Both the position numbers and the translations under genes were made by a program. The notes beneath the pieces are model-generated. The model saw nothing but the letters and a program-made list of their open reading frames with translations, did not search any database and was not told the DNA's origin. From an uncultured Planctomycetota bacterium (lineage in GTDB: Bacteria; Planctomycetota; UBA11346): a DNA stretch of 64,000 bases. Each line of letters opens with the position of its first letter. Positions within the stretch are counted from its first letter, which is position 1. Location of the stretch: positions 8,199 through 72,198 of the forward strand of contig CAIUVD010000091.1 in assembly GCA_903902515.1 (NCBI GenBank), in the 5' to 3' direction. Shown piece after piece: positions 1 to 64,000 of this stretch.

Positions 1-694
1 TGCGGTCGCCTACCTGGTCGGGATCGGTGAATCCGAACAAGGGATTGTAGGTGTGGGATCCTGCGGGATTGGCGAAATCCACGCAATAGAAAGGGACTCC
101 CTCTAGCTTGGCGGCACGCTCCATCCGCTGAAGCAAGGTGGGATCGCCCTTGGGATCAATAATGATGACCGGGGCCTTCACCTTGTGGACAGCCTGCAAT
201 GCCAGCAGTTCTGCGATGCGCGTCTTCCCCCGCTTTGTCATCCCGTAGATGAGCATGTGAACATTCAGATCTGATTCATCGATGCAGACGGGCCCAATCT
301 CCCTCCACTGCACACCCTGGATGCGGTTGTCGCCCTTCGTCCGTGGATCCTGATCGACGGCATCACCATCCATGCCTCCGAGTTCGGCCAGATCCACGGC
401 ATGCCGTCGCTGCCAGGCCGCACCTTCTCCCAGGTAGAGCTGCCCGGCAGGGGCTGCGGCCAACAGTTGTGGGACGGTCATCCGTGACCAGCGGCACCGG
501 CCTAGCTCTTGCCAATGGCGATGGTCCCGCCGGACCTGACGCCAACAGCAGACTGCCACACCGGCAGAGACCATGCCCACCACCACCTGTCCGATCGGGA
601 AAGCCTGCGTGACCAAGAGCGAGCACGGCGCCACCACTGCACCGACCGTGGAGATAACCGCTGGAGCGAAAAATGTTGGGATCTGCTTAGACAT
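1..694 (-). CDS. Type IV coupling protein-like ATPase (TraD/TraG/VirD4 family), N-terminal part; gene runs off the window start
   Basis: Hand-translated minus frame (not in ORF track because truncated): MSKQIPTFFAPAVISTVGAVVAPCSLLVTQAF...two N-terminal hydrophobic helices, Walker-A-like LIYGMTKRGKT, then APVIIIDPKGD ~25 aa later (matches the recalled V-DP-GD signature of TraD/VirD4 coupling proteins). ATG at 692-694, 3 nt after the upstream 4-TM ORF stop. Confidence 0.55.
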   Translation of the reverse strand, partial: MSKQIPTFFAPAVISTVGAVVAPCSLLVTQAFPIGQVVVGMVSAGVAVCCWRQVRRDHRHWQELGRCRWSRMTVPQLLAAAPAGQLYLGEGAAWQRRHAVDLAELGGMDGDAVDQDPRTKGDNRIQGVQWREIGPVCIDESDLNVHMLIYGMTKRGKTRIAELLALQAVHKVKAPVIIIDPKGDPTLLQRMERAAKLEGVPFYCVDFANPAGSHTYNPLFGFTDPDQVGDR

Positions 695-697
695 GGG

Positions 698-1345
698 TCA
701 CATCCTCGCCGCGGTCGCGGCACGCAGGGGATACAGCAGGGCTACGACCAGCAGGACAGCAGGTAGGAGCCACGGGGACAAGGGCGCGGCCACCGGAGCC
801 GAAATCAGCACTCCCATGAGGCACATGGTCATGCCTGCCATCCAGGCCCAGGTCACCCGCTGGGCATCGGTCGCCGGCTCACCACGTCGGAACAGGAGCC
901 AGGATTGGCGGCGACCGAGCAGCCACGCGACCAGCAGCTGCGGACTCGACGCCAGCAAAACGGCCAGGAAAACGTTCCCCCTGAGTCCAACGAGCACCAA
1001 CCAGGGCCTCACCGACCTTATTATCCTGTCATGAAGGGTCTCGCATGAGACCGTCAGGGCTACGAACAGATCGTGGGATTTTTCCTTGGCCTTATCCGGC
1101 AATGGCGTGGATTCTCGCCGCCTGGCCCAAGCTTGCGCAAAGGCTTGCTGACCCGGGCAGGCCATCGCAAAGGCCACCTCCGCCGAAATGGACCGTTCCA
1201 CTGCGTCATCTGGTAGCCCACATAGCCTCCGACCCTCGGGCAGCGCCATCACGATCCCGGCCATGAGGCCGACCAGGAGGAAAGACAGCGAATAGAGGCA
1301 TAGCCTCAACAGATACACGGCTTCGGTCATGGCTAGCGATCCCAA
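698..1345 (-). CDS. Hypothetical polytopic membrane protein (about 4 TM) between relaxase and T4CP genes
   Basis: 215-aa ORF with several long hydrophobic stretches. Tightly packed: overlaps relaxase stop and ends 3 nt before the T4CP start. Start may be the internal Met (MTEAVYLL, about 1330). Confidence 0.4.
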   Translation of the reverse strand: MGSLAMTEAVYLLRLCLYSLSFLLVGLMAGIVMALPEGRRLCGLPDDAVERSISAEVAFAMACPGQQAFAQAWARRRESTPLPDKAKEKSHDLFVALTVSCETLHDRIIRSVRPWLVLVGLRGNVFLAVLLASSPQLLVAWLLGRRQSWLLFRRGEPATDAQRVTWAWMAGMTMCLMGVLISAPVAAPLSPWLLPAVLLVVALLYPLRAATAARM

Positions 1346-2226
1346 TGCGGGTGATGGTTTCGGTGGCGCTCGTTTTGAGGTACTTCCAGCCGTCCGAGGT
1401 CATCATGGCCCTTGAACCCAAGGCGATCAGCACGCCAGCGCTCACCGTTGGACTTGCCGATATAATACCGAGGCCTTCCGCAGTTAGAGTGCTCGCGATA
1501 CAGGCAGAGCCCTGATTCAGCGAGGGCACTGGCATAGCCCTCGACGGACAGCTGGGTCGGAGGAAGTCCATCGAGGATAACCCGAGCATCCCGAGCGACT
1601 GTGTCTTTAACGGTCACCCGATCCCGTTGATGAGCCACATACCCCGTCCGGTCGGTAGGCCGAATACGAGGGCGAGATGGCTGGTGTTCACGATCTGGCA
1701 ATGACGCCAAGCCGAACCTACGTTCGAGATCTCGATCGATGCCGGGGGCGGCACGATGGCTGTGCTTGGCATGGTAGACATAGCCATCTCTGTTAACCCG
1801 AATGGCCACCAGGTGGTCGTGTGGATTGGCCTTCCCGTCTGCCGCCCGATGAGCGACCACCACAAAATCCCATTGGTCGACATCTGGCTTGGGGAAGGGA
1901 TCCAAGCCTCGCTTAACTCGTTGTTTGTTGAGCTTGGCCCAGTCGTCCTCCAGGTGGCTGCGCATGACCTCGCGGGCGACCTCGCCGCGGCGCTCTGCCG
2001 TCAGGCCCGCGTCCATGTCAGCCTGCTGGTAACTGATCGACCAATGCAGCACTGGATGGGAGAGGTGGGCAGCTGCGGCACGACTGGCAGCGAACTCCCG
2101 AGCCAATTCCCGGGCACTCCTCCCGCTCATCGTGCCGCCCACAATTTCCGGGGCCTGATCCTTCCTAAAACAGTAGTCCAGGAGCTGCCTAACACTCTTC
2201 CCGCCTCGATGCTGCTTGGTGATCAT
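1333..2226 (-). CDS. Relaxase / mobilization nuclease (MobA/VirD2-type, Relaxase family)
   Basis: N-term MITKQHRGGKSVRQLLDYCFRK is a typical relaxase start. NPHDHLVAIRVNRDG fits the relaxase HxDxxxHxH-type metal-binding motif. Start chosen at MITKQ (2226), overlapping the mobC stop; the longer ORF in the track (to 2238) is probably an over-extension. Confidence 0.7.
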   Translation of the reverse strand: MITKQHRGGKSVRQLLDYCFRKDQAPEIVGGTMSGRSARELAREFAASRAAAAHLSHPVLHWSISYQQADMDAGLTAERRGEVAREVMRSHLEDDWAKLNKQRVKRGLDPFPKPDVDQWDFVVVAHRAADGKANPHDHLVAIRVNRDGYVYHAKHSHRAAPGIDRDLERRFGLASLPDREHQPSRPRIRPTDRTGYVAHQRDRVTVKDTVARDARVILDGLPPTQLSVEGYASALAESGLCLYREHSNCGRPRYYIGKSNGERWRADRLGFKGHDDLGRLEVPQNERHRNHHPHWDR

Positions 2227-2669
2227 CAGACATCCCAAGATCCCGGTTTTTCTGAAGGATGGGGCTTGGGTTGCAAGACCGCCTCGACCTGCGCAGGGAT
2301 GCCGGCGAATCGGTCCGTGAAGGGTTGGCCAGGATCCTGGCCGACCAGTCTTCGGCGCAGTTGGATCACAGCCCGGGAGGCCTCGCGCACGGTCTCCCAG
2401 TCGGCTTCGTGACCCTGTCCCCCGTTGATGCGCTTGAGGGCCTGATTGAGGTTCGCCCCGATCCCCCTGAGCTGGGCGTTCGTGTCCTGGTCAATCCGGG
2501 CCGGGGGCGGGCTGACCTGGACCTCGAACACAACATCGCGAATCCAGGCACCGAGCGTGGCGTAGCCCGCTATAGCAGCCTTGGTATTAAGGTCGGCCAG
2601 CTCAGCGTCATTGACACCGAAGCCGGCGGTTTTCTTGCGGGGATTTCGGTCACGAACGATACGGGGCAT
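2226..2669 (-). CDS. mobC: MobC-family relaxosome accessory protein
   Basis: 147 aa, LRGIGANLNQALKRIN is the conserved MobC motif; lies immediately upstream of the relaxase gene on the same strand. Confidence 0.7.
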   Translation of the reverse strand: MPRIVRDRNPRKKTAGFGVNDAELADLNTKAAIAGYATLGAWIRDVVFEVQVSPPPARIDQDTNAQLRGIGANLNQALKRINGGQGHEADWETVREASRAVIQLRRRLVGQDPGQPFTDRFAGIPAQVEAVLQPKPHPSEKPGSWDV

Positions 2670-2840
2670 CTGTCAAAGGCCTGCAATGAACCAGCGCTGG
2701 TACTGCCACCGCTGGTTGGGGGTGATCGAGCCGGGGAATTTGCTCAACCAGGGGGATGCAAGGGGCGGCGAAGCCCCCTTGCCAAGCGCACCGACAAGCA
2801 GAGCCGTTAGGCTTAAGCTTGAGCGGTGCACAGCTTGCTC

Positions 2841-2997
2841 GCCTTCACGACGACGCCTGACCACTCGACCGGTCTGGACGCGCGGTGGCGTAGCGACGGC
2901 AGCCCACGACAGGCGCCTTTGGCGCATGCCGTGGGCTGCCGAGCGGAGACACCGCTGCGGACAGGACGGGAGAGTGGTCAGGCGTCGTCGTGAAGGC
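2841..2997. repeat. Large nested palindrome: perfect 26-bp arms (2841-2866 / 2972-2997) enclosing a perfect 12-bp inverted repeat (2897-2908 / 2930-2941) on the same centre (~2919). Candidate oriT or cruciform
   Basis: GCCTTCACGACGACGCCTGACCACTC and its exact reverse complement GAGTGGTCAGGCGTCGTCGTGAAGGC; inner CGGCAGCCCACG / CGTGGGCTGCCG around GGCGCCTTTGGCGC; directly upstream of mobC. Confidence 0.4.
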
Positions 2998-3037
2998 AGC
3001 CTACCCGTTGCCGTTGCCTGGAGCTTGAGCCGAACGC

Positions 3038-3385
3038 TCATGGCGCTTGATCATCGAGCTGAGGTGCGCGTTGCGGTGACGGCAACTGCGGCCCATCGTC
3101 CAATCCGGTGATGACAACAGGCTCGTCATCACCGGATTTTGCTGGACGAATTCTCGTGGATATCCACCGAGCAACGTAAGCCAGGGACTCAGCCTGCGAA
3201 ACGGCCTCAGCGAGGATCTCATCGTGCTGCTGCCGTCGCCGCTGTCCCAATGACTGCTGCGCACTGGCGAGATCTTTGGCCAGACCTGCAGACAGGGTGT
3301 TGATCAGGCCGAGCGCTACGCCGATGGTTGCGCGAGTGCCAGGGATGTCAGGAGCCAGAACGGCGCGAAGGATGGACGGTCGCAT
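3038..3385 (-). CDS. Hypothetical protein downstream of the integrase (possible recombination directionality or regulatory factor)
   Basis: 115-aa ORF, island-like codon usage (lower GC3 than chromosomal genes), no recognisable motif. Confidence 0.3.
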   Translation of the reverse strand: MRPSILRAVLAPDIPGTRATIGVALGLINTLSAGLAKDLASAQQSLGQRRRQQHDEILAEAVSQAESLAYVARWISTRIRPAKSGDDEPVVITGLDDGPQLPSPQRAPQLDDQAP

Positions 3386-3466
3386 AATGGCTGCCTAGCC
3401 TATGACCGGCTCAGACTCTCGCTGATCATTTTAGACTTCCCGTGACTTCCCCAGACTTCTTAAGGA

Positions 3467-4645
3467 TTAAGCCGTCGCCACTACCTCCTGGATTGGCTGC
3501 CGCTGAGCTGCACTTGCCGGCGCTAATTGACGCAAAATGAATGCCCCCCGCGGCCACTCTGAGACCGCGTGACGAAAGATCATTTGCTGACGAGAGTAAC
3601 CTTGGGTCGTCAACAACGACTCATGTCCGGCCCACGCAGCGACCTGGATAGCGTTGACGTCGGCGGCAAGCAGCATGGAAATCCAGGTGTGCCTTGTGCT
3701 ATGAGGAGTTCGGCCTTGAGGATCTACTCCACAGCGCTTCAGATACGACTTAAAGCGGAGTCCATGGCGCTTCCCGTCACAGTCACGGTCGTCGGGATCC
3801 GCCGCAATAAAGCCCGACAGCTTTGCGCGAGCACGGAGGATCTCAGCCAACTCCTCCTGTAGGGGAAGGAACCGCTCTTTGCCTCGTTTCAGTTTATAGA
3901 CCCCTGGTTGATGGCAGACCTCAATAACCTTGGCCTCCCAACGGATATCAGACCAGCGCAGGTGCATCGCCTCACCAATCCGACATCCCGTGTATGCGAG
4001 CAAGGCAAAACGCAGGAAATAGGGATCGGACTCTCGATCGCGTGCCAGAAGAGCCCGCAACTCGTCCACATTGAAGACGGCTTTATTCTTCTGAATCACC
4101 GTTGTCCGCTTGATGCCCGCGATCGGATTGAAGGTCAGACGCCTTGTGTTGATAGCATGGCGGACCACCGAACGAATCTCCTGGAGCCAACGATTGCGCG
4201 TGTGAGCCGTTACGGTCAGCACATCGATCCGGTCTTCGGCAAAAGTCTTGCCCGAATCAAGGAACCGGCGGACCAGGGACGGGAAGATCGGAGACTTCAT
4301 GTCCCTAGCCCCAAGGTCTGCAAGGGCCTGGATCAGGCGCTCGTGCTCGCGGACGTAGGGCTCTGAGCGTTGTGCCGACCTCAAATTTTCGACCAGTTCC
4401 ATTCCGACCGTGCGCCAGTCGGCATCTGTGGCCGAATCCAACCCAGTCGTGAAACGGGCACTGGTCATCTGGCCCCAGCGGCGGGCATCGGCTATCTGCC
4501 CATCTGCAAAGGAACGGCTCACCCGCCGATTGGTCGTGGGATCCCGAACCTGGACTTCATAGCGAGCCCCTTCCCGAATTCCGCGTTTTTTCCAGATGTC
4601 CCGGATAATGACGCCTCGGATTCCTGAGTTGGCGAGCTTGGGCAT
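3467..4645 (-). CDS. int: Tyrosine site-specific integrase (phage integrase family)
   Basis: LLAYTGCRIGE (catalytic Arg box I) and HSTRHTW (box II His-x-x-Arg) plus the C-terminal Tyr region. True start taken as MPKLANSG (4645). The longer ORF in the track runs through the att repeat (DLGLEPRT reads a tRNA T-arm) and is an artefact. Confidence 0.85.
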   Translation of the reverse strand: MPKLANSGIRGVIIRDIWKKRGIREGARYEVQVRDPTTNRRVSRSFADGQIADARRWGQMTSARFTTGLDSATDADWRTVGMELVENLRSAQRSEPYVREHERLIQALADLGARDMKSPIFPSLVRRFLDSGKTFAEDRIDVLTVTAHTRNRWLQEIRSVVRHAINTRRLTFNPIAGIKRTTVIQKNKAVFNVDELRALLARDRESDPYFLRFALLAYTGCRIGEAMHLRWSDIRWEAKVIEVCHQPGVYKLKRGKERFLPLQEELAEILRARAKLSGFIAADPDDRDCDGKRHGLRFKSYLKRCGVDPQGRTPHSTRHTWISMLLAADVNAIQVAAWAGHESLLTTQGYSRQQMIFRHAVSEWPRGAFILRQLAPASAAQRQPIQEVVATA

Positions 4646-4847
4646 GGGATCGTCCTTAAGGGTAGGGCCGTGGATAGGCCGTGGATAGCTCAGTGTCCCA
4701 CCATAGACCACCATCCCGAGGAATTTCTGAGGTCCGCTCGGGATCGCAGCCAGTGGGGGCCGTCGGCCATTATAGCCGACTGAACAATGACTTAACGTCA
4801 TTTTATCGATCCTCAGCGATCCCCTGCAATCCCCCGTGTCGTGAATT

Positions 4848-4890
4848 CTTAATCCCTGGGTCCTAGGTTCGAGTCCTAGATCGCGCACCA
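4848..4890 (+). repeat. att-like repeat copy 1: tRNA 3'-end-like fragment (T-stem CTAGG/CCTAG, T-loop TTCGAGT, 7-nt acceptor 3' strand, discriminator A, CCA). No 5' half present
   Basis: CTTAATCCCTGGGTCCTAGGTTCGAGTCCTAGATCGcgcacca. No complementary acceptor 5' strand (GCGCGAT) within 90 nt upstream, so not a complete tRNA. 34/36 identical to 15164-15199. Confidence 0.6.
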
Positions 4891-4896
4891 TGATAA

Positions 4897-4935
4897 GCCC
4901 CTGCAATCTAAGTGGTTGCAGGGGCTTTGTGTTTT
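4897..4935 (+). terminator. Rho-independent terminator (10-bp perfect stem, 9-nt loop, T-rich tail) immediately after the tRNA-like att copy
   Basis: GCCCCTGCAA tctaagtgg TTGCAGGGGC TTTGTGTTTT. Confidence 0.6.
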
Positions 4936-5144
4936 GGGGGTTTGATGGTGTTTTTCACTGGGCTAGCCCCGGGGATCATTCCTTAAAATGACGAAAGCCA
5001 CCCATACAGGTGGCCACGCATCCCCGATGCCGCGAGGAGCCAGAGGCGTTTTTTAGGGGAAATCTAGACCATACTGGACCAAAGCTGCTGAATAACACAG
5101 CGACGAAACCGACAAAGATAATCTATATAGCTTAGGCATTCAGA

Positions 5145-5855
5145 TTATACTTCACCAAGCGCGTTCAGCCGCTTCTTACGATCTTCCCAATCCGGCATTA
5201 ATCGCTGCAATAATCGCCAAAATTTTGGTGAATGGTTGTGTTCTGCGAGATGGCAGAGCTCATGCATCACCACGTAGTCGATGCACTCGCGGGAGGCCTT
5301 GAGGAGCTCCAGATTGAGAATGATCCGACCAGCCGGGGTGCAACTCCCCCAGCGGTGGGTCATGCGACGGACGAGCAGGGTGGGGAGAGGGATGCCTTCC
5401 ACTGCTGCCAGTCGATGGCAAGCCTTCAAGCGCTCTGCGAACACCTCTCCAGCTCGATCTGCATACCACGTCCGCACCAGGTGGCCGAGAACGGCCGGAG
5501 ACGGGTGATCGGGCGTCGTGACGTCCAAATACCCGCGCCGCAGAACAACTCCCGCGATCGGCCCGGGAATGGCCCGCAGGCGGTATTGCCGCCCCAGGTA
5601 ACGGTGCGTTTCGCCCGGGACATACTCCCGGGGAGACTGAAGGGGGTGGAAACACTCAAATTCACGCCACGCCTGCCGGATCCACGCACCCCGCTTGCAG
5701 ACTTTGGCCCGGATGCGCTCCAACGGTGTTCCGATGGGCGCGGTCACCTCGACGGCCAGGTCGGGCCGGACCGTGATGGCGAGGGTCTTGGCCGGTCCAA
5801 ACCGGTAATGGTAGGGGATCTCGGTAGAGCCCCAGACCACGCGATCGGCCAGCAT
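5145..5855 (-). CDS. M48-family / DUF45 (YgjP-like) zinc metallopeptidase of the kind commonly linked to type I R-M loci
   Basis: HELCHLAEHNH (HExxH) near the C-terminus. N-term IPYHYRFGPAKTLAITVRPDLAVEVTAP resembles YgjP/DUF45. Start at MLADRV (5855) overlaps the hsdR stop (5857). Confidence 0.7.
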   Translation of the reverse strand: MLADRVVWGSTEIPYHYRFGPAKTLAITVRPDLAVEVTAPIGTPLERIRAKVCKRGAWIRQAWREFECFHPLQSPREYVPGETHRYLGRQYRLRAIPGPIAGVVLRRGYLDVTTPDHPSPAVLGHLVRTWYADRAGEVFAERLKACHRLAAVEGIPLPTLLVRRMTHRWGSCTPAGRIILNLELLKASRECIDYVVMHELCHLAEHNHSPKFWRLLQRLMPDWEDRKKRLNALGEV

Positions 5856-5856
5856 C

Positions 5857-8800
5857 TCAGCCTCCCGCCTGCTTCTTGAGGGTGGACACCACCTGCGCCA
5901 AGAGCTGGTCGATCTCGGCCGTCGTCCAACCGATCCCATGTGCTGAGCGCAGGTCAAACAGGGCATCATCGACCGCATTCTCGACGTCCTTGATCAGGTC
6001 TGGACTGTGGACCCAGTCGACGATGCGAACCTTGGGTTGCACCCGCTCCTCGATCTCCAAGGCGAGCGTTGATGCGAGTTGGCGAAGGTCGACCCCGCTC
6101 CCCACCTCTTGGGCGCGGCTCTTGGTAACCTCAACCTGCTCCAGAGCGGTCCCCATCAGGCCGAAGAACGCTCGTGCAGCCCGGTGGCGTTCACCTTCCA
6201 ACTCAATCGGTAGCTCGTCCGCGTGCCCTTGGCGCACCTGGGCGAGGTAGACCTCAACCTTCTTCAGGTATTCCAGTTCACTGATGCGTTCATGGCGGTA
6301 ATCGTCAATGGTTTGTTGCACCAACTTAGCAAAACGACCGTAAAATTCTTCGTCCTCCCCCATCTTCTCGCGGCAGGTTTTGGCCAGTCGGCTGGCGATG
6401 GTGTCAGCCTTCGACGCCGCGCTCTCGTGGGTCGCCACTTCTTGGTCCATTGCCTTCACGTCGAAGAGGCTGAATTCCGGGGTGATGATCTTCACCTCTG
6501 GAGCCTGAATGTGGTCGTCCAACAGCTTGCGGATTTGTTTTTCGTATTGGCTGTAGTCCACCCGGTCGCCGTACCTGCTCTGGACCGAGGTTCGCAGGCC
6601 GATGAAGCGCTTGAAATCCCGTTTAAAAACCTCCAGCCGTTCGCGCGGCACCAGGGCGTAGACCTGCTCGGATGCCAGGGCCGTGGCTAGGGTCTTTTGG
6701 AAGGTCCGCAGGGTCGCGTAGAAGGACTCTCGGCGATCCTCAGGTGCAAGGTGCCGCTCCATTGCTTCATTGTCGAGCTGGTTGCAGACCTCTTTGAAGA
6801 TCGCCCAGACATCGCTGTGGTGCTGTGGCAGGTCGGCGATCACCGAGCTGACGTCAGTCACCGCCCCGCCCAGGTCGACGTCGTTCTGATCGAAGCCCGC
6901 CAGGGCATCGTATGTCTTCATCGAGGCGTTGAGCTCACCAAGCACCCCACGGTAGTCCACGATCAGGCCATGATCCTTGCCCGGGAACAGCCGGTTCACG
7001 CGTGCGATCGCCTGGAGGATGTTGTGCTCCTTGAGCGGCTTATCGATGTACAGCACGGCATTACGCGGCTCATCGAACCCGGTCAGCAACTTGTCGACCA
7101 CGATCAAGATCTCGACGTCGCTGTCTTCCTGCCCGAAGGCGGCCTTGAGCTGGCGGTTGTAGACATCCTCCGTCTTGAACCGCTTCATCATCTCGGCCCA
7201 GAACTGGCCAACCAGGGATTCATCCTCTTCGACCGCCTCGTCCTCGCCCCGAACATCCGGGGCAGACATGATCACTTCCGCCTGCACGAGGCCGAATTCC
7301 TGCATGAATTTCCGGTAGCGGATGGCGCTGGTGCGGTTGCGTGCGGCGACCTGGCCCTTGAGCCCGCGCCCCTGGAAGTTGGCTTTGAAGTGGGTGCTGA
7401 TGTCGAAGGCGATCAGCTTGATGCGTTGTTCGGCTTCACTCAGCACCTCGCGCCGCGACATCGTGCGCTTGAGGTCTGCCCGCTGCTTCTCGCTCAGGCT
7501 CGTGGTCAATCGCTCGAACCACTGATCCAGGGCCCGCTCGTTCTGCTCCAGCAAGGCCATCCGTCCCTCGTACACGAGGGGTGCCACGGCCTCGTCATCG
7601 ACGGCCTGACGCATGGTGTAGCTGTGGATGAAGCCGCCAAATTTCTGTGCGGTCTGCTTTTCCTTCTTCAGGAGAGGGGTGCCGGTGAAGGCGATGTAGC
7701 ACGCATTGGGGAACACCCGTCGCATCTTGGCGGCAAAGCCCCCATAGTTCGACCGGTGGCCTTCATCGATCATCACGAAGATGTTCGGGCTCTCATCCCG
7801 GGCCTGATTCTTGTCCATGACCGCCGCGAACTTGTTAATGATCGCGGTGATGACGCTGGCCTTGCCCTCGGTGATGAGCTTGGCCAGGTGCTCGCCCGTC
7901 CGTGCCCGTTCCGTGGTTTTGCCGCAGGCCTCAAAGGTTCGCGACAACTGAATGTCGAGGTCGTCGCGGTCGGTAACCAGCACCACACGTGGGTCGGTGA
8001 TGCCAGGGTGCAGGGCGATCGCCTTGGCCAGCATGACCATGGTTAGCGATTTTCCGGACCCCGTCGTGTGCCAGACGACCCCGCCCTCGCGTGCGCCCTC
8101 GTGGAGCGTGGTCACGCGGGCGACCGTCGCCGCCACGGCGAACCACTGCTGGTACCGGGCGACCTTGCGCACCCCAGCATCGAACACCACGGCGTCGCGG
8201 ATGAACGTCACCAAGCGATCTTGGCGCAGCATGGCCCAGAGCGTGCGGTCCTGCTCGGTTGGCAGGCGATCACCGGCCTTGGCCCGTTCCTGCCACCAGA
8301 GCCGCGCCTCACGGTAGGCGTCCACTCGCTTGGAATCGGGAGGCGCGAAGAGCTTGGCCTCGACGTCATCGGGCAGCCGCTGGTTGGCAGAGGCATGGAC
8401 CGCCTGCTCGTGCCGTCCCTCTTCCTTCCAGACGCTCCAGAATTTCAGCGGCGTCCCCACCGTGCCATAGCGGCAGGAATTCACGCTCGTCCCCAGCACC
8501 AGTTGCGCGAATTGGAAGAGGTGGGGGATGTGATCGTCCTTCTGATAGGTCACGACCTGCTTGATGGCCTTCTCGATGGCCTTGTCCCCAACGTCGCCGT
8601 CCTGGTCGCGACGTTTACATTCGATGACCACCACGGGGATGCCGTTGATGAACAGCACCAGATCAGGTCGGCAGGTCTCGTGGGAGCGCGACCGCTCGAC
8701 GGCGAACTCATCGCTGACGTGGTAGACGTTGCGCTCCGGCCGCAGCCAATCGATGAAGTGCACCTGCCGACCCTTGCGGTCGCCCTCCACTTCAACGTCG

Positions 8801-9117
8801 ACGCTCGTCCCCAGGGTGAGCAGGTGGTACACCGCCTCGTTGGTCCGCACCAAGCCGTCATACGGCACCTCGGTCAGTCGACGGATGGCCTCCCCCAGGT
8901 TCACATCCGAGAACGGCAGCGACTGCCCACGAGCCTCCACCCGGTTGTGCTCTGCCAGCCAGGGCTTCAGCACCCCGGTCAACACTACCTGGTCTTGCCG
9001 GCCTCCACGCAGGGCCAAGGCCTCTTCCCGGCTGAGGTACTGCCAGCCCAAGGCGCAGAGCACCTGCACCGCAGGGATCTGGCTGTCGAGATCTTCGAGG
9101 TAGGGCGAGAGCGCCAT
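5857..9117 (-). CDS. hsdR: Type I restriction enzyme R subunit
   Basis: 1086 aa, SF2 helicase motifs TTGSGKSLTMV (Walker A) and FVMIDEGHRS (DEAH-like); size and architecture typical of HsdR. Confidence 0.9.
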   Translation of the reverse strand: MALSPYLEDLDSQIPAVQVLCALGWQYLSREEALALRGGRQDQVVLTGVLKPWLAEHNRVEARGQSLPFSDVNLGEAIRRLTEVPYDGLVRTNEAVYHLLTLGTSVDVEVEGDRKGRQVHFIDWLRPERNVYHVSDEFAVERSRSHETCRPDLVLFINGIPVVVIECKRRDQDGDVGDKAIEKAIKQVVTYQKDDHIPHLFQFAQLVLGTSVNSCRYGTVGTPLKFWSVWKEEGRHEQAVHASANQRLPDDVEAKLFAPPDSKRVDAYREARLWWQERAKAGDRLPTEQDRTLWAMLRQDRLVTFIRDAVVFDAGVRKVARYQQWFAVAATVARVTTLHEGAREGGVVWHTTGSGKSLTMVMLAKAIALHPGITDPRVVLVTDRDDLDIQLSRTFEACGKTTERARTGEHLAKLITEGKASVITAIINKFAAVMDKNQARDESPNIFVMIDEGHRSNYGGFAAKMRRVFPNACYIAFTGTPLLKKEKQTAQKFGGFIHSYTMRQAVDDEAVAPLVYEGRMALLEQNERALDQWFERLTTSLSEKQRADLKRTMSRREVLSEAEQRIKLIAFDISTHFKANFQGRGLKGQVAARNRTSAIRYRKFMQEFGLVQAEVIMSAPDVRGEDEAVEEDESLVGQFWAEMMKRFKTEDVYNRQLKAAFGQEDSDVEILIVVDKLLTGFDEPRNAVLYIDKPLKEHNILQAIARVNRLFPGKDHGLIVDYRGVLGELNASMKTYDALAGFDQNDVDLGGAVTDVSSVIADLPQHHSDVWAIFKEVCNQLDNEAMERHLAPEDRRESFYATLRTFQKTLATALASEQVYALVPRERLEVFKRDFKRFIGLRTSVQSRYGDRVDYSQYEKQIRKLLDDHIQAPEVKIITPEFSLFDVKAMDQEVATHESAASKADTIASRLAKTCREKMGEDEEFYGRFAKLVQQTIDDYRHERISELEYLKKVEVYLAQVRQGHADELPIELEGERHRAARAFFGLMGTALEQVEVTKSRAQEVGSGVDLRQLASTLALEIEERVQPKVRIVDWVHSPDLIKDVENAVDDALFDLRSAHGIGWTTAEIDQLLAQVVSTLKKQAGG

Positions 9118-9118
9118 G

Positions 9119-10045
9119 TCAGGTCGTCCAGAAGGAGTGCGTACGCCAGTTGGCAGGCAGGCCCATGGCCACCTGCCAGCGCGGGTGGCTGTCCATCTCG
9201 GTCAAAAGCGCCTGTACGCGACCCGACCAATGGCTTCCTGCCTGGTGATGCCGCAGCAGGTAGCGCAGGATCAGCAACACGCCGTACACGTGATGTCGAT
9301 CCGGGAGGGCCGGTGGAATCCAGCACCGCTCTTCGGTCGTCGGGCTGCGGGGGTTGCGCGGTTCGGGCATGGTGGGCTTGATCGCCAAATCCCGATTCCA
9401 CAGCCGCCCATGGTGGGCACAGAGGTTGCGCACGTATGACAGGGTATGCAGCCAGTCACCAAAGACACGGTGGTGCACGCGATACGATCCGGCAACTGCT
9501 CGCTTATCGTCATGGTGCAGGCCACGAAACAGCACCGACAGCGACCCGAGCGACATGACCTCAGACGCCACCCACAGGGGGAGCGACGGGAAGCCGTCGT
9601 AGGTGTTTTCGTAATGGAGGATGAAGGTCTCCTCCGAACGCTCAGCCTCCCGGTGCAGCTTGTCGATCCACTCAGGGTGACGGAACTGCGGGTGGAAGTT
9701 CACGGAGGCTTCGTGCCCGTAGGGGCCGTAGGCGTGCACCAAATGGTAGGTCACCGTGGTGCGCACGGCAATCTCGACCCGTTCGATTGCATCCATGACC
9801 AGCAGGCGGAGACGGCGGTCAAACTCATAGAGCCGCTCCGCCTCTGCCAGGCTTGCGGTGTCTTCGAAGCGATCGCCAGGAACCAGCTTAAACAGCAGCC
9901 AGTAGGCACTGAGGCGGTAATAGCTCACGCGGCTGAGCAATGCCTCGGCCCCTCGCCGGTTGCCCACGTTCAGCCCACGGGCCTCCAGCAGGTCCACCTG
10001 CTGGGCGAAGGTCAGGGCGGTTTTGTTGTAGGGCTTGGTGCTCAT
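9119..10045 (-). CDS. Abi-like protein (Abi_2 / AbiD-AbiF family abortive-infection protein)
   Basis: 308 aa, N-terminal LSRVSYYRLSAYW motif characteristic of the Abi_2 family; ends 2 nt before hsdR start. Confidence 0.7.
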   Translation of the reverse strand: MSTKPYNKTALTFAQQVDLLEARGLNVGNRRGAEALLSRVSYYRLSAYWLLFKLVPGDRFEDTASLAEAERLYEFDRRLRLLVMDAIERVEIAVRTTVTYHLVHAYGPYGHEASVNFHPQFRHPEWIDKLHREAERSEETFILHYENTYDGFPSLPLWVASEVMSLGSLSVLFRGLHHDDKRAVAGSYRVHHRVFGDWLHTLSYVRNLCAHHGRLWNRDLAIKPTMPEPRNPRSPTTEERCWIPPALPDRHHVYGVLLILRYLLRHHQAGSHWSGRVQALLTEMDSHPRWQVAMGLPANWRTHSFWTT

Positions 10046-10068
10046 GCCAGGTTTCCCGGCGTGCGCGT

Positions 10069-10126
10069 AAAAACAAAAAAGCCGCCAAGGTTACGCATGC
10101 CCCTTGCGGGGTATAGGCGTGGCGGC
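10069..10126 (-). terminator. Candidate rho-independent terminator between hsdS and abi (minus strand): GC stem GCCGCCA/TGGCGGC with inner CCCC-gcaa-GGGG hairpin, then U-run
   Basis: Plus-strand AAAAACAAAAAA (10069-10080) is the minus-strand T-tract directly 3' of the stem 10081-10087/10120-10126. Confidence 0.45.
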
Positions 10127-10328
10127 TGTGTTGGAGGTACGATGCCAGATGCGTGGCTGTCGCGCAACATGGCAAAAAACAACACGCTCTCCCGTATCCG
10201 TGTCTCGATCTGCGACACAAGGAGCTCATCTATGAAGACAGTAATCATGACAGCCCCTGCCTTGGCCAGCCCCCAGGGGCGTGGATCGTAGAAGTTGCCA
10301 AGACAGGCGGACATGGCCATGGGTGCTC

Positions 10329-11597
10329 CTAGGCCGCCTGGACCTTCACGCGGCGTTTGCCGGTGAGGAGCTGTTGCATGAGGCCCTTTTTCTGGGTGCG
10401 AAAAGCGGAGAGCAATCGTTCGAGCAACTCGATTTCCCGATCGACGATGTCAAATAGATCGGCGATGCGCCGTTGTTCGTCTAACTCCGGCAGGGGGATA
10501 GGCAACTGTGCCAGGTCATCAAAATAGATGCGGATGCGCACGCCGCCGGCGCCTGCGGTGTCCATGAATGAAGACCATGCATCCGAACGCCGAAATGCGT
10601 TGAAATAGCGATGGTCGATTGCCTCATCACGGCAGCGGAACACCACATAATCCGGTGAAACGAGCGCATCTTCCTGCCCCAGCCATTGGCAGATAGAGCC
10701 AATGTTGATACGCATTGGATTATAGGCGAACCAGTGATTTTTGACGATCAGGTAGCGGGATAAATCGTCGGCCATGACATGCTCCTTCATGGGGATCATG
10801 CCTTCTGCTTTGTTCACAGCCCTGACGGATTCCGAACCAAGGCGCCCATTATTTCGGACGGAGCTGGCCTCGGCGACGTCGCCGATAGTGCGCTTCCGCC
10901 ACGGCTTGGTAAACCCAGGAAACCTCCGCTTCCCCGTCAGCAACTGCTGCATGAGGCCTTGGCGACGTTTACGCGAGGCCTTCAGGAGATTTTCCAGGTA
11001 AAGCGAGGCAGTCTCCCAGTGCTCAAGAATTCGCGAGATTTCTTGTTGCTCGGAAAAAGAAGGAATTGGGATCCTGAGCGCTAGGAGGTCATCCTGCGTA
11101 ATATTTTTCATAGAATCGCTCGTCCCGGTTGCCTGGGATGAGAGCCGGTGACGAAGTGTCGGCAATTGCAGTAGGTGGGAAAGCCACTTGGTGGAATACT
11201 TGACCCCAGAGCGAGGCTTTAACTGCCAAAGTTTATCGGGAAGATATGTCTTTGGACAGTCCTCTCGCACTAACGCACTAGCGCCGACGAGATCAGGGGT
11301 ATTACAACGGCTGACGATAAGGTGACCCTTGAGCACAGGCTCGCTTACTCGTGCAACATCCTCGGGGATAACGACCTTGGCGGCATTTTTTTTGAACACG
11401 CCGTAAGACACTGCGCTGATCTTCAGGACGGTTATTTCACCTGTGCTTGCTGGCCGATCTTCACCATTAACGCTCACTCCAGAGTCTAGAGAGCCAACAA
11501 GATCAGAAACCTTGCCAGCTTTCCAGTCTGTAGGAACGAGTCCAAGATGCGGCACTTCCTTGAAAGCTGCTGTCACAGCCCCAACTCCTTGAGGCAC
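10329..11597 (-). CDS. hsdS: Type I R-M specificity subunit, two target-recognition domains
   Basis: 422 aa with the conserved inter-TRD repeats RQGLMQQLLTGKRR and KKGLMQQLLTGKRR. Confidence 0.85.
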   Translation of the reverse strand: MPQGVGAVTAAFKEVPHLGLVPTDWKAGKVSDLVGSLDSGVSVNGEDRPASTGEITVLKISAVSYGVFKKNAAKVVIPEDVARVSEPVLKGHLIVSRCNTPDLVGASALVREDCPKTYLPDKLWQLKPRSGVKYSTKWLSHLLQLPTLRHRLSSQATGTSDSMKNITQDDLLALRIPIPSFSEQQEISRILEHWETASLYLENLLKASRKRRQGLMQQLLTGKRRFPGFTKPWRKRTIGDVAEASSVRNNGRLGSESVRAVNKAEGMIPMKEHVMADDLSRYLIVKNHWFAYNPMRINIGSICQWLGQEDALVSPDYVVFRCRDEAIDHRYFNAFRRSDAWSSFMDTAGAGGVRIRIYFDDLAQLPIPLPELDEQRRIADLFDIVDREIELLERLLSAFRTQKKGLMQQLLTGKRRVKVQAA

Positions 11598-13072
11598 CCA
11601 GCCATCTCCGCCCGGACCTTAACCAATTCCGCCTCTAAATCAGCGATTTCCTTACCTACCTTGGCCAAATCCACCTCTTCCTCAGCCTCGAATGTGTCCA
11701 CATACCGGGGAATATTGAGGTTGTAATCGTTCTCGGCGATCTCTTCCAGCGTCGCCTTGTAGGCGTACTTCTCGACCGTCTTGCGGATGCGGTAGGTCTC
11801 AACGACCTTCTGGACCTCGACGTTGACCCGCAGGTAATTCTGGTTTTTCCCATCCTGGAACTCGCGGGAGGCGTCGATGAACAGCACATCCTTCCGGCTG
11901 CCACGATCACGGCGGAAGATCAGGATGGCCGCTGGGATTCCGGTACCGAAGAACAGGTTCGGAGGCAGGCCGATCACCGCATCCAGGAGGTTCTCCTCGA
12001 TCAGCTTTTGCCGAATCGCGCCTTCGGCCCCGCCGCGGAACAGCACGCCATGGGGCACGACCACACCAACCCGTCCGGTGTCCTTCACCGTGGTCTCGAT
12101 CATATGGCTAATGAAGGCGTAGTCGCCCTTGCTCTTGGGGGGCACGCCCCGGTGCCAGCGGTTGAATCGCTTGGCCTCATCGTCCGCCTTGTCCGCCCCC
12201 CACTTGTCGAGGCTGAACGGCGGATTGGCCACCACGACGTCGAAGCGCATGAGTTGGTCGTTGGCCAAGAGCTGGGGCTCCAGCAGGGTGTCCCCGGCCT
12301 CGATGCGGGCATTCGCCACATCGTGCAAGAACATGTTCATCATGCACAACGCCCAGGTCGTGCGGTTGTTCTCCTGACCCCAGATCGAGATGTTGTCGGA
12401 ATTAGCCTCGCGGGCGCAGCGCAGCAGCAGCGAGCCCGAGCCGCACGCCGGGTCGCAGATGCGCTCGCCAGCCTTGGGTGCCAGCAGCTTGGCCAGGAGG
12501 ATCGAGACCTCCTTCGGGGTGTAGAATTCCCCGGCCTTTTTACCGGCGTCGTCGGCGAACTTGCCGATGAGGAATTCGTAGGAGTCGCCGATGACGTCGT
12601 TGCCCGCCAGTCGCGAGGGACGCAGGTCGAGCTTGTTGAAGTCCTCCAGGAGGTTTTTTAGCACCTTGTTGCGATTCTTGGTCGATCCCAGGCGGGATTC
12701 GCTGTTGAAGTCAACGTTGCGGAAGACGTCCTTGAGTTTGACTTTGTTGGCCAGTTCGATGGCTTCTAAGGCCTTGTTGATCGTCTCGCCAACGCTGGCC
12801 CCTTCGCGCAGGGCATAGACCTCGGCAAAGCTGGATTTCTCGGGCAGAACGAAGCGCTCACGGTCCATCTTGCGACGGATGCGCTCCTCATCGCCCTTGA
12901 ACTCCTTGGCGAGCTCGTCGCGGCGCTCGCGCCACACGTCACTAATATACTTCACGAACAGCATCGTGAGCACGTAGTCCTTGTAGTCGGCCGCATCGAT
13001 CTGGCCGCGAAAGGAGTCGCAGGCCTGCCAGAGGATACGATTGACGTCGTCTTGGGTGGTGGTGTCGGTCAT
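11573..13072 (-). CDS. hsdM: Type I R-M N6-adenine DNA methyltransferase subunit
   Basis: DPACGSGSLL (SAM motif I) and VVANPPF (motif IV NPPF). Confidence 0.9.
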   Translation of the reverse strand: MTDTTTQDDVNRILWQACDSFRGQIDAADYKDYVLTMLFVKYISDVWRERRDELAKEFKGDEERIRRKMDRERFVLPEKSSFAEVYALREGASVGETINKALEAIELANKVKLKDVFRNVDFNSESRLGSTKNRNKVLKNLLEDFNKLDLRPSRLAGNDVIGDSYEFLIGKFADDAGKKAGEFYTPKEVSILLAKLLAPKAGERICDPACGSGSLLLRCAREANSDNISIWGQENNRTTWALCMMNMFLHDVANARIEAGDTLLEPQLLANDQLMRFDVVVANPPFSLDKWGADKADDEAKRFNRWHRGVPPKSKGDYAFISHMIETTVKDTGRVGVVVPHGVLFRGGAEGAIRQKLIEENLLDAVIGLPPNLFFGTGIPAAILIFRRDRGSRKDVLFIDASREFQDGKNQNYLRVNVEVQKVVETYRIRKTVEKYAYKATLEEIAENDYNLNIPRYVDTFEAEEEVDLAKVGKEIADLEAELVKVRAEMAGCLKELGL

Positions 13073-13084
13073 GTTCGGCTCGAT

Positions 13085-13680
13085 TTATCGTGAAGTGTTA
13101 GTGAGGAAGGAGAGGCCAATGCTGCGGTTGCGCAGGGCAACGGCCTGGGTCATGCGCCCCAAGATCTCTTGCTCCTTTTGCTGGAGCTCGCTGAGATGGG
13201 CGATGTACCCCTGCTGGTGCATCGGTGGCAAGGGAATGCAGATGGCCTCGAATAGGGCCCGTTGAACTATGGGAGTACCGGCTCCCGTGCGAGCCTGGCT
13301 GATGGCGGCTTGCGTCGGCGCCTGGTTCAGAAACCAGGCCAGGTATTCCGGATCAACAAGGCCCGGCCGAGGCCTGAGCACGAAGAAAGCCGCCGTAGGC
13401 ACCGCGTTAATGGCACATTGGTCAATTCTGGCCGCGCGGTTTTTTTCTCCGCGTGACATGAAGAGGACATCACCCCCCATCACGCAGTACCCCTCGGCCC
13501 GTTCAGGAAGGTCCATCCGCGTGTCATGGTCTTCCCCGATGGAAACGGGTCGACCTGACTCGTGGACGTGGCGTGGTTGAATGACCAGAAATCGGCCGTT
13601 GTCCTGGTGCTGGACCGCCCCTGGGTTGGAAAACCCAGGGGTGATTTCAGCCGCCTCATCGAGACGGGCATGGTTCATGT
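13085..13680 (-). CDS. Solitary half HsdS (single target-recognition domain plus conserved C-terminal helical region)
   Basis: About 199 aa from MNHARLDEAAEITPGF. TRD-like GDVLFMSRGEKNRAARIDQ...AVPTAAFFVLRP, then IPLPPMHQQGYIAHLSELQQKEQEIL typical of HsdS conserved regions. 13 nt upstream of hsdM. Confidence 0.6.
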
Positions 13681-14075
13681 GATGTCTTTCACCCATACTT
13701 TCAGGGGATTGTAGGGGGTTCCGATGGGCCAGTTCACCAGGTACCGACGACTGGTCGCCGGAGACTCGCCAATCCAAACGATGGCCGCTTCCGGCTGAAA
13801 AGGAGGCGGGTGGTTCTCCCACGCGAGGCGTGCAGTGATCTTGGCTCCCTCTTCGCTGTTCGGGGAGGTAAAGACCCCGTCGGCCCAGGCAAAATCCAGG
13901 TCACGGTACCGGACGAGCTGAACGCCGGGAACGCCCATAGCCGCCACGATGTATTGATCGACTGCCGTGGCGGACTTTACCCAAATCACTCGCCCTGCCC
14001 GCCAGCCGCGCTGGCGGGCAGGGTGCCACTCGGTGTTGTTCGCATGCGTCGCATAGAGCTCTTGGAAGGTCATCA
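13675..14075 (-). CDS. Hypothetical Trp-rich protein, no recognisable domain
   Basis: About 136 aa from MMTFQELYATHANNTEWHPARQRGW; stop overlaps the half-hsdS start; begins about 8 nt after the GIY-YIG gene stop. Confidence 0.4.
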
Positions 14076-14083
14076 TGGCAGCC

Positions 14084-14412
14084 TCACCCGTGCGCCGTCT
14101 GGTTAATCGGCGGGGCGAGGGTGCCCACCAGGTCTGCCTCGACCTGCCTCCGGCGGTCTTCGTGGGGAATTCCGATAGCCGCGATGTGGGTCGCACGCTG
14201 ACGCCGGAACGCCATGGCATGGTGGTGATTGTCAAAACGGGAGCTGAGGTCGCCCGTCTGGCCAATGTAGAGCACCGTCCAGCGTGCTCCTTCATCGCGC
14301 ATGATCGCATAGACGCCGCCGACGGCAGGGAGAGGGGTTCCGAAAGGGAACACCGTGAGGTGATAAGAGGTGCCCGACCGAGCGGTCAGGGTCACTGTGG
14401 GATGCATAGCCA
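14084..14412 (-). CDS. Small GIY-YIG nuclease-domain protein (YhbQ/UPF0213-like size)
   Basis: About 109 aa from MAMHPTVTL. GGVYAIMRDEGARWTVLYIGQTGDLSSRFDNHHH matches the GIY-x10-YIG-x-T-x-L-x2-R-x3-H pattern; GGAGAG RBS-like 8 nt upstream. Confidence 0.5.
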
Positions 14413-14530
14413 TGAAAGGCTCTCCTGGGAAAGGAGCCTGACTGGACCTCAGAGCCAAATCCGCTACAGTGGTGTTGCAAGACGTCACCTGCGGCTTGGT
14501 CGTCGGCGAGCCCGACTCCAGGTTTTAAGG

Positions 14531-14574
14531 AACCGAAAAACCCAGCCCCTGCCAGGGGGTTGGGTTTTTCGGTT
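14531..14574. repeat. Near-perfect 19-bp stem hairpin (AACCGAAAAACCCAGCCCC tgcca GGGGGTTGGGTTTTTCGGTT) at the edge of an AT-rich tract
   Basis: Arms differ at one position; T-rich tails on both sides suggest a bidirectional terminator. Confidence 0.4.
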
Positions 14575-15163
14575 TATGGCCGACAGAGAGAACGCCTCGC
14601 TGTCGCCATAATGAGTAGTGTAAGCACTCCTAATTTTTTTCAAGTTTTTTTCCGGTGTCTCCATTACTTGATATTGTCGTCGGCAGTCGCGAGGGGCCTA
14701 GGTGACAGATCTGTGCATTTTGTATATACAATTTACACATGATGTATACCTGAGGTCCGCAGCGCCACTGATGGCGTTTGTTATTATGTAAGTAATATCA
14801 TTGGGCCTCATGCATTACTCGCTGTAGTAAACCATTTAAGGCTGGGCGCAGCCGAAAGGGGAACTGGGGCTGGCCCTCTGTATCCCCTTGCTGACTCACA
14901 AGCGCCCGAGGTGTCCGCTCAGCCGTCTCCGAGGGCTGCGGGAGGGCGGCTAGGTCCGACCTTCAGCAGCCTCATTTGTCCAAGGTCCGAATTCCTAATG
15001 ATCCGTGATTTCTAGGCAGGTCAGCTCCGCCGGCCCAGCGAGAAGGCTCACCAAGCAAGTGCCTGTCGGCAATCCCTGCACCCCCCAGCTCGAGAACGTA
15101 TCTTTTTCCCGTTCGCTTTGGGTGCTGGAGTGGCTGGTGCTGTGCCCACTAATCAATTTGTCC

Positions 15164-15199
15164 CTTAATCCCTGAGCCCTAGGTTCGAGTCCTAGATCG
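15164..15199 (+). repeat. att-like repeat copy 2 (34/36 identical to 4848-4883), followed by divergent 3' sequence ATCTCCA
   Basis: CTTAATCCCTGAGCCCTAGGTTCGAGTCCTAGATCG; no complete tRNA can be folded around it. Confidence 0.6.
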
Positions 15200-15431
15200 A
15201 TCTCCATTATAAACATCTGAAAATCAATGTTTTGCAGTGGATTTTTGCCTCTGGGCTCTCGACCCTTGCTGGCCAAATTAAGATGCCTGTTGGGCGGCAG
15301 AACAACTCCAAACCTGACAGCCCCCTTAGCAGAGATGGCCTTACGGCCATCCCTGCTGGGGGCATTGTCCTCGTCCGATGGACCTCACCACCGCAAGGCC
15401 GGTGGAGCCCTCGGCAGAAGAAGACCAGGCT

Positions 15432-17708
15432 CTATTGGGCGACCGTGCCCTTCAAAACCTGCAGATCCTGATCCCGACTGCTGGTGCCGACCAGTATTTC
15501 AATGGCACCCGGGGGCAGGCGCCACGCCCCGTCGGCGTCGCAGATGGCCAGGCGAGACCGGGGAATCGGGATGGTGATGCTTTGACGCTGGCCGGGCTCC
15601 ACCGTGACCCTGGCCCAGGCTGCCAGCCACCGGTTGGGGCGGCTGACCGGGCCGACGGGCAGACGGGCGTAGACCTGAACCACGGTGGAAGAGGTGCGAA
15701 TGCCGGGGTTTTCGACGGTCAGCGTCACGGCCTGATCCGTGTCGGCGGGCAGGTTCTGATGCTGCAGGGTGGGCTGTACCAGGCGCAGCCGTTCATACCC
15801 GAGGCCCTCACCGAAGGCGAAGAGTGGGCGATCGTACCCCAAGGTGGCGTCATCGACATAGACCTTGCCATGGGAGGCCGGGTGGAAGTCGTAGGCGACG
15901 GGTAATTGACCGACATGACGGGGGAAGCTGATGGGGAGACGGCCCAGGGGCTCGGCATCGCCACACAGGACGGCGGCCACCGCATCACCCGTGGCCTGGC
16001 CTGGACGGAAGGCGACCAGTAGGGCCTCAGCACCATCGGTGATTTCGGGAATCGCCAGGGGTTTGCTGCAGAGGAGGATGACCACCAGCGGCGTGCCGGT
16101 AGCCCGGACTGCCTCGTACAGGCGCTGCTGGTTTTCCGGCAGGCGCAGGTGGGCCGTGGAGCAGAATTCGCCATCCCAATCGGGCGGATCGCCAACCACC
16201 AACACCACCAGGTCGGCGGCTTCGGCCGCACGAACGGCGGCCGCAAGGCGCTCCGGGTGCGCCTCTCCGGCGGGGTCATCCGTGACCTGGGCCCGGCGTT
16301 CGGGGACGTGGTGATGGGCAGGGACCATGGGGACACCGCCACACCCACGGGCGTACGTGATCACCGCGCCTTCTGCCGCCAGCCGACGTTCCAAGCCATC
16401 CCGGATGGTGCTGCTATTGGCCCGGGGATGGGCCCGGTTGCGGTGCAGGTCTTGGTTGGCCTTGTAGCCGAGGTTCCAGTCGCCCGCCTGAACGACAGGA
16501 TCATCCGCATAGGGTCCGATGAGGGCGATGCGGCGCCGGGCCCGGGGCTCGAGGGGCAACAGCTGATCCCGATTGCGCAACAGAGTCAGGGCACCGAGGG
16601 CCGTGCGATGGGCGAGGTCACGATGGGCCGGCGCCTGGAGGACGTCCTCGGGCTTTCCCACCACCAAGGGCCGCTCGAACAGACCCAGACGGAATTTCAC
16701 CGCCAAAACCCGAGCAGCGGCCCGTTCAAGATCACCACGGGTCAAGGTCCCCGCCGCAAGTTGGCGCAGGATCGCCGCGGGAGCCTCGGGTTCGGCCATG
16801 AACAAATCGGTGCCGCCTTTCAGGCAACGCACCACCGCCCGATCCAGGTCCTCGGCCGACTTCACCTGCTGCACCATCCGCGTGGCACATTCCCAATCCG
16901 TGACCACCAACCCTTCGAAGCGCAGCTCGCCCTTGAGAATCTCGGTCAGCCAGCGGTGATTTTCGCTCATGGCCACGCCATCCACGGTCTGGTAGGCGCA
17001 CATGATGGTCTGGGCACCCGCATCGACCGCGACCTGAAACGGCCTTAGGTACCGAGCGCGAATGGTCCGCTCGGACAGTTCGCATTCACTGGCGTCCCGG
17101 CCTCCGACGGTGTCGCCATAGGCGATAAAATGCTTGGGGCAGGCCGCCACGCTGGTGGGCGCATCGAGACGATCCCCCTGATACCCGGCGATCATGGCCG
17201 CCCCCATCTCGGCAATCAGCAACTGGTCTTCGCCGAAGGTTTCGCCGGTGCGGCCCCACCGCAGGTCCCGGGGCCGGCACAAGGTGGGGCTGAAGGTCCA
17301 ATGCAGCCCGGTGCTGACCATTTCGATGGCGGTCGCCCGGCCGACGGCCTTCACCGCCTCCGTATCCCAACCCGCCGCCAAGCCGAGCTGAGTTGGGTAC
17401 ACCGTGGCGCCGGCCCACAGGGTGTGGCCGTGGATGGCGTCGATGCCGGCCAGCAGGGGAATGCCCAGGCGGGTCTTGGCGGCGGTCGCCTGCAGTGCCG
17501 CGAGCTCCTCACCGCCGACAAAGAGCACCGATCCAACACCCTTGGCCGCCCATTCCTGATGGACCGGCAATGCTGGTCGCCCCGCCGCAACCTGGACCAC
17601 CTGCCAAGCCAGCTCCTCCAGGGTCGCGCGGGGGAGCAAATCCGCGACCCGGTCTTCAATGGACAAGCTGGGATTGCGGAAGGGAGCGTCGTGGAACAGA
17701 TCGGTCAT
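15432..17708 (-). CDS. bglX: Glycoside hydrolase family 3 beta-glucosidase (BglX-like)
   Basis: 758 aa, GH3 N-terminal motifs (KHFIAYGD, GLVVTDW) and C-terminal domain; chromosomal GC. Confidence 0.85.
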   Translation of the reverse strand: MTDLFHDAPFRNPSLSIEDRVADLLPRATLEELAWQVVQVAAGRPALPVHQEWAAKGVGSVLFVGGEELAALQATAAKTRLGIPLLAGIDAIHGHTLWAGATVYPTQLGLAAGWDTEAVKAVGRATAIEMVSTGLHWTFSPTLCRPRDLRWGRTGETFGEDQLLIAEMGAAMIAGYQGDRLDAPTSVAACPKHFIAYGDTVGGRDASECELSERTIRARYLRPFQVAVDAGAQTIMCAYQTVDGVAMSENHRWLTEILKGELRFEGLVVTDWECATRMVQQVKSAEDLDRAVVRCLKGGTDLFMAEPEAPAAILRQLAAGTLTRGDLERAAARVLAVKFRLGLFERPLVVGKPEDVLQAPAHRDLAHRTALGALTLLRNRDQLLPLEPRARRRIALIGPYADDPVVQAGDWNLGYKANQDLHRNRAHPRANSSTIRDGLERRLAAEGAVITYARGCGGVPMVPAHHHVPERRAQVTDDPAGEAHPERLAAAVRAAEAADLVVLVVGDPPDWDGEFCSTAHLRLPENQQRLYEAVRATGTPLVVILLCSKPLAIPEITDGAEALLVAFRPGQATGDAVAAVLCGDAEPLGRLPISFPRHVGQLPVAYDFHPASHGKVYVDDATLGYDRPLFAFGEGLGYERLRLVQPTLQHQNLPADTDQAVTLTVENPGIRTSSTVVQVYARLPVGPVSRPNRWLAAWARVTVEPGQRQSITIPIPRSRLAICDADGAWRLPPGAIEILVGTSSRDQDLQVLKGTVAQ

Positions 17709-18153
17709 GATGATCTCGGGAAATTCTTGGTTTCACAGGGCGACGGAAGCAGGACGCGGCGATGGAAGAGTACCACACCGCAGGGGCTGATGGGCACGTA
17801 CATCAGCCGCGACGGAGAAAAATGGCCTCCGAGGGAAAGCCGTTGGTGTGCCTAGGCTCGCCCTCAAGGAACGACGGCGGGAATGTAAACCCAACGAAAC
17901 CCCTCGGCCATAGCATCGCTGGTGCCTGGCCTATCAGGAGTGGATCCCCGGGATCTGAGCTGGCACATCCGACGATGGGGCGCGCCATGTGCCCCGGCGC
18001 GCCCAGTTCAACGGAATGACTGCTGCTGGGGCCCTTCTCGACCTTGTGGCGAGGAAACACGGAGGGCTTCCATCGTCGATAAGCGCCTCGAAATCGTCCC
18101 CAACATCCCTCCACCGCGAAGGGGGATCCGGAAGAAAACCGTTCCTCGTGGAA

Positions 18154-18176
18154 TGGTATCAGATGTTCTGATACCA
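18154..18176. promoter_or_regulatory. Perfect 10-bp inverted repeat TGGTATCAGA tgt TCTGATACCA overlapping the start codon of the nucleotidyltransferase remnant (candidate operator)
   Basis: Exact reverse-complement arms with 3-nt spacer; ATG at 18176. Confidence 0.35.
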
Positions 18177-18450
18177 TGCCTCCCCGTGAAACCATCGAAG
18201 CCTTCGACCGTTTCCTGGTGAAAGAGGCGACCCGAAGCGATCTCATGGTCATCGGCGGTACGGCATTGGCGCTTCTGGGGATCATCCAGCGCTCCACGAG
18301 GGATTGGGATGTCCTGAACCCCCAGTTGATGCCATATTGAGCGCCTGCGCTCAGGAGTTTGCCCGTCAACGCTCAGCACAGGGCTCCCCGTTGGCAGGAG
18401 ATTGGCTGAATCACGGACCGGCATCCCTGGTCAAAGTCCTCCCCACGGGA
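18176..18450 (+). pseudogene. Frameshifted minimal nucleotidyltransferase (MNT / Pol-beta fold, antitoxin-like) remnant
   Basis: 54-aa ORF MPPRETIEAFDRFLVKEATRSDLMVIGGTALALLGIIQRSTRDWDVLNPQLMPY carries the hG[GS]-x(9-13)-DhDh nucleotidyltransferase signature (IGGTA...DWDVL). Reading frame shifts at about 18340 into ACAQEFARQRSAQGSPLAGDWLNHGPASLVKVLPTG; no HEPN partner detectable. Confidence 0.35.
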
Positions 18451-18700
18451 TGACGTCAGCGGGTGGTTCCGCTGTTTCAGGGCCAAGCCCTCACTTTGGG
18501 GACCTTGGGAAGAAGCGATTTGTTGGCGGGAGCCCGGCAACGCTCAGCTCATGCAGAGCGTCGGCGACCCGTTGGGGAGAAACCCGTGGGCACTTGTTGG
18601 GCGGGCGGGGGACTTTATTGGGGTCACTGGGTCGTTTTGACCCAGTAGCTCCTGGGCAAAAGTTGCCCGATTGTTGGCTCGCGCCGACAATCGAAAACGA

Positions 18701-18737
18701 AAAACCCACGGTTTTCACCGTGGGTTCGTCGTTTTTC
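18701..18737 (-). terminator. Rho-independent terminator of tRNA-Gly (minus strand): CCCACGG tgaaaa CCGTGGG + TTTTT
   Basis: Read on the minus strand directly 3' of the tRNA. Confidence 0.55.
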
Positions 18738-18738
18738 T

Positions 18739-18815
18739 TGGAGCGGGCGAAGAGACTCGAACTCTCGACCTACTGCATGGCAAGCAGTCGCTCTAGCCAA
18801 CTGAGCTACGCCCGC
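18739..18815 (-). tRNA. tRNA-Gly (anticodon GCC)
   Basis: Minus-strand read GCGGGCG-TA-GCTC-AGTTGGCTA-GAGC-G-ACTGC-TTGCCAT-GCAGT-AGGTC-GAGAG-TTCGAGT-CTCTT-CGCCCGC-T-CCA folds into a canonical cloverleaf; anticodon loop TTGCCAT. Confidence 0.9.
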
Positions 18816-18870
18816 GCTCTCTGATGGGGGAGGAGTATGAGAATGACATCGAGTTGTCCAGGGGGGACTT

Positions 18871-19635
18871 TCAGGCCGTATGGTTCACGGGGCCGCAGCC
18901 GGCGGGGTCGCCGAGGGGCGGGGCCGTGAGGATCGCGTGGGCGATATAGGCCTTGGCGTGGCGGGCGGCTTCGGGCAGGGGATGGCCCAGGGCCAGGTGG
19001 GCGGTGACGGCGGCGGCATAGGTGCAGCCGGTGCCGTGGAGGTTCCGGGTGCGGTGGCGGATGCCGGGGAGCAGGATCTCCTCGGTGGCCGTCACCAGGA
19101 GATCATCCGCGCCGTCGCCAATGCCCTTGAGGAGGACCGCCCGGGCACCGAGGTCGAGGAGGGCCCGGGCGGCGTCGGCGCCCTCCACCGGGCGACCGGC
19201 GAGGGCGGCGGCCTCGTGACGGTTGGGGGTGATGACCGTGGCCCGGGGCAGCAGGTGCTTCACCAGGGCGTGGGCGGCTTCGGGGGCGGCCAGGGGATGG
19301 CCGTGCTTGCTAATCAGCACCGGGTCGAGGACCAGGGGAATGTCCGGGGTGCGGTGCAGGCGGGCGGCCACGGCTTCGATCAGGGTCACGGAGCCGAGGG
19401 CGCCGGTTTTGATGGCGTGGGCGCCGATGTCGTCCAGGCAGGCGTCGAGTTGGGCCAGGACCAGTTCCCGGGGCAGGAGTTCGACGGCGGTCACACCCCG
19501 GGTGTTCTGGGCGGTGATCAGGGTGACGACGCTCTGGCCATAGACGCCGAAACGCTGGAACGTTTTGAGGTCGGCCTGGATACCGGCGCCCCCCGAAGGG
19601 TCGGAGCCGGCAATGGTCAGGGCGGTTCGGGTCAT
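18871..19635 (-). CDS. thiD: Hydroxymethylpyrimidine/phosphomethylpyrimidine kinase
   Basis: [26 protein letters not shown] and [17 protein letters not shown] are the conserved ThiD/PdxK-family motifs. Confidence 0.8.
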
Positions 19636-21401
19636 GCTTTCAATTCCTCCCCGGGATTGATGTGGCGGTCGGCCTCCACGGCATGCTGACGATCATGAAG
19701 ACGGCGGTAGAGACCACCGGTGGCCATCAGGGTGTGATGGGGGCCGCGCTCGACGATCCGGCCCTGGTCGAGGACCAGGATTTCGTCGGCGTGACGGATG
19801 GTGGAGAGGCGGTGGGCGATGACGAAGGTCGTGCGGCCGGCGCGCAGGCGGGCCAGGGCACCCTGGATCTCGGCCTCGCTTTCGCTGTCGAGGGCGCTGG
19901 TGGCCTCGTCGAGGACCAGGATGCGCGGGTCCGCCAGGAGAGCCCGGGCGATGGCGAGGCGCTGGCGCTGGCCGCCGGACAGCTTCACGCCCCGTTCGCC
20001 GACCAACGTGTCGAGGCCCTGGGGCAGGGCGGCCACGAAGCCGTCGGCGCTGGCGGCCTTGAGGGCCTCCAAAACCTGGGCATCCGTGGCTGAGGGGCGG
20101 CTGAAACGGAGATTGTCGGCGACGCTGGCATCGAGCAGCCAGTTGTCCTGGAGGACCACCCCCAACTGACGACGGTAGGAGGTGAGGTCGAGGGTCGCCA
20201 GATCCTGGCCATCGACGCGAATCACGCCGCCGGTCGGCTGGGCCAGGGCCAAAACCAGGGATACCAGGGTGGTCTTGCCGGAGCCGCTGGGACCGACCAG
20301 GGCGATGGTGCGTCCGGGCTCGACCTCCAGGGAAATGTCGTGGAGGACCGGGCGTCCGGTTTCGTAGGCGAAGCCGACGTTCGTGAAGGCCACCCGGCCC
20401 TCAAGGGGCGGACAGGGCGTGCCGTCGGGACGCTCCACCGGACTGGCAAGCAGTTCACGGATCCGGTCGAGGCCGGCGAAGGCTTCGGTAATCTGGGTGC
20501 CGATGGCCGCCAACTGGCCGATGGGGGCCGCCAGCAACATGGTGAAGGCGATGTATTGGACCAATTCCCGGGTGCTCATCCGTCCGGCCACCAGGTCGTG
20601 CCCGCCCTGGACGACCACCAGGGCCGCCACCAGGGCCAGAATCACCAGGGTCACGGCCCCGGACCAACTGAAGCCGGTCAGGGTCCGCTTCACGAGGTCA
20701 AACAGACGATCCGTGTCCTTGGCGAAGGAGACCTTCAAACGCTCCTCAGCGGTGAAAATCTTGACCGTTCGCATGCCCGCCAGGACCTGGCCCAGGCTGC
20801 CGCTGATCTCGCCCTGGAGTTTGGAGCGCTGGCGAAACAGGGGCCGCATGGAACTGAAGGTCTTGGCCAGGATGGCCCCGAAAATCACCAGGATGACGAT
20901 AATGCCGAGGGTCAGGCGCCAGTTGAGCCAACTCAGGATGCCCAAGACCACGACGGAGGTGATGATGCCGCCGACCAGATGGACGATGCCCGTGCCCACC
21001 AGATTGCGGATGCCTTCGGCATCGGTCATGACCCGCGACACCAGGGTGCCGCTCTGGCTGCTGTCGAAACGGGTGATGGGCAGACGCAGCACATGGTCGT
21101 GGACCCGCTGGCGCAGGCCGGTGATGGCCCGCTGACCCGCGACCCCCAGGAGTTGCGACAGGCCGTAGCCAGACACCGCCTGGACCAACCCGGCGGCGAG
21201 GATGCCCAGGGCCAGGGGCCAGATGAGGTCCGTGCGGTGCTTGCCGGCGATGTCGTCCACCAGCACGCCGAGGGCGGCCGGGAGGGCCAGGCTGCTGGCC
21301 CGGTTGACGACCAGGATGGCTAAGCCGGTGGATAGACGGGCGCGGTGTTCGCGAATCAGGGCGGCGGCTTCGCGCCAGGCCCGGCGGGTATCGATGGCCA
21401 T
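19632..21401 (-). CDS. ABC transporter, fused permease/ATPase (MsbA-like exporter)
   Basis: Six-TM N-terminal half then Walker [10 protein letters not shown], signature [14 protein letters not shown], Walker [13 protein letters not shown]; start taken at MAIDTRRAW. Confidence 0.8.
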
Positions 21402-21405
21402 GACG

Positions 21406-21816
21406 TCACACCCGGAGGGTGTCCTCCTGCCAGTCGGTGATGGCCTGCTTGAGGGCGTTGACGCTGGTGAAGCCGCCACTGCGGGCCTTGGCCGCCAGGG
21501 CCGGCAGTTCGCCATCTCCGGCAAAGCGCAGGGCGATGATCATCGGCAGGGGCAGGCCGGTGAGGTCAACGCCCAGGCGTTCGCAGCGCAGGCGCATCTC
21601 CAGGCGGATCACCCGGTCCTGGACGATCTGGGCGTGGCGACGGGCGGCAAAATGGGTCAGGACCAGGGCCAAGCCAAGACCGAAGGCCACGGCTGCGGGG
21701 AAGGTCGGACCGTTAACGACCGTATAGCCCGCCCACCCCAGGTTGAGGACGATCAGCAGAAAACTGATGATGTAGGCGGGGCTCGGCTTGGCGCGATGGG
21801 AGGCATAGGTCTGCAT
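21406..21816 (-). CDS. Hypothetical small membrane protein (2 TM + cytoplasmic tail)
   Basis: Start at MQTYASHRAK; hydrophobic IISFLLIVLNLGWAGYTVV and AAVAFGLGLALVLTHF. Confidence 0.4.
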   Translation of the reverse strand: MQTYASHRAKPSPAYIISFLLIVLNLGWAGYTVVNGPTFPAAVAFGLGLALVLTHFAARRHAQIVQDRVIRLEMRLRCERLGVDLTGLPLPMIIALRFAGDGELPALAAKARSGGFTSVNALKQAITDWQEDTLRV

Positions 21817-21866
21817 GGCGCAACACCGTGGACACGGGGACCCCAGGCCAAGGGGAGGGATCGCCC

Positions 21867-22478
21867 TCAGCCGCCGACCAAACGGAGAAAGCGGGCGAAC
21901 TTGGTCAGGGACTGGGGATGCCAGGCGATCTTCCAATCGGCCAGTTGGGCCCGCCAGAAGGCTGCTGTGCCCGGGGCATCCGTGGTTTCGATCTCCAGCT
22001 CATGGTCGAAGCGGGCGCCGAAGGTCGTGCAGTCGAGGCACAGCAACTCCGCAATCCCGGCCCGCTGATGATGGTACTCCAGACGGTGGTTGCTGAATCC
22101 GCCCAGGGCCTCCACCGGCTGATCACCCAGGACGGTCAGGATCGGCTCCGGCAGGGGCAGGGCGCGCAGCCAGGCCGCATCCGGAGTCGCATCCCACAGG
22201 GCACCATCAACCCAGTCCTCCCACTCGTGGTGATGGGATAGGCCGGCGGCGGTCTCTTGGGCCCTGCGCTTGCAGGTCATGAGCACGCGGCCGTTCTCAT
22301 GCCGCAGCCGCAGGTTCATACGGGCCTGGCGCAGGCGGCGGTCCGGGGTGTCGAAAAAGCAGTTGGCCTGGTCCAGGTGCTTGGGCGCCCCGAGAAGATT
22401 CCCCAGGTGTTTGGCCAGGGCGGCGTGGCCCGCGGCATCCACCGCCCACTTCAATTCGATCTCGTCGTGGACGTGCAT
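21867..22478 (-). CDS. CYTH-domain protein (triphosphate tunnel metalloenzyme / class IV adenylate cyclase-like)
   Basis: Starts MHVHDEIELKW (ExExK motif); about 200 aa. Confidence 0.6.
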   Translation of the reverse strand: MHVHDEIELKWAVDAAGHAALAKHLGNLLGAPKHLDQANCFFDTPDRRLRQARMNLRLRHENGRVLMTCKRRAQETAAGLSHHHEWEDWVDGALWDATPDAAWLRALPLPEPILTVLGDQPVEALGGFSNHRLEYHHQRAGIAELLCLDCTTFGARFDHELEIETTDAPGTAAFWRAQLADWKIAWHPQSLTKFARFLRLVGG

Positions 22479-22521
22479 GGGGCGGACATAGTCTTCCACG
22501 CCTCCACAAGGAAAGCCCCCG

Positions 22522-23481
22522 ATGAGCGCACCGTTCGACTTCCTCGACCCCCTGGTGAAACTGGAGGACAAGATTGCCGAACTGGAACAGCTCAGCCAGG
22601 CCACGGGCGTCACGGTGCTCAGCGAGGCTGAGAGCCTGCGCGAGAAGCTGGCCGTCGAGAGCCGCAAACTGTTTAGCACCCTGACCCCCTGGCAGCGGGT
22701 GCAGCTGTCTCGCCACCCCCTGCGCCCCCAGTCGTCGGACTACATCGACCACATGCTGGAGGACTACGTGCCCCTGGCCGGCGACCGCCGTTTTGCCGAT
22801 GACGAGGCCATTCTGACCGGTATCGGCCGCCTGGGCGACCAGCCGGTGATGCTGGTGGGCCAGCAGAAGGGCAAGGACGTCCATGAACGTCGTCGCTGTA
22901 ATTTCGGCATGCCCCACCCCGAGGGCTACCGCAAGGCCATGGCCAAGATGCGCTTGGCCGAAAAATTCAAAATTCCGGTGATCTGCCTGATCAACACCCC
23001 CGGCGCCGTCCCCGGCGTTGAGGCCGAGGAACGGGGCCAGTCCATCGCCATCGCTGAAAATATCCGCGACATGGCCCTGCTGCGCACGCCGGTCATCTGC
23101 GTGGTGATCGGCGAGGGTGGTTCGGGTGGCGCCCTCGGTATCGGCGTCGGTGACCGCATCCTGATGTTTGAAAACTCCTACTTCTCGGTCATCAGCCCCG
23201 AGGGCTGCGCCGCGATTTTGTGGAAGGACGGGGCCAAAAAGGACCTGGCCGCCGAGCGCCTCAAGCTCACGGGCCCCGAACTCAAGAAGTTCGGCATCGT
23301 TGATGAGATCATCGAGGAGCCCGCCGGTGGCGCCCACCGCCAGCCGGTAGCCACGGCCCACGGGCTGAAGGAGGTCCTCCTCCGGCACCTCCGCGAACTG
23401 CAATCCCTGACCGTCGATGAACTGCTGGAGCGCCGCTACCAGAAGTACCGCGTCATCGGCGAAGTCCGCGAATCCGCCTGA
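22522..23481 (+). CDS. accA: Acetyl-CoA carboxylase carboxyltransferase subunit alpha
   Basis: Full-length AccA; motifs [26 protein letters not shown] and [13 protein letters not shown]. Confidence 0.9.
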
Positions 23482-23488
23482 GTCCCCC

Positions 23489-23767
23489 ATGGCCGCCGAA
23501 GCCTCCTGGACCTTCCTGACCAACCACGCCCACGTGCTGATCTGCCTGTCGCGGGATCCCGCCCAGCGAATGCGGGACGTGGCGCAGCAGGTCGGGATCA
23601 CCGAGCGGGCGGTACAGCGGATCGTCGCCGACCTGGAGGAAGGCGGCTACCTGACGGTGGTCAAAGAGGGCCGCTGCAATCGCTATGAAGTGCAGGATGC
23701 CCATTACCTGCGGCATCCCGTGGAATCCCATCGCACGGTGCGGGATCTGCTGTTGTTGGCCCGCTGA
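23489..23767 (+). CDS. Small winged-helix (MarR/ArsR-like) transcriptional regulator
   Basis: About 92 aa; HTH-like [26 protein letters not shown]. Confidence 0.45.
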
Positions 23768-23825
23768 TCAATACACGATTTTTGTGTCGTGAATAAACAT
23801 TGACGATTTTCCATGCGTCACTAGC

Positions 23826-24746
23826 GTGCCGCCCATGGATCACCTTGACGCCCTCGAACAGCAGTCCGTCTACCTCCTGCGGGAGGCCTACCGTCACTTC
23901 GACCGCATGTGCATGCTGTGGTCCATCGGTAAGGACTCGACCGTCATGCTGTGGCTGGCCCGCAAGGCGTTCTTTGGCCACGTTCCCTTTCCCCTGGTTC
24001 ATATCGACACTGGCTTTGAAATTCCCGAGGTCATCGAGTACCGGGATCGTCTCGCCTGCGAGATGAAATTGACGATGATTTACGGGATGAACGAGGCGGC
24101 CTTCCAGGCCCGCAACACCTTCCCCCATGCCCGGGACGACCACCCGGAAGGGGATCCGCGCCGCTTAACGCGCAAACAGTGCTGCGCCCTCCTGCGGACC
24201 GGGGGCCTCAAGCAAACCCTCGATGGGTCCGGCCCCCGCTACAAGCTCGACACGGCCACCGGCCGCTGGCACCCTTGGACCGACAAGGATCCCTGGACCG
24301 GGGTGATCGTCGGTGCCCGGGCCGATGAGGAAGGCAGCCGCTCGAAGGAGCGCTACTTCAGCCCCCGGGACAAGCACAACAACTGGGATGTGGGCGACCA
24401 GCCCCCGGAATTTTGGAACCAGTTCAAGACCGACTACGCCCCCGGCACCCACGTCCGCATCCACCCCCTCCTGGATTGGACGGAACTAAACATCTGGGAG
24501 TATATCGAGCGGGAGTCGATCCCCGTGGTGCCCCTCTATTTCGATCGGGGCACGGGCCAGCGGTATCGCAGCCTGGGCTGCGTGCCCTGCCAGGATTCCA
24601 TCGCCAGCACGGCCCGCAACGTGCCCGAAATCATCGCTGAACTGACTGGTGGGAAACTGCGCAACATTGCCGAACGTTCTGGGCGACTGCAGGATCATGA
24701 AGGTCGCGGGGGTCTCGAGGAGCTGCGACGCGACGGGTACATGTAA
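23826..24746 (+). CDS. cysD: Sulfate adenylyltransferase subunit 2 (PAPS reductase family)
   Basis: 306 aa; [19 protein letters not shown]-loop motif; typical CysD length. Confidence 0.85.
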
Positions 24747-24783
24747 AGCCCGCCGATCGCTGCCCTTCCACCCCGGATAATTC

Positions 24784-25743
24784 ATGGATCTCCTGCTGCA
24801 AAATCTCACCAGTCCCATGATCCTGGCCTTTGGCCTGGGGGTCCTGGCCCGGCTGGTCAAAAGCGACCTCTCGTTCCCCGATGGCATCAGTTCGATGCTC
24901 TCGATCTTCCTCCTGTTCTCGATTGGCCTGAAGGGTGGCGCGGCGCTCCAGGGCGCGTCCTTTGGCGATATCATCCTCCCGGCTCTGGCGACGGTGGCCC
25001 TGGGGGCCGCGATCCCCCTGTGGTGCTACCCGGCCCTGCGGCGTTGGGCGGGATTCAACTCGGTGGATGCGGCCGCCATCGCCGCCCACTACGGCAGCAC
25101 CTCCGCCGTCACCTTTCTCGCCGGCCTGACCTTCCTAGAAGCGGCCAAGACCCCCGCCGAGGGCTTCATGCCAGGCCTGGTGGCCCTGATGGAAGTCCCC
25201 GGAATCGTCGTTGCCCTGCTGCTGGCCAAGCCGGTCGGTGGGACGCGGCCAGCCCTGGGCCCGGCGGTGGCGCACCTGCTCGCCTCCAAGTCGATGTTGC
25301 TCCTGCTGGGCGGCATGGCCATCGGTGCTCTGGCGGATCCCCAGGGCATGAAAAGCATCTCCGCCTTCTTCGTTGATCCCTTCCGGGGCGTTCTGTGCCT
25401 GTTCCTGCTGGAACTCGGGATGGTCGCTGCATCCCGGGTTGGGGAACTCAAGGGTCGGCTCATGGCCCTGGTCATCTTCGGCATCGTCGCGCCGCTGGTG
25501 CATGGGGTGTTGGGCGTGCTCCTCGGTCATGCCGTGGGGCTGTCAATTGGCGGTGCGACCATCCTCGGCGTGCTGGCGGCCAGCGCGTCCTACATCGCCG
25601 CCCCGGCCACGGTGCGGATCAGCCTGCCCCAGGCCAATCCGACCCCGGCCATCGCCGCCGCCCTGGGCATTACCTTCCCCCTCAACCTGACCCTGGGCCT
25701 GCCGTTTTACCACGCGGTGGCGACCCGGCTGGCCGGCGGCTGA
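24784..25743 (+). CDS. SbtA-like / DUF897 family permease (putative Na+-dependent bicarbonate transporter family)
   Basis: 319 aa, about 10 TM, internal two-fold repeat typical of the family. Confidence 0.5.
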   Translation: MDLLLQNLTSPMILAFGLGVLARLVKSDLSFPDGISSMLSIFLLFSIGLKGGAALQGASFGDIILPALATVALGAAIPLWCYPALRRWAGFNSVDAAAIAAHYGSTSAVTFLAGLTFLEAAKTPAEGFMPGLVALMEVPGIVVALLLAKPVGGTRPALGPAVAHLLASKSMLLLLGGMAIGALADPQGMKSISAFFVDPFRGVLCLFLLELGMVAASRVGELKGRLMALVIFGIVAPLVHGVLGVLLGHAVGLSIGGATILGVLAASASYIAAPATVRISLPQANPTPAIAAALGITFPLNLTLGLPFYHAVATRLAGG

Positions 25744-26025
25744 TCAGTTGCGGACGCGGCTCCAGCCCAATTCCTGGGCTTCGGCGATCGCCCGGTCCAG
25801 ATCGCCTTCCTTGGCGTAGATCTGGAGGGTCGCGGTACCGTCGAGGGCGTGGCGAATGATTACCTGATCGACGCCGCCGACGGCCTCAAGCATCTTCTTG
25901 TCGTTGAGGATCTGGGTTTCGGCGATGGGCCCGTGACTGAAGGTCGCGGTGGCGCGGGTGGCGCAGCCGGCGATGAGGGGGAGGAGAGCCAGAAGGAGAA
26001 GCGGGAGACGGCGCATGCCCAGCAT
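25744..26025 (-). CDS. Small lipoprotein (signal peptide with lipobox LIAGC)
   Basis: 93 aa, [21 protein letters not shown]. Confidence 0.4.
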
Positions 26026-26104
26026 GCTAAGGAAGTCCGAGGTGAGTCCATGTGGCGGATCCGCCCCCTTGAGCGGGATTCTCCTTCACGACACTCCCCG
26101 CCCC

Positions 26105-27361
26105 ATGGCTCACACCACCCCCCGCCCCCTGTCCGTCACCGACCCTGAACTGGCCGCGATCGTCCAGGCGGAAGCCGAACGGCAGCAGCACACCATCGAA
26201 CTGATCGCCTCGGAAAACATCGTGTCGACGGCGGTGATGGAGACCCAGGGCAGCCTGCTGACCAACAAGTACGCCGAAGGCTACCCCGGGAAGCGCTACT
26301 ACGGCGGCTGCGAGGAGGTCGACAAGGCCGAACTGCTGGCCATCCAGCGGGCCCAGGCCCTCTTCAAGACCGACTACGCGGTCAACGTCCAGCCCCACTC
26401 GGGCAGCCAGGCCAACATGGCCGTCTACATGGCCGCCGGCCTGCAGAAGGGCGACAAGGTTCTGGGCATGTCCCTCGACCACGGCGGCCATCTGACCCAC
26501 GGCTACAAACTCAATTTCAGCGGCCTGGACTACACCATCCAGTCCTATGGGGTGACCCAGGGCGCCCAGGTCATCGACTACGACGAGGTCGAGCGCATCG
26601 CCACCGAGTTCCAGCCGAAGATGATCATCGCCGGGGCCTCGAACTACTCGCGGACCATCGATTTTGCCCGTTTCGCGGCCATCGCCAAGAAAGTCAACGC
26701 GGTGTTCTTCGTCGACATGGCCCACATTGCTGGCCTGGTCGCCGCCGGGCTGCATCCCAGCCCCTTCGGCCACGCCGACTTCGTGACCACGACGACCCAC
26801 AAGACCCTGCGCGGCCCCCGCGGCGGCATGATCTTCGCCCGCAACCCGGACCACATCAAAAAGATGAACAGCCGGGTTTTCCCGGGCATCCAGGGCGGGC
26901 CCCTGATGCACGTCATCGCCGCCAAGGCCGTGGCCTTCGGTGAGGCCCTCAAGCCGGAATTCGTGGAGTACATGACCCGCGTGAAGGCCAGCGCCCACGC
27001 CATGGCCGAGGAATTCAAGACGCTCGGCTGGTCGGTGGTCTCCAACGGCACCGACAACCACCTGTTCAGCCTCAACGTCATGTCCTATGGCGTGACCGGC
27101 AAGCAGGCCGAGGACCTCCTCCACGAGGTCGGCATCACCGTCAACAAGAACCTCATCCCCTTCGACCAGCAGCCCGCCCAGCAGGGCAGCGGCATCCGCA
27201 TCGGTCTGCCAGCCATCTGCTCCCGCGGCTTTGGCGTAGCCGAGGCCGTGAGCGTCGCCCGCCTGATCGACCGGACCCTGAAGCAGAAGGACGATGCCGC
27301 CGCCAAGGCCCAGGTCCGGGCCGAGGCCCGCGCCCTGTGCGACCGTTTCCCGATCTACTGA
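26105..27361 (+). CDS. glyA: Serine hydroxymethyltransferase
   Basis: SHMT motifs ([32 protein letters not shown] with PLP-Lys); start at MAHTTPRPL. Confidence 0.9.
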
Positions 27362-27371
27362 GAGACTCCCC

Positions 27372-28073
27372 ATGAAGCCCCTGATTACCGCGTCCGCCCT
27401 CATCCTCGGCTCGGTGGCAGGGGCGGTGGAATTGATGCCGATCAACGACCTGCGGGTCGGCGTTGCCCTCGGCCTGGCCCCAACGGTCACCGAAGAAGTC
27501 CGCACCGATACCACGGACGCCGACTTTGATTGGTCCGGGAATCAGGGCCTGACGGTGCGCTACCAAGTGGATTACTTCAACGGCCTGTCTCGGCGGGGCG
27601 TGGCCCGGCCAGGCTTCATCTGGGGCCTGGGGGCCCTTTACAGCGACACGGATATCCGACCCTCCAGTTACGACCAGAGCGGTGGAGCCTCGATTCCGAA
27701 TCAACGCAAGCGCCTAGGGCTTCAGTATCGCCAGTATGGAGCGTCCCTCTATGCCGGCTATGCCACCATGCCGCACATCACCGAGTACGGCGAATGGACC
27801 CTGGAATTCCTGCCGGTGGTCCGGGGCGGCTACGCCTGGTCGGAAACCGTCGATGGCGCGAACGACCGCACGGAAGCCGGCGGCGGCACCTTCTGGGAAG
27901 GCGGAGCCCAGGTCGGCTGGACCCTCCAAGACAAGGGTTGGCTGCTGAATGTCTTTGCGGGGTACACCTACGGCACCGCCGTGGTGCCGATCGCCATCAC
28001 CGGCGGCGACAGCACCCTGACCATCACCCGTTCATCGCCAGAAATCGGGCTGACGGTGGGCGGCCGCTTCTGA
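27372..28073 (+). CDS. Putative outer-membrane beta-barrel protein with signal peptide
   Basis: MKPLITASALILGSVAGA signal peptide; alternating amphipathic strands; C-terminal aromatic F. Confidence 0.4.
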   Translation: MKPLITASALILGSVAGAVELMPINDLRVGVALGLAPTVTEEVRTDTTDADFDWSGNQGLTVRYQVDYFNGLSRRGVARPGFIWGLGALYSDTDIRPSSYDQSGGASIPNQRKRLGLQYRQYGASLYAGYATMPHITEYGEWTLEFLPVVRGGYAWSETVDGANDRTEAGGGTFWEGGAQVGWTLQDKGWLLNVFAGYTYGTAVVPIAITGGDSTLTITRSSPEIGLTVGGRF

Positions 28074-28174
28074 CGACGCGGCCGACCCCGTGCCGTAACC
28101 CACCACCCGAAGAAACAGCAAAAGCCCGTGTCCAAAGGACACGGGCTTTTGCGTAGGCGTCAGCAGTTGACGGA

Positions 28175-28381
28175 TCAGGCGCGGGCGCGGATCGCTTCGG
28201 CGCGCTCGGCTTCGCGGCGCTTCACGATGCGCTTGCCTTCGCGACGCTTGGTCTCGCTGGGCTTCTCGTAAAAGAGGTTCTTCTTGATGTCCTTGACCAG
28301 ACCTTCCTTCTCACAGCGCTTCTTGAAGCGGCGGATGGTCTTCTCGAGGGGTTCACCGTTACGGGCTTCGACGCGAATCAT
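28175..28381 (-). CDS. rpsU: 30S ribosomal protein S21
   Basis: 68 aa MIRVEARNGEPLEKTIRRFKKRCEKEGL. Confidence 0.85.
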   Translation of the reverse strand: MIRVEARNGEPLEKTIRRFKKRCEKEGLVKDIKKNLFYEKPSETKRREGKRIVKRREAERAEAIRARA

Positions 28382-28613
28382 GCGGCATCCTTATGAAGGG
28401 GGAGTGATGCTAAGAACCTTTTCTGGTTGGCAAGACGAATCCTGAACCGGCAGAGGTGGGGAAGAAACCTAACCAAGGGATGGACGGGTATCGGTAGGTG
28501 GCAGCAAGGATGACGAAACGGAGCAATAGCAGCGCTATTGCGAGTGGAGTCAGACGCCGCTGACGCCTATCGAGACCCGTTCAGACCGCCGGGCGAGGTT
28601 TTTTCACCACCTC

Positions 28614-29135
28614 TTAGGTCGTCTCCAGGCCCCGGGCCATCAGGATCTTGCCAGAGCGGACCTGCTCGACGATGGCGAAGGGCTTCAGCAGGGCCATGAA
28701 GGCGTCGAGCTTGTCGCTCTCGCCCTCGACCCGCAGGATCAGGCTGCTGGCCGCGTAATCGACGACCTTGGCCCGGTAATGCTCGGCGATTTGGAGGATC
28801 TCGGTGCGCTCCTTGAGGTTGACCTTGAGCTTCACCAGGGCCAATTCGCTTTCGATGACCGCCTGGCCCGTGTGGTCGATGGCGTGGACGACATCAATCA
28901 GTTTCTCCAACTGCTTGACGATCTGCTCCAGATTCTCGGGATCGCCCGAGCAGGTGATGGTCATGCGACTGAATTCGCCGGGCTGGGCATCGTATTCCGG
29001 AACCGACAGGGCCGGGCTGACGACCAGGGACTCGATGTTGTAGCCGCGACGGCTAAAAATCAGGGTCACGCGGGTCAAGACGCCGGGTTTGTTGCGGACG
29101 AGCAGAGAGAGGGTGTGCAAGGTGGGGGCAGTCAT
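28614..29135 (-). CDS. ilvH: Acetolactate synthase small (regulatory) subunit
   Basis: ACT domain HTLSLLVRNKPGVLTRVTLIFSRRGYNIESL; directly downstream of ilvB. Confidence 0.85.
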   Translation of the reverse strand: MTAPTLHTLSLLVRNKPGVLTRVTLIFSRRGYNIESLVVSPALSVPEYDAQPGEFSRMTITCSGDPENLEQIVKQLEKLIDVVHAIDHTGQAVIESELALVKLKVNLKERTEILQIAEHYRAKVVDYAASSLILRVEGESDKLDAFMALLKPFAIVEQVRSGKILMARGLETT

Positions 29136-29176
29136 GGGATTCTCGCGCAGAAGGACGGTGATGGGAGGCCAACGGA

Positions 29177-30886
29177 TCAGGTCGATCCGGTCGGCTTCTC
29201 CATCTTCACCTTGGGCTTTTCGACGATCATGCCGGTCAGGGCAGCGCCGGCCGGGATCATCGGGAAGACGTTGTCTTCCTTGACGACCTCGGCCTCGATG
29301 AGGCACGGTCCGGACTGGGCATTGGCCCACTTGATCGCCTTGTCGACATCACCCGAGCGCTTGATGCGCTTGGCCTTGACGCCGTAGGCCTCCGCAAGCT
29401 TCACGAAATCCGGATTCCCTTCGAGATCCGCGCCGGACAGACGGTTGTCGAAGAACAACTCCTGCCACTGGCGGATCATGCCCAGGTAACGGTTGTTGAT
29501 GATCAGGATCTTGACCGGGACCTTCTGCAGCAAAGCCGTGGACAGCTCGCAGAGGGTCATCTGGAAGCCGCCATCACCGACCACACACCACGCGGGCTTA
29601 CCCGTGGCCATAGCCGCACCGATGGCCGCCGGAAAGCCGAAGCCCATGGTGCCCGCACCGCCCGAGGACAGCCAATAACGGTTCTTGGTCGTCAGGCAGA
29701 ACTGGGCCGCCCACATCTGGTGCTGGCCGACGTCGGTGCTGATGATGGCGTCCCGGCCGCCCAACTTATCGAGGCGGTCAAGAACGTGCTGGGCCCGCAG
29801 GCCACCCTTCTTCGGGTACTTGAGGGGGTACTGCTTGCGCCAGCCCTGGATGTCCCGCAGCCAGTCGGCGGTGTCGGCCTTCTTCACCAGGGGCAGCAGG
29901 TCCTCGATGACCAACTTGGCGTCACCGGCGATGCTGACGTGGGGCTTGATGATCTTGCCGAACTCGGCGACGTCGATGTCGACGTGGATCTTGATCGCGT
30001 CCTTGCAGAACTCCGAAAGTTTGCCGGTAATGCGGTCGTCCCACCGGGCACCGATGGCCATGATCAGGTCGCAGCCCGACACCGTCTTGTTGGCGTAGGC
30101 CGTGCCGTGCATGCCCAGCATGCCCTGGTGGAGGGGATGGTCCTCGGCGACCGCGCCCTTGCCGAGCAGGGTGTTGACGATGGGCGCCTGCAGTTTCTCG
30201 GCCAACTGGAGGATCGCCTTGCCAGCGCCAGAAATGACGGCCCCGTGGCCGACGTAGAGAACCGGCTTCTTGGCCTTCATCAGGTAGGCTGCTGCCTGGG
30301 CAATCAGGGCCTGGTCGCCACGGCCCGGAATCCTGTAGCCCGGCAGGTTGACGGAGTCGACGAAGGGCGCCGAGCACGGGCCCTGGGTGATGTCCTTGGG
30401 CAGGTCGATCAGGACCGGACCCGGACGGCCGGTGGTCGCGATGTACCAGGCCTCTTTCATAACCCGGGGAATGTCGGCGGCGTTCTTGACCAGATAGCTG
30501 TGCTTGACGACCGGATAGGTAATGCCGGTGGTGTCCGCCTCCTGGAAGGCGTCCTTGCCAAGCATCGGACTGATGGTCTGGCCCGTCAGGACGATCATCG
30601 GGACCGAATCCATGAGGGCCGTCAGCAGACCGGTGACGCAATTGGTGGCCCCCGGCCCGGAGGTGACGAGGACCACGCCCGGCCGGCCCGAAGCCCGAGC
30701 ATAGCCATCGGCCATGTGGGTGGCCCCCTGTTCGTGGCGGGTCATGACCAATTTGATCTTGGAATCGATCAGCGCATCAAAGATCGGCATGGCTGCGCCG
30801 CCGGAGTAGCCGTAAATGACGTCCACACCCTCGCGTTCGAGGCAACGGATGACGACTTCACCGCCAGTTGGGATCTTTTGGCTCAT
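29177..30886 (-). CDS. ilvB: Acetolactate synthase large (catalytic) subunit
   Basis: ThDP-enzyme motifs (GDGGFQM, full three-domain length); start at [11 protein letters not shown]. Confidence 0.9.
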
Positions 30887-31014
30887 GATACGGCTCCTGG
30901 GCACCTCCATCATCGGCGGTGCGGGGCATGACCGTAGCGAATTTTCGGTCCCGTCAACCATTCTCAACCGACAGAGCCCGCCATTATCAATAAATTACCC
31001 CATAAATCGAATGG

Positions 31015-31449
31015 TCATGGCCGATCGACTGTCGAATCCGGGGCTTTTTGGTCCGAAGTTGAGCCTTCGTGAGCGGTCGGGGTCACAAAACCCTTCGCCT
31101 CGTTGTACTTTCGGCTCGACCCTCGGAACTCCTCGACGGGATACTTGAGCCGGGCCTTGGCCAGCTTCCGGGCAAAGGCCGCCGTCAGATCGACGCCACT
31201 GCGATCCGCCAGGCGAATCAGGAGGGTGAAGACATCGGCAATCTCGTCATCCCAGGCCTGCTTCTTCTCCGGGGCGATGAGATTCGCGCCGTCCCCATCC
31301 CAACGGACCAAATCCGCGACCTCCCCCAGCTCGGACATCACGGCTAACAGCAGATTGCGGGGGCTATGAAAGCGCTGCCACTCCCGCTCATCGGCAAAGG
31401 CCTGCACTTCCGCCCGGATGTCTTCCAGGTCGCGGGGGGTAAAGGCCAT
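31015..31449 (-). CDS. MazG-like nucleotide pyrophosphohydrolase
   Basis: EVQAFADEREWQRFHSPRNLLLAVMSELGEVADLV...EIADVFTLLIRLA all-alpha NTP-PPase signature. Confidence 0.6.
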   Translation of the reverse strand: MAFTPRDLEDIRAEVQAFADEREWQRFHSPRNLLLAVMSELGEVADLVRWDGDGANLIAPEKKQAWDDEIADVFTLLIRLADRSGVDLTAAFARKLAKARLKYPVEEFRGSSRKYNEAKGFVTPTAHEGSTSDQKAPDSTVDRP

Positions 31450-31470
31450 GTTCGCCTCCTCACACGGGGA

Positions 31471-31935
31471 TTATGCCAGCAGCGACAACTCGCCCGCATC
31501 AAACGAGCGCTCGCAGTAGGTGCAGCGGACCGTCAACGGGTTGGCCACCACCACCCCAAAGCGGGTCGGCCACCGTTCGTGGTTGGTCACGCAATTGGGA
31601 TTGGCGCAGCGGGCGATGTCATCGAACCACGGCGGCACCTCCACCTGCTGCTTCGAAATCACCTGATAATTGCGGATGATGCAAATGGTGGCGCTGGGGG
31701 CGATCAGGGCCAGGGCGCTGGCATCCCGACCGACGATTTCCCGACCACTAATCTTAACCACGCCTTTGCGACCAACTCGGGAGGAGCGCAGATTGATGCC
31801 GATGAACACCTGATCATCCCCCTGGGCCAGAAGGTTGGCCACCTTCAGGGTCATGTCGGCGGGAATGTGGTCGATCACCGTGCCATTGGCGATGGCTTCG
31901 ACCTGACGGACATGGGCGGGATCGACGATCGACAT
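31471..31935 (-). CDS. pyrI: Aspartate carbamoyltransferase regulatory subunit
   Basis: 154 aa, Zn-finger cysteines CANPNC...CTYC at the C-terminus. Confidence 0.85.
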   Translation of the reverse strand: MSIVDPAHVRQVEAIANGTVIDHIPADMTLKVANLLAQGDDQVFIGINLRSSRVGRKGVVKISGREIVGRDASALALIAPSATICIIRNYQVISKQQVEVPPWFDDIARCANPNCVTNHERWPTRFGVVVANPLTVRCTYCERSFDAGELSLLA

Positions 31936-32978
31936 CAGCAGGCTCCCGTGACCAAGGCGACCAGGGCTTGGCGAACCGGAATGCCGTTCCCCGCCTGCTG
32001 GAAGTAGTGGGCATGCACCGTGGCATCCACGTCCTGGGCGATTTCATTCACCCGGGGCAGGGGGTGCAGAATGCGCAGGGCCGGCTTTGCGGATTTGAGC
32101 ATCGCCGCCGTGATCCGGTAACTGGCCTTAATGTGGTCAAACTCGAGGGGATCCGGGAAGCGCTCTTCCTGGAGCCGCGTCATGTAGAGGACATCCGCCT
32201 CTTCCACCGCCTCCTGCAGGCTGGCGCAGGGCGTCACGGTGACGCCGAAGGCCTTGGCCTCGGCCAAGTGGTGCTCGGGCATCTCCAGCCCCCGGGGGGC
32301 GACGGTCAGCACCCGCACCGTCGGGAAGTGGTGGAGGGCCGTCAATAAACTGTGGACGGTTCGGCCGTACTTCAGATCCCCAGCAAAGGCCAGGGTCAGG
32401 GGCGCACCTTCCAACAGGGCGGGAAACAGCCCGGCGATGGTGAACAGGTCAAGGAACGTTTGGCTGGGGTGCTGATTCGCGCCGTCGCCGCCATTAATGA
32501 CCGGCCGCCGCGAAACTTCACTCGCCAGACGAGCGGAACCATCCCGGGGATGGCGCATCACGATCACATCGGCGTACTGCTCGACCATGCGGATGGTATC
32601 GGCCAGGCTTTCGCCCTTCTTGGTCGAGGAACTGGCCGCGTCACTGAAGCCGATCACCCCGCCGCCACAGGTCTGCATGGCGGCTTCGAAGGACAGACGA
32701 GTGCGGGTGCTGGGCTCGAAAAACAGCGTCGCCATCAGGCGGCCCTGCAACAGATCCCGACGGGGCCGGGCCGCGAGGTCGCGGGCCGTGGCCAGAATGT
32801 GGAGGATCTCGTCGCGGCTGAAGTCGGCGATCGAGAGGACATGGCGGCCGGCGAGGGAAGGCACGGAAAGCAGTGTGGGGCAGGAGGCGGCTTGTCGAGA
32901 TGCGGGACCGCCAAAAGGGACCCCGATGCGGATTTTGACCCGTGGGTGATGCACCCCCCCAATTTCGGACCGTAACAC
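31935..32978 (-). CDS. pyrB: Aspartate carbamoyltransferase catalytic subunit (true start probably a non-ATG codon downstream of the annotated Met)
   Basis: STRTR and HPLP motifs; conserved N-terminus begins about LLSVPSLAGRHVLSIADFSRDEIL, 40 aa inside the ORF. Confidence 0.8.
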   Translation of the reverse strand: MLRSEIGGVHHPRVKIRIGVPFGGPASRQAASCPTLLSVPSLAGRHVLSIADFSRDEILHILATARDLAARPRRDLLQGRLMATLFFEPSTRTRLSFEAAMQTCGGGVIGFSDAASSSTKKGESLADTIRMVEQYADVIVMRHPRDGSARLASEVSRRPVINGGDGANQHPSQTFLDLFTIAGLFPALLEGAPLTLAFAGDLKYGRTVHSLLTALHHFPTVRVLTVAPRGLEMPEHHLAEAKAFGVTVTPCASLQEAVEEADVLYMTRLQEERFPDPLEFDHIKASYRITAAMLKSAKPALRILHPLPRVNEIAQDVDATVHAHYFQQAGNGIPVRQALVALVTGAC

Positions 32979-33113
32979 GGATAGGACATTGCGGCTGGAG
33001 GGTCTTCCTGGTATACTGATTCGTGAGGCAGCCCTGAATGCCTCTGGAACATCCTTGCCCGCTCATTCAGGGCTCTGGCGGGCATCCGACACCCTCGATC
33101 CCGAGGTCTTCCC

Positions 33114-33416
33114 ATGGTCGATATCCACATCTCCGGCGTCCACTACCAGGTCAGTGACAAGGTGAAATCCTATGTCACGGACAAGATGACTTCACTCTCG
33201 AAGTTCCACGCCGGGTTGAATAAAGTGCATGTCACGATCCACCCCCAAGAAAAACACGGCTATCGTGTTGATGTGGACATGCACCTGCCCCACGGCAAGG
33301 ATGTCATTGCTCATGACAGTGAAGACACGGTGTACTCGGCGATCGATGTCGTCCACGACAAGGCCGCAGCCCAGCTGCGGAAGATCCACGAGAAGGAGGC
33401 CCACCATAAGCGCTAG
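33114..33416 (+). CDS. hpf: Ribosome hibernation promoting factor (RaiA/HPF, short form)
   Basis: 100 aa MVDIHISGVHYQVSDKVKSYVTDKM... Confidence 0.8.
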   Translation: MVDIHISGVHYQVSDKVKSYVTDKMTSLSKFHAGLNKVHVTIHPQEKHGYRVDVDMHLPHGKDVIAHDSEDTVYSAIDVVHDKAAAQLRKIHEKEAHHKR

Positions 33417-33647
33417 CACATCCTGGCAGGTCCCCGGAGCCGTTGGGCTGGTTTGATAGGCCGGTACTGACGTGATGGAGTGGAAAGGTTGATGAGCAGT
33501 GCGTTGTGATGCATGACCCGTGTATGAAGCATTGTTGAATTGTTGTTCGTGATGACGAAGTGACGCACGTTGCTGACCCGTCGCAGACCCGTTCGCAAGG
33601 TTCTTTGTCCCGTTGAGTTGCATCGCCCCTGCTCCGCCGACCTGCGC

Positions 33648-33678
33648 GGCCCCCGGTATCCCCGGGGGCCGTTTTTTT
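33648..33678 (+). terminator. Strong rho-independent terminator GGCCCCCGG tatc CCCGGGGGCC GTTTTTTT
   Basis: Perfect 9-10 bp GC stem plus 7-T tract, about 230 nt downstream of the hpf stop. Confidence 0.75.
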
Positions 33679-33718
33679 GGCCTCGTTGTATTCCCGGGGC
33701 GATTCAGACCCTCCCACC

Positions 33719-34363
33719 ATGATCGCCCCCGCCGCCCTGCTCCTGGACCTTGATGGCACCCTGGTGGACAGCGAACCCCGCCACGTCCGGGCCCACCTCC
33801 GCTTCCTGGCCGGGGTCGGCCTGGCAGTGACCGAAGCCGACTGCCTGGCCAACATCGGCAAGGGGGACCGCAGTTTTTACCGCCTCCTGCGGGAACGGGC
33901 TGGCCGCACCGATGGCGACCCCGACGTGTGGGTCGAGGGCAAGACCGATGTGCTGATCGACCTGTACCGGACCGAAGGTCTGCCCCTGCAGCCCGGCGTC
34001 ACGGCCCTTTTGGAGCGCGCCTGGCGGGCCGGCATCCCCTGCCAGATCGTGACTTCCGCCGAGCGCCGCCTGGCGGTCGCCGCCCTGAAGGCCACCGGCT
34101 TGAGCCAGCGGCTCCCAGCCCGGGTCTGTTTCGAAGACGTGACCCGGCCCAAACCCAACCCAGACCCCTACCTGCTGGCCGCCCGTCGCCTGGGCCTGCC
34201 CCCCGCCCGCTGCTGGGTGATCGAGGACAGCGTCACCGGCGCTACCGCCGGGATGGCGGCGGGTTGCACCACCTGGGCGGTGGCCGGGCTGGTGCCCGCG
34301 GATCGTCTGGCGGCCACCGGCGCCCGGGTGGTGACCTCCATCGACCAGGTGACCTGGGCATGA
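33719..34363 (+). CDS. HAD-superfamily hydrolase (beta-phosphoglucomutase-like)
   Basis: LLLDLDGTLVDS motif I (DxDGT). Confidence 0.7.
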   Translation: MIAPAALLLDLDGTLVDSEPRHVRAHLRFLAGVGLAVTEADCLANIGKGDRSFYRLLRERAGRTDGDPDVWVEGKTDVLIDLYRTEGLPLQPGVTALLERAWRAGIPCQIVTSAERRLAVAALKATGLSQRLPARVCFEDVTRPKPNPDPYLLAARRLGLPPARCWVIEDSVTGATAGMAAGCTTWAVAGLVPADRLAATGARVVTSIDQVTWA

Positions 34364-35070
34364 CCCCGTGGTGGAAAGCCGCCTTCGGCGAGGACTACCT
34401 GGCGGTCTACGCCCACCGGGATGACGCCCAGGGCGCGGCCGAGATCGCTGGGATTCTCCCGCACCTGCGGGGTCCGGTCCTGGATGCGGGCTGCGGCGGT
34501 GGGCGGCACCTGGCGGCGTTGCGGGCCGCCGGACTGACGGCCGTGGGCTTTGACCTGAGCCAGCCCCTGCTGACCGCCGCCCGCGAACGCCCGGCCGTGC
34601 GCGGCCGGATCACCCGGGGCGACCTTCGGGCCATCCCCCTGGCGGACGGAGCCTTTGCCAGCGTCCTGGTGTTGTTCACGGCGTTTGGCTACTTCGACGA
34701 TGAGGCCAACGCGGCCACCCTGCAGGGCCTGGAGCGGCACCTCACCTCCGACGGCTTGCTGATCCTGGATCTGCCGGATGCGGCCTGGGTCCGGGCGACC
34801 CTGGTGCCCCATTCCGAGCGGACCACCGCCACCGGCATCCGGATCACCGAAGACCGCTCCCTGACCCCGACCCGGGTCGAGAAACAGGTGACGTTGGTCC
34901 ATCCCGATGGACGGCAGCGAACCTATCGCGAGTCCGTACGGCTCTATGACGATGCTGATTTGCCCCGACTAGCGACCCCGGTGGGCCTGCGGGTGGCGGA
35001 TTGCTGGCCATCCCTGCGGGGGCCCGATCAGGACGACCATCGTCGGGTCTGGTTCCTGCGCCGCCCCTGA
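34360..35070 (+). CDS. Class I SAM-dependent methyltransferase
   Basis: VLDAGCGGGRH (motif I) and ASVLVLFTAFGY (post-II region). Confidence 0.65.
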   Translation: MTPWWKAAFGEDYLAVYAHRDDAQGAAEIAGILPHLRGPVLDAGCGGGRHLAALRAAGLTAVGFDLSQPLLTAARERPAVRGRITRGDLRAIPLADGAFASVLVLFTAFGYFDDEANAATLQGLERHLTSDGLLILDLPDAAWVRATLVPHSERTTATGIRITEDRSLTPTRVEKQVTLVHPDGRQRTYRESVRLYDDADLPRLATPVGLRVADCWPSLRGPDQDDHRRVWFLRRP

Positions 35071-35078
35071 CCGCCGAC

Positions 35079-35129
35079 GCCCTGCCAAGCGCAGGAGCAG
35101 CCCAGATTCGCCCCTGCGCTTGGCAGGGC
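35079..35129 (+). repeat. Perfect 17-bp inverted repeat GCCCTGCCAAGCGCAGG / CCTGCGCTTGGCAGGGC (hairpin without U-tract) after the methyltransferase gene
   Basis: Exact reverse-complement arms, 17-nt loop. Confidence 0.5.
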
Positions 35130-35296
35130 AATGTCTGGTAAATCAGCTGATTTATTGCTAATTATCCCGTATTTCTTTGTCGAAATTCCCATGGCATGCC
35201 CATAGCTCCGGCACTGGCGTGGCCGGCACTTCCCCCTCGGGGGGGCCAAGGCCCATTCCGTCGCCGTGACGCTTCAGCCCCTGTGAAAGGGCCCCT

Positions 35297-35797
35297 ATGG
35301 ACATTCGTTATCTCTACCTCCCCCTCGCCGTCGCCCTGGCGGCCAACATCGGCTGCACCTCGACGACACCTCCGGCGACTCCCGCCACTCCGGTGTCGTC
35401 ATCCCCGGTGTCGACGCCGGGGACCACCACCCAGCACATCGAGGACATCAAGCAGGACGCCAAGGCCCTCCACCAAGACCTCGACGAGTACACGTTCACC
35501 CAAAAGACCGAATACACGGCCCGCATGAAAACCCAGCTCGATGAGGTTCAGGCCGAACTGGACCAGATGAACGCCAAGATCGAAGCCGCCAACGAGGCGA
35601 CCCGGTCCGAATACCGGCCCAAGGTCCAGGCCCTCCGTGACCAGCTGGCGAAACTCCACCTCCAGCTCGACAAGGCCCGGGAATCCGACGCCTCGACCTG
35701 GAATGACGTCAAGAAGGGCATGCGCAGTGGGTATCAGGACCTCAAGGAAGGCGTGAAAACCTCCCGCCAGTGGCTCAGCGATAAAATCGCCCCGTGA
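35297..35797 (+). CDS. Lipoprotein with Pro/Thr/Ser linker and coiled-coil region
   Basis: Lipobox NIGC; TTPPATPATPVSSSPVSTPGTTT linker; heptad-rich remainder. Confidence 0.5.
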   Translation: MDIRYLYLPLAVALAANIGCTSTTPPATPATPVSSSPVSTPGTTTQHIEDIKQDAKALHQDLDEYTFTQKTEYTARMKTQLDEVQAELDQMNAKIEAANEATRSEYRPKVQALRDQLAKLHLQLDKARESDASTWNDVKKGMRSGYQDLKEGVKTSRQWLSDKIAP

Positions 35798-36288
35798 ACC
35801 GACGACCCACCACCAACCCCATGGCTGAGGATTTCATGAAACTTGCCCCTTCCAGCACCGCCACCACCAAGGTGATGCCCGTCACCTCCAACGGTGCCTC
35901 CACCACCCAGGTGTCACCGATCTCGCCGACGGCGACCGCCACGCAGACCCTGCAGACCCAGCCAACGCCGGAAAACCACCGCCACCTGATCCCGATCCCC
36001 TTTGAGTTTCGGTATTCGACGGCGACCACCGTTGCCATTGCCGGGGACTTCAACGGGTGGAACCCCACGGCCTCAATGATGCACCAAACCGGCGGTGGAC
36101 GCTGGTCGACCAGCATCCCCCTGCCCCATGGGCGCCACGAATACCGGATGGTGGTCGATGGCGTGTGGATGCCGGACCCCCTGGCCATGGCCGCCGTCGC
36201 CAATCCCTATGGCGGCAGCAATTCCGTGGTCCTGGTGCCACCGCTAGACCACACCAACGCCACCACTCCCACCACCCGCACCGCCTGA
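35794..36288 (+). CDS. CBM48 / glycogen-binding (AMPK-beta-like, isoamylase N-terminal) domain protein
   Basis: PFEFRYSTATTVAIAGDFNGWNP...GRHEYRMVVDGVWMPDP is the CBM48/E-set signature. Confidence 0.5.
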   Translation: MNRRPTTNPMAEDFMKLAPSSTATTKVMPVTSNGASTTQVSPISPTATATQTLQTQPTPENHRHLIPIPFEFRYSTATTVAIAGDFNGWNPTASMMHQTGGGRWSTSIPLPHGRHEYRMVVDGVWMPDPLAMAAVANPYGGSNSVVLVPPLDHTNATTPTTRTA

Positions 36289-36302
36289 ACGGACCACCCA
36301 CC

Positions 36303-36740
36303 ATGACGACCCCCACCCGCCTCCATCTCCTGTCGACCGTCGGCTGCGCCCTGGGCCTGCTGGCGGCCACCCTGGCCCCCGGCTGGAGCGAGGATGCCCA
36401 AGCAAAACCCGTGGACATTCCGGCCCCCTGCAAAGACATGATGTCGAAACGCCAGGCCATGCAGGAAGACGCCAAGAAACAGGACACCATCCTGAGTGAC
36501 CATCTGGCCAAGCACCGGGCCTTGGCGCCGGAACTGAAACCCGCGCATCTGGATGAAATGGTCCTCTTGATGGCCGAACAGCGGATCGCCCGCCACGGTA
36601 TGCAAGAAATCCTGCACACCGGGATGATGGCCCATATGGCCAGCCATCGGGGCATGGGGGCCAACTGCCCGATGATGGATCCGCCGATGGCGCCCGGCCA
36701 CCGGGATGATGTCGGAAGACAGGGCGCCCAAAAGCCATGA
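36303..36740 (+). CDS. Secreted protein with Met/His-rich C-terminus (possible periplasmic Cu/metal-binding protein)
   Basis: Signal peptide MTTPTRLHLLSTVGCALGLLAA; C-terminal HTGMMAHMASHRGMGANCPMMDPPMAPGH. Confidence 0.4.
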   Translation: MTTPTRLHLLSTVGCALGLLAATLAPGWSEDAQAKPVDIPAPCKDMMSKRQAMQEDAKKQDTILSDHLAKHRALAPELKPAHLDEMVLLMAEQRIARHGMQEILHTGMMAHMASHRGMGANCPMMDPPMAPGHRDDVGRQGAQKP

Positions 36741-37423
36741 TCGTCGGGCCGTCGCCAGCCCGTGCACTGGTCGTGGTGCTGGTGGCGGTCAGCGGGGCCC
36801 TGCCGGCAGCGGACATGGCCTTCACGGATCTGCGGCTGAGCGTCGGATTCCTCTCTCCGCGCACCGAGGGCTCCTCCTCGACCACCGTCGAGGGGCCCGG
36901 CCTGTCAGGCGCCTTCCCGGCCATCGACGACGATGAGAACGCCACCGCCACCCAGCGCGGTCAGTTGCAGGTGGTGTTCGGCCGCCTGGGGCTCGGTGGC
37001 GGCTTGGTGACCGGCGTCGGGGTGGCGGTTAACCGCGCGACGTGGCATGATGGCCTGCGAAAAATCCAGGTCACGGCCCCGGTCATGAATGTTCTGGCGG
37101 GTTACGGCTACGCTTTCAACACGCGCTGGCACGCCGAACTGACCCCCATGGTCGGTTTTGGTCGGGCATCGTACACCATCACCCAGGACGATGGCCGTCG
37201 GTCCTCCGCGACCTGGGAGCCCTATGTCGAGTTCGGCGGTCGGCTGGCGACCTTCGTCCAGGTCAACAAGACGACCATGCTCGGCCTAGAAATTCCCTAC
37301 CTGATCTCCAGATTTCGTTCGGAATTTGAGACGATGACCACCGATGGCCGGACGGTGACCGTCCGGGAAACCCATCGCCAGCAGGGCCTGGGGCTGCTGG
37401 TATCTGTGGGCGTCCGCTGGTGA
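36737..37423 (+). CDS. Putative outer-membrane beta-barrel protein (loosely similar to the 27372-28073 protein)
   Basis: Signal peptide, alternating beta-strand pattern, terminal W. Confidence 0.4.
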   Translation: MIVGPSPARALVVVLVAVSGALPAADMAFTDLRLSVGFLSPRTEGSSSTTVEGPGLSGAFPAIDDDENATATQRGQLQVVFGRLGLGGGLVTGVGVAVNRATWHDGLRKIQVTAPVMNVLAGYGYAFNTRWHAELTPMVGFGRASYTITQDDGRRSSATWEPYVEFGGRLATFVQVNKTTMLGLEIPYLISRFRSEFETMTTDGRTVTVRETHRQQGLGLLVSVGVRW

Positions 37424-37438
37424 CCGCCCGCCGCTGGG

Positions 37439-38833
37439 CTAAAGCCCCAGGCGGCGGCGTTTGCGCCACAGGGTCGAAGATTCGATGCCGAGGACGGCGG
37501 CCGCTTCCTCGAAGGTCCCGGTCATGGCCAAGACCTGACGGATGTGCTCGTCCTCGACATCGGACAGGGAATGGTCGCCGCCGACCCGGGCATGTACGAC
37601 GGCATCCCCATGGACGCGCAAACTGAAAGCCTCAGGACCGACCACATGGGTCGGACAGAGGACCGTGATCCGCTCGATTTCGTTGCGGAGTTCCCGAACA
37701 TTTCCTGGCCAACCGTGGCCTAACATTTTTTGACAGGCGGCCGGCGAGAACTCCATGGTCGGCCGATGGGCCGCCTTGCAGAACGTCTCCATGAAGGTGT
37801 TGGCGAGATCGAGCAAATCATTGCTCCGGTCCCGCAACGTCGGCAAGGTGATTTCGATGACATTGAGCCGATACAGCAGGTCCTCGCGGAACTTCCCCTC
37901 GCGGACCAGGGCCTCCAGGTCCCGGTTGGTGGCGGCGATGATCCGTACATCCGCCAGCCGAGTCCGGGGATCACCGACCCGTTCATAGGTCTTCTCTTGG
38001 AGAAAACGCAGCAACTTGGCCTGGATGGCGGGCGACAAGTCGCCCAATTCATCGAGGAACAACGAGCCACCATCCGCGACCTCGACCTTGCCCTGTTGAT
38101 CACGCACCGCCCCGGTGAAAGAGCCTTTGACGTGACCGAACAATTCGCTGACCAGCAGTTCCTCGGTGAGCGTTGGGCAGTTGACGGTGACGAAGGGTTC
38201 CTTGGCCCGGGAACCCAATCGGTGCAGGGCCTGGGCCAGGGCCCCCTTGCCGGTTCCGCTTTCGCCTCGCAGCAGCACGGGGATATCGAACAGAGCAGCC
38301 CGGCGGATGATGTTCAGGGCCAGCAGCATGGCGGGCGAGCGGGTGGCAAAAACACCGCCCTCTTCCTGAGGCTCCGCCGCCACCGTGGGGGCCGTCACCC
38401 GGGGCAGCTCACGGATGCGGCGGACCTCGTGGAGGTGTTCCACCAGGGTCTGCACGTGATGCTCCAGGATCGGCTGCTGGATGAACGTGCAGGCCTCGAT
38501 GGTCGCCGGCCGCCGCGCGGGCTCGTTCTTCCCGGCCGGAGTCACTAGGATAATGCTGACCGCACGGTTGGCGGTCACCAGCCGGGGGATCAGGTCCGAA
38601 TCCCCATGGGTGTGGTCGAGAAACGCCAGGTCAAAGCCCTCGGGCGGCGTCTCCTTCGGATCGTGGCTGGAGGACGCCTCCGTCACCTGGCAGCCGTGGC
38701 GCCGCAGGTAGCCGCACAGGCTGGCGCGTTGCTCGGGGCAGCGTTTGACCACCAGGGCCTGGAAAAGCCGACGCGGCGGAACCTTGGGGGCAACCGTGCT
38801 CTGCGAGGTTGAGGAAGCGGAAGATGGGCTCAT
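37439..38833 (-). CDS. Sigma-54-dependent Fis-family response regulator (NtrC-like): receiver + AAA+ sigma54-activator + HTH
   Basis: GESGTGKGALAQALH Walker A, GSFTGAV (GAFTGA sigma54-contact motif), C-terminal HTH AAAVLGIESSTLWRK. Confidence 0.85.
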   Translation of the reverse strand: MSPSSASSTSQSTVAPKVPPRRLFQALVVKRCPEQRASLCGYLRRHGCQVTEASSSHDPKETPPEGFDLAFLDHTHGDSDLIPRLVTANRAVSIILVTPAGKNEPARRPATIEACTFIQQPILEHHVQTLVEHLHEVRRIRELPRVTAPTVAAEPQEEGGVFATRSPAMLLALNIIRRAALFDIPVLLRGESGTGKGALAQALHRLGSRAKEPFVTVNCPTLTEELLVSELFGHVKGSFTGAVRDQQGKVEVADGGSLFLDELGDLSPAIQAKLLRFLQEKTYERVGDPRTRLADVRIIAATNRDLEALVREGKFREDLLYRLNVIEITLPTLRDRSNDLLDLANTFMETFCKAAHRPTMEFSPAACQKMLGHGWPGNVRELRNEIERITVLCPTHVVGPEAFSLRVHGDAVVHARVGGDHSLSDVEDEHIRQVLAMTGTFEEAAAVLGIESSTLWRKRRRLGL

Positions 38834-38934
38834 ACAATAGTCATAGGCATCCTGATTCCATGCTCATGCGCTTCGCAGCCCTGAGCCCCTAGCGCCCCTG
38901 CAGCATGCAGGGTGAAGGACCTGACCGTCGGCGC

Positions 38935-38951
38935 CTGTGGCACTCACTTAC
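38935..38951 (+). promoter_or_regulatory. Candidate sigma54 (-24/-12) promoter TGGCAC-tcac-TTACC, divergent from the activator gene and upstream of the DUF883 gene
   Basis: Matches TGGCAC-N4/5-TTGCW with one mismatch in the -12 element. Confidence 0.3.
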
Positions 38952-39067
38952 CAACGTAAGCTGTGGGATTTCAGAAGCCAACAGCGATTTGACATTTCTC
39001 GGCACGGAATCCGCGATGGTAACTCGCCGGGGCATCACCCGGATCACCGAAGACCAAGGACCATCCC

Positions 39068-39298
39068 ATGCACGAAAACTTCCTGAAATCCGATCCGACC
39101 GCCGAAGACACGGGGATCAAATCCTGCTGCGCGAGCATTCCCGCCGCCGTCCAGGACGCCAAGGAACGAATCACCGATGCGGGCCGCCAGGCCCTGGTGA
39201 CCGTCCGTAAATACCCGGTGGAAAGCGTCGCCCTCGCCATCGGCGTCGGAGCCCTGGTGTGGTGGATGGTCAGTCGCCTCCAGAAAGACGAGAAGTGA
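39068..39298 (+). CDS. DUF883 (ElaB/YqjD-like) C-tail-anchored stress protein
   Basis: 76 aa, C-terminal TM VALAIGVGALVWWMVSRL preceded by RKYPVES. Confidence 0.55.
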   Translation: MHENFLKSDPTAEDTGIKSCCASIPAAVQDAKERITDAGRQALVTVRKYPVESVALAIGVGALVWWMVSRLQKDEK

Positions 39299-39312
39299 CC
39301 CACGATCCTACG

Positions 39313-39783
39313 ATGCGGCCCGCCCCCGGGGGCCCCATCGAGGATCGGCGCCAACGCGCCATCGCCCACCTCAACCGGTTCCTGGCGGATGAGCAGGCGG
39401 CGGTCGAAAGTTATGCCCGGACCCACCCGTGCGCAGGCCATGATGCCTCACCCGACTGGACCATCTGCCTGATGTCCCACCGTCGGCAGGCGACCCTCAT
39501 CGCCCAACGCATCAAGCACCTCGGCGGTCATCCGACCACCGCGTGTGAACCGTGGCCCGCCATCACCCAGAGCCTTGATCAGCCCTCGGGATCCATTGCC
39601 ACCCGCAAGGCACTCCGGGCCGGCGAGGACCGGAGTTTGGCGGGATACCTGAGTCGGATGCCCGACCTGGATGACGACTCTCGCCTGCTGGTTGAGCAGG
39701 AGCTGCGGCCAGCCCAGTTTCGGACCCACGAGGCCGCACGACGGATCTGCGCCGCGGAATGGACGCAAAAGCATTCCCCATGA
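39313..39783 (+). CDS. Ferritin-like four-helix-bundle protein (DUF2383/PA2169-like)
   Basis: AIAHLNRFLADEQAAVESYAR helix; about 156 aa. Confidence 0.45.
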   Translation: MRPAPGGPIEDRRQRAIAHLNRFLADEQAAVESYARTHPCAGHDASPDWTICLMSHRRQATLIAQRIKHLGGHPTTACEPWPAITQSLDQPSGSIATRKALRAGEDRSLAGYLSRMPDLDDDSRLLVEQELRPAQFRTHEAARRICAAEWTQKHSP

Positions 39784-39938
39784 TCAAAAATAAGGCTCTT
39801 CTGGTGCTGCTGGCCGTGGCCGGAGTCGTTGCCATCGGGTTCTTGATCTGGGTGACCCTGCGCAACGGCAGCCCACCGCCAGGCATCGACGATCCCCGGA
39901 AGGAACTCAACGAATTCCTTCCGCCCCGCGTCCCCTGA
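39780..39938 (+). CDS. Small single-TM protein
   Basis: 52 aa [27 protein letters not shown]. Confidence 0.3.
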
Positions 39939-39967
39939 CGCCCCCTCATTTCCAACGGGACACTCCC

Positions 39968-40141
39968 ATGCTCTTCTGGTCCGCCGCCTTCCTCATCATT
40001 GCCGTGATCGCCGGCATCTTCGGCTTCGGAGGAATCGCCGAAGGCGCCACCTCGATCGCCAAGGTCCTGTTCTTCCTGTTCCTGGTGCTGTTCGTGCTTT
40101 CGGCCCTGACCGGCCTCCTCCGTCGCCGGAGGGACACCTGA
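39968..40141 (+). CDS. DUF1328 small membrane protein
   Basis: [47 protein letters not shown] is the DUF1328 signature. Confidence 0.55.
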
Positions 40142-40142
40142 C

Positions 40143-40394
40143 ATGGAAACTCCCACGACGCCCCAGGGCCCGCCAACGCATACCGAACCGGGCCTGATCG
40201 CCCTGGCCATCGCCGGCCTGGGTGCCTTCGCCGCCAAGGCCATCACGGAAGGCCTCGGCCGCTTGTTCACCGACAAAGAGGCGGTTGGCAAGGACCGCCA
40301 CCAGGGCCCCCTGTTCCTGACCCTGCTCATGGCCCTATTCGCCCTGGTGGTCGTCATGCTGGTCACCGCTCGCAAGCCCGAGCCCCCGACCTGA
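40143..40394 (+). CDS. Small two-TM membrane protein
   Basis: 83 aa, ATG 2 nt after the DUF1328 stop. Confidence 0.35.
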   Translation: METPTTPQGPPTHTEPGLIALAIAGLGAFAAKAITEGLGRLFTDKEAVGKDRHQGPLFLTLLMALFALVVVMLVTARKPEPPT

Positions 40395-40484
40395 ACACCC
40401 CCGTCCATCGTCCGCGTGTGGAACGACCTTCGCTAGACTGGGGTCGAATCCGGTCATCCTGACCCTTCCCCCGGACGAAACGGC

Positions 40485-41591
40485 ATGGCCAAACGCGACT
40501 ATTACGAAGTACTTGGGCTCCAAAAGGACGCGAGTGCCGACGACATCAAAAAGGCCTACCGCAAGTTGGCCATGAAATACCACCCGGATCGTAATCCGGG
40601 GGACAAGGCCGCGGAAACCAGCTTCAAGGAAGCCGCCGAGGCCTACGAGGTGCTGTCTGACGACCAGAAGAAGGGCCGTTACGACCAGATGGGCCACGCC
40701 GGTGTTGACGGCATGGGCCATGCCGGTCACGGCTTCAACTCCATGGAGGACATCTTCGCCCAGTTCGGCGACGTGTTCGGCGGGGGCGCTTTTGACCAGA
40801 TGTTCGGCGGTGGTCGCAGCAACCCTAACCAAGGCTCCAGTCTGAAGTTAGGCCTGCGCATCTCGTTCCGAGATGCGGTTCGCGGCTGCACCCGGACCAT
40901 CGACCTGCGACGCAACGAAACCTGCAAAACCTGCAATGGCTCCGGTGCCAAAGCCGGCACCAAGCCCGTCACCTGCAGGATGTGTGGCGGTCATGGCGCC
41001 GTCCGCCAGGGACAGGGCTTTTTCGTCGTCCAGACCACCTGCCCGACCTGCCACGGCAGCGGCCAGACCATCAAGGATCCGTGCAAGGCCTGCGACGGTG
41101 AAGGCGCGATCCCCGAAAAGGTCACGATCAAAGTCCGTATTCCCGCCGGCATCGAAGACGGTTCCCGCCTGCGGGTCACCGGCGAAGGCGAACCCGGCCG
41201 CCAGGGCGGCCCCCGGGGCGACCTCTACGTCCACGTCCAGGTCGAGGCCGATGCGTTCTTTGAGCGCCACGACCACCACCTGGTGTGCAAGATCCCCGTG
41301 ACCTACGCCCAGGCGGCCCTGGGCGCCGAATTGGAAATCCCGACCCTCGACGGCACCGCCAAGCTCAAGATCCCCGGCGGCACCCAGCCCGGCGAGATCC
41401 TGCGCATGCGCGGCCTGGGAATCGAGGACAACGGCCGCAAGGGCGACCAGCTGGTGGTGGTCAACCTGACCGTGCCCAAGAAGGTCACCTCCCGCCAGGA
41501 ACACCTGCTCAAGGAACTCGGCTCCATCGAAGACGAAGCCGGCGAACAGCAGGGTTTCTTTGATAAAATCAAAAAGATGTTTGCTGGATGA
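40485..41591 (+). CDS. dnaJ: Chaperone DnaJ
   Basis: J-domain KYHPDRN (HPD), four CxxCxGxG zinc-finger repeats. Confidence 0.9.
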   Translation: MAKRDYYEVLGLQKDASADDIKKAYRKLAMKYHPDRNPGDKAAETSFKEAAEAYEVLSDDQKKGRYDQMGHAGVDGMGHAGHGFNSMEDIFAQFGDVFGGGAFDQMFGGGRSNPNQGSSLKLGLRISFRDAVRGCTRTIDLRRNETCKTCNGSGAKAGTKPVTCRMCGGHGAVRQGQGFFVVQTTCPTCHGSGQTIKDPCKACDGEGAIPEKVTIKVRIPAGIEDGSRLRVTGEGEPGRQGGPRGDLYVHVQVEADAFFERHDHHLVCKIPVTYAQAALGAELEIPTLDGTAKLKIPGGTQPGEILRMRGLGIEDNGRKGDQLVVVNLTVPKKVTSRQEHLLKELGSIEDEAGEQQGFFDKIKKMFAG

Positions 41592-41633
41592 CGCCCGAGG
41601 CCCGTAGTCACCCTCCCCTTAATCCCTTGAGCC

Positions 41634-42146
41634 ATGTCCATGTCTGATCAAGCCGCCCCCGAATCCGCCCCCGAGTTCATCACCATTCCCGCCGCCGAGT
41701 TCGAGACCGCCAAGCGCGAAGCCGCCGAGTGGAAGGACCGCTGCCTACGCAACCAGGCGGAGTTCGAAAACGTCCGCAAGCGCCTGCGCAAGGAGGCCGA
41801 TGAGGCCGCCACCCGGGCCACCGCCCGGGCCGTGAAGCCGTTTTTGAATGAAATCGACAACCTGGCCCGGGCGGTCGAGGTCGCCACGCCGGAAGCCTTT
41901 GCCGACTTCGCCCAGGGCGTGACCCTGATCCGCGAAAACCTCAACGGCGCCCTGCGGGGCTTGGGGATCGAACCCGTCACCTGCGAGGGCGCCTTCGACC
42001 CCGCCATTCACGAAGTCATCGCCGAAACCGAGCACGCCGAGGTCCCTAAGGGCCACATCCTGACGGTCCACCGCAGCGGCTACCGCCTCAAGGACCAGCT
42101 GGTCCGCACCGCCCAAGTGGTGGTGGCCAAACCGCCCGCCGCCTGA
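41634..42146 (+). CDS. grpE: Nucleotide exchange factor GrpE
   Basis: 170 aa, GrpE C-terminal motifs (HEVIAET, TVHRSGYRLKDQLVRTAQV). Confidence 0.85.
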   Translation: MSMSDQAAPESAPEFITIPAAEFETAKREAAEWKDRCLRNQAEFENVRKRLRKEADEAATRATARAVKPFLNEIDNLARAVEVATPEAFADFAQGVTLIRENLNGALRGLGIEPVTCEGAFDPAIHEVIAETEHAEVPKGHILTVHRSGYRLKDQLVRTAQVVVAKPPAA

Positions 42147-42314
42147 TCTTGGGCTGGCAGGTGGCCTCAGTCACCTGCCGCCCCCCCTGGGACCGCGCGC
42201 CGCTGGCGCGCTCGAAATGCTGAATCTCCGCAAGCGGGCCAGCGGCCCGCGGTCCCAGGGACGATGCTGAATGCTCGGTAACCCCCAACGGCGGCCCGGT
42301 GGGTCGCGCCTCCC

Positions 42315-43340
42315 ATGCCCGCCGCCGCCGATCCCGTCCTGTCCTACTTCGCCCCCTGGCCCGCCGACCGGACCCAGCCGGAAGTGCGTCTTGAGCGTTT
42401 TCCCAAAGGCGTTTACGACGTCCTCAAGGGACAAATCGGCCCCCTGGCGAACCTGCGGTCCTCGACCGGCTGCGGCATCTGGTTCGCCACCGACAGCCCG
42501 TGGGTCGACCTCCACGTCGAGCGCCTCCGGCACCACCAACTGATCCCCATCGGCATGGCCCTGGAGGTCGAACACCACGACGGCTGGCGGACCACCGACA
42601 GCGCCGACCTGCGAGAGCGCGAAGGCACCTGCGTGATCCGCTTGGCCACCGGCCTGGCTCCGGGCCAGGTCCGAACCTGCGCCTGGTGGCTGCCGGTGAT
42701 TTCGACCTGCGCCATCGCCGGCCTCCACGTTGCCCCGGGCTCGACCCTCGCCCCGGCGACTCCGCCGGAACCCCGCTGGCTGGCCCTCGGCGACAGCCTG
42801 ACCCAGGGCTTCAGCGTCCAGTCGCCGACCGCGACCTGGGTCCACCGCCTGTCCCGCCGCTGGGACCTGCCGGCCTGGAACCTCGGCATTGGCGGGGCGT
42901 TGATCGAACCCCTGGCCTTCGATTGGGCCCTCGACCGCAAGCCCTGGGACCTGGTGACCATCGCCCTCGGCAGCAACCATGGCTGGCGGGAATCGACGGT
43001 CCTGACCGCCGCCGACCAGGCCGCCGCCCTGGCGGAACACGCCCTGGCCGGCGGCCACGGCAAGGTGGTGTGGATTCTGCCACCGTGGAAGCCGATGGAG
43101 GACGGTAAGGGCCCTCCGGAATTCATGGGCATCCCCCTCGACCAGGCCACGGGCGCCCGCATCGCCCGGGTCCGGGACGCCCTGCGGGACCGCCTGGCCC
43201 AGTTCGCGCCGCATCTGGACGTGGTGGAAGACCTCCTACCCCACGACCACCGCTACTACCCCGATGGCCTCCACCCCTTCGCCCTCGGTTTCGCCAAGTA
43301 CGCCGAGGCCTTGGCCGGACGGATCCGGCCCTACGGGTAG
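42315..43340 (+). CDS. SGNH/GDSL-family hydrolase
   Basis: LALGDSLTQG (block I GDS) and DGLHP (block V). Confidence 0.6.
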   Translation: MPAAADPVLSYFAPWPADRTQPEVRLERFPKGVYDVLKGQIGPLANLRSSTGCGIWFATDSPWVDLHVERLRHHQLIPIGMALEVEHHDGWRTTDSADLREREGTCVIRLATGLAPGQVRTCAWWLPVISTCAIAGLHVAPGSTLAPATPPEPRWLALGDSLTQGFSVQSPTATWVHRLSRRWDLPAWNLGIGGALIEPLAFDWALDRKPWDLVTIALGSNHGWRESTVLTAADQAAALAEHALAGGHGKVVWILPPWKPMEDGKGPPEFMGIPLDQATGARIARVRDALRDRLAQFAPHLDVVEDLLPHDHRYYPDGLHPFALGFAKYAEALAGRIRPYG

Positions 43341-43379
43341 GACTTGATGACTTCCCCCTCCCCAGCGTAGTCTGCCCCC

Positions 43380-46300
43380 ATGCCCGCTGACGACGCCGAC
43401 AACCCGGATGACCGCCTGCTCCACGAGGCGGAGGAACTGATGCGCCAGCGTCGGTTCGCCGATGCGGCGTCGCGCTACGACGATCTGCAGCAGCGGCAGC
43501 CGACCGACCTGTGGATCCGCCTGGGCCGGGTCAGCGCCCTGGAGTGCGCCGGGCAGGTCGAGGACGCCGTCGGTCTGCTGGAAGAAACCGCCGCCACCCA
43601 CCGCCGGTCCTCCAGTTACCAGCGGTTCCGGCACCTGTTTTTTGTTCGCCGGGAGGACTTCGCGGCGGCCAATGCCAGCCAGCGGGCCCTGCGCAACGAA
43701 ACCATCGACGACGGTCCCGACGACCAGTTGGCGGATCTCTACTTTAACCAGGGCCGTTACCGCGAGGCCCGGGCCGAACTGGAACGCCTCCTGGAAAGCC
43801 CGGCGGTCAACGAAGGCGATAGCGAATTCCGCACCAGCCTGATCGCCCGCCTGGGGGCCTGCCTGCGCCAGACCGGCGATGCTGAGGGTGCCCGCGCGCG
43901 CCTCGGCGAGGCCCTGACCGACGACCCCGCCAACGCCTGGGTATTGTCGGAACTGGCGGAGGCCGAACGGGCCCTCGGCAATCACGACACCGCCCGCCGC
44001 CGTTACCTGGAGGCCCTGGAGGCCAGCCCCGACGACCATTGGACCCGGGGCCACCTGGCCCAATTGGAGTTCGAGGACGGCGACATCGAGGCCTCCATTA
44101 CCCAGTACCGCACGATCCTGGAATCGGTCCCCGACGCCCTGTGGGCCCGGGTCGAACTGGCCCAGGTGCTGTCCGAGAAGGATCCCGCCGAGGCCCGGGC
44201 CCTGTGCCACGGGGTCATCAACGAGGACAAGAGCAACCCCTGGGCCCACGCCCAGTTGGGCAATCTGGCCCGGCGGGCTGGCGACCTCGACGAGGCCCGG
44301 GGCCACTACCAGCGGGCCCTCCAGGGGAATCCCGACGCCGTGTGGGTGCTCCACGAATTGGCCGACACCCTGCGCCACCTGGGCCGCCGGGACGAGGGGT
44401 GGCAGCACCTCCACAAGGCCCTGGAGGTCGATCCGTATCACCCGATCACCTACGGCTACCTGGCCGACTTCCTGCGCCACGACAACCGGTCCGAGGAAGC
44501 CCTGGCCCACCTCGCCAAGGCCATTGAACTCGACGGCAATTACCTGTGGGCGTGGCGCGAAACCGCCGAATTGAAGGCCCTGGCTGGAGACCATCCCGCG
44601 GCCGAGGAAGCCTGGCGCAAGGCCGAGGCCCTGGACCCCGACGCCGCCATCAATGACGGCCTCAAGGCCTTCCTCCTGCGCTGCCAAAACCGCCGCGAAG
44701 CCGCCCTGCCGTGGCTGGAGCGGGCCGTGGACCGCCAGCCCGAATACTTGTGGGCGTGGCGCGAGCGGTGCGAACTGCTGCTGGCCGCCGGCCGCAATGC
44801 CGAGGCCGAAACGGTGGCCGCCGCCGGGGTCGCCGCCCTGCCCAAGGCCGCCCCCCTGCACCTCCTGCTGGCCGAGGCCCAACGCCGCCTGGGTCGCCGG
44901 GATGACGCCCTTGAGAGCACTCGCCGGGCCATCGACCTCGACGGCCTGCAACCCCAATCCTGGGCCATCCAGGCCGAACTGCTGCTGGAACGGGGCGCGC
45001 TGGCCGACGCCCTGGCCAGCGCGCGGCGGGCCGTGGCCCTGGCCCCGGCAGCGCCCGAGTTCCGGGCCCTCTTGGCCCAGATGCTGGTCACCGCCAACCT
45101 GTTGGACGAAGCCCAACCGATGGCCAACGCCCTGCTGGTGGAGGCCCCCGGCATGGCCCCGGCATGGGAACTGGCAGCGGTGATTGCCGAGCGGCGCGGA
45201 GATCCCGCCGCCGCCCGGGCGATCCTCGACCGGGCCCTCGACGGCCCGTGCGCCGAGGAGCCCCGTCTGCGGGTCCGCCGGGCCCGCCTGGGGGCCGCCA
45301 ACCACGAGGCCGGGGCCGCCGACGACCTCGCCCAGTTGGTGACCGCCGAGGGCGCCCCCCTCAAGGACCTGGCCAGCCTCCTGGCCCAATCCGACCAGGC
45401 CGTGCCCGCCCGTCGGGCGGCCTACCTGGCCCTGGAACGGGCGGGCGAGGACCGGGATTCCCAAGTCCGGGCGTGGCTGCAACTCGCGGAAACGGAACTG
45501 GCCCTGGGCCAGGGCCCAGCCGCCGATGTCGCCCTGGCAGAGGTCCTGGAACGGGATCCCCACCACCTGCAAGGCCGCCTCCTGGGGGCGGTGATCGCCG
45601 ACCGCGCGGGGGACCACCGCGCGGCCATCAGCCACCTTACCCACCTGGATCACCACCTGACGGCCAACGGCCCCCACGCCGTCCATCCGGCCCCGCCCCT
45701 GCTCCGCCAGTTAGCCCTGATGTACGAGCGTAGCGGCGAAATCGCCCTGGCCGAAACGGTGTGGAAGCGGGCCATCGCGGCGGCCGGCGAGGACGACGAC
45801 CTGGCCACGGAACAGGCCTGTTTTTTCACCCGCCACGGCGATCTGTCCCAGGTTCCGGCGGTCATCGCCGCCACTGAATCCCGCCTGACCCCAGGCACCC
45901 CCCTCCACCGCCGCCTGCTGCGGGAAGCCGCCCTTGCGGCCGCCAACCGTCATACCCCGGCCCACGGCGCTGCCCTGCTGGAGGCCCGCCTCGACGCCCT
46001 CGGCCCCGACGAGCGCCTGCTGCTGGCCCGCCTGCACCTGGCGGCCGAGCATCCTGCGGAAGCCCTGATCGCCCTCCAGGAGGCCGGCGACGGTCGCGAG
46101 GCCACCCTGGTGGCCGTGCGGGCCCTGATGGCCGCCGGCCGGGCCGCCGATGGCCAGGCCAAGGCCGACCGCCTGCGGGCCGAACGCCCCGACGACGAGG
46201 AAGCCACCACCCTGGCCGCCGAATGCCGGGCCGCCCAGGGCGCCTTCGCCGATGCCCTCGACCTGCTCGACGCCCTACCCCGCACCCCCGGATCCGAGCG

Positions 46301-46757
46301 GGCCCTGCTCCATGCCGTCCTGGCCCTGGAGGAACGCAGCGAGGCCTGGGCCCTGGCCATCCTGTCGCGCCTGGAACCCGACCACGGCATCCCCCTGGTG
46401 CGGGTCTTCGCCGCCGCCTGGCCGGGGGCTTGGACCTCGCCGGACCCGGCCCGTCCGGCCACTGCCGACGATGTCCTCGCCCTGCCACCCTTCCCCCGCC
46501 TGGCCCGCCGCCTGGGGGCAGCCCTGGTGGCCGCAGACCGGGATGACCTGGCCGGCGCTTACCTGACGGCGGTGGTCGATTTCCGTCGCCGCCACCTGGG
46601 GGCCGTGGCCCGCCACACGGACCGCGACCTGACCGCCCAAGCCTGCGCCGCCCTGACCCGGGCCGGCCGTGGCCCGGACGCCCTGGCCCTGGCCGGGCGC
46701 GGCTGGTCCCTTCGGGGCCTGCTGGCCTGGGCCACTGCTCGACGGCGCCGTTCCTGA
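43380..46757 (+). CDS. Giant tetratricopeptide-repeat (TPR) protein, 1125 aa
   Basis: Dozens of 34-aa W-LG-Y...A...A...P repeats. Confidence 0.7.
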   Translation: MPADDADNPDDRLLHEAEELMRQRRFADAASRYDDLQQRQPTDLWIRLGRVSALECAGQVEDAVGLLEETAATHRRSSSYQRFRHLFFVRREDFAAANASQRALRNETIDDGPDDQLADLYFNQGRYREARAELERLLESPAVNEGDSEFRTSLIARLGACLRQTGDAEGARARLGEALTDDPANAWVLSELAEAERALGNHDTARRRYLEALEASPDDHWTRGHLAQLEFEDGDIEASITQYRTILESVPDALWARVELAQVLSEKDPAEARALCHGVINEDKSNPWAHAQLGNLARRAGDLDEARGHYQRALQGNPDAVWVLHELADTLRHLGRRDEGWQHLHKALEVDPYHPITYGYLADFLRHDNRSEEALAHLAKAIELDGNYLWAWRETAELKALAGDHPAAEEAWRKAEALDPDAAINDGLKAFLLRCQNRREAALPWLERAVDRQPEYLWAWRERCELLLAAGRNAEAETVAAAGVAALPKAAPLHLLLAEAQRRLGRRDDALESTRRAIDLDGLQPQSWAIQAELLLERGALADALASARRAVALAPAAPEFRALLAQMLVTANLLDEAQPMANALLVEAPGMAPAWELAAVIAERRGDPAAARAILDRALDGPCAEEPRLRVRRARLGAANHEAGAADDLAQLVTAEGAPLKDLASLLAQSDQAVPARRAAYLALERAGEDRDSQVRAWLQLAETELALGQGPAADVALAEVLERDPHHLQGRLLGAVIADRAGDHRAAISHLTHLDHHLTANGPHAVHPAPPLLRQLALMYERSGEIALAETVWKRAIAAAGEDDDLATEQACFFTRHGDLSQVPAVIAATESRLTPGTPLHRRLLREAALAAANRHTPAHGAALLEARLDALGPDERLLLARLHLAAEHPAEALIALQEAGDGREATLVAVRALMAAGRAADGQAKADRLRAERPDDEEATTLAAECRAAQGAFADALDLLDALPRTPGSERALLHAVLALEERSEAWALAILSRLEPDHGIPLVRVFAAAWPGAWTSPDPARPATADDVLALPPFPRLARRLGAALVAADRDDLAGAYLTAVVDFRRRHLGAVARHTDRDLTAQACAALTRAGRGPDALALAGRGWSLRGLLAWATARRRRS

Positions 46758-46765
46758 CCACGGCT

Positions 46766-47938
46766 TTGCGACGGGCGGCCAGCCATAGGGTGCCAACCAT
46801 GGTTGTTCCCCTGCTGTTGACCGCCCTCCTGTCCGCCGCCGATGCGCCGCCAGCCGATGCTGTGGCCCTGGTCGGGGGGGAGCCCATTACCCTTCGCCAG
46901 GTCGAGGACTCCCTGCTCGCCAAGGAGGGCAAGGAAGCCGTCCAGACGTGGGTCGATCAGCACTTGGAACGCATCGATTGGGACCGCCTGGGGGATGAGG
47001 ACCCGGTGCTGACCATCGGCTTCAACAAGATCACCCGCAAGGAATTGGCCACCGCCCTGGCGGCCAAGGGAGCCGGAAAGGTCCGGGACGATCTGATCAA
47101 CATCGCCATCGTCGACCAGGCCCTGAAGAAAGCCGGCGTGGTCGTGCTGCCCGCCCAGGTCCGCGCCACCTGGGAACGGATGGCCCGCAAATTCCAGGAG
47201 GACATGGCGAAGAAGGGCAACACCCAGGTCGATCTGGCCAGCTGGATCAAAACCAAGGAAGGCCTGACCATCGAGCAATTCCAGGCCCAGCCAGGATTCC
47301 GCATGCTCGCCGGCCTCCAGGCCCTGATTCATCTGCGGGCGGCCACCGAATTCAGCGACGAGGTGTTACGGGCGGCCTTCGCCGGACGGCCGGAACGTTA
47401 CCGCGAAGCCGAGGCCGTCGAACTTTCGGCCATCACCATTCCCTTCCGGGGCACCCCCGGCAAAGACGGGCAGACCATCGTCGACCGGGCCGAGCGGGAA
47501 CGCCTCAGCCAGGTCATGGACAGCCTCCACCGCCAGATCAGCAGCGGCCAAGTCAGTTTTGAAAAAACCTTTGAAGTCTTCGGCAAGGGCTGGGATGCCG
47601 GTGCCGGGCCCGGTGGCCGCCTGGGCTGGATCCCCCGGGATGGCCGCCGCCTGGACGGCTCGCCGGTGGCCGAGGAAGTCGTGCGTGCAGCCTGGACTGC
47701 CGACCGCTTCCCGACCCTCTTGCCGCCCCTGATGGATGGCAAGGGCATCACCCTGGCGGTGGTCCATGGCCACCGGCCCCAGCGCGACCCGGATTTCATC
47801 GACGCCAAGGAACGGGTCCGGGCCGACCTCATCGACGAGACCCTGGAACGCCGGACCGACGCCCTGCTCAAGGAACTCAAGGACACCACCCCGGTCGAGT
47901 ACCTCAGCCTGCCCGGGGCCAAGGACGGTCGGCGATGA
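46766..47938 (+). CDS. SurA/PrsA-like periplasmic peptidyl-prolyl isomerase (parvulin domain)
   Basis: Signal peptide; SurA-like N-domain; parvulin-like SFEKTFEVFGKGWDAGAGPGGRLGWIPRDG. Confidence 0.55.
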   Translation: MRRAASHRVPTMVVPLLLTALLSAADAPPADAVALVGGEPITLRQVEDSLLAKEGKEAVQTWVDQHLERIDWDRLGDEDPVLTIGFNKITRKELATALAAKGAGKVRDDLINIAIVDQALKKAGVVVLPAQVRATWERMARKFQEDMAKKGNTQVDLASWIKTKEGLTIEQFQAQPGFRMLAGLQALIHLRAATEFSDEVLRAAFAGRPERYREAEAVELSAITIPFRGTPGKDGQTIVDRAERERLSQVMDSLHRQISSGQVSFEKTFEVFGKGWDAGAGPGGRLGWIPRDGRRLDGSPVAEEVVRAAWTADRFPTLLPPLMDGKGITLAVVHGHRPQRDPDFIDAKERVRADLIDETLERRTDALLKELKDTTPVEYLSLPGAKDGRR

Positions 47939-48450
47939 TGCCCGGCCGCATCACCCTCATCGGCTACCGCGCGGTCGGCAAATCGACCATCGGCCGCCTC
48001 CTCGCCCGGGACTTGGAATTGGCCTTTGAGGATGCGGACCACGTCCTCGAACAGCACCTCGGCAAACCGATCCCGGAGATCTTCGCCCAGCATGGCGAAC
48101 GAACTTTCCGCGACCTGGAAACCACCACCCTCATGAACCTCCTGGCCGGCACCCGACCCCTGGTCCTGGCAACCGGCGGCGGGGCGGTGCTGCGAGAGGT
48201 CAATCGCGCCCTCCTCCGCCGCAGCGGCGGCACCATCATCTATCTGCACGCCCCGGTGGAGGTCCTCCAGGAACGCCTGCGGAGAAACGCCGGCAGCCGG
48301 CCCAGCCTGACGGGGGCCAACGTCGCCGATGAGGTGCCCGGCATCCTCGCCCTGCGGGATCCCCTCTACCGCGAGGTTGCCACCCACCTGGTAGACGTCA
48401 CCGGTGACCAGGCCTCGACCCTGGCGGCGGTCAAAGCGGTCTTGGGATGA
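47935..48450 (+). CDS. aroK: Shikimate kinase
   Basis: ITLIGYRAVGKSTIGRLLA Walker A, 171 aa. Confidence 0.8.
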   Translation: MMPGRITLIGYRAVGKSTIGRLLARDLELAFEDADHVLEQHLGKPIPEIFAQHGERTFRDLETTTLMNLLAGTRPLVLATGGGAVLREVNRALLRRSGGTIIYLHAPVEVLQERLRRNAGSRPSLTGANVADEVPGILALRDPLYREVATHLVDVTGDQASTLAAVKAVLG

Positions 48451-48475
48451 TCGTCCGCGAGGAGCCGGGGCACCG

Positions 48476-49309
48476 TCAACGATGCCGGCTTCGTTCGGCC
48501 TGTCGGCTCCGGTAGGCGGCCACCAGGTCTCGGGCAGGTTTGGCGACATCCTCGAAAAAGGCGCGCAGGGCATCTCGTTCGGGGATACCAGGAACCAGGG
48601 GCTCGCCGGGGGTAGGTGCTCCCCGGGCGATGGACCAATCACCCATGCGGGTGATGTACTCGCGCCGCCGCTCCAGGGGAACCAGGATGGGGGGCTCTCC
48701 CCCCTCGATAACCGGCAGATTGGCCAGGAGCCTGGTCAGGCGGCCATTCCCATCCGCGTAGGGGTGGATCGCCGCGAAGCCCAGGTGGAGATCCGTGTAG
48801 GCGTCCAAGGGATCCCGGTGCTGCTGCCGCAGGGCGTTGAGCTCGGTCAGCCAAGCGGTCATGAGGTGCGGCACGTGGTCAGGCTGGGCGTAGTCATGCC
48901 ATTGCTGGCGGTTGGACGACAGGAGCGCCGTGGTCCCGTTGGGTTCCACCTTCCAGCGACCGAGGGGCGCGAAGGCATCGAACACCCGCTCCGACTGGAT
49001 GCTCAGGTGCAGGGCGTGGAGATCCTCGACGGTCACCGGGCGCCGTTGGTCGATGATGGCATACACGAGGTCGATGGCCCTCGCGTGCCCCATCACCTCC
49101 TGGTGATCCTTGAGGGATTTCCCGCTCACCGTCAGGCCCTCTTGAAGCACGAAGGCCGTATCGCCCAGGGTCAGGGTGTTGCCTTCGATGGCCGTGGAGT
49201 GATGGGTCCACAGGGCCCGCATCTCAGCCGCCAAGCCCTGGCGGAGATCACGGTCCAAGCCGGCAAGGAACGCGATACCAAGGGGCGGTTGGTGGGGGAG
49301 GTCGGTCAT
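48476..49309 (-). CDS. Fic-family protein (AMPylator) with N-terminal inhibitory motif
   Basis: HPYADGNGRLTRLL (HxFx(D/E)GNGRxxR core) and N-terminal STAIEGN ((S/T)xxxE(G/N) inhibitory helix). Confidence 0.8.
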   Translation of the reverse strand: MTDLPHQPPLGIAFLAGLDRDLRQGLAAEMRALWTHHSTAIEGNTLTLGDTAFVLQEGLTVSGKSLKDHQEVMGHARAIDLVYAIIDQRRPVTVEDLHALHLSIQSERVFDAFAPLGRWKVEPNGTTALLSSNRQQWHDYAQPDHVPHLMTAWLTELNALRQQHRDPLDAYTDLHLGFAAIHPYADGNGRLTRLLANLPVIEGGEPPILVPLERRREYITRMGDWSIARGAPTPGEPLVPGIPERDALRAFFEDVAKPARDLVAAYRSRQAERSRHR

Positions 49310-49448
49310 GGGCTTTCGTTCATTTGCCCCTCGTGAAGGCACACGTCATCAGATCCGCGCAGCCAAAGATACGGCTGGGAACTGGCGATCTACGGTGAGG
49401 CGAGCACCGCCAACATCAGGCACGCCACGGGAAAAATGCCAGAACTCC

Positions 49449-51050
49449 TCAGCCCCTGAGCAGCCCCACCAAACCCGTGCGGCGGGCGGCGGTAGCGGCG
49501 ACGCAGGTGGTCAGCACCGCGTCGGTGGCGCTCAGTAGTACCTGACGTTTGGCCCGGGTCAGGGCGGTGTAGAGCAGTTCCCGCACTAACAGGCCACCCT
49601 CGGTTTCCGGCAGCAGGATGCCGACGGTGGCGAATTCGCTGCCCTGGGATTTGTGGACGGTCATGGCCCAGGCCGGTTCCCAGGGCGGGAGGCGCCTCAG
49701 GGCGACGGCCCGCGGGGTGCCGTCGTCGCCGGGGAACCACGCCTGGCGGTGGCCGTCGACCGTGCCGATGATGCCGACATCGCCGTTGGCCAGGCCGGTG
49801 CCCGCGTCATTGGCGGTGATCAGGATCGGCGTGCCGGGATCGCCGGGCTCCAGCCCCAGGCGAGTGGCCAGGGTCCGGTTGAGGCCGATCACGCCCTGGC
49901 GGCCGTTGCGGATCGGCGTCAGCAGGCGGAATTCCGTGAGGGCGGTGAGGGCGGCGGCGGGGGTTGCGGCCTGTACTAAGCGGCGGCCGTGAGCCTCGGC
50001 CTCGGCCAGGAGGTCGGTGACGCTCACCCGGCGGACCTCGGCTTCGGCTGACGTCGGGACCATGCCGCCTTTGACTGCCCGGGCCCACCGGCCGATGCCC
50101 CGATCATCGTGGAACCGGCGGCTGGTGCGCAGGGTCACCACCCGGTCTGCCAGGGCCGGGACCGTTCCCTGCGGAGGGGCGATCAAGCCGAGGGCACGGC
50201 AGGCAGCGGCGAAGGCCGGGCTGACGGTGTCATCGTACTCCTCGCCACGGGCGGCGGCGGCCAGGTCCCCCAGGGCGTAGCCAGCCTCGACGCTCGCCAA
50301 CTGGTGGCGATCCCCCAGCAGCACCACCCGGGCCGTGGGCGGTAAGGCCTCGAAGGCGGCGGCCAGCATGTCCACGTCAATCATCGACACTTCGTCGAGA
50401 ATCAGCAGGTCACAGGCCAGGGGATTCCCGGCGTGGTGGCGCAGGCCACTGCCATCGGGACGTACGCCCAGGTGGCGGTGGAGGGTGGCGGTGCGCCGGG
50501 CCAGGCGGGCCGCCAGATCAGGCGGCAGGCGGCTGGTGGCCAGGCTTTCCCGCAGGCGGGCGGCGGCCTTGCCGGTGGGCGTGGCGAGGAGCACCGCCAA
50601 ATCCGGCTGGCGAGCCAGGAGGGCCTCGACGACCGTCGCCGCCACGGTCGTCTTGCCGGTGCCGGGGCCGCCGGTGATGACCGTTAGGGGATGACGCAGG
50701 GCGGCGACCACGGCCACCGCCTGGTGGTCGAGGGCCGAGGCGGCCCCCGGGAAACGGGCCCGGACCAGGGCGCCGTCGTCATCCGTCAGATCCGTCGGCG
50801 GGCGGGCCACCAGGGCGGTGATCCGACGGGCCAGGCGGGCCTCGGCCCGGGCGTGGCGGCCGAGGGCGATCCCCGCCCCGTCCGCCGCCAGGACGGTACC
50901 GATGGCCCCGGCGAAACGGTTCGGGGCAAGGTCCGCCCGGCAATGACCGGCGGCCACCGCTTCGAGCAAGGCGGCGACGGCGGCGGTATCCGTGACGCCG
51001 TGACGACGGCGCAGGTGGTCGGCGACCAGGGTTGTCAGGGCATCAGCCAT
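49449..51050 (-). CDS. recD: Exodeoxyribonuclease V alpha subunit (RecD)
   Basis: GGPGTGKTTV Walker A, LILDEVSMID Walker B. Confidence 0.85.
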   Translation of the reverse strand: MADALTTLVADHLRRRHGVTDTAAVAALLEAVAAGHCRADLAPNRFAGAIGTVLAADGAGIALGRHARAEARLARRITALVARPPTDLTDDDGALVRARFPGAASALDHQAVAVVAALRHPLTVITGGPGTGKTTVAATVVEALLARQPDLAVLLATPTGKAAARLRESLATSRLPPDLAARLARRTATLHRHLGVRPDGSGLRHHAGNPLACDLLILDEVSMIDVDMLAAAFEALPPTARVVLLGDRHQLASVEAGYALGDLAAAARGEEYDDTVSPAFAAACRALGLIAPPQGTVPALADRVVTLRTSRRFHDDRGIGRWARAVKGGMVPTSAEAEVRRVSVTDLLAEAEAHGRRLVQAATPAAALTALTEFRLLTPIRNGRQGVIGLNRTLATRLGLEPGDPGTPILITANDAGTGLANGDVGIIGTVDGHRQAWFPGDDGTPRAVALRRLPPWEPAWAMTVHKSQGSEFATVGILLPETEGGLLVRELLYTALTRAKRQVLLSATDAVLTTCVAATAARRTGLVGLLRG

Positions 51051-54000
51051 GGGGATTCCCCAGCAGATCGTCGAGGGCGATGGTCAGGGCGGGATCTGCC
51101 GGGGCGGTCAGCCAGCCGTCGCTGCTGCCGGGGCGCAGGCCCCGGAGGAACGCATAGGCCCAGCCGCCGAGGTGGCGGGCGGGGTCGTAGTCCGCCAGAC
51201 GTTGGCGCAGCAAGCGGTGAAGGGCCACGAGGTAGAGGTGGGCCTGGAGGGTGTAGTGGTGCTCCTCCATCAGGACCTCCAGGGGCCGATCGAGGCGGTT
51301 GGATTTCCAGTCGATGACCCACCAGCGGTCCTGGTGGTCGGCCAGCACCAGGTCGATGGCCCCGACGCAGAAGCCCGCCAGGGAGCCGTGGGGCAGGCGG
51401 GCCAGGCGCCGAGCATAGGTCGCGTGCCCGTGGGCGGCGAAGACCGAGGCCAGCGCCGGGCCGCTCAGGGCCCGGCTGGCGAGGACAAAGCGCAGTTCCG
51501 CCCGGCGGGGCCGCGGGGCGAGGTCGACCACCGGGCCGAGGCCGGGGATGACGCTGGCCGCGAGGTCGGTTTGCAAGGCGATGACCGCTGGGGCCAGGAC
51601 CGGGTCGATGGCGTGGCTGGCCAGGGTTTTGGCCAGCACGGCCTCGGGTTGGGGCGTCGCGAGGTTCCACCGTTCGAGGCACGCATGGAGAGCCGTGCCC
51701 GCCGTGGTGCCCCGGGGAAACTCCGCCAGGATTGGCGTTTCGTGAATGGTCGGTTCGGGCGGTTCGGCGTCGTCGTCCTCGGCCCGGGCGTCGGCGTCGT
51801 GGTCCCGGGTTAGACGGCTGAAACTGGTCTGGTCCTGGGCGGGGGGGACGGCGACCGCCAACGTTTTTGGGGCCTCGGGAGCCGCGACCGCCGGGGCTTC
51901 GTAGACGACTTCATCGGCCTCGGGAAGGCGGTCCTCCGCCAAGCCCGATCGCAGGCGAGGCTCGGCCATCCACGCACCCCACACCGCTTGGTCGTCCGGG
52001 CGCAGCAGCCAGCCGAGGGCGCTGTCGGGCTTGCTGAGTTTGAACTTGGCGGCCAGGGCCAGGCACAGGTGCTCGGCCCGGGTCAGGGCGACGTAGACGA
52101 GGCGGGTCTGTTCGGCAATGGCCGCCCGACGGCCTTCGGCCCGGGCCAGGTCGTCGGGCTCCAGGTCGAGGATCGCCCCATCGGCGTGGCGCTGCAGGCA
52201 CCAGGGCTGGTCGTCTTTCTTGGGCGGCTCCGAGAGGTACGGGCAGATCACGACCTTCCACTGCAGGCCCTTGGAACCGTGGACGGTCATGATCTGGAGC
52301 GCCTTGGCGTCGCCCTCCAGGCGCCGCTGGCGTTCGTCGTGGCCCTCCTCGTCGGCGGCCCCGCCGGCCAGCCAGCGGACCACCGCCGCCGAATCGGCGC
52401 CGTCCTCGAAGCGGGCCTGGGCGAGTTCCCCGAGGTGGCGGAAATCCGTCAGGCGGCGGGCGGCATCCGGGCGAGCACGCAGGCGCTCGGCCCGCACCAC
52501 CAGGCGGTCGAGGACCGGGAAGGGACCCCGGCGCACCAGCAGGCGGCCAAGGTCCGTCAGGTCCGTGATCACCGCATCCCAGGCGGCGGGATCATCTTCC
52601 AAGGCCCGAATCTCGGCCGCCGTGGCCCCCCACAGGCGGGTCGCCAGGGCCGCGCGGACGCCCTCAACGCGGCGCGGGGCGAGGGTCGCGGCCAAGGCCA
52701 GGGCCAAGTCCTCGGCCTCGTCGCCGGTCAGCACATCGCCGCTGCGGGCGATCACCGCCGGCAGGCCCCGGGCGATGCACGCCTCGTGGATCAACTGGGC
52801 CTGGGAATTGGTGGCCACCAGCACGGCGATGTCGCCGGGGGCCAGGGGTCGCTCGACGCCGTCCTCGATCAATCGCGGGGCGTCATGCTGCAACAGGTGG
52901 ACCAGGCGGGTGGCAACCCGGTCGGGATACCCGCCCTTGGCGAGATCGGGTTCGGTCCACCAGCCGAGGCGTGGGCCGTGCCAGCCGATCAGGGCCGACC
53001 CCTGGGCGCCGGCGGCCACCGGGTGGAAGTCGGGTTCGTCGGTGACGAACACCGGCGACGGCGCGGCGGCGAACAGGGCGTTGACCTCCGCCAGCAGGGG
53101 CGCCTCGCTGCGGTAGTTGGTACCGAGGGTGAACCGCTGGGCCGGGGGCACGGCGTGGGCGGCAGCGGTGTAGGTGGCGCTGTCGCCGCCCCGGAAGCCG
53201 TAGATCGCCTGCTTGGGATCGCCAACCAGGATCAGGCGGTGGTCGGGGCTGGTGCCGAAGGCGGTGTGGAAGATCCGCCACTGCACCGGGTCCGTGTCTT
53301 GGAACTCGTCGATCAGCACCACCCGGGCCCGGGCGCGCAGGCGCACCGCCAGGGGCGCGTCGGCATCGGGCAGGGCTTCGCCGAGTTGGCGCAGGAGGTC
53401 ATCGGTGGATCGCGACAAAGCCGCCGCCTTGGCCTCGGCCAGGGCCTTCGGGAGAGCGGCCAGAAGATCCGTCTGCCAAGCCCGGCGCAGGCCGGCGAAG
53501 GCCTCCAGGGCTTGCTGGGCAGCGGCCACCAGGGGCAGGGCCAGGACGACGGCTCGGGCCGCTTTTTCGGGATTCGACTTCTTGCCCAGCACGCCATCCA
53601 GGCCCGCCAGATCGGCCAACAGGGCAATCAACGGCCCGGTGATGTGGTGGGGATCCAGGACGCCGAGGGCGGTGGCCCGGCCCTCGGGAGTCGTCAGCCA
53701 AGCCGCCGCCTTCTTGGTCCACACACAGGGGGCGGTGGCGGCCAGGAAGGCCTCCACATCCCAGGCGGCCACGACCCGGGCGAGGGCCGCCGCCGCGGCG
53801 GCCTCGGCCTCGGGCAAGCCCAGGCCGCCCCGCAGGACGGTGCCGGGGAAGCGATCGAAGGCCTGCCACAGGGCGCGATCGTCCTCCAGGGTCCAGCCCC
53901 CGGCGGCGGCCACGGGGGCCAGCCACGGCGACTCGGCCAGCACCGTGCGCCAACGGTCCCGCAGGGCGGCGTCGATCAGATCGACGGTGTCGGTGATCAG

Positions 54001-54408
54001 GGTGGTGGCGAAGGGCTGGCGGCTTTCAAAGGCCGCATCTTCCAGGGTCCGCTTGGCGAAGGCGTGGATGGTGGTGACGCCCAGGAGATCAGCCTCGCGC
54101 AGGGCCTGGGCCAGGCGTTCCCGAGCCTGGTCGGGCGTCAGCCCAGCGGCGGCCATGAGCGCCGCCCAGGGCTGGGCCTCGGGCTGGTCATGGGCCTCAC
54201 GGATGGCCCCCCGGATCCGTTCCGCCAGTTCGGCGGTGGCCGCCCGGGTGAAGGTCACGACCAACAGGTCGCCCATCGCCACGTCACCCGCCAGCAACAG
54301 GCGCACTGCCAGGCGGCTGATGGTGTAGGTCTTGCCGGTACCGGCGCTGGCTTCGAGCAGCGTCAGACCCGACGGCAGGGGCGAGGCAACAAGGTCAAAG
54401 GGCCTCAT
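51043..54408 (-). CDS. recB: Exodeoxyribonuclease V beta subunit (RecB; UvrD-like helicase + C-terminal PD-(D/E)xK nuclease)
   Basis: LEASAGTGKTYTI, about 1120 aa; start at MRPFDLVASPL. Confidence 0.85.
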   Translation of the reverse strand: MRPFDLVASPLPSGLTLLEASAGTGKTYTISRLAVRLLLAGDVAMGDLLVVTFTRAATAELAERIRGAIREAHDQPEAQPWAALMAAAGLTPDQARERLAQALREADLLGVTTIHAFAKRTLEDAAFESRQPFATTLITDTVDLIDAALRDRWRTVLAESPWLAPVAAAGGWTLEDDRALWQAFDRFPGTVLRGGLGLPEAEAAAAAALARVVAAWDVEAFLAATAPCVWTKKAAAWLTTPEGRATALGVLDPHHITGPLIALLADLAGLDGVLGKKSNPEKAARAVVLALPLVAAAQQALEAFAGLRRAWQTDLLAALPKALAEAKAAALSRSTDDLLRQLGEALPDADAPLAVRLRARARVVLIDEFQDTDPVQWRIFHTAFGTSPDHRLILVGDPKQAIYGFRGGDSATYTAAAHAVPPAQRFTLGTNYRSEAPLLAEVNALFAAAPSPVFVTDEPDFHPVAAGAQGSALIGWHGPRLGWWTEPDLAKGGYPDRVATRLVHLLQHDAPRLIEDGVERPLAPGDIAVLVATNSQAQLIHEACIARGLPAVIARSGDVLTGDEAEDLALALAATLAPRRVEGVRAALATRLWGATAAEIRALEDDPAAWDAVITDLTDLGRLLVRRGPFPVLDRLVVRAERLRARPDAARRLTDFRHLGELAQARFEDGADSAAVVRWLAGGAADEEGHDERQRRLEGDAKALQIMTVHGSKGLQWKVVICPYLSEPPKKDDQPWCLQRHADGAILDLEPDDLARAEGRRAAIAEQTRLVYVALTRAEHLCLALAAKFKLSKPDSALGWLLRPDDQAVWGAWMAEPRLRSGLAEDRLPEADEVVYEAPAVAAPEAPKTLAVAVPPAQDQTSFSRLTRDHDADARAEDDDAEPPEPTIHETPILAEFPRGTTAGTALHACLERWNLATPQPEAVLAKTLASHAIDPVLAPAVIALQTDLAASVIPGLGPVVDLAPRPRRAELRFVLASRALSGPALASVFAAHGHATYARRLARLPHGSLAGFCVGAIDLVLADHQDRWWVIDWKSNRLDRPLEVLMEEHHYTLQAHLYLVALHRLLRQRLADYDPARHLGGWAYAFLRGLRPGSSDGWLTAPADPALTIALDDLLGNPHG

Positions 54409-57400
54409 GGCGTATCGGCCCCAAGGTACGGGGCCCACACCAGAATGGCGAGGTCGAGGGCGTCCGCCGTGATCGTCGGGAGATCCCGCCAGGCGAGGCG
54501 TTGCCAGCGATCCCGGGCGTCGTCTTCGACCAGTTCTGCCGAGGCCACCACCTCGTCCTCATCGGCTTTTTCCAAGGCTTTGACCAGGGCCCGGCTGGTG
54601 GCGGGCCAGAAGGGCAGGGGCTGGCGGCGGGCCTGGTGGGCCGCGGCGATCAGGGGCGCAAGATGGAACCACGGATCCGCCAGGGGCGGCAGCTCTCGCT
54701 GGGCGTCGCGCCATTGGCAGCGGGTAGTCCCCGGGCCATCGCCGTGGGCCTGGCACCAGGCATTCCACGCTAAGTGGGTCAGCCACGCCCGCAGGTCGTC
54801 CTTAGGCTTCACCTTGGCGAAGCGGGCGACGAGTTGCCCCCGGGCTTCCGGGGCCGGGAAAGCCACCGCCAGACGCTCGCCGCCGGGGCCGATCAGTACG
54901 CCCCGGCGTGGGGCACCGCTGGGCAGGGGCCCGCAACGGTGGGCGAAGGCGGTGACCTCCTGTTCCAGGCTGGCCCAGGTGGCGGTGCCCAGGCCACCGG
55001 GGGGCAGGCGCCCATCGGCCCGCAGGCGGTGGGCGTCCAGGCCGCCGCCGGAGCGGATCTCCGTCAGGGCCTCGCCCCCGAGGATGACCGTGGTGAAGGG
55101 CGTCAGGGCCAGGGCGTCATCGTCCTCGGCAGAATCCGCGTCCTCGGCATCGGGCAGGCGGATACCGAGGGCCGTCAGCCAGGCCTTGGCCGGATTGACC
55201 AGGGTCGCGATCAGGGCCTCCAGGGTCAGGTCCTCGGCCGGGGGCGGCACCGTCAGGGGACTGGCGAATGGCGCGGGAGTCTGGGGCGGGGCCACCAGGC
55301 CCGGGGGCTGGACCGGGTGGGTCGTGAGCAGGGCCTCGGCCTGGTGGACGGTGCGGGCCAGGACCGCCCGCAGGGCATCGACGCATACCGAGGCCGGGCG
55401 GTCCTCGCCGCTGCGGGGATCCTTGCCGGTCCAAATCACCGCCAGGCGGTCGCGGGCGGCCAGTACCGCATCGAGGAATAACTGGCGGTCGTCATCCCGG
55501 GGGGCGCGGTCGGCGGGTTCCGGATGCGTAGCGATCAGGTCGAAGGCCACCGGCCGGTCCCGGCGGGGGAAGTTGGCATCGTCGAGGCCCACCAGCACGA
55601 CCACTCGGCGCGGCAGCGCAGCCAGAGGCTTCAGTCCGCCGACGGCGATCCGGGTGCCGCGCCAGGGCTGGCCGCGTCCGGCCTCGTCGAGGTCCGCCGC
55701 CAGGGCATCGGCCAGGGCCGCCAGGGGCCATGGACGATCGTCCGGGGCCAGGGCCAGGCGAGTCAGGGCCTCGGCGGTGGGCGCGCGGTTGAGGCTGCGG
55801 TGACTGAACAGGCGGTCGAGGAGGGTCGTGAGGCGGGCCGCCCAGACCTGGCGGGGGGCCTCGTCGGCGGCTTGCTCGGCGCCGTCCAACAGGCGGTGGA
55901 TCCAGGCCAGCACCTCGGCCACGGCGGGCACCCCGGCGCAACCATCGGCGGGCCACAGCAGACCGTCACGCCCCTCCACCGGGGCGGTGTCGCCCGTCAG
56001 CCACCCGGCGATCAGGCGATCCAGGCCATGGCGCCAGGTGCCCTCGGCATGGGGCGGCAGACCGCAACGAGCGCGGTGGGCGGCGTCCAGGCCGAAGCGG
56101 ATGCCCGCCCGGTGGATCAGGTCCGTGACCCGTTCGATGGTCGTGGCATCGGCCCCGGTGGCAGTGAGCACCGCTTCGTGGGCCAGGAGAGCCAGGACCT
56201 CGGAGCGGGGCAGGCGACCCCCGATCACCGACACCACCGCCAGGAAGGCCTGGGCCACGGGATCGGTGGCGGCCAGGGGCCGGTCCACCAGGGCCACCGG
56301 CAAGCCCGGGGTGCCGCCGGGCACGGGGCGGGCGAACACCGTGTCGATCAGGGGGGCATAGGTCGGCAGGTCCGGGGTCAGGATGCTGACGTCCTCGGGC
56401 CGGAGGGTGGGGAAGTCGGCAAACGCCTGCAGGATCACGTCGCGGGCGATTTCGACCTCCCGCAGGGCGCTGGCCGCCCGGTGGAGGGTCAGGGAGCGGT
56501 CCGCATCATCCCGGGGCCGCGGGTCTTCGGGCATCTCCAGGTTGGCAATGTCGTGGTGCAGGGCGGTGAGGACCGAGGTCGGTTCCTCCAGGGGCACGAT
56601 CGTGAGGGGCGCCCAGGCCTGGCCGTCGGCATCGACCTCCTGCAGGAGCTTGAACCACGCCCGCCCCTGAACGCCCAGATCCGCCAACAGGGGATGGCCG
56701 TCCTGGGCATCGTCACCCCGCCGCAGGTGGTCCCAGGCGTGGGGCGTGGGTTGGGTCACCCACAGGGTCACGTCGGTGTGGTCGCCCAGGGCCTTTAACA
56801 GGTGGGTGAGGGGCCGGGACAAGCCCGTGACGCCGATGGCATCCAGGCGCGGCGGGAGGTCCCGGGGCGGGGTGCCGGCGGTCAGGGCCGCCATCAGGGC
56901 CTCCAGACGCTGGCCCGCATGGGGCATCGGCTCCTCGGCCCGCAGGGCTCGCCATAGGGCCGCCTGCCACGGCTCATGGGGATCGTCGAGCAGGAGTTCC
57001 TGCCGCTCCCAGGCCGCCAGCAGGTGGGGCCGGGACATCTGGTAGGTGTCCATGGCGTCCGCCAGGCGGTCGAGGAATTGCAGGCGGGCCCGGGCGCCCC
57101 CAGCCGCCAGCCAGGCGGTGGGCGTGGCAAAACGCGGATCCGCCCCATGGACCGACAACAGCCGGTCGAGGCGCCAGCGCAGGACCTCCCGGGCCCAGGG
57201 ATCCTCGTCCTGGGCCAAGGCCCCGCCCAGGCGCATCAACAGGCGCCGGGGCGTCAGCCAGTCGATGCCCGCACTGATGCCCGTGACCTGGGCCCGGCGG
57301 GCCTCCAGCCAGCCGGCCAAGGACCGCGACTGGATCAGCACCGGCTCATCGGCCAACGGATCCGCCTGGGGACCCCGCAGACGGATCCACAGGTCGGCCA

Positions 57401-57437
57401 GGACATCCAGGCGATGATGAACGCGGATCGCAAACAC
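54405..57437 (-). CDS. recC: Exodeoxyribonuclease V gamma subunit (RecC)
   Basis: N-term MFAIRVHHRLDVLADLW...VLIQSRSLAGWL parallels E. coli RecC MLRVYHSNRLDVL...ILVQS; 1010 aa. Confidence 0.8.
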   Translation of the reverse strand: MFAIRVHHRLDVLADLWIRLRGPQADPLADEPVLIQSRSLAGWLEARRAQVTGISAGIDWLTPRRLLMRLGGALAQDEDPWAREVLRWRLDRLLSVHGADPRFATPTAWLAAGGARARLQFLDRLADAMDTYQMSRPHLLAAWERQELLLDDPHEPWQAALWRALRAEEPMPHAGQRLEALMAALTAGTPPRDLPPRLDAIGVTGLSRPLTHLLKALGDHTDVTLWVTQPTPHAWDHLRRGDDAQDGHPLLADLGVQGRAWFKLLQEVDADGQAWAPLTIVPLEEPTSVLTALHHDIANLEMPEDPRPRDDADRSLTLHRAASALREVEIARDVILQAFADFPTLRPEDVSILTPDLPTYAPLIDTVFARPVPGGTPGLPVALVDRPLAATDPVAQAFLAVVSVIGGRLPRSEVLALLAHEAVLTATGADATTIERVTDLIHRAGIRFGLDAAHRARCGLPPHAEGTWRHGLDRLIAGWLTGDTAPVEGRDGLLWPADGCAGVPAVAEVLAWIHRLLDGAEQAADEAPRQVWAARLTTLLDRLFSHRSLNRAPTAEALTRLALAPDDRPWPLAALADALAADLDEAGRGQPWRGTRIAVGGLKPLAALPRRVVVLVGLDDANFPRRDRPVAFDLIATHPEPADRAPRDDDRQLFLDAVLAARDRLAVIWTGKDPRSGEDRPASVCVDALRAVLARTVHQAEALLTTHPVQPPGLVAPPQTPAPFASPLTVPPPAEDLTLEALIATLVNPAKAWLTALGIRLPDAEDADSAEDDDALALTPFTTVILGGEALTEIRSGGGLDAHRLRADGRLPPGGLGTATWASLEQEVTAFAHRCGPLPSGAPRRGVLIGPGGERLAVAFPAPEARGQLVARFAKVKPKDDLRAWLTHLAWNAWCQAHGDGPGTTRCQWRDAQRELPPLADPWFHLAPLIAAAHQARRQPLPFWPATSRALVKALEKADEDEVVASAELVEDDARDRWQRLAWRDLPTITADALDLAILVWAPYLGADTP

Positions 57438-57490
57438 GGTGGGGGCATCCTGGCCCTCGCATGGGCCGTCAATCGCAGGACCATCCCGCT

Positions 57491-58204
57491 ATGCGTCCCC
57501 GGATTCTCGTCACCTGCTCCCTCAACGACCACGAAGCCGCGACCCGAACCCTGGTCGCCTACTGCGATCCCGTCGTGGCGGCCGGCGGGCTGCCCCTGAT
57601 CGCCCCGGCCTTCACCGACGCGACGGTGGTCGAGGAGGCCCTCGACAACGTTCAGGGGGTGCTGCTGATCGGCGGGCCCGATTACCACCCCGAAGAATAC
57701 GGCGGGCGGCCCCAACCCGCGTCGGACCTGATGGATCGGCGGCGGCACGATGCCGACCTGCTGCTGGCCCGGGCGGTACTGCGCCGGGGGCTACCGGTGC
57801 TGGGGATTTGCGGAGGCTTGCAACTGCTCGTGATCGCCGGCGGCGGGGCCCTGGTCCAAGACCTGCCCACGGACTGGCCAGGAACCCTCGGCCACAGCCG
57901 CGAGGAAGGGGACGGCTTCACCCATGACCTGACGGTGGTGCCCGGCACCCTCCTGGCGACCCTGGCGGGAGGGCCCATCGCCGTCAATTCCTACCACCAC
58001 CAGGCGGCTCGGCCGGATCGCCTGGGGGGATTTACGATCAGTGCCCGCAGTGCCGATGGGGTCATCGAGGCGGTGGAGCGGACCGATCATCCCTGCTGCC
58101 TGGGGGTGCAGTGGCATCCCGAGCGGATGGCGGATTCCGCCAGTAGTCAGGCCCTGTTCCGCCATCTGGTGCACACCGCCCGGTCCCACCCCTCCGGCCG
58201 TTAG
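57491..58204 (+). CDS. Class I glutamine amidotransferase (gamma-glutamyl-GABA hydrolase / peptidase C26 family)
   Basis: GICGGLQLL nucleophile-Cys motif, catalytic His region YHHQA. Confidence 0.7.
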   Translation: MRPRILVTCSLNDHEAATRTLVAYCDPVVAAGGLPLIAPAFTDATVVEEALDNVQGVLLIGGPDYHPEEYGGRPQPASDLMDRRRHDADLLLARAVLRRGLPVLGICGGLQLLVIAGGGALVQDLPTDWPGTLGHSREEGDGFTHDLTVVPGTLLATLAGGPIAVNSYHHQAARPDRLGGFTISARSADGVIEAVERTDHPCCLGVQWHPERMADSASSQALFRHLVHTARSHPSGR

Positions 58205-58342
58205 GCCCGCCACGGATCATCGGCCAGGCCTGGAGGTGCGCCAGGGTCGCCCAAGCGACCAAAAGCCCCTGAACTGCGGGTCCTGCATGGGCAGGTCGTC
58301 GCTGAGAACGTCGGTGGCGAGGACGGCGATGCTGACGTGGGA

Positions 58343-60103
58343 TTATTGGTGTTTTTGCACCTGGGCGTACCGGTAATACACCTCCAAACACAGGGTGTTG
58401 TACGCGGTGGAGAGCGTTCGTCCCGTGTTGGATCCGTGGAAGGCCGTTCCTTGCCAATCCCAGGAGCCGTTCAGGCAGTCTTGCGAGGTACGTTGGCTGT
58501 TGACCAGCATATCCCGGACGGAGGCGTTCCACGTCTTCCAGCGTTCCCCGCCAACCTGAAAGATGGCGAGCGTGTTGTAGTACATATAGTACGTATTGCA
58601 GGGGTATTTGGTCGGCATCTGGTGGGCCATCACCGTATTGGCCAGGGATTCGATCATCGGATCGCCGGCCGTACGGCCAAGGAACACGCCACAGACCAAG
58701 CCGACACATTCCAGGGATTGGGATCCACCATAAGCCGTCGCCACTTTGGCCGCCATACCGTGCCCCCCCTCCAGTGGGAGTTCCTTGCCGGTTTTCGGGT
58801 CCTTCTGGGCCACCGGAGCGGGCCCGCCCGAAACGGAGACCTGGGTGTCACCGGTTGTCCACAGGTAGGGGAAGCGGGATTTATCCCGAGCCGTCATGGA
58901 GGCCGCATCCTTGAAAGCGACCCCGTTTTTGACCAGTTCGGCCGTGTTGGCAGCCCTCCAGGCCTTATCAAGCCAGGTTTTCGCGCCGTTCATGCCCTTG
59001 CCAACCTGCAAGCCACCCGCCATCGCGCTCTTGAGGGCCATGATATTCCAACCGGTGACGGAGGAGTCGTTCTGCTTGGACGGGCCTTGATAGTACCAGC
59101 CCAGGCCACCTTTCGTGACGTCTTGGTTTTGTTGGGCGAGAATGACGTCGATGGACTTTTGGGCCGGTCCCCGCAATTCCGGGTCACCGGTCATGGCAAA
59201 GGCTTCCGCCAAGGCCATGGCCGCGATGGCGCGGTCGTAATTACGCTTCCCAAGCGTGCCGCCGCCCTTGGTCTGTTGGTCGACCAGCCATTTCAGTCCG
59301 CGTTTAACCGTGGATTTATGGGTACTAGGGGTTCGGTGGTCATAGCCGGCACCCAGGAAGCAGAGCAACGCGTAGCTGGTGACCGCGATGTTATACTCCT
59401 CCTCGGATGTGTCCGGGGCATTTCCCGGCTCGCACTTGGTGCCTTCCGAGCAGTTTTGGTAGTACCTCTCGGCATCCCAATGGCCATCGGGGCTCTGGTG
59501 ACGCTTGAACCAGACCAAGCTGGCGTTGACGGCATTTTCTCCGCCCCGGCTGCCACTGCCACGATTGATGGCCAATTTTTTGCCGTTGGTCGAGAGTCGG
59601 GGCCCAAACATGCCACCCCCGCCGCTGCCGCCCCCGATGGCCGTGAAAGCCCCGGATCCGCCAATTTCATGGACCGAAATGGCATCGTCGCGGCCCCTGA
59701 CCGACGACACGACGGGCGCCGAAATCATGGGGTCGACCACGGAAGCATCCGGCAGGATACTCGGAGCCACCGGATCCGGATCCGGATCCGTGGGCGTCGT
59801 GGGGTCCACCACGAATGTCGCGTCGGGGGATCGCTGGGCCTGGGGTTTTTTCTGCTCCGGTTTGGAGGGCTCCAAAAGGCGCACTCGCACCGGGGGCGTT
59901 TCGATATCCTTTGGTGGAGTGGCAAAAACTGCGGCCGCTGCGAGGGCAATGACGCCAACATGAATAGAAGCGCTGATACCCCATCCGCCAAAGGCCCCGA
60001 CCAGGGTTGAACCAGCAGATTTCAGCTGGGAGGATGGCTCGCGTTGGTTGATCTCCTGGTCGAGCTCACGGTATTCGTCCAAGGGGGGGCGAGGCTGATG
60101 CAT
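58343..60103 (-). CDS. Membrane-anchored prenyltransferase/squalene-oxidase-repeat (alpha-alpha toroid) protein
   Basis: N-terminal TM (IHVGVIALAAAAVFA), PTDPDPDPV linker, then repeated QW-like motifs (GHWDAERYY, GLKWLVDQQTKGGG, GGLGWYYQG, VTGWNIMALKSA). True start MHQPRPPL, not the 820-aa ORF in the track. Confidence 0.55.
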   Translation of the reverse strand: MHQPRPPLDEYRELDQEINQREPSSQLKSAGSTLVGAFGGWGISASIHVGVIALAAAAVFATPPKDIETPPVRVRLLEPSKPEQKKPQAQRSPDATFVVDPTTPTDPDPDPVAPSILPDASVVDPMISAPVVSSVRGRDDAISVHEIGGSGAFTAIGGGSGGGGMFGPRLSTNGKKLAINRGSGSRGGENAVNASLVWFKRHQSPDGHWDAERYYQNCSEGTKCEPGNAPDTSEEEYNIAVTSYALLCFLGAGYDHRTPSTHKSTVKRGLKWLVDQQTKGGGTLGKRNYDRAIAAMALAEAFAMTGDPELRGPAQKSIDVILAQQNQDVTKGGLGWYYQGPSKQNDSSVTGWNIMALKSAMAGGLQVGKGMNGAKTWLDKAWRAANTAELVKNGVAFKDAASMTARDKSRFPYLWTTGDTQVSVSGGPAPVAQKDPKTGKELPLEGGHGMAAKVATAYGGSQSLECVGLVCGVFLGRTAGDPMIESLANTVMAHQMPTKYPCNTYYMYYNTLAIFQVGGERWKTWNASVRDMLVNSQRTSQDCLNGSWDWQGTAFHGSNTGRTLSTAYNTLCLEVYYRYAQVQKHQ

Positions 60104-60443
60104 AGGGATCCTGGCGGGCAAAGGAACGCGATGGCTACGGTCTACCTGATGGAAACGGCAAACGGGCTTCCCCAGCAAAAGTTCAGGAGCAAGGGAGCCA
60201 GGTGTGTGGATTTCGGGACCCTCACCATCACGGCCCCGGGCGACCGGGTGGCGGCCACGGCGGCCGTGCCCGGATCCCCCTGGGCACCGCTCATGCTGCC
60301 GGGGAGCACCCTGCCCCCACCCCATGAAGGGTCGATACGAAGCCACCTCCGGAGTTCCGAGGGGCACCCGCCACGGATAAGGCCCTCGACATGTCACCAT
60401 CCGATGCCTTTCCATGCTCCAAGCCCCTCGTACCTTTCCTCCC

Positions 60444-61931
60444 ATGCGTTCGTTCTCCTTGCTGGTGTTGATGGTCGCAGGAGCCATGGCGGCGGATCCC
60501 ACGGATCCCGCGGGGGCTGAACGCCTGATCCAAATCAATGATGCCCATTGGGTAGAACGAGAGGCCTCGCGGTTCGCCGCCGCCCTCGGCCAGGACCCGG
60601 TTCCCGTGCGTCGTCGGATTGCCGAACGCCTGTATCGTTCCCGGGATCTGAACGGCATCGACACCCTGCGTCCGGCCCTCCTGTGGTGGCGGACGGACAG
60701 CGGCCCCCTGACGGCCCTAATTCCCCTGAAGGACCGCCGCATCTTCTGTGATGGATTCGGCGTCGACCAACCGCCGATGGTCCGCGTCGGGGAACGGGAA
60801 GGCACCGTCGTCTACACCCAGAATCTTCCGAGTGGCCTGCGGGAATACCGGCTGCTCGCCGTCGAGGATGTGGCGGTCATCGCCCGCTCCGTGGATGAGG
60901 TTCACCGCCTGGTGCCCCGAATCCCGAATCTTCTGGTCACGGACCCGGCCCTCCCTGCCCTACGGATGGTGGTACGCGGACCGGCCCTGCGCGAGGCCCT
61001 CACCATTCCACCGTGGCTGCCCCTGCCCCGCCTCCCGGCGTCGGCCCTGGATCCCCGCCCGGCCCTGAAGGCCCTGGGAGACTGGGTCGCCCAGGAGTCC
61101 CTGTACCTGTCGGTGGATGTGCGGGCGGTTAACACCACCCACGCCCGTCTGACCCTGCAACTGAAGGCCAAGCCCGACAGCGAATTGGCCAGTTGGATCA
61201 CCAGCCAGCAACATCAGGCCACCCGCATCGCCGGCCTGGTGGAAAAGCCGACCACCGCCCTGGTCGCCACCGCCCGGATCAACTGGAACGGTCGGTTAGA
61301 CAGCCTCTCGGACCACCTCGGGGCCAGCCAGCGGGCCACCGTCCCGGGCGTCTGGAGCCCGGCGGTCGAGGAATCCTGGCGTCAGGTCTGGCGTCTTGCG
61401 GATCGCATCGGGGAAATGGCCATGGCCATCGACGAGACCCCCGACGGTGGCTACGTCACCACCAGCATCTGTGAACAGCCCCGGGCCACGGAGCAGGTCA
61501 CCCATCTGAATGCCCTGGCCACCGGAGCCACCGGCGACGCCGGCCGCAGTGGCGAGATCAGCGGCACCCCCGTGATGGTCCGCATGGTCAACGGCCGCAC
61601 CGAAGCCACCGCCGCCGGAGCCCGGCACATCATCGCCGTAACGGCCGCCGGCAGTGCTGCGGCCACGGCCGCTGATAACGCCGTCCAGCTCGCCATCAGC
61701 GCCGCCCAGGTGGTCCCGCCCCGGGGTACCCCGGGGATCCTGGTCATCCGGGCCGATATCGGTCGGCTGGTCCGGCTGCTGCCTGGGGCCAATCGCGAAA
61801 ACGAGATCCCCCCCGCCCCGATGGTCGGCTTGTTGACCGTCCGCCCGGGCAATGTCCTCCAATTTGAGGTCACGGTGCCCCTGGAGCCTGCCGCCTTAGC
61901 CCTGTCGCGCCTGCCCCACGGCTGGTGGTGA
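60444..61931 (+). CDS. Secreted hypothetical protein
   Basis: Signal peptide MRSFSLLVLMVAGAMA; no recognisable domain. Confidence 0.4.
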   Translation: MRSFSLLVLMVAGAMAADPTDPAGAERLIQINDAHWVEREASRFAAALGQDPVPVRRRIAERLYRSRDLNGIDTLRPALLWWRTDSGPLTALIPLKDRRIFCDGFGVDQPPMVRVGEREGTVVYTQNLPSGLREYRLLAVEDVAVIARSVDEVHRLVPRIPNLLVTDPALPALRMVVRGPALREALTIPPWLPLPRLPASALDPRPALKALGDWVAQESLYLSVDVRAVNTTHARLTLQLKAKPDSELASWITSQQHQATRIAGLVEKPTTALVATARINWNGRLDSLSDHLGASQRATVPGVWSPAVEESWRQVWRLADRIGEMAMAIDETPDGGYVTTSICEQPRATEQVTHLNALATGATGDAGRSGEISGTPVMVRMVNGRTEATAAGARHIIAVTAAGSAAATAADNAVQLAISAAQVVPPRGTPGILVIRADIGRLVRLLPGANRENEIPPAPMVGLLTVRPGNVLQFEVTVPLEPAALALSRLPHGWW

Positions 61932-62006
61932 AGGACCGGGTTGGCGTGGCGGGGTTTTTGAGTAAACTCTTTCCCTGCATCGAAACCCCCGACCCACGGA
62001 CTCGCC

Positions 62007-63233
62007 ATGCCCACGACCAAAGTCGCCCTCCTCACCGCCGGCGGCCTCGCGCCTTGCCTTTCTTCCGCCGTCGGCGGCCTGATTGAGCGCTACAGCGAGA
62101 TCACCCCGAACACGGAGATCATCGGCTATCTGGGTGGCTATAAGGGTCTGCTCCTTGGCCAATCGGTGGTCGCCACCCCCGAGGTCCGGGCCCAGGCTGG
62201 CATCCTCCACCAGCACGGTGGCAGCCCAATCGGCAACAGCCGCGTCAAGCTGACGAATGTCGCCGACTGCGTGAAGCGCGGCTTGGTGAAAGAGGGCGAG
62301 CACCCCCTCCACGTCGCCGCCGAGCAGCTGAAAAAGGACGGCATCACCATCCTGCACACCATCGGTGGCGACGACACCAACACCACCGCCGCCGACCTGG
62401 CCGCCTACCTGGCCAAGAACGGCTACAACCTGACGGTCGTCGGCCTGCCCAAGACCATCGATAATGACGTGATTCCCATCCGTCAGAGCCTGGGCGCCTG
62501 GACCGCCGCCGAAGAAGGCGCCAAGTACTTCGAAAACATCGTCAACGAACAGAGCGCCAATCCCCGGGCCCTGATCGTCCACGAGGTCATGGGCCGCAAC
62601 TGCGGCTGGCTGACGGCCTACACCGCCAAGGTCTACCGCGACCGCCTGGCCCACACCCCCTTCCTGCCGGCCTTCAACCTCGACCGCCACCACAAAGACG
62701 TGGACGCCGTCTACGTGCCCGAGATGGCCATCGACCTCCAGGCCGAGGCCGCCCGCCTGAAGAAGGCCCTCGATCGCAAGGACTGCGTCAACATCTTCGT
62801 TAGTGAAGGTGCCTGCGTGCCCCAGATCGTCGCCGAACTGGAAAGCCGTGGCGAGATCGTGCCCAAGGACGCCTTCGGCCATTATAAATTGGACGCCGTC
62901 AACGTCGGCCAGTGGTTCAGCAAGCAGTTCGCCAAGCTGATCGGGGCCGAGAAGACCCTGGTCCAGAAGAGCGGCTACTTCGCCCGCGCCGCCGCCGCCA
63001 ACGCCGCCGATCAGCGCCTCATCAAGAGCATGGTCGACCTGGCCGTGGAATGCGCCCTGCGCGGTGAATCCGGCGTCATCGGCCACGACGAGGAGCGCGG
63101 CAACATCCTCCGCGCCATCGAGTTCCCCCGCATCAAGGGCGGCAAGAACTTCGACACCTCCGCCGACTGGTTCGATGAGATGCTCAAGGGCATCGGCCAG
63201 CCCCGGGGCCAGACCGTCGCCGTCGCCCACTAA
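62007..63233 (+). CDS. 6-phosphofructokinase, probably pyrophosphate-dependent (Pfp-type)
   Basis: GGDDTNTTAADLA and LPKTIDND substrate-binding motifs; 408 aa. Confidence 0.75.
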   Translation: MPTTKVALLTAGGLAPCLSSAVGGLIERYSEITPNTEIIGYLGGYKGLLLGQSVVATPEVRAQAGILHQHGGSPIGNSRVKLTNVADCVKRGLVKEGEHPLHVAAEQLKKDGITILHTIGGDDTNTTAADLAAYLAKNGYNLTVVGLPKTIDNDVIPIRQSLGAWTAAEEGAKYFENIVNEQSANPRALIVHEVMGRNCGWLTAYTAKVYRDRLAHTPFLPAFNLDRHHKDVDAVYVPEMAIDLQAEAARLKKALDRKDCVNIFVSEGACVPQIVAELESRGEIVPKDAFGHYKLDAVNVGQWFSKQFAKLIGAEKTLVQKSGYFARAAAANAADQRLIKSMVDLAVECALRGESGVIGHDEERGNILRAIEFPRIKGGKNFDTSADWFDEMLKGIGQPRGQTVAVAH

Positions 63234-63404
63234 TCGGTTACGAGCTCCTGCCACACCAGCACCTCCCGGGATTCCCGGGAGGTGCTGGTGTTTTCGGACC
63301 CCGCAGGCCGAAATCCGGTTACCGGGAGGCCGATTTTGGTCCTCAGTTATTGACAGGGCAGGACTTCCACGCTTAGTGCCGCGCTTCCGCGAGGAGCGCC
63401 GCCC

Positions 63405-64000
63405 GTGCTGTTCAATTCCCTGACCTTTGTGGTGTTCTTTTTGGCGGTCTTCGCCGCCTACCGGCTTCTGCCGGGCTGGGGGACCAAAAAGACCCTGCTC
63501 CTGGCGGCGGGGTTCCTGTTCTATGGGGCCTGGCATCCCCCCTTCGCCCTCCTGCTGGCCCTGTCCATCGTCGTCGACTGGTGGGTGGCCGGGCGCATGA
63601 GTGCCGAGGAGCGGCCGGGGGCCCGGCGGGCGTGGCTAGCCGTCAGCCTGACGGTCAACCTCGGGATGCTCAGCCTCTTCAAGTACGGTGACTTCCTCCT
63701 CGATAACACCCGGGTCCTGTTCGCCGCCTGCGGCATTGCCTACCAGCCGCCTCACCTGGGCCTCCTCCTGCCCATCGGCATCTCGTTTTACACCTTCGAA
63801 GCCCTGTCCTACACCATCGACGTCTACCGCCGCGAGATCAAGCCGACTCGCTCCCTGCGGGACTTCGCGATGTTCGTGTCCTTCTTCCCGCACCTCGTCG
63901 CCGGCCCCATCGTCCGCGCCCGGGACTTCCTCCACCAGTTGGAGGCCCCGGCGGCCCCCTCGGCCCAGCGCACGGCCTGGGGTCTGTTCCTCATGACCCT
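63405..64000 (+). CDS. MBOAT-family membrane-bound O-acyltransferase (AlgI/DltB-like), N-terminal part, GTG start, runs off window
   Basis: Hand-translated frame (no ATG, so absent from track): MLFNSLTFVVFFLAVF...GISFYTFEALSYTIDVYRR...FPHLVAGPIVRA. Confidence 0.7.
   Translation, partial: MLFNSLTFVVFFLAVFAAYRLLPGWGTKKTLLLAAGFLFYGAWHPPFALLLALSIVVDWWVAGRMSAEERPGARRAWLAVSLTVNLGMLSLFKYGDFLLDNTRVLFAACGIAYQPPHLGLLLPIGISFYTFEALSYTIDVYRREIKPTRSLRDFAMFVSFFPHLVAGPIVRARDFLHQLEAPAAPSAQRTAWGLFLMT

What the first reader, a model, noticed from the sequence alone, without database searches (positions are those of the whole stretch)
1..4935. A second element, an integrative mobilizable element, sits left of att copy 1: tandem accretion at one att site
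The tyrosine integrase (3467-4645), MobC, relaxase, a 4-TM protein and a T4CP-like ATPase all lie to the left of repeat copy 1, outside the interval bracketed by the two repeats, and run off the window. So copy 1 is shared by two elements. One element carries the mobilization/integration genes. The other, the R-M island, carries no integrase of its own and could be mobilised in trans by the neighbour. The tRNA-like copy 1 plus the terminator at 4897-4935 looks like an attP-borne tRNA 3' end with terminator that regenerated the tRNA on integration.
Basis: inference. Interest (0 to 1): 0.55.

Follow-up and report, generated by a model that had tools for sequence, protein, structure and literature searches.

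The report
Mobilizable island beside decayed sister island
The left end of the window holds an integrated, mobilizable DNA element of a planctomycete, inserted at a lysine tRNA gene next to the decayed remnant of a related element that now carries only restriction-modification genes; this is a known way for genomic islands to pile up and is ordinary.

Summary
All on the minus strand lie a TraD-type coupling protein (1-694, runs off the window), a membrane protein, a MobA/VirD2-type relaxase, a MobC/NikA-like protein, a conserved small ORF and a tyrosine integrase (3467-4645). They end at repeat copy 1.

Copy 1 (4845-4890) matches the last 46 nt of Planctomycetota tRNA-Lys(CUU) at 46 of 46 positions and is followed by a terminator. 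Copy 2 (15164-15247) is a decayed version.

New evidence for tandem accretion: the 218 nt just left of copy 2 are 89% identical to the 3' end of the left element's coupling-protein gene and the sequence after it. The restriction-modification (R-M) island is therefore a sister element that lost its transfer and integration genes by deletion.

A relative (integrase 76.5% identical, same gene order) is a complete 18.7-kb element. It has an intact tRNA-Lys at the cargo end, a partial copy at the integrase end, and no type IV secretion genes.

The left end of this window's element could not be reached, so its intact tRNA is inferred. Mobilisation of the R-M island is doubtful, because the integrase-side arm next to copy 2 is gone. 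This is a new member of a known kind.

The parts
1..694 (-). Element A: 5' part (231 codons) of a TraD/VirD4-type coupling protein (T4CP) gene. The full gene encodes 630 aa and continues left of the window.
   Evidence: Translation. PF01935 hit at the Walker A motif. Full length is seen in L001 and L005, which are 100% identical to the window. TIGR03743 SXT_TraD hit, E 2.4e-58.
698..1330 (-). Element A: 210-aa membrane protein lying between the relaxase and the T4CP in all relatives.
   Evidence: Hydropathy segments at about 4-33, 109-139 and 162-208. Syntenic homologues at 31-52% identity in L027, L029, L030, L032, L033 and L034. No family hit.
1333..2226 (-). Element A: MobA/VirD2-type relaxase, 297 aa.
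   Evidence: PF03432, E 7.7e-9. The motif NPHDHLVAI is visible in the translation. 59-77% identical in relatives.
2226..2669 (-). Element A: MobC/NikA-like relaxosome accessory protein, 147 aa.
   Evidence: PF21983 and PF05713. The exact protein occurs on 8 metagenome contigs.
2841..2997 (.). Nested inverted repeats in the intergenic region upstream of mobC: 41-nt arms enclosing 21-nt arms. Candidate oriT (inferred).
3038..3385 (-). Element A: conserved 115-aa ORF next to the integrase. Possible excision factor (inferred; no family hit).
   Evidence: 63-71% identical and syntenic in L027, L032, L033 and L034. No Pfam or NCBIfam hit.
3467..4645 (-). Element A: tyrosine integrase, 392 aa. Gene callers start it at 4801, giving 444 aa.
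   Evidence: PF00589, E 1.7e-19. The motifs R (TGCRIGE), HSTRH and GHESLLTTQGY are visible. 76.5% identical over 392 aa to the integrase of the complete relative L027/L040.
4765..4844 (.). Integrase-side arm (P arm) of element A's right attachment site.
   Evidence: 77% identical over 77 nt to the arm next to the partial tRNA-Lys in L040 and L027.
4845..4890 (+). Repeat copy 1: the 3'-terminal 46 nt (anticodon loop to CCA) of tRNA-Lys(CUU). It is attR of element A and attL of island B.
   Evidence: 46 of 46 identical to 12 intact Planctomycetota tRNA-Lys(CUU) genes. Not an intact tRNA.
4895..4935 (+). Intrinsic terminator following copy 1.
   Evidence: 12-nt perfect stem plus T tract. Similar terminators follow related att copies in L034, L040, L015 and L022.
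5145..13822 (-). Island B cargo: YgjP-like peptidase, HsdR, Abi_2, HsdS, HsdM and an HsdS-like fragment.
   Evidence: Pfam hits.
14845..14946 (-). Conserved non-coding block that lies downstream of the T4CP gene in this element family.
   Evidence: 92% identical to L005 6486-6585. 80-82% identical to L029, L030, L031 and L033.
14944..15162 (-). Island B: remnant of a T4CP gene. It comprises the last 55 codons plus stop (14995-15162) and 51 nt downstream, and abuts copy 2.
   Evidence: 89% identical over 218 nt to L001 3857-4074 and L005 3643-3860. The in-frame translation matches the T4CP C-terminus.
15164..15247 (+). Repeat copy 2: decayed tRNA-Lys 3' half (15164-15206, 6 mismatches) plus decayed terminator. 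It is the outermost, oldest att copy.

Best explanation
**What it is.** Window 1-4890 is the right-hand 4.9 kb of an integrative mobilizable element (element A) of a freshwater planctomycete. Its backbone reads T4CP, membrane protein, relaxase, MobC/NikA-like protein, candidate oriT region, small ORF, tyrosine integrase, arm, att core.

**How it integrates.** The integrase recombines an element-borne copy of the 3' half of tRNA-Lys (anticodon loop to CCA, plus a terminator) with the chromosomal tRNA-Lys(CUU) gene. The intact tRNA then ends up at the cargo end of the element, here to the left and outside the window. A partial copy ends up next to the integrase; this is copy 1.

**How it would transfer.** After excision, the relaxase and MobC would nick an oriT. 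The element's own coupling protein would deliver the DNA to a mating pore supplied by another element.

**The R-M island (B, 4891-15247).** B is the remnant of a sister element of the same family that integrated earlier. A deletion removed about 1.7 kb of its T4CP gene together with its relaxase, mobC and integrase genes, right up to the att core. What remains is the cargo, 317 nt of backbone and a decaying outer att copy (copy 2).

**Order of events.** Element A then integrated into the functional tRNA end that B had supplied. This is tandem accretion of an IME with a remnant resembling a cis-mobilizable element (CIME).

**Shown:** gene identities, tRNA identity of the repeats, the T4CP remnant, and the architecture of the complete relative.

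**Inferred:** A's left boundary, the order of events, oriT, activity of the element, and the helper pore.
For: - **Backbone genes and families:**
- **Copy 1 is a tRNA end:** 46 of 46 identical to Planctomycetota tRNA-Lys(CUU), starting in the anticodon loop.
- **T4CP remnant abuts copy 2:** 89% identical over 218 nt and in frame. A further 102 nt are 92% identical and colinear once an IS66 insertion in A is removed. That insertion is 2,621 nt with an 8-bp target duplication CCCCCTGC.
- **Complete relative L027/L040:** integrase 76.5%, ORF 69%, MobC 64%, relaxase 59% identical; full-length T4CP 70%. It has a 104-nt direct repeat (88%) spaced 18,722 nt apart, an intact tRNA-Lys(UUU) at the cargo end, a partial copy plus terminator next to the integrase, housekeeping genes outside, and no T4SS genes.
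- **Second relative L034:** integrase next to a partial tRNA-Lys(UUU).
- **Conserved arm:** the integrase-side arm is conserved between A and L040.
- **Composition:** GC is 57-65% over 1-18 kb and 65-75% further right.
- **Left of the T4CP** on the 141-kb contig lie IS66, then a 1259-aa methyltransferase and an HsdS. This is cargo of the same type as B's.
- **Literature:** the three-step route (integration, decay to a CIME, integration of a second IME) is described in PMC5704250.
Against: - The intact tRNA-Lys and left repeat of element A were not seen. No DNA beyond 4.1 kb left of the window could be retrieved.
- No empty-site genome was found for comparison.
- No excisionase, oriT or helper T4SS is identified.
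- No complete chromosomal mating-pore system has been found in Planctomycetes, and conjugation within the phylum has not been reported (bioRxiv 10.1101/2024.01.22.576637). Transfer is therefore hypothetical.
- The identical scaffolds found in several metagenomes may simply be one population and do not show mobility.
Confidence: 0.8

Rival explanations
1. The left element is part of a larger integrative conjugative element (ICE), with its own type IV secretion genes lying further left, outside the window.
For: A coupling protein is present, as in ICEs. The left boundary is unseen.
Against: The complete relative L040 (18.7 kb) has no T4SS genes. Island B's full cargo side has none. The 8 kb left of the T4CP on the 141-kb contig carries only IS66 and R-M genes. 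IMEs that encode their own relaxase and coupling protein are a described class (PMC5704250).
Confidence: 0.07
2. The left element is itself a truncated or rearranged remnant with no attL or intact tRNA on its left, for example after IS66-mediated rearrangement. It would then be immobile, and 'tandem' would describe only history.
For: An IS66 element sits 52 nt beyond the T4CP stop codon. The left end was not observed.
Against: All six backbone ORFs are intact and syntenic with relatives. The IS66 has a clean 8-bp target duplication, and the flanking sequence continues colinear with B, which indicates simple insertion. R-M cargo follows, as expected.
Confidence: 0.1
3. The mobilization genes belong to an integrated plasmid segment with boundaries unrelated to the tRNA repeats.
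For: The same MobC-relaxase-membrane protein-T4CP module (T4CP 55% identical) lies on a roughly 21.9-kb circular ParA/ParB replicon that also carries a type I R-M system (L029/L030).
Against: In the window the module is contiguous with an integrase and an att arm. Both are conserved with the tRNA-bounded element L040. No ParA/ParB or replication genes are seen in the window or in the gene map to its left.
Confidence: 0.03
4. A and B did not accrete in this chromosome. The composite of a decayed element plus an IME was acquired as one piece from a previous host.
For: Transfer of composite CIME-ICE tandems has been observed elsewhere and cannot be excluded for such arrays (PMC5704250).
Against: Copy 2 and its terminator are heavily decayed and lack the integrase-side arm, so recombination between A's attL and copy 2 seems unlikely. 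This reading is compatible with the best explanation for everything except where accretion happened.
Confidence: 0.12

Closest known systems
IME-CIME tandem arrays formed by site-specific accretion (ICESt1/ICESt3-CIME of Streptococcus thermophilus; IME_Sag2603_tRNAlys of S. agalactiae), as reviewed in PMC5704250
   Same: A tyrosine-integrase element sits at the 3' end of a tRNA-Lys gene. [quoted passage not shown] The evolutionary route is the same three steps: integration, decay, second integration.
   Different: The phylum is Planctomycetota, not Firmicutes. The proteins are unrelated to the streptococcal modules beyond family level. The decayed partner has also lost the arm next to its outer att copy, so it may not meet the CIME criterion of two usable att sites.
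IMEs that encode their own relaxase and VirD4/TraD-type coupling protein but no mating pore (strategy I in Figure 3 of PMC5704250)
   Same: Relaxase, accessory protein and T4CP are present. There are no T4SS genes in the complete relative or in any visible part.
   Different: No helper element is known. Complete mating-pore systems have not been found in planctomycete chromosomes.
tRNA-targeting tyrosine integrases whose identity block starts in the anticodon loop and runs to the 3' end of the tRNA (sublocation classes of Williams 2002; recalled from memory, not read here)
   Same: The repeat starts at tRNA positions 31-34 and runs through CCA. In the relative it continues through the terminator.
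   Different: The crossover position is not determined. The identity block extends about 50 nt beyond the tRNA into the terminator.
Defence islands carried on chromosomally integrated mobile elements (PMC10201445, abstract seen)
   Same: Cargo is type I R-M plus Abi_2 in B, an R-M system in A, and a 2122-aa STAND NTPase in L040. A contig that carries the mob module beside a differently placed integrase has SIR2.
   Different: No defence function was tested here.

Membership tests
Integrative mobilizable element (IME) | Encodes its own site-specific recombinase for integration and excision | tested here: met
   PF00589 tyrosine integrase at 3467-4645 with the catalytic motifs present. No excisionase was recognised.
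Integrative mobilizable element (IME) | Carries a relaxase and/or oriT for mobilization | tested here: met
   PF03432 relaxase and a MobC/NikA-like protein. TraD-type T4CP. The oriT is only a candidate.
Integrative mobilizable element (IME) | Lacks a complete mating-pore (T4SS) gene set | tested here: inconclusive
   None in window 1-4900, in the 8 kb further left (gene map), in island B, or in the complete relative L040. The far-left part of A is unseen.
Integrative mobilizable element (IME) | Bounded by attL and attR direct repeats at a specific target | tested here: inconclusive
   attR (copy 1 plus the conserved arm) is met. Both ends are seen in relative L040.
Integrative mobilizable element (IME) | Excises and transfers with a helper element | not testable with these tools
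   Needs junction reads, PCR or mating assays.
Cis-mobilizable element (CIME) - the R-M island | [quoted passage not shown] | tested here: met
   No integrase or mob genes lie between 4891 and 15163. Only a 55-codon T4CP remnant remains.
Cis-mobilizable element (CIME) - the R-M island | Retains functional attL and attR sites | tested here: inconclusive
   Copy 1 is perfect. Copy 2 has 6 mismatches in 43 nt, and the arm that flanks copy 1 and the L040 attR is replaced by the T4CP remnant.
Integrative conjugative element (ICE) | Encodes a full T4SS, including a VirB4/TraC-type ATPase | tested here: not met
   Not found in any visible part or in the complete relative. The unseen left part of A leaves a small residual possibility.

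The most novel reading that the evidence does not exclude
These elements form a previously undescribed and rare family: only 13 close T4CP homologues turned up among 5.8 billion clustered proteins. They are planctomycete IMEs that target tRNA-Lys and mainly ferry defence genes. They carry their own coupling protein, a dedicated membrane protein and a conserved 90-100-nt non-coding block downstream of the T4CP gene. That block is shared with a 21.9-kb plasmid and could be the oriT or a regulatory RNA. If the family is active, it would point to a still unidentified conjugation route in a phylum where conjugation between members has not been reported. The deletion that ends at the att core in island B might be an integrase-mediated event at a secondary site.
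Probability: 0.25. Interest if true: 0.5.

Novelty: new member of a known kind. Interest (0 to 1): 0.35.

Why it matters
It gives a clean, sequence-documented case of island build-up by tandem accretion at a tRNA gene in Planctomycetota. Mobile elements and conjugation are barely characterised in that phylum. It also explains how an R-M and abortive-infection island came to sit there without an integrase. The mechanism itself is well known from Firmicutes and Proteobacteria, so this extends existing knowledge rather than changing it.

Tried and rejected
**Attempts to reach or compare the left end**
- Exact-protein look-up of the 392-aa integrase and of HsdR found nothing on record.
- The 141,626-nt contig that matches the window's gene order has no retrievable DNA, only a gene map.
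- A genome-contig scan with the 22-nt att core found 15 loci, 12 of them with intact tRNA-Lys(CUU). None came from the source genome and none shares flanking genes with the window. Neither the left end nor an empty site could be obtained.
- The look-up of P0001 (T4CP) gave only a 3.2-kb contig without DNA.
- L020, a partial tRNA-Lys copy in MAG JAYVTR01, showed no integrase of this family in its 260-nt flank.

**Searches that found nothing**
- IMG/VR scans with the T4CP alignment and with the integrase found no relatives, so there is no phage link.
- Rfam found no family at either repeat.
- No homologue was found for the right flank of copy 1 beyond the terminator, or for the right flank of copy 2.

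**Readings rejected**
- Copy 1 as an intact tRNA.
- A plasmid-derived segment with other boundaries.

**Considered but not run**
- A protein search with the IS66 transposase. It would have extended the gene map by about 4 kb, but without DNA the tRNA would still be invisible.
Full report
**1. Observation**

The left 4.9 kb of the window carries six colinear ORFs on the minus strand.
- A TraD/VirD4-type coupling protein (T4CP) whose first 231 codons occupy 1-694. The gene runs off the window. It has a Walker A motif (GMTKRGKT), a PF01935 hit and two N-terminal hydrophobic segments.
- A 210-aa protein with about four hydrophobic segments at 698-1330.
- A MobA/VirD2-type relaxase at 1333-2226 (PF03432).
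- A MobC/NikA-like protein at 2226-2669 (PF21983, PF05713).
- A 115-aa ORF at 3038-3385 with no family hit.
- A tyrosine integrase at 3467-4645 (PF00589, E 1.7e-19).

The direct repeat is real. Copies lie at 4848-4931 and 15164-15247, 76% identical over 84 nt, with a 22-nt exact core. The terminator after copy 1 has a 12-nt perfect stem at 4895-4927 followed by a T tract.

The interval between the repeats holds YgjP, HsdR, Abi_2, HsdS and HsdM, and no recombinase. GC content is 57-65% over 1-18 kb and 65-75% further right.

An independent 141,626-nt assembly shows the same gene order across copy 1. Several scaffolds are 99.9-100% identical to window 1-2824. The junction is therefore not an assembly artefact.

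**2. What the repeats are**

Neither copy is an intact tRNA (ARAGORN; Rfam).

A scan of 185,579 species genomes with the 22-nt core returned 15 loci, 13 of them from Planctomycetota MAGs. Twelve carry an intact tRNA-Lys(CUU) at the match.

Copy 1 (4845-4890) matches positions 31-76 of that tRNA, from the anticodon loop to CCA, at 46 of 46 positions. Copy 2 has 6 mismatches in its 43-nt tRNA part, and its terminator hairpin is degraded.

The host is thus very probably a planctomycete. The repeats are displaced 3' halves of its tRNA-Lys(CUU) gene, so the 5' half must lie to the left.

**3. Extending left**

Scaffolds L001 and L005 are 100% identical to the window's left end and extend it by 1.7 and 4.1 kb. 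They complete the T4CP gene at 630 aa; it hits TIGR03743 SXT_TraD with E 2.4e-58.

They also show an IS66-family element of 2,621 nt with three ORFs. It is inserted 52 nt beyond the T4CP stop codon and has an 8-bp target duplication, CCCCCTGC.

The gene map of the 141-kb contig continues with a 176-aa ORF, a 1259-aa HsdM_N/N6_Mtase protein and an HsdS. No DNA further left could be retrieved. The left end of this element is therefore inferred, not seen.

**4. The key new result**

L001 3857-4074 covers the last 167 nt of the T4CP gene and 51 nt downstream. It matches window 15161-14944 at 89% identity. The match ends two bases from copy 2.

The remnant translates in frame to the last 55 residues of the T4CP, with the stop codon conserved.

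The sequence on the far side of the IS66 in element A (L005 6486-6585) matches window 14946-14845 at 92%. Once the IS is removed, 317 nt of island B are colinear with element A.

The R-M island therefore descends from a sister element of the same family. A deletion removed most of its T4CP gene, its relaxase, mobC and integrase genes, and the integrase-side arm, right up to the att core. This is direct evidence for two successive integrations of related elements at one att site.

**5. Architecture of the family**

The T4CP has only 13 close homologues among 5.8 billion clustered proteins.

The relative L027/L040 shares the gene order. Identities are integrase 76.5% over 392 aa, small ORF 69%, MobC 64% and relaxase 59%; its full-length T4CP is 70% identical.
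- Next to its integrase lies a partial tRNA-Lys(UUU) 3' half plus terminator.
- Walking along the contig revealed an intact tRNA-Lys(UUU) 18,722 nt away at the cargo end, and a 104-nt direct repeat at 88% identity.
- The identity block runs from the anticodon loop through the terminator.
- Genes outside the repeats are housekeeping. Genes inside are the backbone plus cargo, including a 2122-aa STAND NTPase. There are no T4SS genes.

L034 repeats the pairing of integrase and partial tRNA-Lys.

The arm between the integrase and copy 1 (4765-4841) is 77% identical to the corresponding arm in L040.

The family layout is therefore: intact tRNA-Lys, cargo, T4CP, membrane protein, relaxase, MobC, small ORF, integrase, arm, partial tRNA. 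This matches what is visible of element A and what remains of B.

**6. Mechanism**

Shown:
- gene identities;
- the tRNA origin of the repeats;
- the T4CP remnant;
- the architecture of the complete relative.

Inferred:
- The sister element B integrated first, displacing the native tRNA 3' end and terminator to 15164-15247, where they decayed.
- B's own attP-borne tRNA end and terminator (copy 1) completed the tRNA.
- B then lost its mobility module by deletion.
- Element A integrated into the functional tRNA, which pushed copy 1 next to A's integrase.

The perfect conservation of copy 1, set against the decay of copy 2, fits this order. It corresponds to the three-step accretion route described for IME-CIME tandems (PMC5704250).

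Transfer would need a mating pore supplied in trans. No such helper is known. Conjugation between planctomycetes has not been reported, and no complete chromosomal mating-pore system has been found in the phylum, although chromosomal relaxase and T4CP pairs have been noted (bioRxiv 10.1101/2024.01.22.576637).

**7.

- The terminator after copy 1 is most simply the attP-borne end of B's ancestor, not of the left element.
- Mobilisation of the R-M island by the neighbour is doubtful. Copy 2 is mutated and has lost its adjacent arm entirely.
- The intact tRNA to the left remains a prediction.

**8. Rivals**

- *An ICE with T4SS genes further left.* This is unlikely given L040, B and the gene map.
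- *A truncated element without attL.* This cannot be excluded. The clean IS66 insertion and the intact ORFs argue against it.
- *A plasmid-derived segment.* The same mob module does occur on a roughly 21.9-kb circular ParA/ParB replicon (L029/L030). Here, however, it is contiguous with an integrase and an arm conserved with a tRNA-bounded element.
- *Acquisition of the composite as one piece.* This remains possible.

**9. Verdict**

This is a well-supported, ordinary case of tandem accretion: an IME beside a decayed sister element at tRNA-Lys, in an under-studied phylum. It is a new member of a known kind. Interest is modest.

Noticed in passing
window 14845-14946; L005 6486-6585; L029 5004-5090; L030 12610-12696; L031 2961-3047; L033 5684-5767: A non-coding block of about 90-100 nt downstream of the T4CP gene is 80-92% identical across elements whose T4CP proteins are only 55-79% identical. 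It contains a conserved imperfect palindrome, GGGGAAC.GGGGCCAGCCCC.GTTCCCC. It could be an oriT, a regulatory RNA or a terminator. Four sequences are too few to test covariation.
   Followed up: partly
L005 3866-6486 (left of the window, 52 nt beyond the T4CP stop codon): A 2,621-nt IS66-family element with three ORFs is inserted in element A. It has matching terminal inverted repeats and an 8-bp target duplication, CCCCCTGC. Island B shows the uninterrupted site.
   Followed up: yes
L029 and L030 (contigs of 21,946 and 21,932 nt from two metagenomes): The gene orders are circular permutations of each other. This suggests a roughly 21.9-kb circular replicon with ParA/ParB, a resolvase, a type I R-M system and the same MobC-relaxase-membrane protein-T4CP module. 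It would be a plasmid counterpart of the integrated family.
   Followed up: partly
window 4891-4935; L034 about 1436-1489; L040 1015-1070 and 19737-19795; L015, L022, L026 downstream of tRNA-Lys: Very similar terminators (ATAAGCCCCTGCAAG...CTTGCAGGGG, then T's) follow tRNA-Lys ends of two different isoacceptors (CUU and UUU) in different organisms. The terminator may travel with the elements' attP rather than being native to each chromosome.
   Followed up: partly
L015 5356-6837; L020 260-319 with L026 2680-2755: Other Planctomycetota MAGs also show islands at tRNA-Lys(CUU). L015 has an HsdM homologue 1.2 kb downstream of the tRNA. MAG JAYVTR01 has an intact tRNA on one contig and a partial 3' copy on another. 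The gene looks like an integration hotspot.
   Followed up: partly
window 2841-2997: Nested inverted repeats (41-nt arms enclosing 21-nt arms) lie in the 369-nt intergenic region upstream of mobC. This is a second oriT candidate.
   Followed up: no
L013 about 3219-3270: Immediately after the terminator of tRNA-Lys(CUU) lies an inverted copy of the tRNA's 3' end (tggtgcgcgatctagg).
   Followed up: no
window 18658-18737 (minus strand): Two stem-loops just downstream of tRNA-Gly(GCC) give a sub-threshold Rfam match to psRNA14 (35.8 bits against a gathering score of 60). They are probably just terminators.
   Followed up: no
window 15161-15164: The deletion that removed B's mobility module ends within 2-3 nt of the left edge of the att identity block. 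This raises the possibility of an integrase-mediated event at a secondary site. No convincing similarity to the core was seen at the corresponding point of A's T4CP gene.
   Followed up: partly

What the first reader, a model, noticed from the sequence alone, without database searches (positions are those of the whole stretch)
2841..2997. 157-bp nested perfect palindrome upstream of mobC: candidate oriT
Perfect 26-bp arms (2841-2866 / 2972-2997) enclose a perfect 12-bp inverted repeat (2897-2908 / 2930-2941) around GGCGCCTTTGGCGC, all on one centre (~2919), with partial complementarity in between. It lies exactly where oriT is expected, in the intergenic region directly 5' of the mobC-relaxase operon. 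A structure this large and this perfect in ~60% GC DNA is not chance.
Basis: seen in the sequence. Interest (0 to 1): 0.55.

Follow-up and report, generated by a model that had tools for sequence, protein, structure and literature searches.

The report
Conserved long DNA hairpin beside oriT
The 157-bp palindrome is real and is kept, by matched changes in both arms, in every known relative of a small, undescribed family of mobilizable genomic islands, where it sits directly beside the probable transfer origin; it most likely folds as single-stranded DNA during transfer rather than carrying the nick site itself.

Summary
Observation confirmed exactly: perfect 26-nt arms, a nested perfect 12-nt repeat, one centre at 2919. 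The stem extends to 2837-3000 (HP1, 164 nt).

Genes lie on the minus strand: int, orf115, HP1, a 95-bp near-invariant block, then mobC, relaxase, orf215 and a T4CP. This is an integrative mobilizable element ending at a tRNA-like fragment.

Seven distinct relatives, all metagenomic (relaxase 56-76% identical), carry a hairpin of the same size and position with different arm sequences. 32 of 59 pairs show compensatory double changes and 92.7% of cells pair.

There is almost no G-T intermediate, so the constraint acts on DNA, not RNA. HP1 is not coding, not an intrinsic terminator, and matches no Rfam family.

The apical loop is not conserved, so the nick is unlikely to lie there. The adjacent block (2748-2843) has the usual layout of small hairpin plus conserved single-stranded tail and is the better nic candidate.

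Unpaired bases are 76% pyrimidine on the gene-sense strand in all seven loci, which implies a strand-specific role.

Best reading: a single-stranded-DNA hairpin module of the oriT region, most likely an sso/ssi-like second-strand initiation signal. The main rival is a relaxase recognition or termination hairpin.

This is a new variant of a known kind, of moderate interest.

The parts
2837..3000 (.). HP1: the full hairpin-forming palindrome (164 nt).
   Evidence: RNAalifold and pair counts on 7 distinct loci: 59 pairs, 92.7% of cells paired, 32 pairs with changes on both sides. DNA folds.
2841..2866 (.). Outer left arm, perfect 26 nt.
   Evidence: Exact reverse complement of 2972-2997. Unique in the window.
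2972..2997 (.). Outer right arm, perfect 26 nt.
2897..2941 (.). Inner stem-loop. It has perfect 12-nt arms (2897-2908 / 2930-2941) and an apical stem GGCGCC/GGCGC around a TTT loop (2918-2920). The loop sequence is not conserved in relatives.
   Evidence: In the alignment the apical loops read AAA, GTA, GTT, TTT or none, and the apical stem covaries in L022.
2748..2843 (-). Near-invariant non-coding block abutting HP1, and the probable relaxosome/nic region. On the minus strand it reads GCGAGCAAGCTGTG, then HP2, then HP3, then the tail ATCCCCCTGG.
   Evidence: The compared 110-nt stretch from 2839 down to 2730, which contains this block, is 76-95% identical between loci. HP1 is 66-92% and the next 65 nt 51-80%. 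Alignment.
2786..2831 (-). HP2: small hairpin (stem GTGCACCG / CGGTGCGC) with a conserved loop carrying YAAGCY repeats.
   Evidence: Three compensatory stem changes in the partial relative L023, read by eye from the sequence.
2758..2782 (-). HP3: 8-bp hairpin GCAAGGGG / CCCCTTGC.
   Evidence: Sequence-conserved. It carries a G-T wobble on the minus strand in 6 of 7 loci.
2748..2757 (-). Conserved tail ATCCCCCTGG directly 3' of HP3. It is the best nic candidate by geometry only, with a loose resemblance to the MOBP nic YATCCTG|Y.
   Evidence: Alignment. Geometry rule and RP4 nic sequence from PMC4814116. This is inference, not a mapped nick.
2689..2717 (.). HP4: a small inverted repeat just upstream of the mobC start. 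A repeat of different sequence sits here in each of the four relatives folded. Possible operator.
2226..2669 (-). mobC: NikA/MobC-like ribbon-helix-helix relaxosome accessory protein (147 aa).
   Evidence: PF21983 at 5.9e-08 and PF05713 at 4.2e-05.
1333..2226 (-). Relaxase (297 aa from MITKQ...), a divergent member of the MobA/VirD2 superfamily with MOBP-type distant relatives.
   Evidence: PF03432 at 7.7e-09. Alignment A1..
698..1345 (-). orf215: conserved protein of unknown function between the relaxase and the T4CP. The T4CP gene runs off the window start.
   Evidence: T4CP domains in the identical contig L001.
3038..3385 (-). orf115: conserved small protein of unknown function directly upstream of HP1.
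   Evidence: 57-71% identical in six relatives. No Pfam or NCBIfam match.
3467..4645 (-). Tyrosine integrase (392 aa; the true start is MPKLANSG...).
   Evidence: PF00589 at 2.7e-19. Start fixed by alignment A3.
4843..4890 (+). 48-nt tRNA 3'-end-like fragment (GGTTCGAGTCC T-loop, ...GCGCACCA) next to int. Probable att repeat and right end of the element.
   Evidence: Sequence. Conserved next to int in L005, L011 and L013. ARAGORN finds no full tRNA here.

Best explanation
HP1 (2837-3000) is a cis-acting DNA hairpin module belonging to the transfer-origin region of an integrative mobilizable element. The element's order is int, orf115, HP1, conserved block, mobC, relaxase, orf215, T4CP.

Proposed mechanism:
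1. The relaxase, helped by the NikA/MobC-like protein, nicks in the neighbouring near-invariant block (2748-2843), not inside HP1.
2. When the strand is unwound for transfer, or for rolling-circle copying of the excised element, HP1 snaps into a ~160-nt imperfect hairpin.
3. The hairpin's conserved internal loops are then displayed.
4. I think the hairpin most likely serves as the signal for starting the complementary strand, as a single-strand origin or ssi-type priming site. Double-stranded DNA is needed before the integrase can act.

What is shown: the structure, its conservation by covariation, its DNA-level (not RNA-level) character, its strand asymmetry, and its position beside the most conserved non-coding block.

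What is inferred: that it folds as single-stranded DNA in vivo, which strand is used, the nick position, and the priming role.

My confidence that it is a functional single-strand hairpin module of the oriT region is about 0.7. My confidence in the specific priming role is about 0.4.
For: 1. Covariation. Seven distinct loci keep a hairpin of the same size and place while the arms are only 66-76% identical in all pairs but the close L005/L020 (92%).
   - 92.7% of cells pair, against 78.1% in shuffles.
   - 32 of 59 pairs have changes on both sides, against 16.6 in shuffles (0 of 500 shuffles reach it).
   - Slid controls pair at only 27-45%.
2. DNA rather than RNA. Only 3 of the 59 pairs show any one-sided (wobble) change. 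G-T cells (7) equal A-C cells (7) among 371 variable-stem cells.
3. Conserved islands sit at internal loops and at the stem base. Examples are CCTGTCCGCAGYGG and CCGTCGCTTCGCCACCRCGCGTYCAGA. The apical loop is free to vary.
4. Strand asymmetry in all 7 loci.
   - Unpaired bases on the gene-sense strand are 226 pyrimidines to 71 purines.
   - Lineage-specific mismatches are pyrimidine-pyrimidine in about 14 events against 2 purine-purine events.
   - The plus-strand fold is 4-19 kcal/mol more stable.
   - A site bound only as a symmetric duplex would not predict this.
5. Size and style match known single-strand origins.
   - ssoA is a ~160-nt structure primed by RNA polymerase and works in one orientation only (PMC5703833).
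   - sso function depends on structure more than on sequence (PMC4595007).
   - An IME mobilization module of oriT-mob-ssoA is known (PMC5090054).
6. HP1 directly abuts the putative nic block. No Pfam family, primase included, matched mobC, relaxase, orf115 or orf215 beyond those named. The identical contig L001 shows only T4CP domains in the gene beyond orf215.
Against: - No experiment exists. Nothing shows that it is ever single-stranded or primes synthesis.
- There is no sequence similarity to known sso or ssi elements. No CS-6-like TAGCGT sits in the apical loop.
- No sigma-70-like -35/-10 was found.
- The strand signals conflict. HP1 is more stable on the plus strand, yet the conserved G-T wobbles of HP2 and HP3, and the best nic-like tail, are on the minus strand.
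- The invariant stem base runs straight into the invariant block. That fits relaxase contact as well as it fits priming.
- Palindromes can also be kept symmetrical by template-switch mutation, which inflates the count of apparent compensatory changes.
- Stability varies widely among relatives (-40 to -84 kcal/mol).
- The sample is small: 7 loci, two of them close.
Confidence: 0.4

Rival explanations
1. HP1 is the relaxase's own recognition or termination hairpin, that is, oriT in the strict sense. The relaxase binds the invariant stem base. It nicks within about 10 nt of that base, either on the minus strand about 8 nt 3' of HP1 (AAGCTGTG|CACC, near 2829) or on the plus strand at CAGCTTG|CT (2837|2838). 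It then uses the refolded hairpin to rejoin the strand in the recipient.
For: - The stem base (GCTGCC / GGC-AGC) is invariant and runs into the 14-27-nt invariant linker.
- Conjugative nic sites lie 3' of a hairpin with an 8-nt U-turn (PMC4814116).
- CAGCTTG|C matches the MOBP consensus YATCCTG|Y at 6 of 8 positions by my own comparison.
- HP1 sits upstream of the relaxase operon.
Against: - Known recognition repeats have arms of about 6-19 nt, and nothing explains 70 or more maintained pairs.
- The arms vary freely, although the relaxases are 56-76% identical.
- HP2 and HP3 already supply canonical small hairpins with conserved sequence.
- The nearest MOBP plasmid relatives have only 11-17-nt repeats.
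Confidence: 0.25
2. HP1 is a single-stranded-DNA promoter of the Frpo/ssi kind. Folded on the transferred strand, it rebuilds a duplex promoter, so RNA polymerase transcribes the mob operon (or makes a primer) before the complementary strand exists.
For: - It is a large hairpin directly upstream of an operon.
- The window copy folds at -80 to -84 kcal/mol, below the -75 kcal/mol cut-off used to mine such promoters (PMC12672017).
- The plus strand, which is the template for mobC, gives the more stable fold in 7 of 7 loci.
Against: - No -35/-10 pair was found by scan or by eye in the conserved islands.
- The stretch where a -10 would fall is variable.
- Several relatives fold only at -40 to -54 kcal/mol.
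- Early expression of mob genes gives no obvious benefit.
- If nic lies between HP1 and mobC, the template is interrupted until the strand is recircularized.
Confidence: 0.08
3. HP1 acts as RNA. It could be a processing or stabilizing hairpin in the int-orf115-mobC transcript, or a small RNA needed for mobilization, as in SGI1.
For: - It lies between co-oriented genes, so it is probably transcribed.
- The RNA fold is very stable at -75 to -136 kcal/mol.
- There is a precedent: an essential sRNA is encoded between mpsA and oriT of SGI1 (PMC9299015).
Against: - G-U pairs are not favoured over A-C on either strand (7 against 7) and make up under 2% of cells. Only 3 of the 59 pairs show a one-sided change, which is unlike structured RNAs.
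- No Rfam family matches; the best hit is 23 bits against a 90-bit threshold.
- There is no promoter or terminator signal.
Confidence: 0.07
4. HP1 is a duplex or cruciform regulatory site. It could be an operator for orf115, MobC or the integrase, or a supercoil-driven cruciform that helps melt the nearby nic region.
For: - The near-perfect centre would allow cruciform extrusion.
- AAGCT motifs flank both ends of HP1 and recur in HP2.
- Equal G-T and A-C counts fit a need for both hairpins to form.
Against: - A symmetric duplex or cruciform role does not predict the strong pyrimidine/purine strand asymmetry.
- Protein operators do not need 59 maintained base pairs with freely varying sequence.
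Confidence: 0.07
5. HP1 is something ordinary: a protein-coding ORF (2673-3041, minus strand, 122 aa), an intrinsic terminator, a folded att site, or a selfish palindromic insertion.
For: - An ORF with an ATGA overlap to orf115 spans the palindrome.
- Public gene calls annotate 135-138-aa ORFs there in L005 and L011.
- A tyrosine recombinase gene is nearby.
Against: - The reading frame is not kept. There are shifts between the two halves and in-frame stops in L013, L017 and L022.
- There is no T-run after the stem.
- Gene order is conserved on both sides, and the real att-like tRNA fragment lies 1.9 kb away.
- The arms occur nowhere else in the window.
Confidence: 0.03

Closest known systems
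Single-strand origins of rolling-circle plasmids and ICEs/IMEs (ssoA, ssoU, ssoT; ICEBs1 sso1; the ssoA of IMESag-rpsI)
   Same: - About 160-nt imperfect palindrome.
- Structure is conserved more than sequence, with small conserved islands.
- It sits in the same module as the nick site and relaxase gene.
- It is needed only on the displaced or transferred strand (PMC5703833, PMC4595007, PMC5090054).
   Different: - No sequence similarity, and no CS-6-type motif in the apical loop.
- Known examples come from Firmicutes, whereas this host is an unknown high-GC uncultured bacterium.
- Activity and orientation dependence are untested.
- Here the hairpin directly abuts the nic block.
Canonical relaxase oriT repeat plus nic (RP4, R64, R1162, R388)
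   Same: - It lies upstream of a ribbon-helix-helix accessory gene and a relaxase gene.
- A hairpin is followed by conserved sequence.
- It is conserved within the family (PMC4814116).
   Different: - Known arms are about 6-19 nt, against about 80 nt here, which are nested and have conserved internal loops.
- There is no exact YATCCTG|Y.
- The smaller hairpins HP2 and HP3 fit this model better than the palindrome does.
Frpo / ssi single-stranded-DNA promoters of F, ColIb-P9 and pESBL leading regions
   Same: A large hairpin (below -75 kcal/mol in the window copy) immediately upstream of an operon on a conjugatively transferred element (PMC12672017).
   Different: - No rebuilt -35/-10.
- It is next to the mob operon rather than next to anti-defence or establishment genes.
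- The transferred strand is unknown.
pAD1 oriT2 (Enterococcus), which I recall as a large ~140-bp inverted repeat beside short direct repeats. This is from memory and was not checked here.
   Same: A very large inverted repeat within a functional oriT.
   Different: - The relaxase family and host are unrelated.
- I recall the pAD1 nick as lying within the repeat.
- No comparison was run.
SGI1 sgm-sRNA, encoded between mpsA and oriT
   Same: A structured non-coding element in the mobilization module of an integrative mobilizable element, essential besides oriT and the Mob proteins (PMC9299015).
   Different: That one acts as RNA. The HP1 substitution pattern is Watson-Crick only, which is DNA-like.
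Folded single-stranded recombination sites (integron attC, CTX phage attP)
   Same: Imperfect palindromes of 60-150 nt whose structure, not sequence, is conserved, used as single-stranded DNA by tyrosine recombinases (from my own knowledge).
   Different: - HP1 is internal to the element, with conserved genes on both sides.
- It has no R/L-box-like GTT cores.
- The element has a normal tRNA-type att fragment elsewhere.

Membership tests
Conjugative oriT (MOBP-type relaxase nic region) | Lies beside the cognate relaxase and accessory-protein genes. | tested here: met
   It is 172 nt upstream of the NikA/MobC-like gene, which is followed by a PF03432 relaxase. A T4CP lies downstream.
Conjugative oriT (MOBP-type relaxase nic region) | A short inverted repeat 5' of a sequence-conserved nic, about 8 nt away. 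| tested here: inconclusive
   The geometry is present for HP3 plus ATCCCCCTGG and for the HP1/HP2 linker. The palindrome itself is about 10 times too long. No nick has been mapped.
Conjugative oriT (MOBP-type relaxase nic region) | Match to the MOBP nic consensus YATCCTG|Y (RP4 CTATCCTG/CCC). | tested here: not met
   No exact match in 2700-3010. The best are CAGCTTGC (6 of 8, plus strand) and CATCCCCC (5 of 8, minus strand), by inspection.
Conjugative oriT (MOBP-type relaxase nic region) | Relaxase-dependent nicking and mobilization in cis. | not testable with these tools
   Needs mating assays and nick mapping.
Single-strand origin (ssoA-like) or ssi | An imperfect palindrome of about 150-300 nt that folds as single-stranded DNA, with structure conserved over sequence. 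| tested here: met
   164 nt, -40 to -84 kcal/mol across 7 loci, 32 covarying pairs.
Single-strand origin (ssoA-like) or ssi | Conserved RSB and CS-6 (TAGCGT in the terminal loop) motifs. | tested here: not met
   Apical loops are AAA, GTA, GTT, TTT or none. The single TAGCGA at 2889-2894 (plus strand) is not conserved in relatives. RSB was not compared.
Single-strand origin (ssoA-like) or ssi | Works on one strand and in one orientation only. | tested here: inconclusive
   The strands are clearly unequal (226 pyrimidines to 71 purines unpaired; the plus-strand fold is stronger in 7 of 7). The active strand and activity are unknown.
Single-strand origin (ssoA-like) or ssi | Primes complementary-strand synthesis by RNA polymerase or primase. 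| not testable with these tools
   Needs single-stranded DNA accumulation or M13 ori-deletion assays.
Frpo-type single-stranded-DNA promoter | The hairpin rebuilds -35 and -10 boxes in its stem. | tested here: not met
   The promoter scan found none in 2500-3500. The conserved islands hold only weak xGGACA hexamers, with a variable stretch where a -10 would fall.
Intrinsic (Rho-independent) terminator | A short GC-rich stem-loop followed by a T-run. | tested here: not met
   0 sites on either strand in 2500-3500.
Known structured RNA family (Rfam) | Reaches a family's gathering score. | tested here: not met
   Only the tRNA-Gly is found in the whole window. In 2600-3100 the best hit is mir-9209 at 23 bits against a 90-bit threshold.
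Protein-coding gene (ORF 2673-3041, minus strand) | Reading frame and peptide conserved in relatives. | tested here: not met
   Frame shifts and in-frame stops in L013, L017 and L022.
Folded att site (attC / CTX attP type) | Sits at the element or cassette boundary and is split or variable in context. | tested here: not met
   Gene order int-orf115-HP1-mobC is conserved. A tRNA-like att fragment lies at 4843-4890.

The most novel reading that the evidence does not exclude
HP1 defines a new class of single-strand-active DNA element fused to an origin of transfer. It would be a ~160-nt hairpin with conserved pyrimidine-rich internal loops that recruits host priming or transcription machinery, or the element's own orphan relaxase, on the transferred strand. 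It occurs in a previously undescribed family of tRNA-integrating mobilizable islands. Their relaxase forms an isolated clade seen only in metagenomes.
Probability: 0.35. Interest if true: 0.65.

Novelty: new variant of a known kind. Interest (0 to 1): 0.5.

Why it matters
How mobilizable islands without a primase convert the incoming single strand into double-stranded DNA is poorly known outside Firmicutes. That conversion must happen before integration.

A covarying, strand-asymmetric 160-nt hairpin welded to the nic region gives a concrete, easily cloned candidate for this step. It comes from an element family with a very divergent MOBP-like relaxase, which could extend oriT and relaxase catalogues.

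There are also two practical points:
- The palindrome breaks metagenome assemblies; five of the contigs fetched end in it or at its edge.
- It seeds false gene calls: 135-138-aa ORFs, and 188- and 227-aa 'MobC' extensions.

If it proves to be only an oversized relaxase repeat, the interest is modest.

Tried and rejected
- **Coding ORF across the palindrome.** Rejected: the frame is not conserved and relatives carry stops.
- **Intrinsic terminator or sigma-70 promoter.** None found.
- **Rfam families.** None.
- **Repeat family or MITE.** The arms are unique in the window.
- **DNA similarity to plasmids.** No match.
- **Relaxase relatives in 185,579 reference genomes.** None by protein patterns, and none by the conserved 23-mer.
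- **Metagenome scan with the 23-mer.** Gave only 3 loci. Two were identical to L017 and one, L020, was new.
- **Viral-contig scans.** Three 17-mer hits proved to be chance matches and the second motif gave none.
- **Profile search for more relaxase relatives.** Returned the same 7 proteins.
- **PDB sequence search with the relaxase profile.** No hit.
- **Nick in the apical loop, as in pMV158 or Rep proteins.** Rejected because the loop is not conserved.
- **Folded att site.** Rejected on conserved gene order and a separate tRNA-like att fragment.
- **Deciding the transferred strand from mismatch types.** Failed: HP1 favours the plus strand, while the HP2 and HP3 wobbles favour the minus strand.
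- **Large hairpin upstream of int that could act as a single-stranded-DNA promoter.** None found.
- **Host taxonomy.** Not determined.
Full report
**1. The observation**

The sequence is exactly as described.
- 2841-2866 and 2972-2997 are perfect reverse complements (26 nt).
- 2897-2908 and 2930-2941 are perfect reverse complements (12 nt).
- Both share the centre 2919, around GGCGCC-TTT-GGCGC.
- 57 of 78 mirrored positions pair.

The repeats extend to 41 nt at 85% (outer) and 21 nt at 90% (inner).

It is far beyond chance.
- The arm occurs nowhere else in the 64-kb window with up to 3 mismatches allowed, and 0 were expected.
- Either strand folds at -83 to -85 kcal/mol, against about -45 for shuffles (z about -11 to -12).
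- It is the longest inverted repeat in the window.

It is not an assembly artefact. Four independent metagenome contigs are identical to the window (0 mismatches). All of them stop at 2824 or 2900-2902, which is at or inside the palindrome.

**2. Context**

All relevant genes are on the minus strand.

| Feature | Coordinates | Evidence |
|---|---|---|
| Tyrosine integrase | 3467-4645 | PF00589; true start fixed by alignment |
| orf115, conserved, unknown function | 3038-3385 | |
| Palindrome | 2841-2997 | |
| NikA/MobC-like protein | 2226-2669 | PF21983, PF05713 |
| Relaxase | 1333-2226 | PF03432 |
| orf215 | 698-1345 | |
| T4CP | runs off the window start | seen whole in the identical contig L001 |

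A 48-nt fragment that looks like a tRNA 3' end lies at 4843-4890, next to int. It has a GGTTCGAGTCC T-loop and ends in ...GCGCACCA. It is conserved next to int in three relatives, although no full tRNA is called there.

So this is an integrative mobilizable element. Its right end is near 4890, and the palindrome sits about 1.9 kb inside it, 172 nt upstream of mobC.

**3. Relatives**

The relaxase family is tiny.
- Only seven homologues were found (58-77% by BLASTP, 56-76% in alignment A1), all from metagenomes.
- Representative genomes of 185,579 species gave none, by protein patterns or by a conserved 23-mer.
- In a library of 1.84 billion representatives, the family is a single 50% cluster. 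The next full-length relatives score about 1e-19.
- Eight of the ten distant relatives tested match MOBP-type NCBIfam models, all far below the curated cut-offs: TraI/MobA(P), Bacteroides MobB, MbpB, MobP3.
- The closest plasmid proteins are 26-28% identical, from MOBP-typed Nostoc and Tolypothrix plasmids.
- No solved structure matches by sequence.

Contigs carrying the homologues, plus a metagenome scan with the conserved 23-mer, gave seven distinct sequences of the region including the window, and one partial sequence.

**4. The hairpin is conserved as a structure, not as a sequence**

Every relative has a hairpin of about 160 nt at the same place. In the alignment, arm sequences are only 66-76% identical between loci, apart from the close pair L005/L020 at 92%.

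Pair statistics:

| Measure | Observed | Control |
|---|---|---|
| Cells forming a standard pair | 92.7% | 78.1% in shuffles; 27-45% with partners slid |
| Pairs with changes on both sides (of 59) | 32 | 16.6 in shuffles; 0 of 500 shuffles reach 32 |

The comparative structure extends the stem to 2837-3000, with a bulged C2840.

Sequence-conserved islands sit at three kinds of place:
- the stem base (GCTGCC / GGC-AGC);
- the internal loops (CCTGTCCGCAGYGG opposite CCACCRCGCGTYCAGA; TCCGTTG; CCGTCGCTTCGCC);
- the apical stem.

The apical loop itself varies (AAA, GTA, GTT, TTT or none).

**5. What the substitution pattern says**

Only 3 of the 59 pairs show any one-sided change. Among 371 variable-stem cells, 337 are Watson-Crick, 7 are G-T and 7 are A-C. 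A structured RNA would tolerate G-U far better than A-C, so the constraint looks DNA-level. No Rfam family matches.

The ORF that spans the palindrome (2673-3041, minus strand) is annotated as a 135-138-aa gene in two relatives. It is not real, because the frame shifts and in-frame stops occur in L013, L017 and L022. No terminator-like or sigma-70-like site exists in 2500-3500.

**6. Strand asymmetry**

The two strands are not equivalent.
- In all seven loci the unpaired bases on the gene-sense (minus) strand are mostly pyrimidines, 226 against 71 in total.
- Lineage-specific mismatches are pyrimidine-pyrimidine in about 14 separate events, against 2 purine-purine events.
- The plus-strand hairpin is 4-19 kcal/mol more stable in 7 of 7 loci. 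The same holds with RNA parameters.

A purely symmetric duplex or cruciform role does not predict this. It points to use of one strand.

Which strand remains open. HP1 favours the plus strand. However, the conserved G-T wobbles in the two small neighbouring hairpins, and the best nic-like tail, are on the minus strand. A mutational bias cannot be fully excluded, although the local base skew is small.

**7. The neighbour is the better nic candidate**

Directly next to HP1, towards mobC, lies the most conserved non-coding DNA of the region. In the 110-nt stretch compared (2839 down to 2730) identity is 76-95%. The block itself is 2748-2843. Read on the minus strand it contains:
- GCGAGCAAGCTGTG;
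- a 46-nt hairpin, HP2, whose stem shows three compensatory changes in the partial relative L023;
- an 8-bp hairpin, HP3;
- the tail ATCCCCCTGG.

Conjugative nic sites lie 3' of a small hairpin after about 8 nt, in conserved sequence. The RP4 nic is CTATCCTG/CCC (PMC4814116).

HP3 plus its tail fits that layout. Two sites at the HP1/HP2 linker fit less well. None matches YATCCTG|Y exactly. These are candidates only.

The variable apical loop of HP1 argues against a nick in the loop.

**8. Mechanism**

I conclude that HP1 is a cis-acting hairpin module of the oriT region that works as single-stranded DNA.

Its closest analogues in size and style are single-strand origins.
- ssoA is a ~160-nt structure primed by RNA polymerase and is orientation-specific (PMC5703833).
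- ICEBs1 carries a functional sso, whose function depends on structure more than on sequence (PMC4595007).
- The streptococcal element IMESag-rpsI has an oriT-mob-ssoA module (PMC5090054).

The element needs double-stranded DNA to integrate. Pfam and NCBIfam gave no match, primase included, for orf115 or orf215.

I therefore favour a second-strand initiation role (about 0.4).

Rivals, with my estimates:
- An oversized relaxase recognition or termination hairpin (0.25). It is supported by the invariant stem base, which merges with the invariant block.
- A single-stranded-DNA promoter of the Frpo kind (0.08; PMC12672017). It lacks -35/-10 boxes.
- An RNA role like the SGI1 sRNA (0.07; PMC9299015). 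The substitution pattern does not fit.
- A duplex or cruciform operator (0.07). The strand asymmetry does not fit.
- Ordinary explanations (coding ORF, terminator, att site, selfish insertion) (0.03).

**9. Novelty**

Long hairpins tied to transfer or replication origins are a known kind. This one is a new variant for three reasons:
- it is fused to the nic block;
- it is maintained by extensive covariation, with strand-asymmetric loops;
- it belongs to an undescribed element family with an orphan MOBP-like relaxase clade.

The nearest plasmid relatives have only 11-17-nt repeats upstream of mobC.

Everything functional remains inference until mobilization, nick mapping and sso assays are done.

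Noticed in passing
window 4843-4890 (+), next to int (3467-4645, -): A 48-nt tRNA 3'-end-like fragment (GGTTCGAGTCC T-loop, ...GCGCACCA) is conserved beside int in L005, L011 and L013, with no full tRNA called. It is probably the att repeat and the right end of the element. The long int ORF (to 4906) is an artefact of translating this fragment.
   Followed up: partly
window 698-4890 and loci L001-L024: The element family (int, orf115, HP1, mobC, relaxase, orf210/215, T4CP) was seen only in metagenome contigs. There were no hits in 185,579 reference genomes or in the plasmid collection, and the relaxase is an isolated clade. Host taxonomy is unknown.
   Followed up: partly
L001 start (= window 2824); L002-L004 starts (= window 2900-2902); L010 and L023 starts: Independent metagenome assemblies break at or inside the palindrome. 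Public gene calls place spurious ORFs across it: 135 and 138 aa in L005 and L011, a 143-aa ORF on the opposite strand in L013, and mobC stretched to 227 aa (L017) and 188 aa (L022).
   Followed up: yes
window 2689-2717, and the equivalent spot in L005, L011, L013, L017: In each of these loci the fold shows a small inverted repeat of different sequence just upstream of the mobC start codon. It may be an operator for the ribbon-helix-helix MobC protein.
   Followed up: no
window 2885-2893 (HP1 internal loop) and 2766-2774 (HP3 loop), minus strand: A similar heptamer, CT(T/A/G)CGCC, appears unpaired in both the HP1 internal loop and the HP3 apical loop in most loci. In addition, YAAGCY occurs four times: at both bases of HP1 and twice in HP2. 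These could be protein-recognition motifs or could be chance.
   Followed up: no
L005 9575-12894; L011 12265-12912; L017 6111-7925: Cargo genes next to the T4CP differ between relatives and look defence-related: a 1255-aa SIR2_2 protein, a 2122-aa AAA_16/NPHP3_N protein, and a DUF7380/EMARD_N protein.
   Followed up: no
window 5145-13072 (-): Just outside the element lies a type I restriction-modification cluster with an embedded Abi_2 gene: YgjP-like metallopeptidase (5145-5978), HsdR (5857-9117), Abi_2 (9119-10045), HsdS (10329-11597) and HsdM (11573-13072).
   Followed up: partly
window 3102-3138: A perfect 14-nt inverted repeat (AATCCGGTGATGAC / GTCATCACCGGATT, 9-nt loop) lies inside the 3' part of orf115. 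Its conservation was not checked.
   Followed up: no
window 18739-18815 (-); 63253-63291; 42185-42260: A tRNA-Gly(GCC) is the only full tRNA in the window. Other notable palindromes are a perfect 19-nt repeat with a 1-nt loop at 63253-63291 and 28-nt arms (93%) at 42185-42260. None was examined.
   Followed up: no

What the first reader, a model, noticed from the sequence alone, without database searches (positions are those of the whole stretch)
4848..15199. 10.3-kb defense island bracketed by 36-bp tRNA-3'-end-like direct repeats
The sequence CTTAATCCCTG.G.CCTAGGTTCGAGTCCTAGATCG occurs at 4848-4883 and 15164-15199, 34/36 identical. It is a tRNA T-arm plus acceptor 3' strand; copy 1 even continues A-CCA and is followed by its own terminator. 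Neither copy has a 5' tRNA half. Between the copies lies a lower-GC, single-strand gene string: type I R-M (hsdR, hsdM, hsdS), an Abi_2 gene, an M48 peptidase, an extra half-hsdS, a GIY-YIG protein and an unknown. Immediately to the right is a high-GC GH3 gene. This is the footprint of integrase-mediated insertion at a tRNA 3' end, with copy 2 as the displaced original 3' end.
Basis: seen in the sequence. Interest (0 to 1): 0.7.

Follow-up and report, generated by a model that had tools for sequence, protein, structure and literature searches.

The report
Stacked mobile islands at tRNA-Lys gene

Summary
The 36-bp repeat (4848-4883 and 15164-15199, 34/36) is the 3' half of the Planctomycetota tRNA-Lys(CUU) gene, found intact in 13 other MAG or metagenome loci. 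Copy 1 matches the real tRNA exactly over 46 nt (4845-4890, through CCA) and has a strong terminator. Copy 2 is a decayed version of the same 3' half and trailer.

The 10.3-kb type I R-M/AbiD segment has no integrase and no integrase remnant. An intact tyrosine integrase sits just left of copy 1 (3467-4645). It belongs to a second element (integrase, MobC, relaxase, coupling protein) that runs off the window's left edge. Related elements from two other hosts end the same way, with the integrase abutting an orphan tRNA-Lys 3' half. So copy 1 is that element's attR, with the crossover in the anticodon loop.

The best reading is a tandem array: parent tRNA (unseen), then a mobilizable element, copy 1, an integrase-less defence island, copy 2, then chromosome. 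Base composition and strain comparisons place the end of the foreign DNA at copy 2. Strains with 97-98% identical flanking genes carry different cargo there. This is a new member of a known kind, of modest interest. The parent tRNA and an empty site were not found.

The parts
1..694 (-). N-terminal 231 codons of a 630-aa TraD/VirD4-type coupling protein; the gene and the element continue off the left edge of the window
   Evidence: Translation. The full gene is in L001/L005, with Pfam TraG-D_C and TrwB_AAD_bind. It is 24-27% identical to plasmid TraD coupling proteins.
698..1330 (-). 210-aa protein of unknown function, conserved in the mobilization module of the related elements
   Evidence: The same 210-aa gene sits between the relaxase and the coupling protein in L036, L038 and L039. 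No Pfam match.
1333..2226 (-). 297-aa relaxase (MobA/VirD2-like nuclease domain)
   Evidence: PF03432, E = 7e-9.
2226..2669 (-). 147-aa MobC/NikA-like relaxosome accessory protein
   Evidence: PF21983 and PF05713.
3467..4645 (-). 392-aa tyrosine integrase, apparently intact; gene callers extend it to 4801
   Evidence: PF00589, E = 2e-19. R222, K253, H315-x-x-R318, H341 and Y350 are invariant across the 10-member family alignment.
4646..4844 (+). P arm of the left element's attR; contains a tandem GCCGTGGATAG x2 at 4667-4688, a candidate arm-type integrase site
   Evidence: Homologous to the same arm in L036, including the tandem motif. Sequence read directly. Function is inferred.
4845..4890 (+). 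Copy 1: exact 3' 46 nt of tRNA-Lys(CUU), from anticodon-loop position 31 to CCA; attR core and B' side of the left element
   Evidence: 100% identity to nt 31-76 of the intact tRNA over 46 nt.
4895..4927 (+). Native-type intrinsic terminator of tRNA-Lys (14-bp stem and T-run)
   Evidence: Homologous trailers follow the intact tRNA in L017 and L023 and occur in strain L032.
5145..5858 (-). YgjP-like (M48-type) metallopeptidase
   Evidence: PF01863, E = 4e-58.
5857..9117 (-). Type I restriction subunit HsdR (1086 aa)
   Evidence: Pfam HSDR_N, SWI2_SNF2 and T1R_D3. PADLOC REase_I, E = 6e-209.
9119..10045 (-). Abi_2/AbiD abortive-infection protein embedded between hsdS and hsdR
   Evidence: PF07751, E = 5e-53. 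PADLOC AbiD, E = 9e-72.
10042..10320 (-). 92-aa ORF of unknown function
   Evidence: No family match. Called as a gene in every assembly.
10329..11576 (-). Type I specificity subunit HsdS (two target-recognition domains)
   Evidence: PF01420. PADLOC Specificity_I, E = 7e-71, full length.
11573..13072 (-). Type I methyltransferase HsdM
   Evidence: N6_Mtase E = 3e-105 and HsdM_N. PADLOC MTase_I.
13085..13678 (-). Extra half-size HsdS (one target-recognition domain)
   Evidence: PADLOC Specificity_I, E = 3e-19. Weak PF01420.
13675..14413 (-). Two small ORFs (133 aa and 109 aa); the 109-aa one has only a sub-threshold GIY-YIG hit
   Evidence: E = 0.007, below the cut-off. No PADLOC match.
14414..15163 (.). 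750-bp non-coding stretch, GC 0.54, with a long hairpin at 14527-14577 and no integrase remnant
15164..15250 (+). Copy 2: decayed tRNA-Lys 3' half (2 changes in the variable loop, acceptor tail ATCTCCA in place of CGCACCA) with a decayed trailer and terminator
15247..15321 (.). Right boundary of the strain-variable, compositionally foreign block
   Evidence: Homology with L033/L034 (96.6% nt) starts at about 15247-15257, and with L032 (92.6% nt) at about 15321. The composition switch falls here.
15432..17708 (-). GH3 beta-glucosidase, the first conserved chromosomal gene to the right
   Evidence: Orthologues at 89-98% identity.

Best explanation
The interval is the inner member of a tandem array of foreign DNA at the tRNA-Lys(CUU) gene of a freshwater planctomycete. 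The inferred order is: parent tRNA-Lys (outside the window, not seen); an integrative mobilizable element (coupling protein, 210-aa protein, relaxase, MobC, integrase, plus defence cargo and an IS66 further left); copy 1; an integrase-less 10.3-kb type I R-M/AbiD island; copy 2; then chromosome (GH3). The element's tyrosine integrase recombines its attP with the anticodon loop of the tRNA gene. The element supplies a new 3' half to the tRNA, and the previous 3' half, with its CCA end and terminator, is pushed to the element's far end. That pushed-aside piece is copy 1. Copy 2 is an older displaced 3' end from an earlier acquisition, and it has since decayed. The segment between the copies now has no recombination or transfer genes, so it resembles a 'CIME' (cis-mobilizable element) or a decayed island. 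Its present role is phage defence. Shown here: the tRNA identity of the repeats, the integrase-to-orphan-half junction in three related elements, the lack of an integrase inside the interval, the composition boundary, and the strain variability. Inferred: the order of events, the original mode of entry of the R-M segment, and the position of the parent tRNA.
For: (1) The repeat is the 3' half of a real tRNA-Lys(CUU): 12 intact genes in GTDB Planctomycetota MAGs and one more in L035. Copy 1 is 46/46 identical through CCA. (2) An intact tyrosine integrase lies 200 bp left of copy 1, followed by MobC, a relaxase and a coupling protein. (3) Related elements in other hosts have the same module and the same junction: L036 (integrase 83% identical) and L038/L039 (68%). 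In each, the integrase abuts an orphan tRNA-Lys 3' half with host-specific T-arm or acceptor changes, CCA and a terminator, and no intact tRNA is present. Their P arms align with the window's, and identity to the tRNA begins in the anticodon loop. This is the anticodon-centred class of attachment site described by Islander (PMC4383910). (4) L038 is itself a tandem array: beyond its orphan half lies the 3' end of a second integrase, 84% identical to the one next to the intact tRNA-Lys in L025. (5) tRNA-Lys(CUU) is a recurrent island site: integrases follow it in L023 and L025, a type I R-M with a YhcG nuclease in L017, and a relaxase element in L035; L021 is an orphan half in the same MAG as the intact tRNA of L027. 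(6) Positions 1-15.2 kb are compositionally foreign (GC 0.60, tetranucleotide distance 0.29-0.34, against 0.12-0.18 to the right). (7) Strains with 97-98% identical GH3 lose homology just right of copy 2 and carry other cargo. (8) Copies 1 and 2 are homologous over about 88 nt including the trailer, while their upstream flanks are unrelated (10/40), as expected for att sites with different P arms. (9) Tandem CIME-IME arrays formed by integration, decay and a second integration are documented, including one at a tRNA-Lys gene (PMC5704250).
Against: The parent tRNA-Lys and the left end of the element were not seen, because the DNA of the 141-kb source contig is not held. No orthologue of the usual upstream neighbour, a kinase-receiver fusion, lies on a contig of that size. 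No clean empty site was found. The R-M segment has no integrase remnant of any of the three integrase types tested, so its integrase-mediated entry is inferred only from copy 2. Strain L032 has copy 1's trailer (91% identical) on the far side of an unrelated cargo, yet L032 and L033/L034 lack copy 2. That pattern fits cargo replacement by homologous recombination at least as well as repeated site-specific integration. Whether copy 1's trailer is native or was brought in by the R-M island's attP cannot be decided. In copy 2, anticodon-loop positions 32-33 read CC where the tRNA has TT.
Confidence: 0.7

Rival explanations
1. One reading: the 10.3-kb R-M segment is one self-contained island inserted by its own integrase into a tRNA gene. 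Copy 1 is the regenerated tRNA end, and the parent 5' half lies immediately to its left.
For: Direct repeats of a tRNA 3' half bracket a lower-GC, defence-rich segment.
Against: There is no 5' half next to copy 1. Its left flank is the P arm and integrase of another element, conserved as such in L036 and L038. No integrase or integrase remnant lies inside the interval, so it would fail Islander's integrase filter (PMC4383910).
Confidence: 0.05
2. Hotspot cargo swapping: the R-M segment did not enter through the tRNA site. It sits in a variable defence-island slot between the native tRNA-Lys trailer and the GH3 flank. Cargo there is exchanged between strains by homologous recombination in the conserved flanks, and copy 2 is a relic of some older event carried along with the cargo.
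For: L032 shares copy 1's trailer (81 bp, 91% identity, similar to the 92.6% of the GH3 flank) but has entirely different cargo (Fic, fused MTase-S, PDDEXK, HsdR-like protein). L032 and L033/L034 lack copy 2, and their breakpoints (15321 and 15247) differ by about 70 bp. The trailer type is conserved behind intact tRNAs in other species. The segment has no integrase.
Against: Copy 2 sits at the composition and synteny boundary, in direct orientation, with its own decayed trailer. That is the signature of a displaced tDNA end. Elements demonstrably integrate into this tRNA, and arrays form there. This model and the best explanation are not mutually exclusive.
Confidence: 0.25
3. One composite element: the integrase/relaxase element and the R-M segment move together as a single unit whose true right end is copy 2, with copy 1 as an internal, secondary att site.
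For: Both parts have the same atypical composition (GC 0.60-0.61). All assemblies carrying the identical integrase also carry the R-M segment beside it. Transfer of CIME-ICE tandems as one unit has been observed elsewhere (PMC5704250).
Against: Related elements end at the integrase-adjacent tRNA half and have unrelated DNA beyond it: Fic and chromosomal genes in L036, another island's integrase in L038. Copy 2 differs from the tRNA inside the presumed overlap region (CC where the tRNA has TT) and in the variable loop.
Confidence: 0.12

Closest known systems
tDNA-integrated genomic islands with anticodon-centred attachment sites (Islander; Williams 2002 sublocation classes, as cited in PMC4383910)
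   Same: A tyrosine integrase is present. The block of identity runs from the anticodon loop to the tRNA 3' end. A displaced 3' fragment lies in direct orientation at the island end, and cargo genes are carried.
   Different: The intact tDNA end was not observed. The interval given in the finding has no integrase of its own. Two fragments lie in series, and only one integrase is visible.
CIME-IME/ICE tandem accretion (Pavlovic 2004 and Bellanger 2011, as reviewed in PMC5704250; includes a composite island with IME_Sag2603_tRNAlys in Streptococcus agalactiae)
   Same: An integrase-less segment bounded by att-type repeats lies next to a later-arrived integrative mobilizable element at the 3' end of a tRNA-Lys gene.
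   Different: The host is a different phylum and the integrase and relaxase are unrelated. The outer att copy here is decayed, so cis-mobilization is doubtful. No excision data exist.
Integrative mobilizable elements encoding their own relaxase and coupling protein (strategy I in Figure 3 of PMC5704250)
   Same: Integrase, MobA/VirD2-like relaxase, MobC-like accessory factor and a TraD/VirD4-type coupling protein are present. No mating-pore genes occur in the roughly 14 kb that can be seen. Defence cargo is carried (a second R-M here, a SIR2 protein in L036).
   Different: The element's full extent is unknown, so a type IV secretion system further left (which would make it an ICE) is not excluded. 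The coupling protein is only 24-27% identical to plasmid TraD.
Type I R-M loci with an abortive-infection gene inserted between hsdS and hsdR (for example the E. coli prr locus with PrrC; from my own knowledge)
   Same: The gene order is hsdM, hsdS, inserted gene(s), hsdR.
   Different: The inserted gene is Abi_2/AbiD, not PrrC. Nothing here links it to tRNA-Lys cleavage.

Membership tests
tDNA-integrated genomic island (Islander definition), applied to the 10.3-kb interval | Intact tRNA gene at one end | tested here: not met
   Copy 1 has no 5' half. ARAGORN, Rfam and word-7 BLAST find no tRNA-Lys in the window.
tDNA-integrated genomic island (Islander definition), applied to the 10.3-kb interval | Displaced tDNA end fragment in direct orientation at the other end | tested here: met
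   Copy 2 is a 3' fragment on the same strand as copy 1 and reaches a CCA end, although it is decayed.
tDNA-integrated genomic island (Islander definition), applied to the 10.3-kb interval | Tyrosine integrase gene inside the island | tested here: not met
   Pfam on all ORFs, plus tblastn with three integrase types across 4880-15450, finds none.
tDNA-integrated island, applied to the element left of copy 1 | Tyrosine integrase with an intact catalytic set next to an att site | tested here: met
   PF00589 match; R, K, HxxR, H and Y are invariant. The gene is 200 bp from copy 1.
tDNA-integrated island, applied to the element left of copy 1 | Regenerated intact tRNA at the opposite end | not testable with these tools
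   The element runs off the window. The DNA of the 141-kb source contig is not held, and L036 reaches only 10 kb past the integrase.
Anticodon-centred (class A) attachment site | attP/attB identity starts in the anticodon loop and runs to the tRNA 3' end | tested here: met
   In the window, L036 and L038, identity to the intact tRNA begins at positions 31-32 (ATT or TT before CTTAA) and continues to CCA.
CIME (cis-mobilizable element) | att sites retained at both ends, with integration and transfer genes lost | tested here: inconclusive
   There are no integration or transfer genes inside. The left site is perfect. The right site is degenerate, with CC at loop positions 32-33 and two variable-loop changes.
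CIME (cis-mobilizable element) | Excision or mobilization in cis by a neighbouring element's integrase | not testable with these tools
   This needs junction PCR or read mapping.
Integrative mobilizable element (IME) | Own integrase and relaxase, without a complete mating-pore apparatus | tested here: inconclusive
   The integrase, relaxase, MobC and coupling protein are present. No T4SS genes appear in the listed 14 kb, but the left end is unknown.
Type I restriction-modification system | Full-length HsdR, HsdM and two-domain HsdS | tested here: met
   Near full-length PADLOC and Pfam matches.

The most novel reading that the evidence does not exclude
The integrase/relaxase/coupling-protein element is a so far undescribed planctomycete family of defence-carrying mobilizable elements. 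It preferentially stacks onto tRNA-Lys(CUU) sites that already hold another island, and it can still mobilize the neighbouring integrase-less R-M island in cis by using the outer tRNA remnant as an att site. On this reading, arrays of this kind would act as a modular defence-island shuttle in a phylum where conjugative transfer is almost unstudied.
Probability: 0.15. Interest if true: 0.45.

Novelty: new member of a known kind. Interest (0 to 1): 0.3.

Why it matters
It gives a precisely mapped example, with comparative support from three hosts, of a tRNA-Lys(CUU)-specific integrase and its anticodon-loop attachment site in uncultured freshwater Planctomycetota. It also shows that this site is a strain-variable defence-gene hotspot where elements pile up in tandem. 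That helps with annotating MAGs, for instance by explaining orphan tRNA halves and assembly breaks, and with studying gene flow in a phylum that has few described mobile elements. It does not reveal a new mechanism.

Tried and rejected
(1) Reaching the parent tRNA by fetching the source contig failed. The 141,626-bp contig (ERZ1426826) has only a gene list and no DNA, and other assemblies break at the IS66 or near the repeats. (2) I looked for the source's tRNA through the conserved upstream kinase-receiver gene. No orthologue lies on a contig of the right size. The one context fetched (L035) belongs to another organism, though it again shows a mobile element after tRNA-Lys. (3) The empty-site search through GH3 homologues found no empty site. 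It found different cargo in L032 and in L033/L034, and rearranged synteny in L030/L031. (4) search for related loci with the integrase in JGI metagenomes and IMG/VR found no relatives. A DNA pattern for the P-arm/core junction in JGI metagenomes gave 0 hits. (5) No integrase pseudogene is present in the non-coding stretches 4891-5144 or 14414-15163, nor anywhere in 4880-15450. (6) I considered whether the repeat is a tmRNA end or a widespread non-tRNA motif and rejected both: all collection hits are tRNA-Lys(CUU) or fragments of it. (7) The weak Rfam hits (miRNA-like, psRNA14, P15) are all below their gathering scores and are simply hairpins.
Full report
OBSERVATION. The 36-mer CTTAATCCCTGGGTCCTAGGTTCGAGTCCTAGATCG lies at 4848-4883. 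A 34/36 copy lies at 15164-15199, on the same strand. There are no other matches with up to 3 mismatches, and none appeared in 100 dinucleotide-preserving shuffles. ARAGORN finds only a tRNA-Gly (18739-18815, minus strand) in the window, and Rfam agrees. A word-7 BLAST with the full tRNA and with its 5' half finds no further pieces. So the repeat is real, non-random, and not part of an intact tRNA here.

WHAT THE REPEAT IS. A scan of one genome per GTDB species with the 36-mer (the two variable positions left open) returned 14 loci, all from Planctomycetota MAGs. In 12 of them the motif is the 3' half of an intact tRNA-Lys(CUU): GCGCGATTAGCTCAGTTGGTAGAGCAAGGGATT|CTTAATCCCTGGGTCCTAGGTTCGAGTCCTAGATCGCGCACCA. 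One locus (L024) is merely cut by a contig end. One (L021) is a true orphan 3' half, in the same MAG that has the intact gene on another contig (L027). Copy 1 is identical to nt 31-76 of this tRNA over 46 nt (4845-4890), including the acceptor strand, discriminator A and CCA. A 14-bp-stem terminator follows at 4895-4927. Its trailer is homologous to the trailers behind the intact tRNAs of L017 and L023.

Copy 2 has two changes in the variable loop and an acceptor tail reading ATCTCCA where the tRNA has CGCACCA. Its trailer hairpin is weak and degenerate. It is still clearly homologous beyond the 36 bp: the next 52 nt are 31/52 identical in register to copy 1. The window-wide mean is 13 with an sd of 3, and the next best position scores 27. 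The 40 nt upstream of the two copies are unrelated, at 10/40. So both copies are tRNA-Lys 3' halves with trailers, one pristine and one decayed.

WHAT LIES BETWEEN. All genes are on the minus strand. They are a YgjP-like (M48-type) peptidase (5145-5858), HsdR (5857-9117), Abi_2/AbiD (9119-10045), a 92-aa ORF, HsdS (10329-11576), HsdM (11573-13072), a half-size HsdS (13085-13678), and two small ORFs. One of the small ORFs has only a sub-threshold GIY-YIG hit. A 750-bp non-coding stretch follows. There is no integrase. tblastn with the window's integrase, and with the two other integrase types found next to tRNA-Lys elsewhere, finds no remnant anywhere in 4880-15450.

Immediately left of copy 1, reading away from it, is a 392-aa tyrosine integrase (3467-4645). 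Its catalytic R, K, HxxR, H and Y residues are invariant across the family alignment. Further left come a 115-aa ORF, a MobC/NikA-like protein, a MobA/VirD2-like relaxase, a 210-aa protein, and the start of a 630-aa TraD/VirD4-type coupling protein that runs off the window. The gene list of the 141-kb source contig shows that the element continues to the left. It carries an IS66, a 1259-aa HsdM-like methyltransferase and another specificity subunit, for at least 14 kb in total.

COMPARATIVE TEST OF THE JUNCTION. The integrase family is small, with 13 hits. Two relatives could be read in context. L036 has an integrase 83% identical and sits on a 207-kb contig from another lake. L038/L039 have an integrase 68% identical. 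Both carry the same module (integrase, MobC, a 297/298-aa relaxase-like protein, the 210-aa protein, the coupling protein); L036 has different cargo, a 1255-aa SIR2 protein. In both, the integrase abuts an orphan tRNA-Lys(CUU) 3' half with CCA and a terminator, and no intact tRNA is present. The halves carry host-specific differences: compensatory T-stem changes in L036 and a different acceptor strand in L038. They therefore come from each host's own tRNA and not from the element. The arms on the integrase side align between the window and L036, including a tandem GCCGTGGATAG motif at 4667-4688. In all three, identity to the tRNA starts in the anticodon loop.

This is the signature of an attR. 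It consists of the element's P arm, a crossover in the anticodon loop, and then the displaced host 3' half. That corresponds to the anticodon-centred class of tDNA attachment sites (PMC4383910). Copy 1 is therefore the right end of the element that lies to its left.

THE SITE IS A HOTSPOT, AND ARRAYS FORM THERE. Downstream of intact tRNA-Lys genes in other MAGs I found unrelated integrases (L023, L025), a type I R-M with a YhcG nuclease (L017), and an element with a 671-aa relaxase (L035). In L038, just beyond the orphan half and its trailer, lies the 3' end of a second integrase, 84% identical to the L025 one and reading toward the tRNA. So this element family has landed at least once on a tRNA-Lys already occupied by another island, which is the arrangement proposed for the window.

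THE RIGHT BOUNDARY. Positions 1-16 kb have GC near 0.60 and a tetranucleotide distance of 0.29-0.34 from the rest of the window. From 16 kb onward GC is 0.65-0.68 and the distance is mostly 0.12-0.18. GH3 homologues at 98% (L033/L034) and 97% (L032) amino-acid identity come from close strains. Their DNA matches the window from the right up to about 15247-15257 and about 15321 respectively, just right of copy 2's decayed terminator, and then diverges completely. L032 carries a different defence set there (Fic, a fused methyltransferase-specificity protein, a PDDEXK protein, an HsdR-like helicase, then a WYL protein). On the far side of that cargo it has an 81-bp stretch 91% identical to copy 1's trailer (4885-4965), although the tRNA half itself is replaced. 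All contigs carrying the identical GH3 or integrase show the window's arrangement. No empty site was found. The 89% relative (L030/L031) has rearranged synteny and no tRNA fragment.

INTERPRETATION. The data fit a tandem array: parent tRNA-Lys (unseen), a mobilizable element, copy 1, an integrase-less R-M/AbiD island, copy 2, then chromosome. The literature describes the same three-step history of integration, decay to an integrase-less CIME, and integration of a second element into the same target. It includes a composite at a streptococcal tRNA-Lys gene (PMC5704250).

I rate 'copy 1 is the attR of the left element' as very likely, about 0.9. I rate 'copy 2 is an older displaced 3' end marking the end of the foreign block' as likely, about 0.7. 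I rate 'the present R-M cargo itself entered by site-specific integration' as only about even. The reason is L032, which shares the trailer but not the cargo or copy 2, and so shows that cargo can be replaced between conserved flanks, probably by homologous recombination. I could not decide whether copy 1's trailer is native or was brought in by an island's attP. In copy 2, loop positions 32-33 read CC where the tRNA has TT, and the variable loop has two changes. It is therefore probably a poor substrate for the neighbouring integrase, though this is inference.

VERDICT. Tandem tDNA islands, CIME-like remnants and defence cargo on mobilizable elements are all well documented. What is new is the particular integrase/mobilization family and its tRNA-Lys(CUU) site in uncultured Planctomycetota. 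I rate it a new member of a known kind, with interest about 0.3.

Noticed in passing
window 4667-4688: A perfect tandem GCCGTGGATAG x2 lies between the integrase start and copy 1. It is conserved, with small changes, in the same arm of the related element in L036, and may be an arm-type integrase binding site. An earlier count gave 4672-4693; the correct coordinates are 4667-4688.
   Followed up: partly
window 14527-14577: A near-perfect hairpin with a roughly 22-bp stem sits in the 750-bp non-coding stretch left of copy 2. It produced a spurious miRNA-family hit and looks like a bidirectional terminator.
   Followed up: no
left of window (source contig gene list) and L005:3961-6446: The integrase-bearing element carries an IS66-family insertion (three genes) right after the coupling-protein gene. 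Beyond that is a second R-M-like system (a 1259-aa HsdM_N/N6_Mtase protein and a specificity subunit). Several assemblies break at this IS.
   Followed up: partly
window 9119-13072: The gene order is hsdM, hsdS, a 92-aa ORF, Abi_2/AbiD, then hsdR. An abortive-infection gene is thus embedded in a type I R-M operon, the same layout as the E. coli prr locus (from my own knowledge). Nothing here links it to tRNA-Lys.
   Followed up: no
L032:11500-11530 (reverse strand): Where L032's copy of the tRNA-Lys trailer meets non-tRNA DNA, only GCACCA of the tRNA remains. It forms a 14-nt palindrome, CATGGTGCACCATG, with the adjoining sequence. This may be the core site of a different recombinase acting at the extreme 3' end.
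   Followed up: no
L021:262-304 and L027:2680-2755: One MAG (GL74_UP_concoct_31_sub) has an intact tRNA-Lys on one contig and an orphan 3' half with CCA and a different trailer on another. This is an independent example of an island at this tRNA.
   Followed up: partly
window ~49045-49279: A Fic-like gene in the window shares 70% nucleotide identity over 235 bp with the Fic gene next to the att site in L036, and a 28-bp exact match with the Fic gene of the alternative island in L032.
   Followed up: no
window 18658-18737 (minus strand): Two long hairpins directly follow the tRNA-Gly gene. They give weak psRNA14 and P15 matches well below the gathering scores and are probably terminators.
   Followed up: no
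window 28001-32000 and 44001-56000: Other compositionally deviant stretches exist: GC 0.62 with tetranucleotide distance 0.25 at 28-32 kb, and GC 0.71-0.73 at 44-56 kb. They may mark further acquired or unusual regions.
   Followed up: no
L017:1959-4058, L023, L016, L027, L035: A roughly 690-aa Ser/Thr-kinase/receiver-domain fusion gene lies 37-116 bp upstream of tRNA-Lys(CUU) in five MAG or metagenome loci (116 bp in L017, L023 and L027, 118 bp in L016, 37 bp in L035). It is a useful anchor for finding the native locus.
   Followed up: partly
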